Shown: piece after piece, positions 1 through 32,000 of the stretch | Layout of the letters: each line of letters starts with the position of its first letter | Numbering within the stretch: position 1 is the first letter of the stretch | Origin: a cyanobacterium endosymbiont of Epithemia turgida isolate EtSB Lake Yunoko | GTDB lineage: Bacteria > Cyanobacteriota > Cyanobacteriia > Cyanobacteriales > Microcystaceae | Reading direction: 5' to 3' | Assembly: GCF_000829235.1 (NCBI RefSeq) | Contig: NZ_AP012549.1 | Location: forward strand, 2,730,001-2,762,000 | DNA: 32,000 nucleotides | Made by a program: the position numbers and the translations under genes | The notes under the pieces: generated by a model | What the model saw: the letters and a program-made list of their open reading frames with translations, nothing else | Database searches by the model: none | What the model was told of the DNA's origin: nothing

Positions 1-2700
1 AGCAAAGGAACACGAGCTACTCAAGAAAAAATAGTTTCCTCCTTAAAACTGGATTATGAAACGTTTATTAATTCATCATATTTACGTCAAGGAAGAGCTG
101 ATGAATTTATGTTACGTCGTCCAACAGAACGGAAACAAATATTAGCAGATTTATTACAGCTTGAACAGTATCAAGAATTATCTAATAGAGCAAAAGATTT
201 ATCTAAACAATGTCAGGGACGATCTCAACAAATTGAATTGAGTCTAGTACCTATAAAAGAAAAACTAGAAAATATAAAATATATTCAAGAACAACAAGTA
301 ATCCTAGTAGAACAGATACAAAACCTTAAATTTAATCAAGACAAACAAAAAACTAAGCTCTGGCAACTTCAAGGAGAAGAACAGCAGAGAAAAACTTGGT
401 CTAACCAATTAGATTGGCAAGAACAACAATATAAGAAACTAGTAGAAGACAAACAAAGATTACAAAAGGAAAAGGATGAAATTAATCAACAAATGTATCG
501 TCTTATGATAATCATCAATCAAGAAGATAATATTATTAAAGGTCACCAGCAATTATCAGAATTACAAAAAGAAGAAAAAAGCTTATCTCTTAAGTTTAAA
601 GTTTATCAAGAACAAACTGAAAGAGAACAATTGTTAACCAGCAAGCTAAATAAAAAACATAGTGTAATTGAGTTGCAAATTCATCAAGCTAAAACTCAAT
701 TAGATATATTAGAACAACAGGAAAAAGAACTGCAGGATATTCTAAAGAATTCTGATGAAGTCAAAACTACTTTACAACATCTATATAATCATCGTAGACA
801 CTTATCTGAATTAGATAGATTACAGTATAAAGTTGCACCAATTCAACAAAGATACTACGGTTTGCAATCTGAAATTAAACAAGTTAAGGCTAATTTAAAA
901 GCCGAGCTAGAACAACTTTATATCTCTGAAACTGATTGTTTGAACCAAGTAGATAAAATTGCTAAAATACGGGAATCTGCACTAGAAATTTATACTAAGA
1001 TACAAAATCTTAATAATAAAAAAGTTTATCAAAAACGAGTGGAAGAAAAAGGTCAAAAACAAAGGGAGTATCAAGAAAGGCTCAGGGAAAATCAGCGGAT
1101 TTTTAAAGAAAAAATTGAAGAATTACAACAAAAACTACAAAAACTAAACCTCCCAAATTCGACTTGTCCTCTATGTGAACAGCCATTAAATGAAACTCAT
1201 CTGAATCATGTCATCAGTAAAACTAAATTACAGGAACAAGAAATTAAAGATAAAATTTTGATTTTACAAGAAAATATGTCCCTTGTAGAAAAAGAATTAA
1301 AAACACTGCGAGGAGAATTTACTCAATTAAATAAAGACTTAGCTGCTTATCCTTTATTACAGAAAAAGTTTGGACAATTAGAAGCACAACTAGAAACTAT
1401 TGAAGCAGTCAATTTTAAACTTAAACAAGTTAGAGACAAAATCAAAGAAATTGAACAAAAATTAAACCAAAATAGCTATGCTGTAGATTTACAATCTGAA
1501 CTTAATATTCTGAATCAAGAATTAAAATATCTCAATTATGACGAGCAAACCCATGTTTTAGTTAGAGGAGAAGTCGAACGATTGCGTAAAGCAGAAGTTA
1601 AACAAGCTAAATTAGAAGATGCAAATCACCGTCAGTCAATTATTTCACAACAAAAACCTCAACTTATTCAAAAAATATCTGTTCTTAAACAAGAAATCAA
1701 AGACTTGTATCAAACTTCAAAGATTAAACAAGAAATTGAGGAAATAAAACAATCAATTCAAAATTTAGGCTATAACAATCTGGATCACCAAAAATTACTA
1801 AAGTCTCTTCGTGAGTCCCAGTCTTGGGAACTAAAACTCCAAGAATTGCAACAAGCAAAACAACAATATCCCCAGTTACAAAACCGGTTAGAAATTGTAG
1901 AAATACGATTGAGCGATAACCTAACTGAACAAAAGAAAATTAAACAAGAAATTGATATCTTATCTTTTAAGATAAAATCTACAGTAGATCAAAGAGAAGT
2001 AATTGCTGTTCTAGAAAAAAGTATTCAGAGCCAACGACAAAAATTAGATGAATTATTAGCAAATAGAGGAAGATTAGAACAATCTATTTCTCAATTAGAA
2101 AGCCTTAAACAACAATATACTGATGATAAAAAACAGCTTAAAGATATCTATAGGAAATATCGTGTTTATACAGAATTAGCTAAAGCGTTTGGAAAAAACG
2201 GCATCCAAGCACTAATGATTGAAAATATTTTACCTCAATTAGAAGCTGAAACTAATCAAATTCTTACTCGATTAACGGATAATCAACTTCATATTCAATT
2301 CTTTACTCAAAGACAAGGACGTAGTGGTAGTTCTCGAAAGAAAACTACAAAAATTATTGAGACTTTAGATATTTTAATTTCTGATTTTCAAGGAACTCGT
2401 TCATATGAAACTTATTCGGGCGGGGAAGCATTTAGAATTAATTTTTCTATTCGTTTAGCTTTAGCAAAATTACTAGCACAACAGGCAGGAACTTCTGTAC
2501 AAATGCTCATTATTGATGAAGGATTTGGCACACAAGATGCTCAAGGTTGTGAGCAATTAATTGCTGCAATTAATGCTATCGCTTCAGACTTTTCTTGTAT
2601 TTTTAGTGTCACTCACATGCCGCGATTTAAAGAAGCTTTTCAATGTCGTATTGAAGTATATAAAGACAATCAAGGATCTCAATTAGAGTTAGTTAGTTGA
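1..2700 (+). CDS. sbcC: SbcC/Rad50-family double-strand-break repair ATPase, 5' end outside window
   Basis: Frame 1 is open from nt 1: SKGTRATQEKIVSSLKLDYETFINSSYLRQGRADEF precedes the listed Met at 109, so the gene starts upstream of the window. It has a long K/E/Q-rich coiled coil and a central CxxC zinc hook (STCPLCEQPL, codons 1165-1176). The C-terminus carries the ABC signature YSGGEAFRINFSIRLALA, Walker B MLIIDEGFG and H-loop SVTHM. Confidence 0.85.
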   Translation, partial: SKGTRATQEKIVSSLKLDYETFINSSYLRQGRADEFMLRRPTERKQILADLLQLEQYQELSNRAKDLSKQCQGRSQQIELSLVPIKEKLENIKYIQEQQVILVEQIQNLKFNQDKQKTKLWQLQGEEQQRKTWSNQLDWQEQQYKKLVEDKQRLQKEKDEINQQMYRLMIIINQEDNIIKGHQQLSELQKEEKSLSLKFKVYQEQTEREQLLTSKLNKKHSVIELQIHQAKTQLDILEQQEKELQDILKNSDEVKTTLQHLYNHRRHLSELDRLQYKVAPIQQRYYGLQSEIKQVKANLKAELEQLYISETDCLNQVDKIAKIRESALEIYTKIQNLNNKKVYQKRVEEKGQKQREYQERLRENQRIFKEKIEELQQKLQKLNLPNSTCPLCEQPLNETHLNHVISKTKLQEQEIKDKILILQENMSLVEKELKTLRGEFTQLNKDLAAYPLLQKKFGQLEAQLETIEAVNFKLKQVRDKIKEIEQKLNQNSYAVDLQSELNILNQELKYLNYDEQTHVLVRGEVERLRKAEVKQAKLEDANHRQSIISQQKPQLIQKISVLKQEIKDLYQTSKIKQEIEEIKQSIQNLGYNNLDHQKLLKSLRESQSWELKLQELQQAKQQYPQLQNRLEIVEIRLSDNLTEQKKIKQEIDILSFKIKSTVDQREVIAVLEKSIQSQRQKLDELLANRGRLEQSISQLESLKQQYTDDKKQLKDIYRKYRVYTELAKAFGKNGIQALMIENILPQLEAETNQILTRLTDNQLHIQFFTQRQGRSGSSRKKTTKIIETLDILISDFQGTRSYETYSGGEAFRINFSIRLALAKLLAQQAGTSVQMLIIDEGFGTQDAQGCEQLIAAINAIASDFSCIFSVTHMPRFKEAFQCRIEVYKDNQGSQLELVS

Positions 2701-2858
2701 GTAAGTAAATATCAATTAATATTTAAAAAGCAAATTATTTTGGATCTATATATTGTTTTAATTAATTTATTTTACAATAAATTTTTTTATAAATGTGTTT
2801 TTGCCGAACTGCCCATATAGAATAAACTAGTTAAATACTTATTTAAGAACCCTCAGAG

Positions 2859-4275
2859 TTAAAAATTAGTAAAATTTATGAATCCATAAGATCTCTTTTA
2901 AATTAACTCAAATTTATTGTTTATATCTTCTAATGTTCCTTGCTAAAAAGATAATATTTTTTCTTATTTAAAACCTCTTTAATAGCGTTTTATCCCTAAT
3001 TAGCAAGGTTTTCTATACCACTCAATTTATTTTAACAGTCTTGATACCTAGTTCTATTTTTTTTAGAATTATTCTAAATTCTTCTGATAATTGATGTATT
3101 TCTTAGAGACGGGTTTAATTTTATGAGTCTAGTTTAACTTATATATATTTCTTTGATGCTGGATTTGTTTAATCTTAACTTGATTTTTAAGTTCTATAGT
3201 TTATTATTTAAGAGGGTTTAAATTATTTAATTAAGTATTGACTTATTTGATGATGTGATATGTATTTGCTGCCACTTAAGTTTATGACATTAATTTATTC
3301 ATATTTATAGGATTTTATTAAATATAGAGAAATATTTTTAATCTTTTTTAAAGTTTCTTCCTCCCAAGCTTCTGACTATTTTGCTCCTTCTTAAAATTTT
3401 CCTGTTTTTCAATTATCACCATCATTTTTTGATATAAATCTACTAACACTACATAATACTAAATATAGTTATAAAAACTAACTTAGAATAAGAGGGCAAT
3501 AGTCTAGAGAGAAATGATGTATAGAAAATATTATTTAGTTCCACCTCTTAGTTTACTATCTTTTTAAGATAGCATTTTCTTTTTTAAAAATTTTATAAAT
3601 CAACTTTTTAAAAACCTTCTCTTAATATAATTAGAGTTGATTCTTATGAAAATAAAATTATCAACCAATAAACTGCCTAAAAAATTAGGTCACAAATTAA
3701 AATTAAAGACCAGCAGATAGGCAAATATAGACATAAACGACAGTAGTCGATTGGACAGGTAGAGAAAATGATATTACTCAAAAAAGTTTAAGATCAAAAT
3801 ATATAGCCTTTCGAACAAGAAATATTTATTAAAAATAAAACTTTTTTAATAAAAAACTAGATAAAAGATATTCAGAAGTTGAAATAGATATATAGCTATA
3901 TCAATAAATAAAAAAAAAATTAAAAATTATATCAATGATAATGAGTTAAATTTTCCGTATTTTTTTCATGATAGTATGGCAATTAAATTTAGTATGATAA
4001 CTTCCCTGTCTTTTAATTATAGCAATTTAATCAAATGTAAACTATTTCAACTGCTACGGTTTTGATATCTGTAATTTTTGACCTAAATCTTCAAGTATTA
4101 TTTCTATTTTTTGTTCAATAACTCCATTGACGATGATTAACCCTGAGATTGACGGCGCTCTCTTCTCAAGGCAAAGCCAATCTTCGATAGTTAATTTATT
4201 GTTTTCATGGAATTTATGGTGGCTGAACCAAAATAAATCCAAGTTTCTATTCGGTCTATTTTTTTGACAAATCAA
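2859..4275 (-). mobile_element. Decayed ISL3-family transposase gene, relic copy A (many stops and frameshifts)
   Basis: Minus-strand translation ending at the stop 2861-2859 reads EKILSF*QGTLEDINNKFELI*KRSYGFINFTNF*. This matches the ISL3 transposase C-terminal signature (E-G-x-N-N-K-I-K-x-x-K-R-x-x-Y-G-F-R-N-F-x-N-F). Nt 2883-2963 align with copy B 16419-16499 at roughly three quarters identity by hand, and 3263-3294 align with 16845-16876. The upstream extent is inferred from typical transposase length. The 73-aa ORF 4054-4275 (..SGLIIVNGVIEQKIEIILE..) may be the N-terminal remnant. Confidence 0.55.
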
Positions 4276-4324
4276 ACTATTCCTAAATGGAATCTACACC
4301 ATAATTATGTTTTTGACAAACTCA
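4261..4324 (+). repeat. Two direct copies of a TTTTTGACAAA(T/C) motif 49 bp apart, possible IS end remnants
   Basis: tttttgacaaatcaaac at 4261-4277 and tttttgacaaactcatc at 4310-4326. The same core recurs at 19668-19678 and, inverted, at 19540-19550 and 26692-26702. Confidence 0.4.
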
Positions 4325-4717
4325 TCATTGATAATTAAAATTTTTCTTTATTTTATATTTTTTGTATTCACATAACAGGTTCAGTATAAACTGTTTTAAG
4401 ACATTAAATAATTGTTGACTATTATCAGTTCTTTTATTCTTTTCTAAGCTCTCCCTCTTTAAGGGATATTATACCTTTATTCTTGCCAAATTATTTATTT
4501 TTACTTCTCGGATAATCCAACAATTATTCTTTTCCTCTAATTATTGATACAGAAATTATTTCCTTAAAAGATATTTTTTAATATATTTATCAAATCTGCA
4601 ATTTTTTTACTGTTCCATCCTCTTAAACTTAAACATCAGTGCCAAAACTTATTGGTCTTATTCAATTTATTTTAAATAATTAAGATCAACCTGCTAATTA
4701 TTTTTAAATAAATTAAA

Positions 4718-6211
4718 TCACGTTTTTGCTTCTTCCACAAGGAGCTTAGAGCGCTTAACTATTTCGGGAATGCTAATAGGATAGTCTCCGGTAAAACAAG
4801 CAGAACAGAAACTATTGGGATCTTCTTCCGTTACTTCTAACATTCCTTGCCAGCTCAGATAAGCCAAAGAATCTACTCCTATTTGTCTTCCAATATCAGC
4901 AACAGATTTGGTGGCTGCTACTAGTTGAGTTTGGCTATCAGTATCAATCCCATAAAAACATGGATGAGTAACAGGGGCGGAAGAAATCCTCATATGTATT
5001 TCTTTAGCACCAGCATCACGCAAGGCTTTGACAATTTTACGACTAGTGGTTCCTCGTACAATAGAATCATCTACTATAATCACTCGTTTGTCTACAAGTA
5101 CATCTTTAAGGGTATTCAACTTCATTTTAATCCCCAACTCTCGCATCTGTTGAGTGGGTTGGATAAACGTCCTTCCTACATAACGATTTTTTATTAATCC
5201 TTCCCCGTAAGGAATTTCTGTTACCTGGGAAAATCCAATAGCTGCGGGAATACCAGAATCAGGAACTCCCATCACTAAATCAGCTTCAACAGTAGATTCT
5301 CGCGCCAATTGTCGCCCTAAACGTACCCGATAACTGTACAGAGTTTCACCGTGCATTATGCTATCAGGACGAGAAAAATAAATCATTTCAAAAATACATA
5401 ATTTCCGTTTCGGTTGAATTACCCAGTGGAAAGATGATAAGCCATTTTCGGTAATCCAAACTAATTCCCCTGGTTCTACATCCCGTAGATAGTCTGCTCC
5501 AATAATGTCTAAGGCACAAGTTTCTGAGGCAAGGACATAACGAACAGGATCTCCTTCCAAAATGCCGATAACTAAGGGACGAATACCGTTAGGATCTCTT
5601 ACTCCCATTAATCCCACTGGAGTTCCAATAGCTAAGCTATAGGCTCCAGAACACAGTTGAAACGCACTAATAGCTGCTTCTAACCACTCTTTTCCCTTAT
5701 CAACTTCTTGGGCAATTGCCACTGCAATCATCTCTGAATCGGTGCTGGTATTAAAGTTACAGCCTCGTTTTGTGAGGATCTGACGTAACTCTAGAGTGTT
5801 AACAAGGTTGCCGTTGTGTGCTAGAGCTAGATGACCTAAACGGGTGTTGAGAACAGCAGGTTGAGCGTTAGCTTTTTGACTAGATCCTGTAGTTGAATAG
5901 CGGGTGTGTCCAATGGCTATTTTCCCAGTCAATTTATTTAAAGTAGATTCTTTAAAAACTTGGGCAACTAACCCCATGTCCTTGTGAATGTGAACACGAT
6001 TTCCATCTAAAGTGGCAATTCCAGCCGATTCTTGTCCTCGATGCTGCAGGGCATAAAGTCCAAAATATGTTAGTTTTGCAACACTTTTTTCGGGGGCATA
6101 AAGTCCAAAAACACCACAGGCTTCTTCGAGTTTTTCAGAGAATCGATAGAGAGGGTTAATGGTATCAGTCAGTTGCTGATGAGCATTAAGAATCTGATCG
6201 TTAGCGGTCAT
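4718..6211 (-). CDS. purF: Amidophosphoribosyltransferase (glutamine PRPP amidotransferase)
   Basis: 497 aa. A propeptide is followed by the Ntn nucleophile CGVFG. It has the PRTase motif VIIVDDSIVRGTT and Cys residues of the 4Fe-4S type (CFYGID, CSACFTGDYP). AGGAG lies about 14 nt upstream of the ATG. Confidence 0.95.
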   Translation of the reverse strand: MTANDQILNAHQQLTDTINPLYRFSEKLEEACGVFGLYAPEKSVAKLTYFGLYALQHRGQESAGIATLDGNRVHIHKDMGLVAQVFKESTLNKLTGKIAIGHTRYSTTGSSQKANAQPAVLNTRLGHLALAHNGNLVNTLELRQILTKRGCNFNTSTDSEMIAVAIAQEVDKGKEWLEAAISAFQLCSGAYSLAIGTPVGLMGVRDPNGIRPLVIGILEGDPVRYVLASETCALDIIGADYLRDVEPGELVWITENGLSSFHWVIQPKRKLCIFEMIYFSRPDSIMHGETLYSYRVRLGRQLARESTVEADLVMGVPDSGIPAAIGFSQVTEIPYGEGLIKNRYVGRTFIQPTQQMRELGIKMKLNTLKDVLVDKRVIIVDDSIVRGTTSRKIVKALRDAGAKEIHMRISSAPVTHPCFYGIDTDSQTQLVAATKSVADIGRQIGVDSLAYLSWQGMLEVTEEDPNSFCSACFTGDYPISIPEIVKRSKLLVEEAKT

Positions 6212-6623
6212 GGATAGGATTTTGCTCCTGAAAGAGGCGGGTCTGGTAACTCTTGCTCAAATCGGTCCAGTAAAGAATACACGAACATGCTTTAACAGCT
6301 CTTTAACTTAATCTCTTACCAAAGTTTTTATCTAAGGTTAAACGATTATAGGGTGTAGCCCTCTAATTTGTATAGACCAGTGATACTAACTTTAAACTAT
6401 TGTCGAGCATCCAATATTAATTAGATGCTTGACAATACCGACTAAATTTTTATAAAAACTATTATAACGTGAGTCAACAATCTGCTATTAATTGTACTTC
6501 TGCATATTTTTTTCTATCTTTATAAAATTTAATTAATGAGAACGAGAACACTAAGCTGTGTTTAAACATTTAAAAAACTTAAGTATAAAAGTCTATTGGA
6601 GACGTTTATGCTTTTATTTAAGT

Positions 6624-8930
6624 TTAAACTTTCAACTTTCTTTCAATTGCCGTTGACCAGAGTTTAAGCATCTGCTTGATATCTAAGTTAACCAAAGACA
6701 AGTTGTCAGAAGCAGTGATATTTAAACTTTTAGCGGAGGTTTGACCTATTTTTTGCCAATTTTTACCTAACTCTTGATTTAAATAGGTTTCCAATTTATT
6801 TTGATTGATGAGGCTAACAGAAACAATTATTTGTCCAGTTACTTCTCCAAATAATAATTCATCAAGTCGTTTCTCATCTTCCACTTGTAGGAAAATCTCT
6901 GCTCCTAATCTGCCACTAATGCAACATTCTGCCAAGGCAACACCTAGTCCACCTTCTGAACAATCATGAGCAGATTGTACCCAACCTTGACGAATGGCAT
7001 TACGGCATACTTTTTGTACTAATATTTCAGTATTAATGTTTACTTTAGGTGGCTTCCCTGCTACTATCCCGTGCAAGCTAGCTAAATATTCTGACCCCCC
7101 TAAGGTAGGTTTATTTCCTATTCCCAAAACATAAATTAAATCCCCTACTTTTTGCCACCCTTGACTACATATTTTGGTGATGTCAGGAATTAAACCCACC
7201 ATGCCTATGACTGGAGTAGGATAAACAGGCTGAGGTTTTCCGGCAGAATCAAGGGTTTCATTGTAAAGGGAAACATTTCCTCCAGTCACCGGAGTATTTA
7301 AATCTCGACAAGCTTCAGAAATACCCTCACAAGCTAAAGCTAATTGCCAATATCCAGTAGGGTTTTCAGGACTACCAAAATTGAGATTATCCGTAACTGC
7401 TAAAGGTTCTGCGCCCACACAACTTAAATTTCTAGCAGCCTCAGCTACGGCGGCTTTCGCCCCTTCGTAGGGGTCAAGATAAACATAACGGGAATTACAG
7501 TCAGTAGTAGCCGCAATCCCAATCTGACAGGTGTTTGGGTTTGCTTCAATAGGACGAATACGAATTATCGCCGCATCAGCTTCTCCAGGCAAGATCACAG
7601 TATTATTCTGAACCTGGTGATCATATTGACTATAGACCCATTTTTTTGAGGCAATAGTGGGAGTATCTAATAGGTCTAAAAGAATTTCATTCCAAGTCTT
7701 CAATTGCCCGTTAATCTCAATCCCATTTACTGTGCAATCAGGTAAATTTTTAGCTGTCCACTGCCAAGCCTTTTGGACATACTTAGGGGGATTGTCTGGT
7801 AGTTTTCGATGATAAATAGGAGTATTATTGACTAAGGCCGTAGCTGGAATTTCAGCAGCAATTTCTCCTTTAAATAATATCCTAACAATGGGTTCACTAA
7901 TAACGGTTCCTGCAACCACTGCTTGCAGTTCCCAACGGTGAAAAATCTCAATTAATTCTTGTTCCCTACCTTTTTTGACAACAAATAACATCCTTTCTTG
8001 AGACTCTGACAACAGGTATTCGTAGGGAACCATTCCGGTTTCTCGTACAGGAATTTTATCTAAGTCTAATTCAACTCCCACCTCTCCATTAGCTGCCATT
8101 TCTGAGGTGGAACAGGTAATTCCTGCTGCACCCATATCCTGGGCGGCGACAACTGCACCGGTTTTAAAGGCTTCCAAACAAGCTTCAATTAAAGATTTTT
8201 CTAAAAAAGGATCTCCAACCTGTACTGCAGGGCGATCATCGATAGATTGGACCGTCAGTTCCGCACTAGCAAAACTCGCTCCTCTCATGCCATCTCTTCC
8301 AGTAGTTGAACCGACGTATAAAACTGGGTTGCCAATGCCTGATGCCCCAGATTTAATAATTTCGGAAGTTTCCATCAACCCCAGGGCCATAACGTTAACT
8401 AGAGGATTGCCGCTATAAGCAGTATCAAAATAAATTTCACCTCCTATAGTAGGAACTCCAACTGCATTTCCATAATGAGAGATTCCTTCAACTATCCCGA
8501 TAAATAATTTTCGGGTTTTGGCGTCTTCCAAATTACCAAAGCGCAGAGAGTTCAAACAAGCTATAGGACGCGCTCCCATTGTAAAAATGTCTCTGAGGAT
8601 ACCACCGACCCCTGTGGCTGCCCCTTGAAAAGGCTCGACCGCAGAAGGATGGTTATGGGATTCAATTTTAAAAGCTAATTGTAGTCCATCCTCCAAATTT
8701 ACGACCCCTGCATTTTCTCCTGGTCCAACGAGAATGCGATCTCCTTTTGTGGGGAATTGTTTTAGCAAGGGGCGAGAATTTTTATAGCAACAGTGTTCTG
8801 ACCACATAACCCCAAACATTCCTAATTCCGCCTTGTTAGGATGGCGTCCTAGTCTTTGAACAATTTCTTCATATTCCTGAGGTTTGATACCTTCTGCGGC
8901 GATTTCTTCTGAGTCAAAGGGGTTAATCAT
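6624..8930 (-). CDS. purL: Phosphoribosylformylglycinamidine synthase subunit PurL (FGAM synthase II)
   Basis: Family motifs are [24 protein letters not shown] and DCSEGGL. The ORF opens at 8978, but the conserved N-terminus begins at Met17 ([23 protein letters not shown]), with its ATG at 8930-8928. I therefore place the start there. Confidence 0.93.
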
Positions 8931-9359
8931 AGAGGACTGCTTTAGGAGAACAGGGGTAATGGTGAGACAACATAGCAATCACCATTTAGAACTTGCCAGT
9001 AGGATTAATCACTGGTCATTTAGTTTAAACTTATTCTTTCGTTATTGCTTGATTTTCTAGTTCAAAATTTTCATTACTCTGTTTGAAAAAAAGTAGTAAG
9101 AATTTTTTCAACAAGAATTACAACAATGTATGACTGATGATGTATCTCAGTATGATACATCATTAATGACCACGATTACATTATAATCAGTTCTGCTATT
9201 AGTCGTGTAAAACTATATATTACTGATGTTACATAGTGATATAACTAATATTTTTTGTTCTATATAAATAGGTTTAACCTTCTAAATAAATATTGGCATC
9301 TTATATTATTAGATATTCATTAATATATATATGGTTACTTTGCTGTTGCTACTTTGCGA

Positions 9360-9722
9360 GGGTTACTTAAGCAGTCATTTATTATGAAATTGATGTTTGA
9401 GAATTTAAAAAGTAATTAATTTTTTATTTTTTGTATTTTCGCGTAAAACCCTAAAATTACAGGAGCTGAGTAACAATAGATGTTAGCAAATTTAACTTCA
9501 AGAGTCGGATATTTAATCCATAACAAATGTCTATAATTTAACAGAAAAAAGCTTTAATACAGACGTTAATATAATGAGTATCCTGAATGTTTAAAGCATA
9601 TTTATAGTAACTTTTATAAGAAGAAACACTAGATATCACTTTATAAAAAATAATAACAATAAATTGGGATTGACCAAATAACTATAGCAGTATATTCAAG
9701 AATATAGTAATTTTAATACTAA
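9360..9722 (+). mobile_element. Decayed, 5'-truncated ISL3-type transposase relic, copy D
   Basis: Nt 9649-9720 (aataataacaataaattgggattgaccaaataactatagcagtatattcaagaatatagtaattttaatact) align with the C-terminal block of copies A-C. The translation is NNNNKLGLTK*L*QYIQEYSNFNT. A second anchor near 9367 (acttaagcagtca) resembles copy A acttaagtggcagca. purL begins at 8930, so at most ~790 nt of the element can remain. Confidence 0.4.
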
Positions 9723-10035
9723 AATTTTTACTAAATTTAGTATTAAGTGGATCTAAAAAAAACAACATAAATACTACTTAAATAAGTTTTAAAAAATAGT
9801 TATAATCAGGCTTACAACCTACAAAGAGATTAAAGATAAATTATGCTTATATCAATATAAATTTTTAGGATTATATCAATATTTTAATTCACAAAATAAT
9901 ATAGAAGACTTGAAAGCCGAGAAACTAAATATAGAGAGAAAAGTAGGAACATTTATTTAAAAGTATATGTAATACTCTAGCTACTTTCAAATAAATGTTC
10001 CCTGAACCCGTAATATAGTGTTTAGCAAGATTTAA

Positions 10036-10806
<771 letters not shown>

Positions 10807-10855
10807 GAAATGGTTGATAATTAATAGTAGTGACCAGTTGTCAGTAATGCGGTGA

Positions 10856-11145
10856 CTGGTCAACTTATGTGTTAGACAACAAATCTATGATAAAAGGGCA
10901 GCTAAGTTAATTGATGATGATAAAAAAAGAGAAATAGCACAAGTTATACACTTCGCCAATAATGAAGTACATGTTGCTTACGATAGGCTTAGTCAGATAA
11001 CTTCTGAGACGGAGAGTAATGTTAATGTACGGTTTAGATATAGGGGACAGGAATTAGATCAAGAGATAAGACTTTATTATTATCGTATGCGATTTTTATG
11101 AATCTAAAACTGGACAGTTTATTAGTGAATATTCCATGGGGTTTA
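10856..11145 (+). pseudogene. Fragment of an RHS/YD-repeat protein gene (end of the repeat core), start-less and frameshifted
   Basis: An open frame without ATG reads ..QIYDKRAAKLIDDDKKREIAQVIHFANNEVHVAYDRLSQITSETESNVNVRFRYRGQELDQEIRLYYYRMRFL*. After a +1 shift it continues YESKTGQFISEYSMG. This matches YD repeats (Y-x-Y-D-x-x-G-x-L) and the RHS core end (F-T-G-Q-E-x-D-x-E-T-G-L-Y-Y-Y-R-A-R-Y-Y-D-P-x-T-G-R-F-I-S-E-D-P-I-G). Confidence 0.6.
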
Positions 11146-11486
11146 GAAGTGTATATATGAATATATATCAAAATTCTTAATTATAGCGAGCCTAATATGT
11201 CAATATACAAAATATAAAAAAAAATAATTATCAATAGTAGGTATGTCAAAATATATAACTATTTTGTGCTCAACTCTGCCTTTCCACTGGCTTAATACCT
11301 ATAGCACTAAATACTAAACTTAATTTAATTGAAACGAAAACCCTGATATAACAATGTCTATATAATAACTATAGCTATTATAAGCTTATGATTAATAATT
11401 ACACTTTGTTTATATATTTTATTTTTTTATACAAAAGGTTGGGTGAAATTTAATAAACAAAAATTAAAAGTATTGATACACAAAGT

Positions 11487-11526
11487 TTCCAGAATCACCA
11501 ATAATTAATTTTTGGTGATTCTGGAA
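11487..11526. repeat. Perfect 15-bp-stem hairpin (ttccagaatcaccaa / ttggtgattctggaa, 10-nt loop)
   Basis: Direct reading gives arms at 11487-11501 and 11512-11526. It lies ~150 nt downstream of the clpB stop. No U-tract follows on either strand. Confidence 0.8.
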
Positions 11527-11672
11527 TGCAGAATATAGTCAAAATTAAGAGGTTTACAAGTTATCAGATACTGAAGCTATCATTCTTAGTATAGAAAGAT
11601 AGCTATCTATTTTAACTTCTAGTCTCTAGTTTTTATTAGATAGGATAAATCTTATCTACTTTATCAGTTCAA

Positions 11673-14291
11673 CTATTCACTTATGATCATATCAGACAAA
11701 CATTTAAACGTCAGTTTTTCATTTTCTAAATCTACAAAAATAGTATCTCCTGCTTTAAATTCTTCCCGTAAAATTGACTTAGCTATCGCAGTTTCTAAAT
11801 ATTTTTTTATTGCTCGTTTTAATGGTCTTGCCCCATACACTGGGTCGTAGCCTATTTCTGTTAGAAAATCTAAAGCTAATTCCGATAGCTTTAGGTTAAT
11901 TTTTTGCTCAGCTAATCGTGTTTTTAATAACTGAATCTGGATGTCAACGATTTTTTGTAATTGATACTTTTGCAATCCGTGGAAGATAATGATTTCATCG
12001 ATACGATTAAGAAATTCAGGACGAAAACTATTAGACATTGCATCCATCACACGAGAACGCATTTCCTTATAAAAAGAATCATCTCCAGCTACATCTAAGA
12101 TGTATTGCGATCCAATATTACTGGTCATGATAATAATGGTATTCTTGAAATCTACCACATGACCTTGAGCGTCAGTTAATCGCCCATCATCGAGAATTTG
12201 TAACATGAGATTAAAAACATCGTTATGGGCTTTCTCGATTTCATCAAACAAAATTACAGAGTAAGGACGACGGCGAATAGCTTCTGTTAATTGTCCCCCT
12301 TCATCATAGCCAACATACCCCGGAGGCGCACCCATTAAACGGGATACTGTATGTTTCTCCATATATTCAGACATATCGATACGAACTAAGGCTTCTTCCG
12401 TATCAAAAAGATTCTCGGCTAATGCCTTAGCTAATTCAGTCTTACCGACCCCTGTAGGACCAAGAAAAATAAAACTTGCAGTAGGGCGACTAGGATCAGA
12501 AAGTCCAGCGCGAGAACGTTGAATAGCTTCTGAAACAGCAGTTACAGCCTCTTCTTGTCCAATCAATCGTTTATGGATTTCATCTTCTAAATAAAGTAAT
12601 TTTTCTTTCTCTGATTCTACCAACTTGCTAATAGGAATTCCTGTCCATTTAGAAATAATCTCAGCAATATCTGATTCTAAAACTTCTTCCCGTAATAAAG
12701 TTTTTCCAGTAGTTTGACGTTCTGCAATTTTTATTTCAAGTTCCTTAATCTGTTGCTGTAAATCTATTAGTTTTCCATATCGCAGTTCTGCTGCTTTATT
12801 AAGGTCATAATCTCGCTCTGCTTGTTGAATTTCTAAGTTTATTTGGTCGATAGTTTCTTTTGTTTGACTAATTTCATCAATAGCTTCTTTTTCTAATTGC
12901 CATTGAGCATTAAGTTGTGACTGTTCTTCTTTTAACTCTACAAGTTCTTTATCAAGTTTTTCCAACCTTTCTAGAGAAACAGTATCTACTTCTTTGTGTA
13001 AGGATAATCGTTCCATTTCTAACTGAATAACTTTGCGATCTACTTCATCTAATTCCTCGGGTTTAGAAGTAATTTCTATCTTTAATTTAGCGGCTGACTC
13101 ATCTACTAGGTCAATAGCTTTATCTGGTAAAAAACGATCACTAATATAACGGTTAGATAACATGGCCGCAGCAACCAAAGCAGTATCGGCAATTTTGACC
13201 CCGTGATGGACTTCATAACGTTCTTTCAGTCCCCGTAAAATAGAGATAGTATCGACTACATTTGGTTCATTAACTATGACCTCTTGAAAACGCCGTTCTA
13301 AAGCAGCGTCTTTTTCGATATACTTACGATATTCATCGAGGGTTGTTGCCCCAATACAGCGCAATTGTCCACGTGCTAACTTAGGTTTTAAGAGGTTCCC
13401 TGCATCCATAGCTCCTTGAGTTGCTCCCGCTCCAACAACGGTGTGAATTTCGTCAATGAACATGATAATCTCCCCTTGAGAATCTGTAACTTCTTTGAGA
13501 ACTGCTTTAAGACGTTCTTCAAATTCTCCACGGTATTTTGCCCCGGCAATTAATGCTCCCATGTCCAAGGCAATTAACTTTCGATCTCGTAAAGATTCAG
13601 GGACATCACGGCTAATAATTCGTTGTGCCAACCCTTCAACGATAGCAGTTTTACCAACTCCAGGTTCCCCAATTAAGACAGGGTTATTTTTAGTTCTACG
13701 AGAAAGAATTTGAATAGTTCGACGGATTTCATCATCTCTTCCAATAACAGGATCGAGTTTACCTTCTCGCGCTAATTGAGTTAAATCTCGACCATATTTT
13801 TTTAACGATTCGTATGTCTCTTCAGGGTTTTGGCTAGTCACTTTTTGAGTTCCTCTGACTTGTTGAATAATCTTTTTTAATTGAGCTTCATTGAGACCAA
13901 ATTCTTGTAGTAAATCTTGACCGAAACGGTCATCTTTAACATAGGCTAACAACAAATGCTCAACAGAAATATAATCATCTCCAAAGTCTTTACGAAATTG
14001 TTCAGACCTGTCAAGAAGACTATCTAGACTCCGTCCTAAGTAAATAGACTTACCAAGGTTAGATACTTTGGGTTGACGATTGATAAATTCTTCGATTCGG
14101 TCTTGCAGATGTTGAATACTAATATCCGCTTTATTAAAGATGTTGGTAGCTAAACCTTCTAGTTCTAAAAGAGATGCCATCAGGTGTTCACTTTCAATTT
14201 GTTGATGACTATGTTGTTTAGCAATATCGGGAGTTCGGACAATAGCCTCCCATGCCTTTTCAGTAAATTGATTAGGATTAGTCGGTTGCAT
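11673..14291 (-). CDS. clpB: ATP-dependent chaperone/disaggregase ClpB
   Basis: 872 aa with N-terminal Clp repeats. There are two AAA+ modules (Walker A GEPGVGKT and GPTGVGKT). A long coiled-coil middle domain sits between them, which is typical of ClpB. Confidence 0.95.
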
Positions 14292-14699
14292 TGTTTAGGA
14301 ATAAGTGTAGTAAAGTCATATAAAACATTGTAAATATGATAAATTTTTAGGTTAAGACGGTTAACCCTACTATTTATGGTTGGGTTTGTATAAGCGATAT
14401 GTTAACAAAAAATTAACTTTTAAACAGGGGAAGCAATTAGCTGATTTTTTAAGGAGGGATATTCATATATTTTATATATAAAATAATTTAAAGAGCCACA
14501 AAAGATAAAATGTCTAAGGTTTTGGAGAAAAAATATTAAAAAAGACATAAAAAATGTATTAAAGTAACTAGTTTTTAAAGATAAGAGAATTTTAAATAAA
14601 AATAAAAGTAAAAATAGTAGTTTATTCTGAATTAGTTATTTTAATAATAAACTTTTTCTAAGAAAACAATTTATTTTACTTCAAAATAAATAAAATTGG

Positions 14700-15018
14700 A
14701 CTAAAAAAGTATAAATTAAAGTAGGTTTATAGAACATCATCGATTATATTAAAAATTGACTAAATTAAAAACGAAGTTAGAATATTTTTTTAGTAAAGCC
14801 TAGATCAAGTATTAAGATTAGTAAAATAGGCTGATTGGTATTAAAAATTTTATTACTTGCACCTAATTGTGGAATAATCAGGTGTTAAGTTGGAGTAATT
14901 ATTTTCTATTCTTACTCAAAGGACAACTAAATAGATAGGAAAAAGTATTAACAATACATTAAAGCTTATTAATAGGAGAGCTTATGTATTTATAAATCTT
15001 GTATTTTTAAATTTTTAA
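14700..15018 (+). mobile_element. Decayed, 5'-truncated ISL3-type transposase relic, copy C
   Basis: Nt 14938-15018 translate to GKSINNTLKLINRRAYVFINLVFLNF*. They align base-for-base with copy B (EGINNKFEVDKKRAYGLRKFVNFKL*). The upstream stretch acctaattgtggaataatcaggtgtt matches copy B aaacctgtgggatggttatatgttg, and another anchor lies near 14711-14750. clpB starts at 14291, so at most ~730 nt can remain. Confidence 0.5.
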
Positions 15019-15213
15019 AATTTAAAATTTAGCATATAATTAGTTAATTTTATATCCTAAATCAGGTGTAACCATTTATTTAAAATTTATGAAAATTATA
15101 TTAATTTTAAAAAATAAATTAGTTTGACTAAAAATTTTATTATTGGTTTTGTAAAAATATTTTTGTGACTATTAATTTATTATCAGATTTTTAAATTATT
15201 CGACTTATTTTAA

Positions 15214-15420
15214 TTAACGGCTAAATTTTTGAGCTTGAGCAACCAGTCCGGCACTTACATAACGTCCATAATTATCGAGACGATTTTGTTGAGCAGCACG
15301 AAAAGGAGATACAAAAGTATCAACTAAGCCAGAACTCATTATCATGACAGTAGTCGCGAGAATGATATAGTTACGAATAACGATAACGTTTTCGTTAACA
15401 GTAGTTGTTTTGCTAAACAT
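15214..15420 (-). CDS. Hypothetical small protein (68 aa) with one hydrophobic segment
   Basis: AAGGAG lies 10 nt upstream of the ATG (minus strand accaaggagtaaccaccaagATG). G+C is visibly higher than in the surrounding AT-rich tract. There is a predicted TM stretch YIILATTVMIMSSGLV. I recognise no family. Confidence 0.45.
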   Translation of the reverse strand: MFSKTTTVNENVIVIRNYIILATTVMIMSSGLVDTFVSPFRAAQQNRLDNYGRYVSAGLVAQAQKFSR

Positions 15421-15501
15421 CTTGGTGGTTACTCCTTGGTATGGACGCCTTTACTATATAGGAAACAAATTGGTGATGTCAGTCCCAAAACCCTAGATAT
15501 C

Positions 15502-15531
15502 AGGGGTCGTAGTCGTGCCCCTTTTCTTTTT
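15502..15531 (+). terminator. Intrinsic-terminator-like hairpin plus T-tract with no intact upstream gene
   Basis: The sequence is aggggtcg-tagt-cgtgcccct followed by ttttcttttt. The stem has GGGG/CCCC plus G-U and two further pairs. The G-U pair becomes C-A on the minus strand, so the structure is better on the + strand. Confidence 0.35.
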
Positions 15532-15684
15532 AGAAGTGGAATTAAGTAGAAATTTTTCCATCCTTAATATAATTACCCTACCTACATAGGGGGTTTTAGA
15601 AGTCTCCTATTGACAAAGAGTATTCAAGATTAAGGCATCGCTGTCATTGGAGCAGTACGTACTACTATACTGATTTAATATGAG

Positions 15685-16323
15685 ATGACTATGAAATCAT
15701 TGTTTATTGTATTAGAAGGAATTGACAAGGCAGGGAAGTCGACTCAAGCAGAATTATTAAAAAACTATTTTCTTGCTCACCAACAGCAAGCTGTTATTAG
15801 CTCTGAACCTACTGATGGGCCAATTGGTAGATTAATTCGTGAAGCTATGCAAAGTAAAATCATTGCCATTAAACAGAAAGAAAGCTTTGATGAACAAATG
15901 GCTTATTTATTTACTGCCGACAGGCATTATCATTTATTTAATGACATCAATGGAGTTTATAAATTAATTAATAAAGACCATACTCATGTCGTAGCAACCC
16001 GTTATTATTTTTCATCTTTAGCTTATAATTGCAATACTAAAAAAAAATTTACTTTTGTAGCAACATTGAACCAAGAATTTCCTGATCCTGATGTGGTTTT
16101 TTATATCGATATTCCATTAAAAATAGCTTTGTCTAGACTAAGTAATTCTTCTGCCAAAGAAATATATGAGACAGCAAAAAAACTTAGAAAAGTTAGACAT
16201 AACTACGAAAATATTTTTAAAACTTATGAAGGGAAAATATTTAAAGTAGATGGAACTGAATCTATAGAAGCAATACATAAGAAGATTTTAACTTATCTTC
16301 AAGAAACTTTTAATTTTTATTAA
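15685..16323 (+). CDS. Thymidylate kinase-like P-loop kinase (divergent dTMP kinase family)
   Basis: 212 aa. The P-loop is LEGIDKAGKST (family G-x-D-G-x-GK-S/T-T). It also has SEPTDGPIG, FTADRHYH and VVATRYYFSSLAYN. The last corresponds to the D-R-Y/H...S..AY segment but reads TRY. A lid/C-terminal KVRHNYE-like segment is present. Confidence 0.7.
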   Translation: MTMKSLFIVLEGIDKAGKSTQAELLKNYFLAHQQQAVISSEPTDGPIGRLIREAMQSKIIAIKQKESFDEQMAYLFTADRHYHLFNDINGVYKLINKDHTHVVATRYYFSSLAYNCNTKKKFTFVATLNQEFPDPDVVFYIDIPLKIALSRLSNSSAKEIYETAKKLRKVRHNYENIFKTYEGKIFKVDGTESIEAIHKKILTYLQETFNFY

Positions 16324-16365
16324 ACCCTAATGTTATATAAAACTGAAATAATGTAGAATCAACTA

Positions 16366-17700
16366 GTGACGTGCAAAAACAAAACACTTTAAAGTTTAAA
16401 ATTCACAAATTTTCTAAGTCCATAAGCTCTCTTTTTGTCAACCTCAAATTTATTGTTAATACCTTCTATTTTTTCTGCAAGATAGATAATATTTTTTTCA
16501 ATGCAACATATAACCATCCCACAGGTTTTTAGCTATGATAAATAAGTTTTAAAATTCTAAAGCTAGTTTCAATATTCCTGATAACTATTTTTCGGTGTTT
16601 TAAAAACTTGTTCTATATTACTGTAGTTTTAAAATAACTAACGAGGTGTTATATACTTAGTTTGACTTAGCTTTTTATTATTTTTTTGAGTTATTATTAA
16701 TTAATATATGTTTGTTGTTATTTACCATTAATTTATTATCAATACTAAATTTTTAACTATTATTTTTAAGCTCTTTATTTTGTATTTAAATTATTTTTCG
16801 TTAAGTACCCAATTGAGCATTTACTTGTTTCATTCAATGGAATAAATTTGTTGCTACTTCAACTTATGATATTGATTGATAATTTTTTTAAAAAAAAATT
16901 TTTAAAATCTATATTGCTATTTTTAATTTTAGTAAAAATATGTTTTCAAAAAACGTTTAGCTATTCGTTGTCTCTATTTTTTTATTTCTATAATTATTAC
17001 ACTGACTTTTAACACAAAAGAATAACTTTTGGGGTTTTAAAAACGGTATTTTTATTAAAAATTTACTATTTTTGTAGGTTTTTGAAAAACCTACAATTCT
17101 TTATCTAATCTAAATTGTAGAGTATCATCTCTATTTTTTCTTAAATTACTTTATTATTTTTATTTATATTCTTAATGTTACTAGGTAAGAATATTTTAAA
17201 GATTATGGCTTTAATTTTTTTAGTATCTATCTTAAAAATAACAGTTAAAATTTACTGCAAATTTATTTACGTATTGATTGTATCTAATTTAATAATAATC
17301 TTTTTCAAGATAAATAGATTATATATCAAAGATAATTTCATAGTAATTAAAGTGATTAATTTTTGATTAACATATTTTTTCACTAGTTAAATACAATAAA
17401 TATAAGTTGCTGTTAATTTTAATTATCACCCATTTTTTAGATCTAAAAAATGGGTGATAAATGGTTAAGTTTTATAAATTTAGAGTCTCATTTATTAAGC
17501 CGAGTTAAATATCTAATATTATAGATATAAGTTAAATCAGGGTGCTAATCTTAACATAATTTAACTTCAAAATAAACATTAATAGAGTATTAGATGTATA
17601 ATAATTACAGCTTTTTAGAAGGCGATTGTTGATATTCAAACTTTGTATCCATGTTGTAACTTTTTACATAAAAGGTTCGCTAAAACCAAGTTAATTATAA
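16366..17700 (-). mobile_element. Decayed ISL3-family transposase gene, relic copy B, filling the tmk-like / thyA-like spacer
   Basis: Minus-strand translation ending at the stop 16391-16389 reads LKTCGMVICCIEKNIIYLAEKIEGINNKFEVDKKRAYGLRKFVNFKL*. The final 36 codons have no stop, so this is the best preserved of the copies. It is homologous to copy A at two anchors. The 1388-bp spacer matches the size of a full ISL3 element, but the ends are not defined. Confidence 0.55.
17423..17460. repeat. Perfect 38-bp palindrome ttatcacccattttttAGATCTaaaaaatgggtgataa
   Basis: The reverse complement is identical to the sequence, checked base by base. It is centred on AGATCT, lies inside IS relic B and sits 252 nt upstream of the thyA-like ATG. 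Confidence 0.9.
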
Positions 17701-17711
17701 GTAATTAATTC

Positions 17712-19220
17712 ATGAGAATCACTCAATCAAAATATCAAGTTGAATATATTCCTCATTATCAACCTAATCAACTGATCTGTGGTCATGGACAGACTGCTAT
17801 CATTACTGGATGGACAGTTCGACAGTCAGTAGCTAAACGTTTAAACCCAGAAGACTATGCAGTTATTGGTAATTTATATAGTCCTACTAGGGGAATTAGT
17901 CCCTTAATTCGTAATTTGTTAGCTAACCCTCATGTCCGATATTTAGTGATTTTACAGGCAACAAAAGAAGATAAAAATTCTGGAGGATGTCAATGTTTAT
18001 TAGATTTCTTACAACAAGGTTTTAGACAAGGAATCAGCGATATAGGCAGAAATATATGGGTAGTCAATTCGAAGATAACTGGATATATTGACATTGAAAT
18101 TCCTGCTGATGTCTCAGAGAATTTGCGTCAATCTTTAAAATTCAAAGAAGCAAAATCAATTGAAGAAGTAATGAATATAATAAAAGAATTTAATCAATTT
18201 AAAATAGAACCTTGGGGTGAACCGTTAACTTTTCCTGAAAGAAAAAGTTCTCCAACAGTTTTACCAGGTCCTAGATATGGCCATCGGATTGAAGGAAAAA
18301 CTATTGCAGAAACCTGGGTTAAAGTATTACATAGAATTAAAACAATAGGAACAATTAGACAGACAATCTATGGACAATGGCAAGAATTAATTGATCTAAT
18401 AGCTATTGTTACCGATGAACCACCAGAGTTTTATTTTCCTGAGCCTAATTATTTACCTATTAAAAGAAATTATCTCAAAGATTATATTGAACAAATATTA
18501 GACGATGCACCCAAAAAAGAAGGAGTAAAATATACATACGGACAACGGTTAAGATCATGGTTTGGACAAGACCAAATTGAACAACTAATTAATAAATTGG
18601 CAGGAGATATTGATTCATCAAGAGCCGTAATGTCATTGTGGGATGTAAACGATTATGAAGATAGTGATAGTCCTCCTTGTCTTAATCATATTTGGGTGAG
18701 AATTGTTGATAAAGAATTATCTTTAACTGCTACATTTCGTAGTAATGATATGTTTTCTGCTTGGCCATCTAATGCAATGGGATTAAGATTTTTGCAGCAA
18801 TTTATCCAAGATAAAATTATCACAAAATCCAATTATAGTCTTACTTTAGGACCTCTAATTATTATTAGTCAAAGTGCACATATTTATAGTGACTGCTGGG
18901 AACATACACAACAAATTATTGATACTGAATATACAAAAATAAATCAGAGACAAAATTTTAATGACCCCAGTGGCAACTTTGTGATTTCGGTAAAAGATAA
19001 TCGTATTGTTGTTGAACATTTAACTCCAGGTTCAGGAGAAATTATCAACTGTTATTCAGGTAAACTTGCTCATAAACTGTATAAAAAAATTGCCTTAAAT
19101 TCCCCTAGTATTCACATTGAACATGCGATGTACTTAGGGAAAGAATTACAAAAAGCAGAATTATGTCTAGTTAAGAAATTAAATTGTTACCAACAAGATC
19201 TACCATTAAATTTTTCATAA
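17712..19220 (+). CDS. Three-domain thymidylate-synthase-like protein: MtrA-like N-domain + ThyA-like core + DUF4346-like C-domain
   Basis: 502 aa. Residues ~25-105 (AIITGW...AVIGNLYSPTRGISPLIRNLLANPHVRYLVIL...LLDFLQQG) follow the MtrA pattern (AVITCG...[32 protein letters not shown]...). The core has YGQRLR (276-281), SPPCLNH with Cys323 (nt 18678-18680), RSND (343-346), Asn354 exactly 11 residues after the Arg as in E. coli R166/N177, and SAHIY (388-392). The C-terminus DPSGNFVISV...HAMYLGKELQKAE resembles DUF4346. Domain names are from memory, not from an HMM run. Confidence 0.8.
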   Translation: MRITQSKYQVEYIPHYQPNQLICGHGQTAIITGWTVRQSVAKRLNPEDYAVIGNLYSPTRGISPLIRNLLANPHVRYLVILQATKEDKNSGGCQCLLDFLQQGFRQGISDIGRNIWVVNSKITGYIDIEIPADVSENLRQSLKFKEAKSIEEVMNIIKEFNQFKIEPWGEPLTFPERKSSPTVLPGPRYGHRIEGKTIAETWVKVLHRIKTIGTIRQTIYGQWQELIDLIAIVTDEPPEFYFPEPNYLPIKRNYLKDYIEQILDDAPKKEGVKYTYGQRLRSWFGQDQIEQLINKLAGDIDSSRAVMSLWDVNDYEDSDSPPCLNHIWVRIVDKELSLTATFRSNDMFSAWPSNAMGLRFLQQFIQDKIITKSNYSLTLGPLIIISQSAHIYSDCWEHTQQIIDTEYTKINQRQNFNDPSGNFVISVKDNRIVVEHLTPGSGEIINCYSGKLAHKLYKKIALNSPSIHIEHAMYLGKELQKAELCLVKKLNCYQQDLPLNFS

Positions 19221-19711
19221 ATAAAGGTGCATTATACTCTTATTTTTATAAGAAAATATAATAGACCTTGAACAAATAAGTGAAAGTTACATAGAATTAA
19301 TTGATATTCTTTGTTAGATATATGTTATCTGAATAAACTAAAGTAATAAAAAAGTCAAAGATTTTTTTCAGTAACTTATAGTAAATACTAGTGTGCTCTT
19401 TTTAAAAAAGTGGTTAGAATAAATGTGCAAATAATTAGAAATATTCTGTCCTTAAGTATTTGCTTGAATGTGATTTGATAAATTTTAGAAAATAGTTTAG
19501 TTTTAAAAACTCACCTTTAAGTCTCGATAAGACTATTGGATTGTCAAAAAATACATTAAGAGGAAAGAATTATGTACTTTTTAAAATAGGTTTTAAAATT
19601 TTTCCTTGTATTCTGATAATAGAATTATAACCTCTAATTTTTTGATCAAAAAATTAACTATTTATTCTTTTTGACAATGATTATCATAAGGGATAAAGAC
19701 ATCTATAAAAA

Positions 19712-20161
19712 ATGAAAAGCAAACGTGAGTATATGAAACTTAAAATTATAAAATTAAGAGAACAAGCAGTGATTCCTAGATATGAACATAACAATGATTC
19801 AGGTCTTGATTTAATTTCTATAGAAGATGTAGAAATTGAATCAGGAGAAAGTCGATTAGTTAAAATAGGGATTTCTATTGAATTACCTCCAAATACTGAG
19901 GCACAAATACGTCCCAGAAGTGGATTAGCATTAAAGCATAAAATCACTGTTTTAAATACGCCAGGGACTATCGATGAGGGATATCGAGGAGAGATTGGAG
20001 TTATCTTAATTAATCATGGAAAAACATCTTTTCAAGTAAGACAGGGAATGAGAATTGCTCAAATGGTTATTGCTCCAGTAATTCGAGTTACTCTTGAAGA
20101 AGTAGATTATTTGAGTGGTACAACCAGAGGACCTAGAGGATTTGGCTCAACTGGTTTTTAA
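19712..20161 (+). CDS. dut: dUTP diphosphatase (trimeric dUTPase)
   Basis: It has all five dUTPase motifs: [29 protein letters not shown] and [10 protein letters not shown]. The true start may be the second Met (MKLKIIKL, nt 19733). Confidence 0.9.
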
Positions 20162-20257
20162 TTTATTTTCTATGTAATTAAAATTAATAAATAATTCCTA
20201 GAATAAGAATTCCTAAAACAAAAAAACTAATTATACAAAATAAATACAGAATAGCTA

Positions 20258-20791
20258 ATGAAACTATTAGAAGAACAACGACCAACCTGGGATGAATACT
20301 TTTTAATGATCGCTAAACTAGCAGCAACGAGATCAACCTGTTTAGCATTTCCTGTCGGTGCAGTTATTGTCAAAGATCGACAAGTATTAGCCACAGGGTA
20401 TAATGGTTCTCCGTCAGGATCAGTTCACTGTACTGCCCAAGGATTTTGTTATAGCGAATTAAGTAGCTGTAATGCTTCTAACAGCTTACCGTCCCGTGCG
20501 GTTCATGCAGAAGCAAACGCAATTGCCCAAGCAGCAAGACATGGAATTACCACCGATGGTTCGGTTGTTTATATTACCTTAGAACCCTGCATTTCTTGTT
20601 TGAAATTAATTATTTCTGCTGGTATAAAAAAAGTTTTCTACGAAACCGAATTCAATAGCGGAGATAAACTTTTAGTTAGAGATTCTTTTGTCAAAGATGG
20701 TTTAGTGACTTTAACTCAAATTAGACTTTCTAAAAAAATGGCACAACGAGCCTCATTATTCCTATTGAATCCGATATCAATTGCTAAATAG
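20258..20791 (+). CDS. dCMP deaminase (ComEB/deoxycytidylate deaminase family)
   Basis: It has the zinc-binding motifs VHAEANAI and LEPCISCLKLI. The N-terminal WDEYFLMIAKLAATRSTC is typical of dCMP deaminases. Confidence 0.88.
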   Translation: MKLLEEQRPTWDEYFLMIAKLAATRSTCLAFPVGAVIVKDRQVLATGYNGSPSGSVHCTAQGFCYSELSSCNASNSLPSRAVHAEANAIAQAARHGITTDGSVVYITLEPCISCLKLIISAGIKKVFYETEFNSGDKLLVRDSFVKDGLVTLTQIRLSKKMAQRASLFLLNPISIAK

Positions 20792-21003
20792 AAATAGAAA
20801 TTTAGGCGACCCCTAAAAATGCCCATTAATACTAAGAACACATTTTAATTAATTAAATTATTATTAATATAATATCTATTGCTCGACTCTTCCTTCAATT
20901 GCATTTTTACAATATACTTTAGCTCTAAGTCCTAAGAGATTGTAAGTAGTATTGCTCCCTCTTGAACCCTTACTTTGAATTTTAAACGGAGAGAAATCTT
21001 GTC

Positions 21004-22053
21004 GTGAGTATTTTATTAGCCGGAGATGTTGGTGGAACCAAAACAAGTTTACGTGTAGTTAAATCAGAATCTCCTGACAATACAAACAACGTACCAGAGC
21101 AAACAACCTTATATGAAAAAACATATCCAAGTCAAAAATACTCCGATCTCGTGCCGATGTTACAAAAGTTTATTCAAGAGGCAACTGAGAACTTAAATCA
21201 ATCTTTTAAGATAGAAAAAGCTTGTTTTGGGATAGCTGGTCCTGTGGTGAATAATACTTCAGAACTAACCAATTTAAATTGGTATTTAGACGGTGATCGC
21301 TTGCAACAAGATCTATACTTAAACAAGGTTACCCTAATCAATGACTATGTTGCCATCGGCTATGGCATTTTAGGACTAACTTCTGACGACTTGTTTATTT
21401 TACAAGATGTTCAGTCTGATCCCCAAGCTCCGATTGCCATTTTAGGAGCTGGAACTGGTTTAGGAGAATGCTTTTTAGTCCCTTTGACCTCAGGAAATCC
21501 TCGTGTTTTTGCCTCAGAAGGAGCTCACGCAGATTTTTCCCCTCGTTCCGCCCTAGAATTTGAATTACTTAACTATATCAGTAAAAAATCTAATTTAGAG
21601 CGGGTATCGGTAGAAAGGGTAGTTTCTGGGAAGGGAATTGCCACTATTTATCAATTTTTACGTGATCGCTATCCCGATAAAGAATCAGAAACATTAGCTC
21701 AAATTTATCACACTTGGCGAGAGGACCTAGACAAAAATATAGATTTATCGAATGAAATTTCCAAAAAAGCTATAAAAAAAGACGATTACCTTTGTCAACA
21801 AGCGATGCAATTGTTCGTTGAAGCCTATGGTGCAGAAGCAGGGAACTTAGCCCTCAAATTATTACCTTACGGGGGATTATACGTTGTTGGCGGTTTTGCG
21901 GCCAAAATATTACCCTTGATGCGACAGGGAGATTTTCTTAAAGCATTTCATGCAAAAGGACGGATGAAAACGTTAATGCAAAAGATTCCTGTATATATCG
22001 TTTTAAACTCTAAGGTTGGACTAATTGGTGCTGCTTTATATGCGGCGAGATAA
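21004..22053 (+). CDS. glk: Glucokinase
   Basis: GTG start. It has the N-terminal phosphate-binding LAGDVGGTKT. The 349-aa bacterial Glk architecture includes GAGTGLG and VVGGFAAKI. Confidence 0.88.
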   Translation: MSILLAGDVGGTKTSLRVVKSESPDNTNNVPEQTTLYEKTYPSQKYSDLVPMLQKFIQEATENLNQSFKIEKACFGIAGPVVNNTSELTNLNWYLDGDRLQQDLYLNKVTLINDYVAIGYGILGLTSDDLFILQDVQSDPQAPIAILGAGTGLGECFLVPLTSGNPRVFASEGAHADFSPRSALEFELLNYISKKSNLERVSVERVVSGKGIATIYQFLRDRYPDKESETLAQIYHTWREDLDKNIDLSNEISKKAIKKDDYLCQQAMQLFVEAYGAEAGNLALKLLPYGGLYVVGGFAAKILPLMRQGDFLKAFHAKGRMKTLMQKIPVYIVLNSKVGLIGAALYAAR

Positions 22054-22134
22054 ATTAATAGACACGATCATCACTGCCAATAACTGATAGGACTGCTTGA
22101 GTTATTCTTCATTACAGAATTTTATCTCGCGTTT

Positions 22135-22599
22135 ATGGCAACTATAACTTTATCTCCTAACGTACCTGATATTTCAATTGATGATTACTGTGTTTTTGGC
22201 TTAGCAACCTGTTATCTAAAAGAAGATGGAGAATTTTTAAAAATTTAGATAATAGAACTTATTCCTTCTGCTGTATTAGAAGCTATTTTTAAAGGTATTT
22301 CTACTTCCTATCAATTAGCCTGTGCAAAATCGGTAAGGAAAGTTATAGAAAGAAAAGTATTACACAAACCCTCAGGGTTTTCTGATAACGCCAAATTTTG
22401 TTTTAATTGTACTGAAAGAATCGCAGCAACAGTACGAAGTTATAAGATACGAACGGAAGCAAAATCTCATATTCCTGAAGGAACTTCCAGAGATTATTTT
22501 AACTATTCAGTAGAAAGAAAGCGAGTTCCTAATGCAATTAATGTTGTACAGAAAAAAGATAATGTAAAGCAGCATTCTCATGCACGCCAAATACTTTAA
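22135..22599 (+). pseudogene. Conserved-hypothetical gene interrupted by a single in-frame TAG (codon 38)
   Basis: The ATG at 22135 opens MATITLSPNVPDISIDDYCVFGLATCYLKEDGEFLKI, then TAG at 22246-22248. The same frame then continues for 116 more codons (IIELIPSAVLEAIFKGISTSYQLACAK...RKRVPNAINVV...) to TAA at 22597-22599. There is no frameshift. Confidence 0.6.
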
Positions 22600-22700
22600 T
22601 TAGGGTAGTAAAGTAATCAGAAACAGAGATAATCTCCCGTCAATCAAATTAGCGATGTTAAGATAAGATTTTTCGGTCTGTTTTTGGAGCAAAAATAAAT

Positions 22701-23903
22701 CTAAGTTTTGCTTGTACTTAGTTTTTGTTCTAACTGACGACTCGCTAAGGACATCAAATAACAAAATACCCAATAAATTACAGCAATAAATAAATAAACT
22801 TCTGCATAACGACCTATAAACTTAGGGTTAGCTAGAATTGATTGAGAGATTCCTAATAAATCGACTAATCCGACAATAGCTAATAAAGAAGTATCCTTAA
22901 ATAAACTAATAAATTGACCAACAATAGTAGGAATAACAGCTTTCAATGCTTGGGGCAAGACAATTAATGTTGATACAAAGATTGTATTAAATCCTAATGC
23001 TTTGGCTGCTTCTATTTGTCCTTTCGGAACTGATTGTAATCCCCCACGGATATTTTCTGCCAAATAGGCCGAACTAAAGAACGTTAACCCTGCAATCGCT
23101 CGAATTACTCGATCAAGGCGTACTTCCATAGGCAAAATCAGAGGTAACATAACCTGAACCATGAAAAGAATACCAATTAAGGGTAACCCGCGAATTATTT
23201 CAATATAAGCAATAGATAACCATCGAATTACAAGTAAATCACTTTGTCGTCCCAAGGCTAATAAAACTCCAAAAGGAAAAGATAGTGTAATACTTATAAT
23301 AGCGGTTAACAGAGTTAGAATTAATCCACTTAAGTCATCCAGTCTAACAGTTTGAAAAAATAGTCCTCCTTGAAGTATCCAGAGAACAACAAAAAAGGTT
23401 GATAACCAAATTAATCCTAACCAAGTTTTTAGAGCGTTAAATTTTTGTCCTAACTTTTGTCCCTCCCAACTACTGATAATCAATAAAATTAGTAATCCTA
23501 GAAGTAATAAGCTAGACTGAGTACTTACAGGAATAGCTAATAGAAAAAAAAATACTGTTAACAGAGAAAGTAAACTAAGAGTAGCCGTATTAAACAGTTT
23601 TATTTTACAGTATATAATTCCCCAAGAAAACCCAGATAAAGTAATAATTATTCCTAGACTTAACCAAGCACGCCACAATAAATTAATGGGATATCTTCCT
23701 ACAAAAAATAACCGTAAATTTACTTCAATGACTTCCCATTGTGCTTGGTTAAAAGACCAATGAATTAAACTTGAACTAATCCAGTATAAAAAAAGAATAC
23801 TAATGAAAGTGAGAAGGATGTTATACCACGTACTAAAAAGATTCTTCTTCATCCAAATTAAAAGACTAATATTATACACAGGAGGTAAAACAGAATTAGG
23901 CAT
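22701..23903 (-). CDS. Polar amino-acid ABC transporter permease (AapQ/NatG-like, HisMQ family)
   Basis: 400 aa and multi-spanning. It has a conserved cytoplasmic loop, AAKALGFNTIFVSTLIVLPQALKAVIPTIVGQFISLFKDTSL. The long N-terminal TM extension is as in AapQ-type permeases. Confidence 0.85.
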   Translation of the reverse strand: MPNSVLPPVYNISLLIWMKKNLFSTWYNILLTFISILFLYWISSSLIHWSFNQAQWEVIEVNLRLFFVGRYPINLLWRAWLSLGIIITLSGFSWGIIYCKIKLFNTATLSLLSLLTVFFFLLAIPVSTQSSLLLLGLLILLIISSWEGQKLGQKFNALKTWLGLIWLSTFFVVLWILQGGLFFQTVRLDDLSGLILTLLTAIISITLSFPFGVLLALGRQSDLLVIRWLSIAYIEIIRGLPLIGILFMVQVMLPLILPMEVRLDRVIRAIAGLTFFSSAYLAENIRGGLQSVPKGQIEAAKALGFNTIFVSTLIVLPQALKAVIPTIVGQFISLFKDTSLLAIVGLVDLLGISQSILANPKFIGRYAEVYLFIAVIYWVFCYLMSLASRQLEQKLSTSKT

Positions 23904-23982
23904 AGGTTAGTATTAGATAGGATGGTAAACCGATAGTTGGGAATCGGGAACAGAGAATAGTATAAGGGAAAAGATAAAAAAA

Positions 23983-24375
23983 ATGTCAGATATTAATTAT
24001 TTTAAAGACCTAAAAATTTAGCAAAAAGGTTCGTATATTACCGGAAAGCGCTGTCTTCTCCCTAAAAAACTTCAAAAAGTTCGATATATTATAGGAGTTA
24101 ACAAAAAAGGAGTGTTGCCATAATTTTGGATAAGATAGCAGAAGGATGTAGAAAACGATATAGGGGAGAATGCATTGGATTTTCTACATGGTGCAAAGTT
24201 CTGTTATATAATGATTAACCAGAATTCCTTCAATAACCTGAGAGTGTGTTAGGTGTTTATTATCGAACTCAACAAGAAACTACGCTTAACCATCACCTAT
24301 CCAGCTAGTAGTGGACAAAATTTAATCAAAATTTTGCGGGTAATTGATTCTTTTGAGTTGACGGTTTATCATTAA
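23983..24375 (+). pseudogene. Decayed reading frame with four internal stops; weak uroporphyrinogen-III synthase (HEM4)-like resemblance
   Basis: One frame reads MSDINYFKDLKI*QKGSYITGKRCLLPKKLQKVRYIIGVNKKGVLP*FWIR*QKDVENDIGENALDFLHGAKFCYIMINQNSFNNLRVC*VFIIELNKKLRLTITYPASSGQNLIKILRVIDSFELTVYH*. The segments ITGKRCLLPK and ITYPASSGQNL recall HEM4 motifs (L-x-G-K-x-I-L-x-P-R; I-x-F-x-S-x-x-x-V-x-N). The identification is tentative. Confidence 0.25.
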
Positions 24376-24798
24376 GTTACAACTCCTGTTGTTTTAAAAA
24401 AAGAAGTGATTGTGTCCTTGTTCTTTTTGTTTTTAGGGAAGAAGCTAAACACAAATTTTTAAAAATATTTACTGTAATCAAACCATACTTACATATCATT
24501 CTTCAACCCACTAAGTAGTAATTTGTAAATAAAAGAGGTAGGTATTATAAATCTCTTATGTTATTTTTTATTCATTAGAATATGGTTAATTCTTTTTAAT
24601 TTAACATGAGAGATTATTTCACCCTATAGTAGTTTATTTTAAAGATTCTTAATTTTATCTGGTCAAGAAAACAACGGGAACATCTACACACATTGTTTCA
24701 GAAAAGAGACTAAACCCAAACTTATTAACTACTTGCTCACTCACAGGCATAAAGTCTACTGTATGTAAATATGTCCAGTAATTTTAATTAAATTTGAC

Positions 24799-24843
24799 TT
24801 AAAGAATGAGAATTACAAATTGATTGTAATTCTCATTCTTTAA
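24799..24843. repeat. Perfect 20-bp-stem hairpin (ttaaagaatgagaattacaa / ttgtaattctcattctttaa, 5-nt loop)
   Basis: Read directly from the sequence. It lies ~90 nt beyond the stop of the dead minus-strand gene 24934-25425. Confidence 0.85.
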
Positions 24844-24933
24844 ATGTTAATAAAATAATTTTTTCTATGGGTTAGTTTGCTTAGATTTTTATCTTAATTT
24901 CACTCCATTATAATTAATATTATTTCTAGTTGA

Positions 24934-25425
24934 TCATACATCAACAATTTTATTCAATGCTATCATTGGTCTAGCTATCGGCAAGAGAAACATATGAGCA
25001 TACTTTTGATAATACTGGCTAGTCAAATCGGTAATTTTTAAAAATTCTTCTTCTCAGGCTTGACAGATTAAATCCCACCCATGCTCATCATACAACAAGG
25101 AATCCCCACAGCCTTCTCTATACAAAGTTGACTTTCTAAACAATTAGAGTCTGTTTGTTTTTAAAAAATCTTGTATTTTTTGCCGAGTTGTTTTGGCGTC
25201 TATTTTCAGACTATCAGATTGGATTATTGCGACATTAAATTTTCGTAGACGCTAAATAAAATCTTTTGTAATGTAAGACTTTAGTAAATACCGAGGGACA
25301 GTAGTAACTACCATTAATAAAAAACTAGGATTTAAGGTTTGAATAGCAGCATCTAAAGAAGATAGACGAACTGTATAACCAAAAACATGACCGGTTTCAG
25401 CTAAATAGATCATAGGTTGAGCCAT
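24934..25425 (-). pseudogene. Unidentified gene with three in-frame stops and no frameshift
   Basis: 164 codons in one minus-strand frame read MAQPMIYLAETGHVFGYTVRLSSLDAAIQTLNPSFLLMVVTTVPRYLLKSYITKDFI*RLRKFNVAIIQSDSLKIDAKTTRQKIQDFLKTNRL*LFRKSTLYREGCGDSLLYDEHGWDLICQA*EEEFLKITDLTSQYYQKYAHMFLLPIARPMIALNKIVDV*. The stops are at 25254-25252 (TAG), 25146-25144 (TAA) and 25056-25054 (TGA). Confidence 0.5.
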
Positions 25426-25563
25426 GGTATTAAGTGTCTTGATTCTGTTGTTCTATAACCACGACTATGTCAACTTATCATATTGACAATTAACTAACTT
25501 AACTGGTCTCTGGAATCAATAACTGTCACAGTCAACAAATATTTATTGTCAAGACATAATAAG

Positions 25564-25635
25564 TGGGTCGCCTGGGATTCGAACCCAAGACCAATCGGTT
25601 AAAAGCCGAGTGCTCTACCGCTGAGCTAGCGACCC
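25564..25635 (-). tRNA. tRNA-Lys (anticodon UUU)
   Basis: The minus strand reads GGGTCGC-TA-GCTC-AGCGGTA-GAGC-A-CTCGG-CTTTTAA-CCGAT-TGGTC-TTGGG-TTCGAAT-CCCAG-GCGACCC-A. It forms a clean cloverleaf with a 7-bp acceptor stem and a TTCGAAT T-loop. CCA is not encoded. The top pair of the anticodon stem is a C-U mismatch. Confidence 0.9.
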
Positions 25636-25663
25636 GCTGTGCCTTATTTACACACTCTCGCAA

Positions 25664-25692
25664 ATGATAACATCGATTTTAGAGAAGTGCAA
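25664..25692 (-). promoter_or_regulatory. Candidate sigma70-type promoter for tRNA-Lys
   Basis: The minus strand reads TTGCAC (25692-25687), a 17-nt spacer, then TATCAT (25669-25664). It ends 28 nt upstream of the mature tRNA 5' end. Confidence 0.3.
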
Positions 25693-25782
25693 GCCCTATT
25701 GAAGAACTTACCTAAAACCTCTAGGGGATTGACACAGTTAGGGTTAGAAGACACTAGGAAGTTGTGACTTTTTAAAAAACAC

Positions 25783-26655
25783 TTAAATTGATTCGACACT
25801 CATTTCAAACATTGCCTCGCAAGTTGTCCCAGGGTCGAGTTCCGTTAGTTTTTTTCCTGTATTCAAGGCATTACGGGGTGCTGTCCAAGGTTCAAGACAC
25901 ACATAATCTTTTCCTTTGAGAGTCCAAAAGACAAAGGTAGAATAGATATCTGACCAACTGAGGACTAATTTTAACTTTCGGTGATTATCAGTCATAGTAG
26001 CTAAAGAACGAGTTAAAGACTGAAACCCTACATCGATTTCATCTTGGTCAAAGTTAAAGGTTCCATCATAGGAAACAATCTTTTTGGTCGCTTGATCTTG
26101 ATATTCTGAGGAGGGAATATCAAAGATAACTTTACTTTTATCAGGAATATAATAGTAAGGGTGAAAGCCAAAAGAAAAAGGCATTTTTTTCTCAGACTTA
26201 TTAGTATATTTTTGACGAATAATTAAAGAGTTCCCCTTAAGTTCATAGGTAAAATCTAATTGAAACTCGAAGGGATAAACTAGGAGGGTTTGTTTATTAC
26301 TCTTTAGGGTTATAGTTAAACTAGCACAGTTATCTGTTCCTTGTTGAGTTACTTCCCAGGGTAAATCTCGAGCAAACCCATGTTGTTTAAGAGTGTAAGT
26401 TCTGTCGCGATAAATATAGGTATTATCATGAATATTTCCACAGATAGGGAAGAGAATAGGAACTCCACCCCGAATACTCATTTCTGGTTTAGAAAACCGT
26501 TCCTTATCTAAGTAGAGAACATCTTGACCTTGGATTTTCCATAGAAGAATAATGCCTCCTCGTTCAGGAACAACTGTTATTTGAGAGATAGCTTCAGAGT
26601 CTGAGAGAATATAGGTTAAATATTGCTCTTTTTTGAAAGTAACTGAAAATGCCAT
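25783..26655 (-). CDS. Aldose 1-epimerase family protein
   Basis: 290 aa with GGVPILFPICGNI, HGFARDLPW and FGFHPYY. These are characteristic of the galactose mutarotase-like / glucose-6-phosphate 1-epimerase-like fold. Confidence 0.82.
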   Translation of the reverse strand: MAFSVTFKKEQYLTYILSDSEAISQITVVPERGGIILLWKIQGQDVLYLDKERFSKPEMSIRGGVPILFPICGNIHDNTYIYRDRTYTLKQHGFARDLPWEVTQQGTDNCASLTITLKSNKQTLLVYPFEFQLDFTYELKGNSLIIRQKYTNKSEKKMPFSFGFHPYYYIPDKSKVIFDIPSSEYQDQATKKIVSYDGTFNFDQDEIDVGFQSLTRSLATMTDNHRKLKLVLSWSDIYSTFVFWTLKGKDYVCLEPWTAPRNALNTGKKLTELDPGTTCEAMFEMSVESI

Positions 26656-27106
26656 AACTTTTATTGTTGACTCACTTTATAAACTAGACTTATGTCAAAA
26701 ACTTCATTATATAATTAACTGGGAATAAATAAAAGACAAGAACAGGTAAACAGTAAACAAAATCATAATAATTATTATCTCTTTAGAATTAAATTACTTC
26801 AGAAGTAAACCATTATTACTTCTATAATTTACACTTTTTATTTAAGTTGAATAAATGGGAAGTGAGGAAAATATCCTGTTACAGAGTTTTAAGAATTACT
26901 TTTAGATGAACGGTTAAAAAACTTAGTAAGAATAGTTAAAATTTTTTGAATAAACACTTTAATGGTACGGTATGTTTAGAAGCATTCAAACGTAAAATAT
27001 CATCAAAACGTTATTTTTTCTTAAAAAGAATTGCCTTTTATAATTATTTTTGCCGTACCCTAAACAATGATTGGTAATATTTCTTCACACCTCTTGCAAT
27101 CTGTCT

Positions 27107-28297
27107 ATGTCCATTACTCCCCAAAGTAAAGACAAAGTTTTCAAACTCAGAAATAATCGTACGGACAAAGAACTCTGCAGTGAGTGTGGATTATGTGATA
27201 CTCACTATATCCGCCATGTTTAAAGACACTTGTGCCTTTCTTAACCAACAAATCAGCAAACTTGAAGAGATAGCTCATGGTCGTAGCCACAATTTAAATG
27301 ACGAAAATGACTGGTATTTTGAAGTTTATCAAGATGTGATAGCCGCGCCCCAAAATAGCCCATCTAGGTATCACAATGGACAGGCATTGTTAGTATCATT
27401 GCTTGTGGCATGTTTACTTAAGGATGGGTAGAGGGGGTTGTCTGTCTTCAGAATACCATAGAAGACCGTTTTTAACCCATGTCTGTGATTACTAGGACAA
27501 CTGAAGAAATTTTAGCTACTAGGATGAATAAACCTAATTTTATCCCGAAAATCTTCTATTTTGGAAGAACTGAAAAAATTCGGGACAAAATTACTATTAG
27601 TAATTGGGTTGGGTTGTCAAATTAAAGCGTTATAAGCTGTAAAAAGAAAATTATCTTTGGAAAAATTTTATCTTTTGGGGATTACTTGTGTTTACAATGT
27701 AACCGGTAACAAATCAGGAAAATTCCTTGAGACCACGAGTAAATCTACTGAAACCATTGTTAATTATGAATTTATGCAGGACTCTCGTGTTCATTTAAAA
27801 TACCAAAATGGGTCGATTTTAAAAATTATTTTTGTGATTTCAAAACCAATAAACTGAAAGATATTTTTACTACCTTTGGCATGAGTTGTTTTAATTATAT
27901 TAATTTTAGACGATTTAGTGGTCGGCTATATAAGGGCATAATTCGGTTCGCAATGAGTTACCGTTTGCAATGACACTAGAGAGAAAATGTTAGGGTTGCT
28001 CAAAAACTAACTAGATACTCAAGCCCTAATTTCTAAGAGGGATAGAAAACAGGCAGTATAACAAAGTATTTTTACTTATAAGAAAGAAGTTACTCTGCCC
28101 ATGTGGGCAGCAAAGTTAATAGGGATAATCGTAGAAAAACTTGGTGTCAAAGGATTAGAGTATGCCGCTTTTCTATGGACTATCATTTAACCCGCAATTA
28201 TCTTTATGTGAAACGCAACTATCCCCGAAAATTATCTGATCATGTTCCAGAATTTGCTAAGCGAATTCTTTGGCAATTGATATTACTAAAGAATTGA
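27107..28297 (+). pseudogene. bciB: Dead FrhB-family chlorophyll-biosynthesis reductase gene (BciB ferredoxin-dependent 8-vinyl reductase / HCAR-like)
   Basis: Pieces in shifting frames read MSITPQSKDK..KELCSECGLCDTHYIRHV (stop 27218-27220 after a 1-nt shift), then KDTCAFLNQQISKLEEIAHGRSHNLNDENDWYFEVYQDVIAA. Next comes PI*VSQWTGIVSIIACGMFT*GWVEGVVCLQNTIEDRF*PMSVITRTTEEILATRMNKPN, with stops at 27365, 27419 and 27473. Further pieces are VIGLGCQIKAL, KFLETTSKSTETIVNYEFMQDSRVHLKY, DDLVVGY, VTLPMWAAKLIGIIVEKLGVKGLEYAAF and NYLYVKRNYPRKLSDHVPEFAKRI. They are colinear with my recollection of Synechocystis slr1923-type proteins over ~397 codons. Confidence 0.75.
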
Positions 28298-28541
28298 AAA
28301 TATTTGATTTAGTCACTCAGTAACTTAGTTATTAATTCCACTGCTTAGATCGCACTCAAAGTTCAGTGAGCACATGAGTATTTAAACTTAGCAAACCATC
28401 GTTAACGACCTAAAATTTGTCGGCACTAGCCTTAGCCGTTCACTTATATCTGTACTGACGAACATATCTTTTGAGTATTGACATCCGTTACAATGCCTAA
28501 AATAGCAATTTTGAAAAAAAGATTTATTTGGTCATTATCCT

Positions 28542-29918
28542 ATGCCCAAGAGCCCTTTAAAACAGGCAATACATAGACTTCAGTCAGAACAAAGAAAATG
28601 GGCGGCTGTAGGTCAATATACGCCTAAACAGGTGAATCGATGGTTTAAATGGTTATCTCCTGGCCTCTTGGTCAAACGCTGGTTGCTTATCAGTATCACC
28701 GGTCTAATCTTAACTTTTTTAGGGTTAGCTGTTTTTCTTAAGTTAACCCCAGTGTATCGCTTGCTAGAGTGCATCTCTACCCTACTAGAATTTCTGACCA
28801 CTTATGTTCCTAATTATATTTCTGGTCCGTTAGCGATTTTATTAGGGCTATTTTTACTGTTATGGGGGCAAAGTCGTACCGTAGGATCAATTACCGAAGC
28901 ATTGCATCCTGAAGGAAATCAAGAACTTGTTGATCGTCTTCTAGCCCACCGTCGTCGAAACCGAGGACCGAAAATAGTAACCATTGGAGGAGGGACTGGC
29001 CTTTCAACTCTGTTAAGAGGACTTAAACAATATAGTAGTAATATAACCGCCATTGTCACCGTAACCGACGATGGTGGCTCATCCGGGCGGCTAAGACGAG
29101 AAATTGGTGTTCTTCCTCCAGGAGACATCCGCAACTGTGTTGCTGCTTTGGCAGATGAAGAAAAACTTTTAACCGAATTGTTTCAATATCGTTTTCAGGC
29201 TGGGGATGGACTCACTGGGCACAGCTTTGGTAACTTGTTTCTTACAGCTTTAACCGACATTACCGGAGACCTAGAACAGGCGATTGCAGCCAGTTCTAAA
29301 GTTTTAGCTATACGAGGGAAAGTTTTACCCGCTACCCTTAATGATGTCCGTCTCTGGGCAGAATTAAGTGATGGACGGTTCATTGAAGGGGAATCTAATA
29401 TTACTGAAGCCAGGGGAAAAATTGAACGTATTGGCTGTATTCCTGCTCATCCTTTAGCTTTACCAGCGGCTATGAATGTTATTAAAGATGCTGATTACAT
29501 TATCATCGGGCCTGGTAGTTTGTATACAAGTGTGATTCCTAATCTTTTGGTTCCAGATATTAGAAATGCTTTGATTAAAGCAAAGGTTTCCCGGATCTAT
29601 ATCTGTAATATTATGACCCAACCCGGGGAGACTGACGGCTATACTGTTAGTGATCATCTAAAAGCCATTGATCATGTTTGTGAGCAACGGTTATTTGATG
29701 CGGTTTTGATTCAACGTAGACCTCCCTCTCCGAAAGCGTTAAAACGTTATGCCCTAGAAAACTGTCATCCTGTTTTTCCTGATCGTGAAGAGGTGGCTAA
29801 ATTAGGCTGTCGTGTTATTTTAGGTAATGTGATGACCGAGGACGAAATTACCGGAAAGGTTAGCCATGACCCTCAGCGATTAGCTAAAGTTTTGTTACGC
29901 TGGTATAGTAGCAAGTAA
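28542..29918 (+). CDS. YvcK/CofD-like (UPF0052, gluconeogenesis-factor family) protein with N-terminal membrane segments
   Basis: It has [35 protein letters not shown] and [17 protein letters not shown]. Two or three hydrophobic helices lie in the first ~110 aa. Confidence 0.85.
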
Positions 29919-29930
29919 TTTTAATTAATA

Positions 29931-30404
29931 GTGATTATCGAGTTACCCTCAGCAAAGGCGACCCTAGGCCTAGGAGAGCAATTAGGAAAATTATTACCGG
30001 CTCGAACGGTTATTCTACTAGAAGGGAATTTAGGAGTAGGAAAAACTACTTTGGTGAAAGGAATTGGGAAGGGGTTGAACATAAGAGAACTGATTGTTAG
30101 TCCTACATTCACCCTCATTAACGAATACACTCGAGGACGGTTACGATTGTATCATTTAGACTTATATCGTCTAGAACCTCAAGAAGTTGAGAAGTTATAT
30201 CCCGAACTGTATTGGGAATATCAAGAAGTTCCTCCAGGAATTACCGCAATTGAATGGGCGCAACGACTTCCTTATCAACCGTCAGATTATTTAGAGATTC
30301 AGTTAATAAACTCACCTAAACTAGTCCGTCAAGCTATTCTCAAGGAGGTTGGGAATCTCTCTTTAAAAGCTAGTTTTTGGGGCAGCTTAGGGCAATTGAT
30401 ATAA
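29931..30404 (+). CDS. tsaE: tRNA t6A37 threonylcarbamoyl-transfer ATPase TsaE
   Basis: GTG start 12 nt after the yvcK-like stop. It has Walker A GNLGVGKTTLVKG, SPTFTLINEY and HLDLYRL. Confidence 0.88.
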   Translation: MIIELPSAKATLGLGEQLGKLLPARTVILLEGNLGVGKTTLVKGIGKGLNIRELIVSPTFTLINEYTRGRLRLYHLDLYRLEPQEVEKLYPELYWEYQEVPPGITAIEWAQRLPYQPSDYLEIQLINSPKLVRQAILKEVGNLSLKASFWGSLGQLI

Positions 30405-30528
30405 GATAAAACCCGAGGAAAAAATAAATGAGGTATCAGGGTAATCAACGATAGTGCTCAACGGATGTTGACCCGCCCTTTTTTCTTTAGCTTATTCTAA
30501 AGATTTTTTACATGTTGTTTAAATTAAA

Positions 30529-30642
30529 TTAATCAAGACTAATATTACCGCGTTTGTATTGTAAATAAGCCGCAACAAATAAACCGGCTAAAGTGATGGG
30601 GATTAATCCTAAAACAATACCTAACAGTAAGGGTTCAATCAC
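30529..30642 (-). CDS. petG: Cytochrome b6-f complex subunit 5 (PetG), 37 aa, absent from the ORF track
   Basis: The minus strand reads aaggagaaacact-GTG and encodes (M)[36 protein letters not shown]. It is near-identical to the cyanobacterial PetG pattern ([33 protein letters not shown]..). The length of 114 nt is a multiple of 3. Confidence 0.85.
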
Positions 30643-30823
30643 AGTGTTTCTCCTTAATCAGACTTAATAGATCGTTCCCCATTGTACTGGCAATTGAACA
30701 ATCATAAAACCAGACATAGACAATTATTTAAACTTCTAGACCCCCTGACGTGTAATCACTAAGAGTGTTAAAGTAAAGAACATGTAACCCTGAAAAACAG
30801 GCAACCCCCTTTTTGGAGTTCTA

Positions 30824-31147
30824 ATGGCATTTAATTTTGATTTTTTCGCTTCTGAACAAGGAGAACAAGACGCTAACGCTCTCATTCAATACTTACGACA
30901 ACAGCACCCCGAGGCATTAGCTCGTATAGCTCAATCTGCTAGCCCCGAAATCAGGCAGATCATCACCCAAAACGTACAGGGACTAGTGGGAATGCTTCCA
31001 TCTGAGGATTTTAACATTCAAGTAACAACAGATAGGGAAAATTTGGCTAATCTTTTAGCTTCTGCTATGATGACGGGCTATTTTTTAGGACAGATGGAAC
31101 AACGAAAAAACCTAGAAGCTAACTTATCTAATACAGACTCTTTGTAG
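30824..31147 (+). CDS. DUF760-family protein (cyanobacteria/plastid lineage)
   Basis: 107 aa. LIQYLRQQHPEALARIAQSASPEIRQIITQNVQGLVGMLP and ASAMMTGYFLGQMEQR are typical DUF760 strings. Confidence 0.75.
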   Translation: MAFNFDFFASEQGEQDANALIQYLRQQHPEALARIAQSASPEIRQIITQNVQGLVGMLPSEDFNIQVTTDRENLANLLASAMMTGYFLGQMEQRKNLEANLSNTDSL

Positions 31148-31219
31148 TCGAATATTTAAACAGTGGACAGTCAACAGACATAAGTTTTTTAAACAGATGA
31201 CTGCTGACTGATAGCTTAT

Positions 31220-31315
31220 CTATCCTCCTTTTGCAAAACTTCCCATCACTAAGGCAGATAATAAAATTCCAGGGAACAATAAGGCAAACAGTAAAGCAAG
31301 TTGACTAATTGTCAT
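31220..31315 (-). CDS. Possible 31-aa single-helix membrane peptide
   Basis: The minus strand reads gaggaaaacaacaATG and encodes MTISQLALLFALLFPGILLSALVMGSFAKGG*. GAGGA lies 8 nt upstream of the ATG. I recognise no family. Confidence 0.3.
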   Translation of the reverse strand: MTISQLALLFALLFPGILLSALVMGSFAKGG

Positions 31316-31540
31316 TGTTGTTTTCCTCTGATTTAACGTATTGTTCTGTTAATCTAGCCTATTTTTTTAGTAATTTTTGCCTGTTAATTATATTTTAAGC
31401 TCGACTTTGATTAAGTTACCCATCGATTGTAATAATACTATGTTTTATTAGTTTTGCCAGTGAAAATATTCTATTTTTAGTTTGGTTTAGATTATCATTT
31501 AAAAAACTATTTCTATGATAAAAACATGGAAAGATTGCTT

Positions 31541-32000
31541 TTACTCATTCATGTTTTTATAAGTCGCCACCGCAGAAGGTGATATACGATTAAGATAACG
31601 AAAGATCCAATATTTCAAAACTGTATCTAAGATTACGGGAAAGGTCGCGATAAATAGAAAATTAAACTCTTGATTTTCTGGGAGTCCAAAGTGACGAGAA
31701 ACTCCTTGTAAAATTACCTCCCATCCGTGGGGAGAGTGAAACCCCACAAACATATCGGTAAAGAGAATAATCAAAAAAGCTTTAGCTGGATCACTTAACC
31801 CATAAAGGATTTCATCAAGAAAGGATCTAACCACTTCTATTTCTTTTTTACTAGTTACTATGACTACAAAGAAAGAAACAAAAGAGAAAATATCTGCGAA
31901 AATATTGGCAATAGAATCAACTCCCTGATGTCGATATTCATCAGTTATTTCTTCGGCTTTATGTTTAATTTTCTCCCTAATTTTTTCGGGAGAAAATTCT
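31541..32000 (-). CDS. pxcA: PxcA/CemA-family proton-extrusion (envelope membrane) protein, 5' end outside window
   Basis: The frame stays open upstream of the listed GTG to the window edge ([63 protein letters not shown]...). It has the hallmark [11 protein letters not shown]. Confidence 0.85.

Follow-up and report, generated by a model that had tools for sequence, protein, structure and literature searches.

The closest described relative of the protein studied here is the thymidylate synthase ThyA (EC 2.1.1.45, PF00303), with its short TIGR03283 form. A minimal version of the same fold is found in the pyrimidine-modifying enzymes T4 dCMP hydroxymethylase, MilA CMP hydroxymethylase and phage dCMP hydroxylase AfhB. 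The bifunctional DHFR-TS of protozoa and plants is a permanent fusion of thymidylate synthase with another domain, one concerned with the pterin cofactor. Many other cyanobacteria use the flavin-dependent ThyX, which presumably fills the same cellular role as the synthase described below and has no homology to it. A COG census of 31 cyanobacterial genomes found ThyX in 23 and ThyA in 8, the sum being 31 (PMC5954106), which suggests that the two alternate among cyanobacteria and is consistent with one synthase per genome. A further point of comparison is MtrA, the corrinoid-binding subunit of methyl-H4MPT:coenzyme M methyltransferase, in which His84 is the lower axial ligand of cobalt (PMC4915002).

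Here we analysed a stretch of 32,000 nucleotides (the window) from a diatom "spheroid body" cyanobacterium, the endosymbiont of Epithemia turgida, whose genome is reduced and decaying. A sequence-only reading had described four co-oriented genes of thymidylate metabolism, and their open reading frames were confirmed at exactly the same boundaries on the plus strand: the thymidylate kinase gene tmk (15685-16323, 212 aa), a gene of the thymidylate-synthase family (17712-19220, 502 aa), the dUTP diphosphatase gene dut (19712-20161, 149 aa) and a dCMP deaminase gene (20258-20791, 177 aa). Our analysis supports a predicted functional module leading from dUMP to dTDP, in which dCMP deaminase and dUTPase would supply dUMP, the 502-aa protein would methylate it to dTMP by ThyA-type covalent catalysis, and Tmk would convert dTMP to dTDP. 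The explanation that we favour, with a probability of about 0.7, is that of a vertically inherited cyanobacterial thymidine-nucleotide cluster whose 502-aa protein is the dTMP-making synthase, its accessory domains binding a pterin donor. This protein is most likely the thymidylate synthase of the cell, with extra domains that bind the cofactor, and we infer that its product is dTMP and that it is the only such enzyme of the cell.

Judged from sequence, only the synthase appears atypical among the four. Tmk scores 175.4 bits against the NCBI dTMP-kinase equivalog model TIGR00041 (cutoff 83.25) and matches PF02223 (E 8e-43), its P-loop GIDKAGKST is present, and thymidylate kinases are its best solved relatives; lying far above the equivalog cutoff, it is a canonical Tmk rather than the divergent kinase proposed earlier. 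The dUTPase exceeds its equivalog cutoffs (NF001862, 183.3 vs 103; TIGR00576, 176.8 vs 102.55). Its start is ambiguous, the protein having 149 aa if it begins at position 19712 and 142 aa if it begins at the ATG at 19733, and in the Rhopalodia gibberula endosymbiont the start is called at the equivalent of this ATG. The deaminase matches PF00383 with 96.4 bits (cutoff 25) and stays under the ComEB equivalog cutoff (129 vs 219). Among solved structures its best relative is 2hvv, a dCMP deaminase from S. mutans (E 1e-24), to which its HAE and PCxxC zinc motifs align, followed by the T4, chlorovirus and human dCMP deaminases.

In the synthase, a minimal "methanogen-type" ThyA catalytic domain (about residues 190-410; 18279-18941) is embedded between an N-terminal MtrA-like Rossmann-type domain (about residues 1-175; 17712-18236) and a C-terminal DUF4346, or "PterinBD", domain (residues 418-496; 18963-19199). 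The protein had been called an atypical fusion of a type lacking known biochemical characterisation, and both points hold, no biochemical study of the three-domain family having been found in the literature searched. The synthase matches PF00303 with 61.7 bits (cutoff 24.3, residues 270-408), and scores 136.9 bits against the methanogen-type model TIGR03283 (cutoff 174.55) and 39.9 bits against TIGR03284 (cutoff 108.35); both equivalog shortfalls were counted against a thymidylate-synthase reading. In hhalign, the family aligns to E. coli ThyA with a probability of 99% (E 4e-17), and the Foldseek matches of the ThyA-like domain are all of the ThyA fold. The AlphaFold model of the full-length synthase is only moderate (pLDDT 73.7, pTM 0.48), and therefore no domain packing can be read from it.

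Residues Cys323, Arg343, Ser344, Asp346, Asn354, His390, Tyr392 and Tyr276, equivalent to Cys146, Arg166, Ser167, Asp169, Asn177, His207, Tyr209 and Tyr94 of E. coli ThyA, respectively, are conserved in 92-100% of 137 family members, with identity down to 32%. Cys323, the predicted nucleophile, lies within a Pro-Pro-Cys motif and is found in 99% of these members, and, of the dUMP-binding residues, Arg343, Ser344, Asn354, His390, Tyr392 and Arg304 (equivalent to Arg127) are present. The synthase shares with ThyA its fold, its catalytic Cys and the equivalents of Arg166, Ser167, Asp169, Asn177, His207, Tyr209 and Tyr94, as well as a genomic role adjoining dUMP-producing genes and tmk. It differs from ThyA, besides its flanking domains and its position under the equivalog cutoffs, in that equivalents of Glu58 and Arg126 are not evident. 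Glu58 aligns with low confidence to Gln261, Arg126 aligns to Ser303, and no Arg21 equivalent is resolved by the alignment; the Gln261 and Ser303 mismatches were counted against our favoured explanation. Moreover, nothing in the family corresponds to residues about 63-84 and 231-264 of E. coli ThyA in the hhalign alignment, and the canonical folate-binding elements, namely the Trp80/Trp83 loop and the C-terminal lid, are missing. Because of this loss the cofactor chemistry of the synthase is in question, as the sequence-only reading had said of its one-carbon donor.

A protein of this fold might make another C5-modified pyrimidine nucleotide, such as 5-hydroxymethyl-dUMP or 5-hydroxy-dUMP, dTMP then coming from a ThyX or ThyA encoded elsewhere. 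Indeed, the top Foldseek match is the phage dCMP hydroxylase 9iqu and not a thymidylate synthase, which was counted against our favoured explanation, and a flavin-dependent dCMP monooxygenase, MilA and T4 dCMP hydroxymethylase are also among the best fold matches. The uncertain Glu58 equivalent, the loss of the folate-positioning elements for hydride transfer and the scores under the equivalog cutoffs point in the same direction. So does a Patescibacteria genome in which another ThyA-like paralogue, which stands alone and is paired with a dCMP deaminase, lies 400 bp away from the three-domain gene; as the two are adjacent they may have different jobs, and this too was counted against the favoured explanation. 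However, the family profile matches true thymidylate synthases best (E 4e-21), about 7 orders of magnitude better than the dCMP and CMP hydroxymethylases (about 1e-13). The position of E. coli Asn177, which we take to be the one specifying uracil, is occupied by Asn in 99% of the members and not by the Asp of cytosine-specific relatives, and Asn354 would select uracil in the window protein. The context is that of housekeeping dTTP synthesis and not of phage DNA modification or antibiotic synthesis, the gene being fused or adjacent to that of Tmk and linked to genes producing dUMP in 65 of 80 loci. As far as is known, the DNA of cyanobacteria contains ordinary thymine, which also speaks against a modified product, as does the maintenance of the gene under purifying selection in UCYN-A and the spheroid bodies, which shed dispensable genes. 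The census cited above likewise sums to one synthase per cyanobacterial genome (PMC5954106). We consider such a modified product very doubtful, and the Tmk fusions, the retention of the gene in the most reduced symbionts and the profile ranking speak against hydroxymethyl-dUMP, which had been kept in play earlier. Synteny, Tmk fusions and retention in reduced genomes would lend indirect support to a predicted conversion of dUMP and methylene-tetrahydrofolate to dTMP and dihydrofolate.

The N-terminal domain is a sequence homologue of MtrA. Its profile matches the MtrA structures 5laa (E 2.6e-13), 8q3v and 5l8x, it has the G..N...NP.(I/V)R core motif and the Rossmann-type fold, and AlphaFold pLDDT values are 80-94 across residues 20-160. 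Members of the family from Patescibacteria and DPANN archaea match PF04208 directly; the window protein alone gives sub-threshold NCBIfam matches to MtrA (49.9 bits vs 568) and no PF04208 match at E <= 0.01. Unlike MtrA, the domain is fused to a thymidylate-synthase core and has no membrane anchor, no GAIPF/YxEN motif and no His84 cobalt ligand (PMC4915002). In the alignment, Gly91 of the window protein takes the place of His84, and there is no histidine at this position in the family consensus (D)xxxSGxaL or in the 25 domain sequences compared. The DUF4346 domain scores 83.9 bits against PF14251 (cutoff 29.6) over the full profile length, and folds as three strands followed by two helices (domain model pLDDT 86.5), with D418, G421, H471 and E478 conserved. 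As no solved structural relative was found (best Foldseek E 0.1, no sequence match), its putative pterin-binding role is suggested by co-occurrence with thymidylate-synthase and dihydropteroate-synthase-like domains, DUF4346 being also the C-terminal part of TIGR00284, the model of an archaeal dihydropteroate-synthase-like protein. In the explanation that we favour, the MtrA-like domain and DUF4346 would replace the missing folate elements and bind the pterin one-carbon donor, DUF4346 being placed exactly where the C-terminal lid of ThyA would be. This would recall DHFR-TS, in which a synthase is likewise fused to another, pterin-related domain, as an analogy of design only: the partner domains of the window protein have no similarity to DHFR, and no reductase motif was found in them.

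The two domains could also serve a distinct cofactor system, by binding a non-folate pterin, a corrinoid or a separate reductant in a thymidylate synthase that neither releases dihydrofolate nor depends on FolA. The absence of the folate-binding Trp loop and lid, the homology to corrinoid-binding MtrA and the sharing of DUF4346 with the archaeal methanopterin-pathway model would all fit. The family is, moreover, common in Patescibacteria and DPANN archaea, which usually lack folate biosynthesis. No FolA was found in the window or near any of 84 related loci, and a tblastn search with T. maritima ThyX, a query validated on plasmid thyX genes, likewise gave no ThyX; these loci cover at most 10 kb on each side, a small part of each genome. 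Microcystis, which carries tmk and the three-domain synthase, is not inhibited by trimethoprim (PMC4531292), although this insensitivity has many other possible explanations. On the other hand, Asp346, the equivalent of the pterin-contacting Asp169, is kept as in folate-dependent ThyA, the cobalt ligand His84 of MtrA is absent from the family, and no NAD(P)- or flavin-binding motif is evident in the synthase. We therefore regard a distinct cofactor system, and with it independence from FolA, as unlikely.

Purifying selection acts on each of the four genes (dN/dS 0.05-0.33), with values of 0.15-0.22 for tmk, 0.16-0.22 for the synthase, which is similar to glk, 0.16-0.33 for dut and 0.06-0.14 for dCMP deaminase, and five spheroid bodies as well as UCYN-A4 have an intact synthase gene. 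The claim that selection has kept the block intact is thus borne out, while the spacers decayed (GC 0.19-0.25, no ORFs) and an insertion sequence rotted between tmk and the synthase gene. This element, part of the same claim, is real but a wreck with no intact ORF. The spacer 16324-17711 holds a decayed insertion sequence, probably of the ISL3 family, with putative transposase remnants on the minus strand, and contains no ORF of at least 64 aa. In the window alone, a relic ORF (16389-16517, minus strand; ...EGINNKFEVDKKRAYGLRKFVNFKL) gives 19.9 bits against PF01610 (cutoff 23), as an ISL3 C-terminal relic. When the spacers of the five spheroid bodies are combined into a consensus, two collinear matches to PF01610 appear on the minus strand, of 24.0 and 23.4 bits, just over the cutoff of 23, covering profile positions 65-162 and 194-238; a repeat search yielded no convincing terminal inverted repeats. 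Between the five symbionts, spacer identity is 63-78%, and because only 37 bp separate tmk from the synthase gene in the free-living SU2, the insertion is a later one. The ISL3 element would have entered before the spheroid bodies diverged and have decayed since. The decayed spacer 19221-19711 corresponds to a site of one or two additional genes in free-living relatives (DUF29-like and/or DCD-like): SU2 and Crocosphaera carry genes there, and the R. gibba symbiont retains a DUF29-like gene relic (tblastn E 9e-9), of which none was found in the window.

Clustering of the pathway had been thought unusual, but it is not special to this genome. It is ancestral in the lineage (SU2, Microcystis, Crocosphaera), the order being tmk-synthase-(two genes)-dut-dCMP deaminase-glk in SU2 and synthase-dut-dCMP deaminase in UCYN-A4, with tmk immediately upstream of the synthase gene in Microcystis. 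In 65 of 80 cyanobacterial loci, the synthase gene has a gene of the dTTP pathway within 5 kb; tmk is directly upstream in 18 of the 80, always on the same strand and with a median gap of 63 bp, dut is linked in 23 and dCMP deaminase in 20. The neighbourhood is thus conserved across cyanobacteria, which argues for vertical inheritance and not for the transferred, self-contained pathway suggested by the sequence-only reading. Such a horizontally acquired "archaeal" thymidylate island, specific to the endosymbiont lineage, would account for the methanogen type of the catalytic core, the architecture shared with DPANN archaea and the insertion-sequence relic inside the block. However, free-living relatives have the same gene order, the GC of the block matches that of neighbouring genes, tmk, dut and the deaminase are of ordinary bacterial types, and the insertion came later. 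Synthase identity falls through 91, 88, 84, 79, 75, 67 and 62-65% from the other spheroid bodies through SU2, Crocosphaera, UCYN-A and Microcystis to Nostocales, a gradient that may be read as following the relationships among cyanobacteria. At the lineage level the evidence already contradicts such an island, which is highly improbable. It is plausible that the synthase family itself was transferred between domains in ancient times, in either direction, because cyanobacteria, Patescibacteria and DPANN archaea share it.

The synthase belongs to a widespread family. A word-indexed search gave 1457 homologues (E <= 1e-5); among the 120 matches listed of these, identities are 62-93% and those with names are all cyanobacterial. 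The family forms 385 clusters at 50% identity (E < 1e-30), with full-length matches down to 32% identity. UCYN-A, Patescibacteria and DPANN archaea also have the three-domain architecture, in some cases with Tmk fused to it, as in DPANN proteins of about 700 aa with the order MtrA-like/TS/DUF4346/Tmk (Rosetta-stone fusions). It is conceivable, though rather unlikely, that the proteins joining an MtrA-like domain, a ThyA core and DUF4346 represent a third, mechanistically distinct route to thymidylate, with the donor or reductant carried in a dedicated two-domain module. If true, ThyA-type covalent chemistry on dUMP would proceed without the canonical folate site, and the enzyme might neither release dihydrofolate nor depend on FolA. 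Such a route would account for the use of this family as the synthase in many cyanobacteria, among them the UCYN-A nitroplast lineage and the diazoplasts of diatoms, and in folate-poor Patescibacteria and DPANN archaea.

The synthase of this cluster is a 502-residue protein of the ThyA family, encoded at 17712-19220 on the plus strand, and is composed of three domains. The N-terminal domain (residues about 1-175) shares homology with the soluble domain through which MtrA binds its corrinoid: its profile matches the MtrA structure (PDB 5laa, E 2.6e-13), and the Pfam MtrA model matches distant family members directly. The cobalt ligand of MtrA is His84 (PMC4915002), a position that aligns with Gly91 of the window protein, and neither the family consensus nor any of the 25 domain sequences inspected has a histidine aligned with it; cobalamin binding in the His-on mode of MtrA was therefore rejected. 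The middle domain (residues about 190-410) is a minimal 'methanogen-type' ThyA core, the protein scoring 136.9 bits with the model of that type, TIGR03283 (under the cutoff of 174.55), and 61.7 bits with PF00303 (over its cutoff). The C-terminal domain (residues 418-496) is a DUF4346 (83.9 bits), at present labelled 'PterinBD' in Pfam. Modelled alone, it is confidently predicted (pLDDT 86.5) as three strands followed by two helices; no solved relative was found in the PDB by fold or sequence, and the literature searched had nothing on DUF4346, PterinBD, PF14251 or MJ0757.

E. coli ThyA, whose numbering was verified, was compared residue by residue with 137 members of the family, the most distant at 32% identity. 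Tyr94, Cys146, Arg166, Ser167, Asp169, Asn177, His207 and Tyr209 (respectively Tyr276, Cys323, Arg343, Ser344, Asp346, Asn354, His390 and Tyr392 in the window protein) are each conserved in 92-100% of members. No counterpart exists in the family to E. coli residues about 63-84, including Trp80 and Trp83, or to the C-terminal lid (residues 231-264), while Arg126 aligns with Ser303 and Glu58, in a weak alignment, with Gln261. Thus the active site has kept most of its nucleotide-binding half and lost the canonical folate-binding elements.

We consider, with a probability of about 0.7, that the protein is a true thymidylate synthase, which would convert dUMP to dTMP with the MtrA-like and DUF4346 domains holding the pterin cofactor. 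A product other than dTMP has to be weighed, as the AlphaFold model of the full-length protein, of moderate quality (pLDDT 73.7, pTM 0.48), finds ThyA-fold proteins only as its top PDB matches, with a phage dCMP hydroxylase first and the mycobacterial and human thymidylate synthases behind it. The conserved Asn, in turn, argues for uracil and not cytosine as the putative substrate base, and the family profile gives its top scores to true thymidylate synthases (E 4e-21), followed by dCMP and CMP hydroxymethylases (about 1e-13). Furthermore, several proteins of DPANN archaea carry a fourth, C-terminal Tmk domain (e.g. P0292, 708 aa), Rosetta-stone evidence that the product of the enzyme feeds a dTMP kinase. 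A different product seems to us very improbable. The use of a distinct cofactor and reductant system, to which the loss of the folate-binding elements could also point, is somewhat less remote and still unlikely; DUF4346 starts precisely where the ThyA lid would be expected, a placement that sits well with the preferred reading of a pterin-holding dTMP synthase.

On the sequences compared, the family would be defined as ThyA-derived, devoid of canonical folate-binding elements and always equipped with MtrA-like and DUF4346 domains. Many ultra-small bacteria and archaea have it as well. The full three-domain architecture is preserved in 385 clusters at 50% identity (E < 1e-30) and is common in Patescibacteria and in the DPANN archaea (Nano-, Woese-, Pace- and Aenigmarchaeota). 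Five DPANN metagenome proteins of about 700 aa (P0277, P0292, P0300, P0337 and P0365) contain up to four domains, namely MtrA-like, thymidylate-synthase core, DUF4346 and thymidylate kinase; those of four were confirmed by Pfam and those of P0300 come from precomputed domains only, and P0365 gave no MtrA match. On a Patescibacteria contig (L085), the three-domain gene (8001-9434) has a second ThyA-family gene as its neighbour at a distance of 400 bp, a stand-alone paralogue of 317 aa (9844-11286, minus strand), paired directly with a dCMP deaminase. With TIGR03283 this paralogue scores 77.9 bits, and its sequence retains the motifs Pro-Pro-Cys, Arg-Ser-x-Asp, Asn and His-x-Tyr. That so small a genome encodes two ThyA-like enzymes suggests that their functions have diverged, and the two may have different roles in that lineage.

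The sequence-only reading had placed four plus-strand ORFs here, with exact coordinates, and was essentially right, save in calling the kinase divergent. Indeed, the tmk product (15685-16323) scores 175 bits with the NCBI dTMP-kinase equivalog model, for which 83 suffices, and thymidylate kinases come out as the best matches among solved structures. The dUTPase (dut, 19712-20161) likewise exceeds its equivalog cutoff (183 bits vs 103), and the deaminase (20258-20791) has zinc motifs and dCMP deaminases as nearest solved relatives (E 1e-24). By these profile and structure matches, all three are ordinary members of their families.

A single peptide pattern search recovered relatives of the synthase in 525 species genomes, and synteny was counted in the best 80 loci. 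All of these are labelled cyanobacterial, except three unclassified MAGs named 'uncultured bacterium' and one MAG labelled Candidatus Gracilibacteria; the synthase of the latter (L047) is 63% identical to that of the window, inside the cyanobacterial range, and the contig is probably a mis-binned cyanobacterial one and not a source of a Gracilibacteria gene. At least one dTTP-pathway gene lies within 5 kb of the synthase in 65 of the 80 loci: dCTP deaminase in 30, convergent in every case, dut in 23, dCMP deaminase in 20 and tmk in 18, always on the same strand and with a median gap of 63 bp. In ten loci the synthase is followed immediately, on its own strand, by a 228-aa DCD-like gene (PF22769, dCTP-deaminase-like; e.g. 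L002:11555-12241), distinct from the ordinary, convergent 193-aa dcd of the 30 loci.

The order is tmk, a 37-bp spacer, synthase, DUF29-like gene, DCD-like gene, dut, dCMP deaminase and glk in the free-living relative SU2; synthase, DCD-like gene, dut and dCMP deaminase in Crocosphaera; and synthase, dut and dCMP deaminase in UCYN-A4, while in Microcystis tmk is directly upstream of the synthase. The neighbourhood is thus conserved in relatives, so that the refuting condition set by the sequence-only reading, a neighbourhood found in no relative, does not apply; conversely, the arrangement is not special to this genome. Among the matches listed, the closest protein of the collection shares 93% identity with the window synthase; its identity is 91% to the orthologues in the endosymbionts ('spheroid bodies') of Epithemia clementina and Rhopalodia gibba, 88% to that of the R. 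gibberula symbiont, 84% to that of strain uoEpiScrs1 and 79% to that of the unicellular cyanobacterium SU2, which shows the window to come from another member of the diatom-endosymbiont lineage. Identity declines from these spheroid bodies through SU2, Crocosphaera, UCYN-A and Microcystis to the Nostocales, as expected of vertical inheritance within cyanobacteria; together with the synteny, this led us to reject a recently transferred island. The locus is a conserved, inherited cyanobacterial thymidylate cluster.

The window is AT-rich (GC about 0.22-0.44). Long stretches of GC about 0.22-0.30 at 2700-4718, 8978-10045 and 14291-15685 contain no ORF of at least 80 aa, consistent with widespread pseudogene decay across the symbiont genome. 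Between clpB and tmk, a 68-aa ORF (15214-15420, minus strand) has a counterpart of equal length and relative position in the R. gibberula symbiont (L001:7548-7754), with no Pfam match, and may represent either a relic or a small protein that has been conserved. The tmk-synthase spacer (1388 bp in the window) has no ORF of at least 64 aa; its minus strand holds a relic, '...EGINNKFEVDKKRAYGLRKFVNFKL', matching the C-terminus of an ISL3 transposase with a sub-threshold score. The spacer is common to all five spheroid bodies, with a length of 1008-1388 bp, 63-78% identity and a GC of 0.19, and its five-sequence consensus yields two collinear ISL3 transposase matches barely over the Pfam cutoff, so that an ISL3 element would have inserted before the spheroid bodies diverged and decayed since. 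The same spacer contains a perfect 19+19-nt palindrome (17423-17460; TTATCACCCATTTTTTAGA / TCTAAAAAATGGGTGATAA), largely kept in the spacer of the R. gibberula symbiont.

The synthase-dut gap is a remnant: free-living relatives carry one or two additional genes there. In SU2 a DUF29-like gene adjoins the synthase on its 3' side, and the R. gibba symbiont is the only one to keep a relic of it (L017:11504-12005, tblastn E 9e-9), with no trace in the window gap (19221-19711). A pseudogene of the Crocosphaera DCD-like gene in that gap was rejected, as tblastn found no trace of it in the window. Pairwise dN/dS of the window genes against four symbionts and SU2 was 0.15-0.22 for tmk, 0.16-0.22 for the synthase, 0.16-0.33 for dut and 0.06-0.14 for dCMP deaminase, with 0.16-0.21 for glk as flanking comparison. 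Survival of the cluster in a decaying genome reflects ordinary essentiality, the locus itself being an ordinary housekeeping cluster. An Rfam search for riboswitches or other RNA elements in the cluster matched only a tRNA-Lys (25564-25635), and promoter and terminator counts, scanned for operon structure, were not above those of shuffled sequence.

Searches of the window and of 84 related loci, each spanning at most about 21 kb, recovered neither ThyX nor FolA. The T. maritima ThyX query did detect thyX genes on plasmids, which validates it, and that plasmid search returned no cyanobacterial sequence among its matches. A COG census of 31 cyanobacterial genomes counted ThyX in 23 and ThyA in 8 (PMC5954106), which is consistent with one synthase per genome, and we infer that this fusion is what was counted as 'ThyA' in the eight. 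Use of ThyX is reported for Trichodesmium (Liu & Yang 2004, as cited in PMC4649490) and, together with a lack of folA, for Synechocystis 6803 and Nostoc 7120 (Myllykallio 2003, as cited in PMC4531292); the names attached to the 80 best synthase loci do not include any of these three. Microcystis, which carries tmk and the fusion synthase, is not inhibited by trimethoprim (PMC4531292), an insensitivity compatible with independence from a FolA-type reductase and far from proof of it.

The point of interest is the synthase family and not the locus. Thymidylate synthesis is essential and a classic drug target, and only two classes of thymidylate synthase, ThyA and ThyX, are recognised to our knowledge. 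Databases already annotate the family as 'thymidylate synthase'; the literature searched contained no test of its product, one-carbon donor, dihydrofolate reductase need or accessory domains, in agreement with the earlier remark that this fusion type is biochemically uncharacterised. A large share of the cyanobacteria, bloom-forming Microcystis and the nitrogen-fixing symbionts and organelles of algae among them, appear to rely on this family as their working synthase. Its chemistry would reveal the route of thymine synthesis in these organisms, bears on whether antifolates affect them, and would assign a function to DUF4346 and to a non-corrinoid MtrA-like domain.

Follow-up and report, generated by a model that had tools for sequence, protein, structure and literature searches.

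Thymidylate synthesis is essential and a drug target, and two forms of the enzyme responsible for it, ThyA and ThyX, are recognized. Canonical ThyA (PF00303), as in Escherichia coli, provides the reference for the catalytic core described here, which shares its fold and keeps Y94, C146, R166, S167, D169, N177, H207, and Y209, but in which R126 is replaced, R127 varies across the cyanobacterial-type family, L172 and F176 have become Ser, and both the Trp of the W80/W83 region and the C-terminal folate-closing tail are missing. MtrA (PF04208; 5LAA, 5L8X, and 8Q3V), the subunit of methyl-H4MPT:coenzyme M methyltransferase that binds cobalamin, resembles the N-terminal part of the protein in its Rossmann-type fold, in profile homology, and in the motif formed by loop beta2-alpha2 and helix alpha2, which includes two residues of the nucleotide-tail pocket, Gly57 and Asn64; in contrast to MtrA, the fusion has no His84/Glu54 pair, meander motif, transmembrane helix, or mtr operon. 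Two further protein models carry a C-terminal DUF4346 domain, TIGR00284, which describes a DHPS-like pterin enzyme, and NF002128, in whose archaeal proteins an MtrA-like domain and DUF4346 form a contiguous pair in the same order as in our fusion; neither has a ThyA core between domains. Protist DHFR-TS is likewise a fusion, of thymidylate synthase with a domain that has a part in folate handling, but the flanking domains of our protein show no DHFR homology, and Foldseek matches to DHFR-TS involve the TS part only. The short archaeal ThyA enzymes (TIGR03283) are the remaining relatives, and their cofactor specificity is unsettled (PMC9931769; PMC9012536). They have in common with our protein a compact core that ends just past SAHIY and contains the catalytic Cys, Arg, Asn, His, and Tyr, but they are about 200 residues long (the model has 201 positions), whereas the cyanobacterial core is set between an MtrA-like domain and DUF4346 and scores under the curated cutoff for the archaeal type.

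Domain layout of the fusion protein

The locus lies in a window of 32,000 nucleotides, the whole stretch of DNA analyzed, from the genome of the cyanobacterial endosymbiont of the diatom Epithemia turgida (Table 1). The 502-residue protein has the three-domain anatomy proposed in the first-pass annotation. Both PterinBD-DUF4346 (PF14251; 83.9 bits against a cutoff of 29.6, with full coverage at profile positions 2 to 86 of 86) and Thymidylat_synt (PF00303; 61.7 bits against 24.3) were recognized by Pfam, but MtrA (PF04208; E 0.12) was not, at 12.5 bits against a cutoff of 25, and the support for this flanking domain comes instead from profile comparison, fold, and transitive homology. The motifs on which the annotation relied are all present, with YGQRLR beginning at residue 276, SPPCLNH at 320, RSND at 343, SAHIY at 388, ATKEDKNSGGCQC at 83, DPSGNFVI at 418, and HAMYLGKELQKAE at 471.

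TABLE 1 Features of the fusion locus and its neighbors, in window coordinates
Feature	Position	Strand	Basis or remark
tmk (thymidylate kinase), upstream neighbor	15685..16323	+	PF02223, E 8e-43
Three-domain ORF, 502 aa (MtrA-like + ThyA core + PterinBD-DUF4346)	17712..19220 (stop codon included)	+	ATG to stop, unbroken
MtrA-like Rossmann-type N-domain, ~residues 8-185	17733..18266	+	Profile vs 5LAA, Foldseek, Pfam matches of relatives
Pro58 codon, aligned with MtrA Glu54	17883..17885	+	HMMER alignment to 5LAA
Lys88 codon, aligned with MtrA cobalt ligand His84	17973..17975	+	HMMER alignment to 5LAA
ThyA catalytic core, short archaeal type, ~residues 186-412	18267..18947	+	TIGR03283, hhalign, Foldseek
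Cys323 codon, catalytic nucleophile (E. coli C146)	18678..18680	+	hhalign; kept in 30/31
R343-S344-N345-D346 to N354, dUMP phosphate and uracil-recognition segment (E. coli R166, S167, D169, N177)	18738..18773	+	hhalign; kept in 29-30/31
His390 and Tyr392, deoxyribose 3'-OH contacts (E. coli H207, Y209)	18879..18887	+	hhalign; kept in 29/31
PterinBD-DUF4346, residues 418-496, three strands followed by two helices (AlphaFold2 model)	18963..19199	+	Pfam E 1.3e-23
dut (dUTPase), downstream neighbor	19712..20161	+	PF00692, E 1e-30
dCMP deaminase, second downstream neighbor	20258..20791	+	PF00383, E 1e-27

Full-length orthologues are 62 to 93% identical to the protein, and purifying selection acts on each of the three domains (dN/dS of 0.13 to 0.30). 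An AlphaFold2 model built on a diverse alignment (pLDDT 91.9, pTM 0.86) supersedes an earlier run with close cyanobacterial sequences only, in which the ThyA core was poor (pLDDT 67.7), and its pTM indicates that the three domains form one compact body. Residue conservation, as given below, was counted in 31 divergent relatives.

Distribution and gene neighborhood

The rarity implied by the first-pass annotation was not borne out. The fusion is encoded by at least 358 species according to a genome scan with a cyanobacterial alignment, the taxonomic picture being biased toward cyanobacteria by the choice of that alignment; nearly all of the 80 loci listed are cyanobacterial, and the gene is usually annotated already as "thymidylate synthase," with PF00303 and PF14251. 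The protein is an ordinary and well-conserved orthologue of a widespread cyanobacterial thymidylate synthase and not a new invention. It has been kept in every reduced-genome relative (1.4 to 3 Mb), including the diatom endosymbionts and UCYN-A. Among phage and viral proteins, none with the full architecture was found, the matches being to the ThyA core only. No paper describing the three-domain architecture and no biochemical data on any member of the family were found in a literature search. A COG table of 31 cyanobacterial genomes assigns ThyX to 23 and ThyA to 8 (PMC5954106), and, as these numbers sum to 31, we take each genome to have one synthase. The three-domain ThyA appears to serve a large share of cyanobacteria, among them Microcystis, Crocosphaera, many Nostocales, the nitrogen-fixing endosymbionts of diatoms, and UCYN-A.

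In the window, the gene order tmk, fusion, dut, dCMP deaminase is identical to that in the Rhopalodia endosymbiont. UCYN-A4 has the order fusion, dut, dCMP deaminase, and in Crocosphaera a dCTP-deaminase-like gene is located between the fusion and dut, with dCMP deaminase following; no remnant of this additional gene was found in the window. The linkage recurs across the 80 species listed, in which dCMP deaminase (31 species), dut (23), a dCTP-deaminase-like gene (18), and tmk (17) occur within 4 kb of the fusion.

Catalytic core

The core belongs to the ThyA fold by several measures. The match to PF00303 (residues 270 to 408; E 7.7e-17) covers the central part of the profile only, positions 88 to 227 of 266, and the top NCBIfam model is TIGR03283, thy_syn_methano (residues 193 to 396; E 6e-40), whose equivalog cutoff of 174.55 bits is missed at 136.9 bits. 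Comparison with E. coli ThyA by hhalign gave a probability of 97.7, and Foldseek superimposed the core on ThyA-fold enzymes with TM scores of 0.58 to 0.77 (0.65 with an rmsd of 3.0 Å for E. coli ThyA), the nearest structures being small enzymes of 217 to 234 residues. In the hhalign alignment, Y276, C323, R343, S344, D346, N354, H390, and Y392 correspond to E. coli Y94, C146, R166, S167, D169, N177, H207, and Y209, respectively, and each is kept in 29 or 30 of the 31 relatives. The complete catalytic set read from the sequence by the first-pass annotation therefore holds, as does the spacing of exactly 11 residues between Arg343 and Asn354, the equivalent of N177. The same annotation predicted dUMP as the substrate, and the data point the same way: an Asn rather than an Asp at this position, kept in 29 of 31 relatives, favors dUMP over dCMP, and the neighboring tmk, dut, and dCMP deaminase genes are consistent with this prediction.

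By analogy with E. coli ThyA, Cys323 would attack C6 of dUMP, with Arg343 and Ser344 anchoring its phosphate, Asn354 reading O4 and N3-H of the uracil, and His390 and Tyr392 holding the 3'-OH. The resulting C5 enolate would accept a methylene group carried by a reduced pterin, most likely 5,10-methylene-tetrahydrofolate, after which removal of the C5 proton, aided by Tyr276, and hydride transfer would yield dTMP.

The structural matches raise the question of another C5-pyrimidine modification, by a hydroxymethylase or a flavin-dependent hydroxylase, in place of dTMP synthesis. The top match is a phage dCMP hydroxylase, 9IQU (9IQC with FAD; TM 0.76 to 0.77), for which we found no literature, CMP and dCMP hydroxymethylases come next, and the core has no Trp counterpart to the Trp80 region that in canonical ThyA protects the exocyclic methylene intermediate. 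However, the 9IQU-type matches share only 16 to 20% identity with the core, the same as canonical ThyA, and rank first mainly because these enzymes are equally small; Asn354 speaks for dUMP rather than dCMP; and a chromosomal housekeeping gene that lies beside tmk, dut, and dCMP deaminase, persists in reduced genomes, and has its three-domain architecture in no phage fits poorly with such an activity, which we regard as very improbable.

Set against the conserved active site are several departures from the canonical enzyme. The cross-dimer Arg pair, R126/R127 in E. coli, is represented by S303-R304, and Arg occupies the first of these columns in 3 and the second in 6 of the 31 relatives; since the pair is not conserved, the protein may differ from canonical ThyA in how it binds phosphate or in its oligomeric state. 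No counterpart of E. coli E58 could be placed in the protein. The folate contacts L172 and F176 are S349 and S353, the segment ahead of YGQ has no Trp and hence no W80/W83, although residues of the W80 region could be matched only tentatively, and the C-terminal tail, which in canonical ThyA closes over folate and contacts it through its terminal carboxylate, is replaced by a helix followed by DUF4346. A short core without the canonical folate-tail contacts requires that something replace them.

N-terminal domain

The weak Pfam call for MtrA is nevertheless real. A profile made from 19 divergent N-domains matches the sequences of solved MtrA proteins (5LAA, E 1.3e-8; 8Q3V, E 1.3e-6), Foldseek, given the N-domain as predicted in the first AlphaFold run, ranked MtrA 5L8X/5LAA highest (target-normalized TM of 0.62 to 0.68), relatives retrieved through the N-domain score 31 to 54 bits, above the Pfam threshold, and 7 of the 31 divergent family members match PF04208 unaided. 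The N-terminal resemblance noticed in the first-pass annotation was accordingly upheld by profile, fold, and relatives, though not by the Pfam score of this sequence itself. The most conserved motif of the domain is LYSxxxGIxxLxRNLLANP at residues 55 to 73, and no fewer than 28 of the 31 relatives share W34, Y56, G61, N68, N72, and P73.

In MtrA, His84 is the cobalt ligand and Glu54 its hydrogen-bond partner (PMC4915002). The absence of an obvious His ligand from the corresponding segment, remarked on earlier from the sequence, was confirmed by alignment: Lys88 takes the place of His84, Pro58 that of Glu54, and across the family the His84 column contains K, R, E, Q, or L and in no case His. 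Asn55 of MtrA and the meander GAIPF(Y/F)xEN are not kept either, a Tyr-Ile being all that remains of the latter. With both ligand residues replaced, the domain is unlikely to bind a corrinoid in the classic His-on manner. The residues of the MtrA tail pocket, T53, G57, V61, and N64, map to S57, G61, L65, and N68; G61 is unchanged in 30 of the 31 relatives, and so is N68. The domain descends from a corrinoid-binding fold that lost its cobalt ligands, retained the pocket that accommodates the nucleotide tail in MtrA, and was reused. The C93/C95 pair (GGCQC) was considered as a metal site and rejected, neither Cys being conserved in the family.

A corrinoid might still be bound His-off, with dUMP methylated via a methyl-corrinoid or another non-folate carrier, given the homology and fold common to the domain and to cobalamin-binding MtrA and the conserved tail pocket, and some corrinoid proteins do work without a protein ligand. 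The loss of His84, Glu54, Asn55, and the meander, extending in the case of His84 to the whole family, argues against this proposal, as do the retention of Asp346 (the equivalent of the pterin contact D169) and Tyr276, which methylene-pterin chemistry would lead one to expect, and the lack of cobalamin-related genes near the fusion; we consider it the least probable of the readings discussed here.

C-terminal domain and proposed flanking module

The DUF4346-like C terminus proposed in the first-pass annotation was confirmed by Pfam (Table 1). Its motif, H471-A-x-Y474-L-G476-x-E478-L-Q-K481-A, contains three residues, H471, Y474, and G476, that are invariant or nearly so even when stand-alone DUF4346 proteins of about 105 to 125 residues are included. 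No solved structure containing the domain was found by sequence, the best match being to an IclR-type regulator at a nonsignificant E of 0.087. In a Woesearchaeota relative both flanking domains are present and the catalytic center is deleted, which suggests that the flanks constitute a module with a function of its own.

On balance we favor the view that the protein is the cell's dUMP-to-dTMP synthase, operating by ThyA chemistry, with the flanking pair supplying a surface for cofactor binding. The MtrA-like domain and DUF4346 would act as one module that provides what the short core does not have. Domain identities, catalytic residues, gene context, conservation, and selection are observed, and the part played by the flanks and the nature of the one-carbon donor are inferred. 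The first-pass annotation had gone from the association of both flanks with pterin or one-carbon chemistry to a nonstandard donor. We found no evidence for a non-folate donor, and a flanking pair that replaces the folate-binding elements fits the observations equally well and more simply. The built-in carrier and the regulatory function that the annotation also suggested were not refuted.

The flanks could instead have no part in cofactor binding and serve as an oligomerization scaffold that substitutes for the canonical ThyA dimer contacts, or they could bind a nucleotide in an allosteric or regulatory capacity. The unconserved cross-dimer Arg pair, the correspondence of the conserved N-domain pocket to the nucleotide-tail site of MtrA, the Woesearchaeota protein, and the existence of stand-alone DUF4346 proteins are all compatible with this alternative, but the recurrence of DUF4346 at the C terminus of the pterin-handling models TIGR00284 and NF002128 points to a cofactor and not to regulation, the contacts absent from the short core still need a replacement, and the gene context indicates no regulatory ligand. 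We therefore hold this alternative to be doubtful, if worthy of consideration.

A bifunctional enzyme analogous to DHFR-TS, in which the N-domain and DUF4346 re-reduce dihydropterin and so recycle the cofactor in place, would make use of the Rossmann-type fold and its conserved nucleotide-type pocket, and E. coli-type folA was present within 4 kb in none of the 80 loci listed, although a missing neighbor is weak evidence. A recognizable DHFR is absent from many cyanobacteria (PMC1971073), which favors such recycling, but candidates exist in some of them according to the 2007 table. The N-domain also has no dinucleotide-binding glycine motif, and Pfam, NCBIfam, and further searches found no homology to known pterin or folate reductases, so that we think this arrangement quite unlikely.

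Returning to the synthase with a cofactor-binding flanking pair, this family offers a bacterial member from the folate world, with two conserved extra domains, as an experimentally easy entry to the donor question posed by archaeal-type ThyA. It is unlikely, though slightly less so than dihydropterin recycling, that the module holds a carrier other than free methylene-tetrahydrofolate, such as a tightly bound pterin or a His-less corrinoid. Should this prove true, the family and the archaeal short ThyA enzymes that are its source would represent a mechanistically distinct third route to thymidylate, used by about one in four cyanobacteria (8 of the 31 genomes in the COG table), including nitrogen-fixing endosymbionts and the nitroplast lineage.

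The neighborhoods of stand-alone DUF4346 genes were inspected for clues to function and proved uninformative. In one type the gene runs into a UvdE/AP-endonuclease-like gene, overlapping the latter at its 3' end, and in another it is located among glycosyltransferase genes.

Thymidylate synthase core

The fusion is encoded by a single open reading frame, and its features are listed in the table together with others of the window and of related loci. The motifs on which the first-pass annotation relied were all present, with YGQRLR at residue 276, SPPCLNH at 320 (placing the nucleophile at Cys323), RSND at 343, SAHIY at 388, ATKEDKNSGGCQC at 83, DPSGNFVI at 418 and HAMYLGKELQKAE at 471; Asn354 does lie 11 residues past Arg343, and the domain calls hold, those of ThyA and DUF4346 exceeding their Pfam thresholds.

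Features of the fusion, the window and related loci (window coordinates unless a locus or residue is named)
Feature	Position	Strand	Remark
Fusion ORF	17712-19220	+	single ORF, 502 codons
Thymidylat_synt	residues 270-408		Pfam E 7.7e-17, well over curated threshold
PterinBD-DUF4346	residues 418-496		Pfam E 1.3e-23, well over curated threshold
Y276	residue 276		E. coli ThyA Y94 (hhalign)
C323	residue 323		E. coli ThyA C146 (hhalign)
R343	residue 343		E. coli ThyA R166 (hhalign)
S344	residue 344		E. coli ThyA S167 (hhalign)
D346	residue 346		E. coli ThyA D169 (hhalign)
N354	residue 354		E. coli ThyA N177 (hhalign)
H390	residue 390		E. coli ThyA H207 (hhalign)
Y392	residue 392		E. coli ThyA Y209 (hhalign)
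Gap between fusion and dut	19221-19711		490 bp
AT-rich repeat	2815-2940		direct pair with 16351-16476, 71% identity
AT-rich repeat	14942-15019		inverted pair with 16388-16465
AT-rich repeat	16351-16476
AT-rich repeat	17419-17677		matched by pieces of Rhopalodia locus from other positions
tRNA-Lys(UUU)	25563-25635
CofD-family protein	28542-29918
CemA-family ORF	31541-31834
dCTP-deaminase-like gene, Crocosphaera subtropica	L002 9555-10241		228 aa
P0224, Woesearchaeota	L006 8001-9188		395 aa
Stand-alone DUF4346	L008, L011, L012; 6001-6318 or 3010-3327		105 aa

The core aligned with E. coli ThyA with an hhalign probability of 97.7, and the eight paired catalytic residues were retained in 29 to 30 of 31 divergent relatives, at overall identities down to 29%, bearing out the full catalytic set proposed earlier. 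Asn rather than Asp at the position of N177 is an established marker that distinguishes dUMP-specific from dCMP-specific enzymes; since Asn354 occupies it, the call of dUMP as the substrate is sound. With the Pfam threshold passed and the catalytic set complete, the fusion is, as an enzyme, a predicted ThyA.

Two canonical features are nevertheless lost. The cross-dimer Arg pair is not kept, R126 and R127 corresponding to S303 and R304, and column 304 is Arg in just 6 of the 31 relatives. Serines (S349 and S353) stand in for L172 and F176, which contact the folate tail; no Trp is found where E. coli ThyA has W80/W83, the stretch linking the second strand to the YGQ helix is some 13 residues shorter, and the folate-closing C-terminal tail is not kept. 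Candidates for the equivalent of E58 are E225 (26/31) and Y258 (30/31). The closest type is the archaeal short ThyA: its model, TIGR03283, was the top NCBIfam match (residues 193-396, E 6e-40, under the equivalog cut-off), with canonical ThyA models at about 1e-10 to 1e-14. The cofactor specificity of archaeal short ThyA has never been established (PMC9931769, PMC9012536).

One cyanobacterial subclade (P0045, P0050 and P0101, from Aphanothece, Rippkaea and a Phormidium) deviates at several otherwise invariant positions, with GS-PCLNH for SPPCLNH, Ser for Arg304 and, in DUF4346, H-I-G-Y-L-G for H-A-M-Y-L-G; these sequence differences suggest two enzyme subtypes.

AlphaFold with a diverse alignment gave a confident, compact model (pLDDT 91.9, pTM 0.86), whose closest solved relatives by Foldseek were the smallest enzymes of the ThyA fold: first a phage dCMP hydroxylase (9IQU, and 9IQC with FAD bound; TM 0.76-0.77) and then MilA, T4 dCMP hydroxymethylase and canonical ThyA (TM about 0.58-0.67). 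Because 9IQC binds FAD, a ThyA-like fold is able to use flavin in place of folate. We rejected flavin chemistry as a reading of this ranking, which we attribute to size, identity to the query being 16-20% throughout. A literature search found no paper on the 9IQU/9IQC phage enzymes.

N-terminal MtrA-like domain

The Pfam MtrA match to the fusion itself (E 0.12) was too weak alone, and the assignment was therefore tested in four independent ways. A search with residues 1-190 against 1.84 billion cluster representatives returned 358 clusters, nearly all of them proteins of 450-530 aa with the domain N-terminal, and several scored 31-54 bits on Pfam MtrA, whose cut-off is 25; PF04208 individually matched 7 of the 31 divergent members; a profile of 19 divergent N-domains matched solved MtrA (5LAA, E 1.3e-8; 8Q3V, E 1.3e-6; 5L8X, E 1.6e-4); and the top Foldseek match of a first AlphaFold model, built from close cyanobacterial sequences, was MtrA 5L8X/5LAA (TM 0.62-0.68, normalized to the target). 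The fold assignment therefore stands, whereas the cofactor site does not. In MtrA, His84 is the cobalt ligand of cobalamin, Glu54 is its hydrogen-bond partner, and a meander reads 109-GAIPF(Y/F)xEN (Wagner et al., PMC4915002). The HMMER alignment places Lys88 at His84 and Pro58 at Glu54 and retains Tyr-Ile alone of the meander; none of the 31 relatives has His at the His84 column, so that the missing ligand remarked on in the first-pass annotation is confirmed across the family. The nucleotide-tail pocket Thr53/Gly57/Val61/Asn64 corresponds to S57/G61/L65/N68, in the stretch where conservation of the domain is highest, G61 and N68 each being found in 30 of 31 relatives. With the fold present and the ligands absent, the fusion is predicted to be no MtrA functionally. 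A metagenomic relative, P0243 (862 aa, nine cluster members), carries two tandem MtrA-like domains, the second scoring 54 bits on Pfam MtrA, followed by the ThyA core and DUF4346.

Role of the flanking domains

The archaeal NCBIfam model NF002128 (390 aa, named MtrA) has an MtrA-like region (~142-259) directly before DUF4346 (~282-369), and DUF4346 is likewise the last part of TIGR00284, which models dihydropteroate-synthase-like proteins; the flanks thus form a recurrent pair alongside pterin-handling enzymes, between which, in contrast to NF002128, the ThyA core intervenes in the fusion family. DUF4346, which has an invariant H..Y.G.EL motif and also exists as stand-alone proteins of 105-125 aa, matched no solved structure by sequence search. 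Given this recurrent pairing and the absence of folate-tail contacts from the core, the flanking pair would, on the simplest reading, supply a cofactor-binding surface. The one-carbon donor may be a non-standard one, and we consider it improbable that a distinct cofactor arrangement makes this a third mechanistic route to thymidylate.

The Woesearchaeota protein P0224 can be aligned to the family over its whole length (E 8e-32), yet the counterpart of window residues ~264-343, with the Cys nucleophile and Arg343, is deleted, whereas both flanks are intact. It resembles a derivative that has lost catalysis; because its nucleophile region is deleted, the flanking module appears able to persist without catalysis, and P0224 may expose the module's own function. 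On three related contigs, a stand-alone DUF4346 overlaps the 3' end of a UvdE/AP-endonuclease-2-like gene, with a dCTP-deaminase/dUTPase-like gene 3-4 kb away.

Distribution and gene neighborhood

Over its full length the window runs collinear with the Rhopalodia gibberula endosymbiont ("spheroid body") genome, the DNA being 82-90% identical. Among the matches listed, the closest orthologues of the fusion are from endosymbionts of Epithemia clementina and Rhopalodia gibba (91%), followed by the R. gibberula endosymbiont (88%) and "uoEpiScrs1" (84%). The window thus appears to derive from a diatom endosymbiont of the spheroid-body type, akin to these but separate from them. The family comprises 1,457 clusters at 90% identity, with relatives in the genomes of at least 358 species, among them Crocosphaera, Microcystis, Snowella, Prochloron, UCYN-A4 and many Nostocales and Oscillatoriales; an Anaerolineae protein in which all three Pfam domains are called lies outside the cyanobacteria, and many unnamed metagenomic lineages emerged from the N-domain search. 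Members are usually named "thymidylate synthase" or "DUF4346 domain-containing protein". The fusion is not unique: the protein is an ordinary orthologue in a family already catalogued but uncharacterized, and can be viewed as a ThyA to which two conserved accessory domains are attached. The original observation is confirmed and its interpretation partly supported, the domain calls and the dUMP substrate standing. No description of this architecture was found in the literature. Purifying selection acts on each of the three domains, reduced endosymbiont genomes included, with dN/dS of 0.13-0.30 (N-domain), 0.13-0.19 (core) and 0.14-0.23 (DUF4346). A COG census of 31 cyanobacterial genomes recorded 23 ThyX and 8 ThyA (PMC5954106), which add up to 31 and would fit a single synthase per genome, and an older SEED table gives Anabaena variabilis, Nostoc and Synechocystis ThyX without ThyA.

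Upstream of the fusion lies thymidylate kinase and downstream dUTPase, then dCMP deaminase, enzymes that supply dUMP or consume dTMP. At loci from 80 species, within 4 kb of the gene, dCMP deaminase was found at 31, dut at 23, a dCTP-deaminase-like gene at 18 and tmk at 17, and E. coli-type DHFR at none. The dCTP-deaminase-like gene that separates the fusion from dut in Crocosphaera subtropica is absent from the window and the Rhopalodia endosymbiont, and tblastn detected no remnant in the corresponding gap.

Unusually long intergenic gaps, including that of 1.4 kb upstream of the fusion, hold dispersed AT-rich repeats, possibly degraded mobile elements or what is left of pseudogenes as the genome shrinks. 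Elsewhere the window carries purF, purL, clpB, glk, tsaE, an SbcC-like ATPase and one tRNA. In the CofD-family (2-phospho-L-lactate-transferase-like) protein, the Pfam domain is preceded by about 140 additional residues at the N terminus. The CemA-family ORF, close to the right end, matches its profile at positions 134-229 of 229 alone, and the start of this ORF may lie further on or be miscalled.

Follow-up and report, generated by a model that had tools for sequence, protein, structure and literature searches.

A non-functional bciB relic in the nitrogen-fixing, non-photosynthetic spheroid body of Epithemia turgida

Introduction

What has become of a chlorophyll-biosynthesis gene in the genome of EtSB, the cyanobacterial spheroid body of Epithemia turgida, and what does its state say about the lifestyle of this endosymbiont? 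A change of lifestyle can be read from raw sequence alone when a dead chlorophyll gene lies near intact housekeeping and cytochrome b6f genes, and the initial annotation of the locus, made from the letters only, proposed such a case: a destroyed gene for a BciB/HCAR-like reductase in a cyanobacterium that has given up, or is giving up, photosynthesis. The EtSB genome is reportedly the one described by Nakayama et al. in PNAS in 2014, and spheroid bodies (diazoplasts) are a well-studied model of a cyanobacterium turning into an N2-fixing organelle, whose biology is established.

Here, we present an analysis of this locus in a 32,000-nt stretch of the EtSB genome (the window). This exact bciB pseudogene was already published in 2017, and the inference of lost photosynthesis is right but known. 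EtSB and RgSB were both listed by Nakayama and Inagaki (2017, Sci Rep 7:13075, Table S3; PMC5638926) as having a bciB pseudogene with stops and frameshifts (S, F); the EtSB entry is the same object as the one studied here, and our lesion maps agree with these entries for both genomes. Beyond that report, we add a base-level catalogue of the lesions; seven further copies and a comparison across lineages, which suggests that the gene lost its constraint at around the time when the freshwater spheroid bodies radiated and was disrupted independently afterwards; codon-position evidence of neutral decay; and an intact copy in spheroid-body gene order, on the metagenome contig L082, that may help to date the loss of pigment synthesis.

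Results and Discussion

The locus descends from a bciB gene

The remnant and its neighbours are arranged as follows.

25783-26655, minus strand: aldose 1-epimerase gene, intact, the divergent upstream neighbour; the order epimerase-bciB-yvcK is characteristic of spheroid bodies
27107-28297, plus strand: bciB pseudogene, a full-length colinear remnant of 1191 nt versus 1197 nt in the intact gene; bciB encodes the ferredoxin-type 3,8-divinyl (proto)chlorophyllide 8-vinyl reductase
28542-29918, plus strand: gene of the yvcK/CofD family, intact, the downstream neighbour and our control for purifying selection
30529-30642, minus strand: petG (cytochrome b6f subunit 5), intact, 37 codons with a GTG start (PF02529, E=1.2e-23)

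The remnant has kept both the ATG at 27107 and the ancestral stop codon TGA at 28295-28297. In a three-frame translation, the pieces of an FrhB-family protein are colinear and alternate between two frames, with stops within. Thus, the proposal that a remnant can be followed from the start to the C-terminus was borne out by both this translation and the alignment described below.

A protein search with the repaired translation returned 3156 proteins at an E-value of 1e-10 or lower. The best match was a cyanobacterial BciB (E=1.5e-174, 68% identity, full length), and the repaired translation spans 98-100% of cyanobacterial proteins of 396-400 aa at 59-68% identity. Every match listed carries PF04422 and PF04432, and several of those listed bear the name 3,8-divinyl protochlorophyllide a 8-vinyl-reductase (ferredoxin). 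As the intact reference, we used the 398-codon bciB of a free-living relative, Unicellular cyanobacterium SU2 (L003:3489-4685), the 398-aa product of which is 65% identical to the repaired translation. This orthologue has both Pfam domains, FrhB_FdhB_N and FrhB_FdhB_C, and matches the structure of HCAR (5dqr_A) with E=5.7e-142; its matches to archaeal FrhB structures are at 1e-23 or weaker, and it scores below the NCBIfam cut-offs for frhB. Because the matches to BciB and HCAR are strong and those to archaeal FrhB weak, the window sequence is, on the evidence of these comparisons, a descendant of the BciB/HCAR branch of the FrhB family and not a functional member of it. The assignment to a reductase of the BciB/slr1923 type with a plant homologue in HCAR therefore holds, with E=1.5e-174 for BciB and E=5.7e-142 for 5dqr.

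Among characterized proteins, Slr1923 (BciB) of Synechocystis sp. PCC 6803 belongs to the same family with the same architecture (FrhB_FdhB_N plus FrhB_FdhB_C, ∼400 aa), and the window sequence is derived from an orthologue of this enzyme; compared by family and architecture, Slr1923 is intact and active while the window copy has 15 disabling lesions. Slr1923 is reported to be a ferredoxin-dependent 8-vinyl reductase (Islam et al. 2008, cited in PMC5638926 and PMC12903740). Arabidopsis HCAR (7-hydroxymethyl chlorophyll a reductase, PDB 5dqr) is a full-length homologue of the SU2 orthologue; however, it is a plant enzyme of the chlorophyll cycle with a different substrate, whereas the cyanobacterial orthologue group is an 8-vinyl reductase.

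Fifteen lesions disable the gene

We mapped the lesions with a codon-aware MAFFT nucleotide alignment to the SU2 reading frame and re-checked the bases of the stops. Relative to the intact orthologue, the remnant has six frameshifting indels and nine stops in the reference frame, i.e., 15 disabling lesions, and the indels match exactly the frame changes of the three-frame translation. All are on the plus strand.

27219-27223: +1 insertion in a T run that puts TAA 27221-27223 into the ATG frame; common to the E. adnata spheroid body (SB)
27349-27367: -1 deletion at ∼27349, then the stops TAG 27356-27358 and TAG 27365-27367 (alignment, bases checked)
27419-27421: in-frame TAA at codon 106, CAA in the reference (alignment, bases checked)
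27473-27475: in-frame TAA at codon 124, CAA in the reference (alignment, bases checked)
∼27536: +1 insertion, frameshift at codon 144 (translation and alignment)
27633-27635: in-frame TAA at codon 177 (alignment, bases checked)
∼27827: net -1 frameshift at codons 241-242 (translation and alignment)
∼27905: -2 deletion, frameshift at codon 268 (translation and alignment)
27939-28061: four reference-frame stops, TAA 27939, TGA 27954, TAA 28008 and TAA 28059 (bases checked)
∼28165: -1 deletion, frameshift at codon 355 (translation and alignment)

With six frameshifts and nine stops, an uninterrupted frame able to encode the enzyme is absent at the bciB locus of the window. In addition, conserved residues have been altered by substitution, as in FGW, which has become FGS and is followed by a stop. 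The in-frame stops that had been placed at 27365, 27419 and 27473 in the initial annotation are exact in all three coordinates, and, where it mentioned several further shifts, the alignment has frameshifts at ∼27349, ∼27536, ∼27827, ∼27905 and ∼28165. Its early frameshift is also real, namely the +1 insertion at ∼27219; however, the stop that it put at 27218-27220 is not there, as these bases read GTT, and the ATG frame first meets a stop at TAA 27221-27223.

Several of the indels lie in or beside short homopolymer runs, e.g., the T run at 27219, as would be expected if the gene were functional and the lesions were sequencing or assembly errors. However, in a separate read assembly (Logan, run SRR29904087), a 6147-bp contig is 100% identical to window positions 25608-31754, including the whole remnant, although the material of this run may be related or even of the same kind, so that the two do not count as fully independent biological replicates. 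A second run contains the same YvcK protein. Because the separate assembly is identical across the locus, the lesions are not assembly errors, and most of them are also common to the E. adnata SB, which is a different genome. Moreover, the nine stops come from base substitutions and not from indels, the substitution pattern is neutral (see below), and the published annotation likewise gives the gene as a pseudogene (PMC5638926, Table S3). Errors as the cause of the lesions are, consequently, so improbable that this explanation is effectively refuted already.

A functional enzyme might still be made from the remnant by recoding, that is, by programmed frameshifts or stop-codon readthrough, or as split subunits. 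Nothing specific speaks for this beyond the retained length and ATG. Such a mechanism would have to bypass 15 lesions comprising all three stop types and shifts in both directions in a genome region in which the neighbouring genes use the standard code; furthermore, codon positions 1 and 2 evolve as fast as or faster than position 3, the lesions differ among sister lineages, and conserved residues have changed, as in the FGW motif. We give recoding or split subunits next to no credence.

bciB has decayed in every spheroid-body genome examined

The lesion comparison covered six further spheroid-body genomes (E. adnata, R. gibba, R. gibberula, R. sterrenbergii, R. musculus and EpiScrs1) plus a Logan-run copy. 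In all spheroid-body genomes examined, the order epimerase (minus), bciB (plus), yvcK (plus) is conserved, and none has an intact bciB. The gene is decayed in six of the six further genomes, five of which have three to nine stops and one to eight indels, while the copy in EpiScrs1 is heavily eroded. The counts of reference-frame stops and indels per copy are as follows.

EtSB (window): 9 stops, 6-7 indels
E. adnata SB: 7 stops, 8 indels
R. gibba SB: 6 stops, 3 indels
Logan copy close to R. gibba SB: 7 stops, 3 indels
R. musculus SB: 4 stops, 7 indels
R. sterrenbergii SB: 9 stops, 7 indels including a 79-nt deletion
R. gibberula SB: 3 stops, 1 indel

Many lesions are common only to EtSB and the E. 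adnata SB, and the TAA at 27473-27475 (codon 124) is common to the copies of EtSB, the E. adnata SB, the R. gibba SB and Logan run SRR31326947. A few shared stops are at odds with the tree; these look like parallel CAA-to-TAA changes. The lesion comparison found no lesion common to all seven freshwater copies; their common ancestor may therefore still have had an open bciB reading frame.

The remnant in the EpiScrs1 spheroid body (L163:2561-4000) has a GC content of 26% and internal deletions, and can be aligned only in patches. In EpiScrs1, either decay was faster or inactivation was earlier than in the freshwater Epithemia/Rhopalodia endosymbionts.

The remnant evolves without constraint

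On the stem shared by all copies, substitutions are distributed 26:13:83 over codon positions 1:2:3, which is a signature of purifying selection. In contrast, the terminal branches of the pseudogenes (three branches, with SU2 as the outgroup) have 84:51:36, a distribution that differs from that of the stem with p=6e-15 in a chi-square test. Pairwise differences among the spheroid-body bciB copies are similarly flat (0.17-0.22, 0.11-0.13 and 0.14-0.16 at positions 1, 2 and 3, respectively), while those of the control gene yvcK among spheroid bodies are 0.013-0.028, 0.004-0.015 and 0.10-0.14. Based on the flat bciB differences set against the third-position values of yvcK, all three codon positions of the remnant diverge about as fast as synonymous sites. 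The branch of the window copy has 48 GC-to-AT changes versus 20 AT-to-GC changes, and the GC content of bciB falls from 40% in SU2 to 35% in the window copy. The neutral substitution pattern and the 15 disabling lesions together confirm that the gene is destroyed. The comparison of the copies suggests that selection ceased to constrain bciB roughly when these freshwater spheroid-body lineages radiated, and that the disabling lesions then accrued independently.

It could be argued that the relic has been co-opted, be it as a small protein, as a regulatory RNA or as a spacer or promoter for yvcK. An automatic gene caller does call a gene within it, and a full-length relic persists in most spheroid-body lineages.

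27180-27431, plus strand: 83-codon ORF with a GTG start within the bciB remnant, called as a gene; its counterpart on the Logan contig is at L081 1573-1824, and it has no Pfam match

However, this ORF is one frame of the bciB remnant and is bounded by frameshift lesions. The region is ∼16-18% divergent among spheroid bodies, i.e., at or above the level of synonymous sites in yvcK, and in EpiScrs1 it is heavily eroded with internal deletions. Low coding density together with persisting gene fragments is, moreover, reported genome-wide for spheroid bodies. Co-option in any of these forms is, accordingly, very unlikely, and the ORF at 27180-27431 is a pseudogene artefact and not a separate gene. 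The call of this ORF also illustrates how pseudogene fragments inflate the counts of "hypothetical proteins" in these genomes.

From a dead gene to lost photosynthesis

In our assessment, it is close to certain that the feature is a non-functional bciB relic in the obligate N2-fixing, non-photosynthetic spheroid body of Epithemia turgida. According to published studies, spheroid bodies have lost photosystems I and II and their RuBisCO is pseudogenised (PMC5638926), BciB is absent from them (PMC12903740), and they lack chlorophyll autofluorescence (PMC5638926, PMC11070190). In EtSB, each of the ten Chl-a genes is either a pseudogene or missing, and bciB is the only broken Chl-a gene in RgSB (PMC5638926). 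That the dead copy is unreplaced by a second bciB or a bciA-type reductase rests on the literature, as the sequence analysed here covers 32 kb of EtSB. The proposal in the initial annotation that photosynthesis has been abandoned thus agrees with these studies (PMC5638926, PMC12903740, PMC11070190); in contrast, its alternative wording, that photosynthesis is still being given up, does not stand because the loss is complete and old.

We suggest that the decay proceeded in four steps. Following the literature, the diatom host would have supplied fixed carbon and the photosystems would have been lost, so that chlorophyll became useless. Purifying selection on bciB then ceased, as the codon-position data show, and AT-biased point mutations and indels of 1-2 nt accrued at the neutral rate, as seen in the lesions and substitutions of the window copy. 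Finally, because deletion is slow in spheroid-body genomes, a relic of near-full length is left between two intact housekeeping genes. The bciB locus is thus a slowly eroding relic without any functional product.

Spheroid bodies retain thylakoids and a complete respiratory chain (PMC11070190), with which the intact petG is consistent. We infer that cytochrome b6f genes such as petG are intact because the cyanobacterial b6f complex serves in respiration as well; in line with the literature, respiration via b6f would supply ATP and consume oxygen for nitrogenase. A related N2-fixing endosymbiont with a reduced genome, UCYN-A/nitroplast (Candidatus Atelocyanobacterium thalassa), has also lost oxygenic photosynthesis (PMC11070190). 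However, UCYN-A retains photosystem I (PMC11070190) and chlorophyll is therefore still useful to it, whereas spheroid bodies are without both photosystems and the chlorophyll pathway.

An intact bciB in spheroid-body gene order

Among intact proteins, the one most similar to the repaired translation (P0001, 68% identity) is encoded by the 2121-bp metagenome contig L082 (ENA ERZ27283219 k119_64505), on which an intact 398-codon bciB occupies positions 813-2009 with a divergent aldose epimerase gene upstream. This adjacency of epimerase and bciB is absent from SU2 and Cyanothece UBA12306: in SU2, bciB lies 5.3 kb upstream of yvcK among unrelated neighbours, with the epimerase gene elsewhere, and in Cyanothece UBA12306, bciB adjoins neither yvcK nor the epimerase gene. 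Over its whole length, including the AT-rich intergenic spacer, L082 aligns to the spheroid-body locus at 81-83% identity, and, with SU2 as the reference, it has 122 derived sites in common with the spheroid-body copies. We found no lesions in the bciB of L082. The substitutions on its own branch are 7:7:16 by codon position, which differs from the pseudogene branches (p=7e-4) and not from the constrained stem (p=0.15); thus, this copy still looks constrained.

Counts of derived sites favour a group of L082 and the freshwater spheroid bodies with EpiScrs1 outside (25 vs 7), whereas neighbour-joining on the concatenated data places L082 outside all spheroid bodies with 85% bootstrap support, and both placements are confounded by the differences in rate and composition between functional copies and pseudogenes. 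L082 sits at the base of the spheroid-body clade or slightly within it. We tentatively raise the possibility, which we consider rather doubtful, that L082 represents an undescribed chlorophyll-making lineage at or just inside this base, either an early-diverging endosymbiont or the closest free-living sister. If that is true, then together with the lack of a common lesion it would mean that bciB was inactivated several times independently, after endosymbiosis had begun. The scan of metagenome contigs with P0001 gave nothing closer than 80% identity and no longer contig of the L082 lineage.

Genome context of the window

Outside the bciB locus, the window looks like a spheroid-body genome. Its YvcK shares 98% identity with that of the Rhopalodia gibba endosymbiont and 96% with that of R. 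gibberula, followed by free-living strains of the Cyanothece/Crocosphaera type at 89% or less; over 6 kb of conserved gene order, the nucleotide identity to sequenced spheroid bodies is ∼90%. The GC content of the window is 32.8% versus the 33.4% published for EtSB (PMC5638926). The housekeeping genes in the window include sbcC, purF, purL, fabG, clpB, tmk, dut, glk, yvcK, tsaE and pcxA, among others, together with one tRNA-Lys. Two neighbours had been put forward as intact: petG is indeed so, with 37 codons and the PF02529 match at E=1.2e-23, and for pxcA (pcxA) this applies to the C-terminal part, which has an open frame to the window end, the rest of the gene lying beyond the window. We considered sbcC (109-2700) and pcxA (31541-31834) as truncated genes and rejected this, since both frames are simply open to the ends of the window.

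The GTG start of petG is also present in free-living SU2 and two Rhopalodia endosymbionts. The EtSB gene is one codon shorter near the C-terminus, with GNISLD versus GNKFSLD or SNKFSLD in the two Rhopalodia endosymbionts.

In the 32 kb, there are 21 ORFs with a length of 80 aa or more, and the GC content falls to 22-30% over long stretches. AT-rich spacers at 2701-4717, 8979-10044, 14292-15684, 16324-17711 and 23904-25560 have a GC fraction of ∼0.22-0.30 and no ORF of 80 aa or more, and their longest stop-free segments match no Pfam family; in a Pfam scan of ten stop-free intergenic segments, petG was the sole match. These spacers presumably are the remnants of genes eroded beyond recognition, which fits the reported low coding density.

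A conserved ORF of ∼154 codons at 22084-22596 (plus strand), which matches no Pfam family, is interrupted in EtSB by an in-frame TAG at 22246-22248. Its orthologues in the R. gibba and R. gibberula SBs have CAA at this site, are open and have ∼73% amino acid identity; the EtSB copy is probably another recent pseudogene or truncation. Finally, a 502-aa ORF at 17712-19220 (plus strand) has a thymidylate-synthase-like domain (PF00303; TIGR03283 below the cut-off), a C-terminal PterinBD-DUF4346 domain and a weak MtrA-like match at the N-terminus, and it lies among tmk, dut and a dCMP-deaminase gene in a small cluster for dTTP synthesis.
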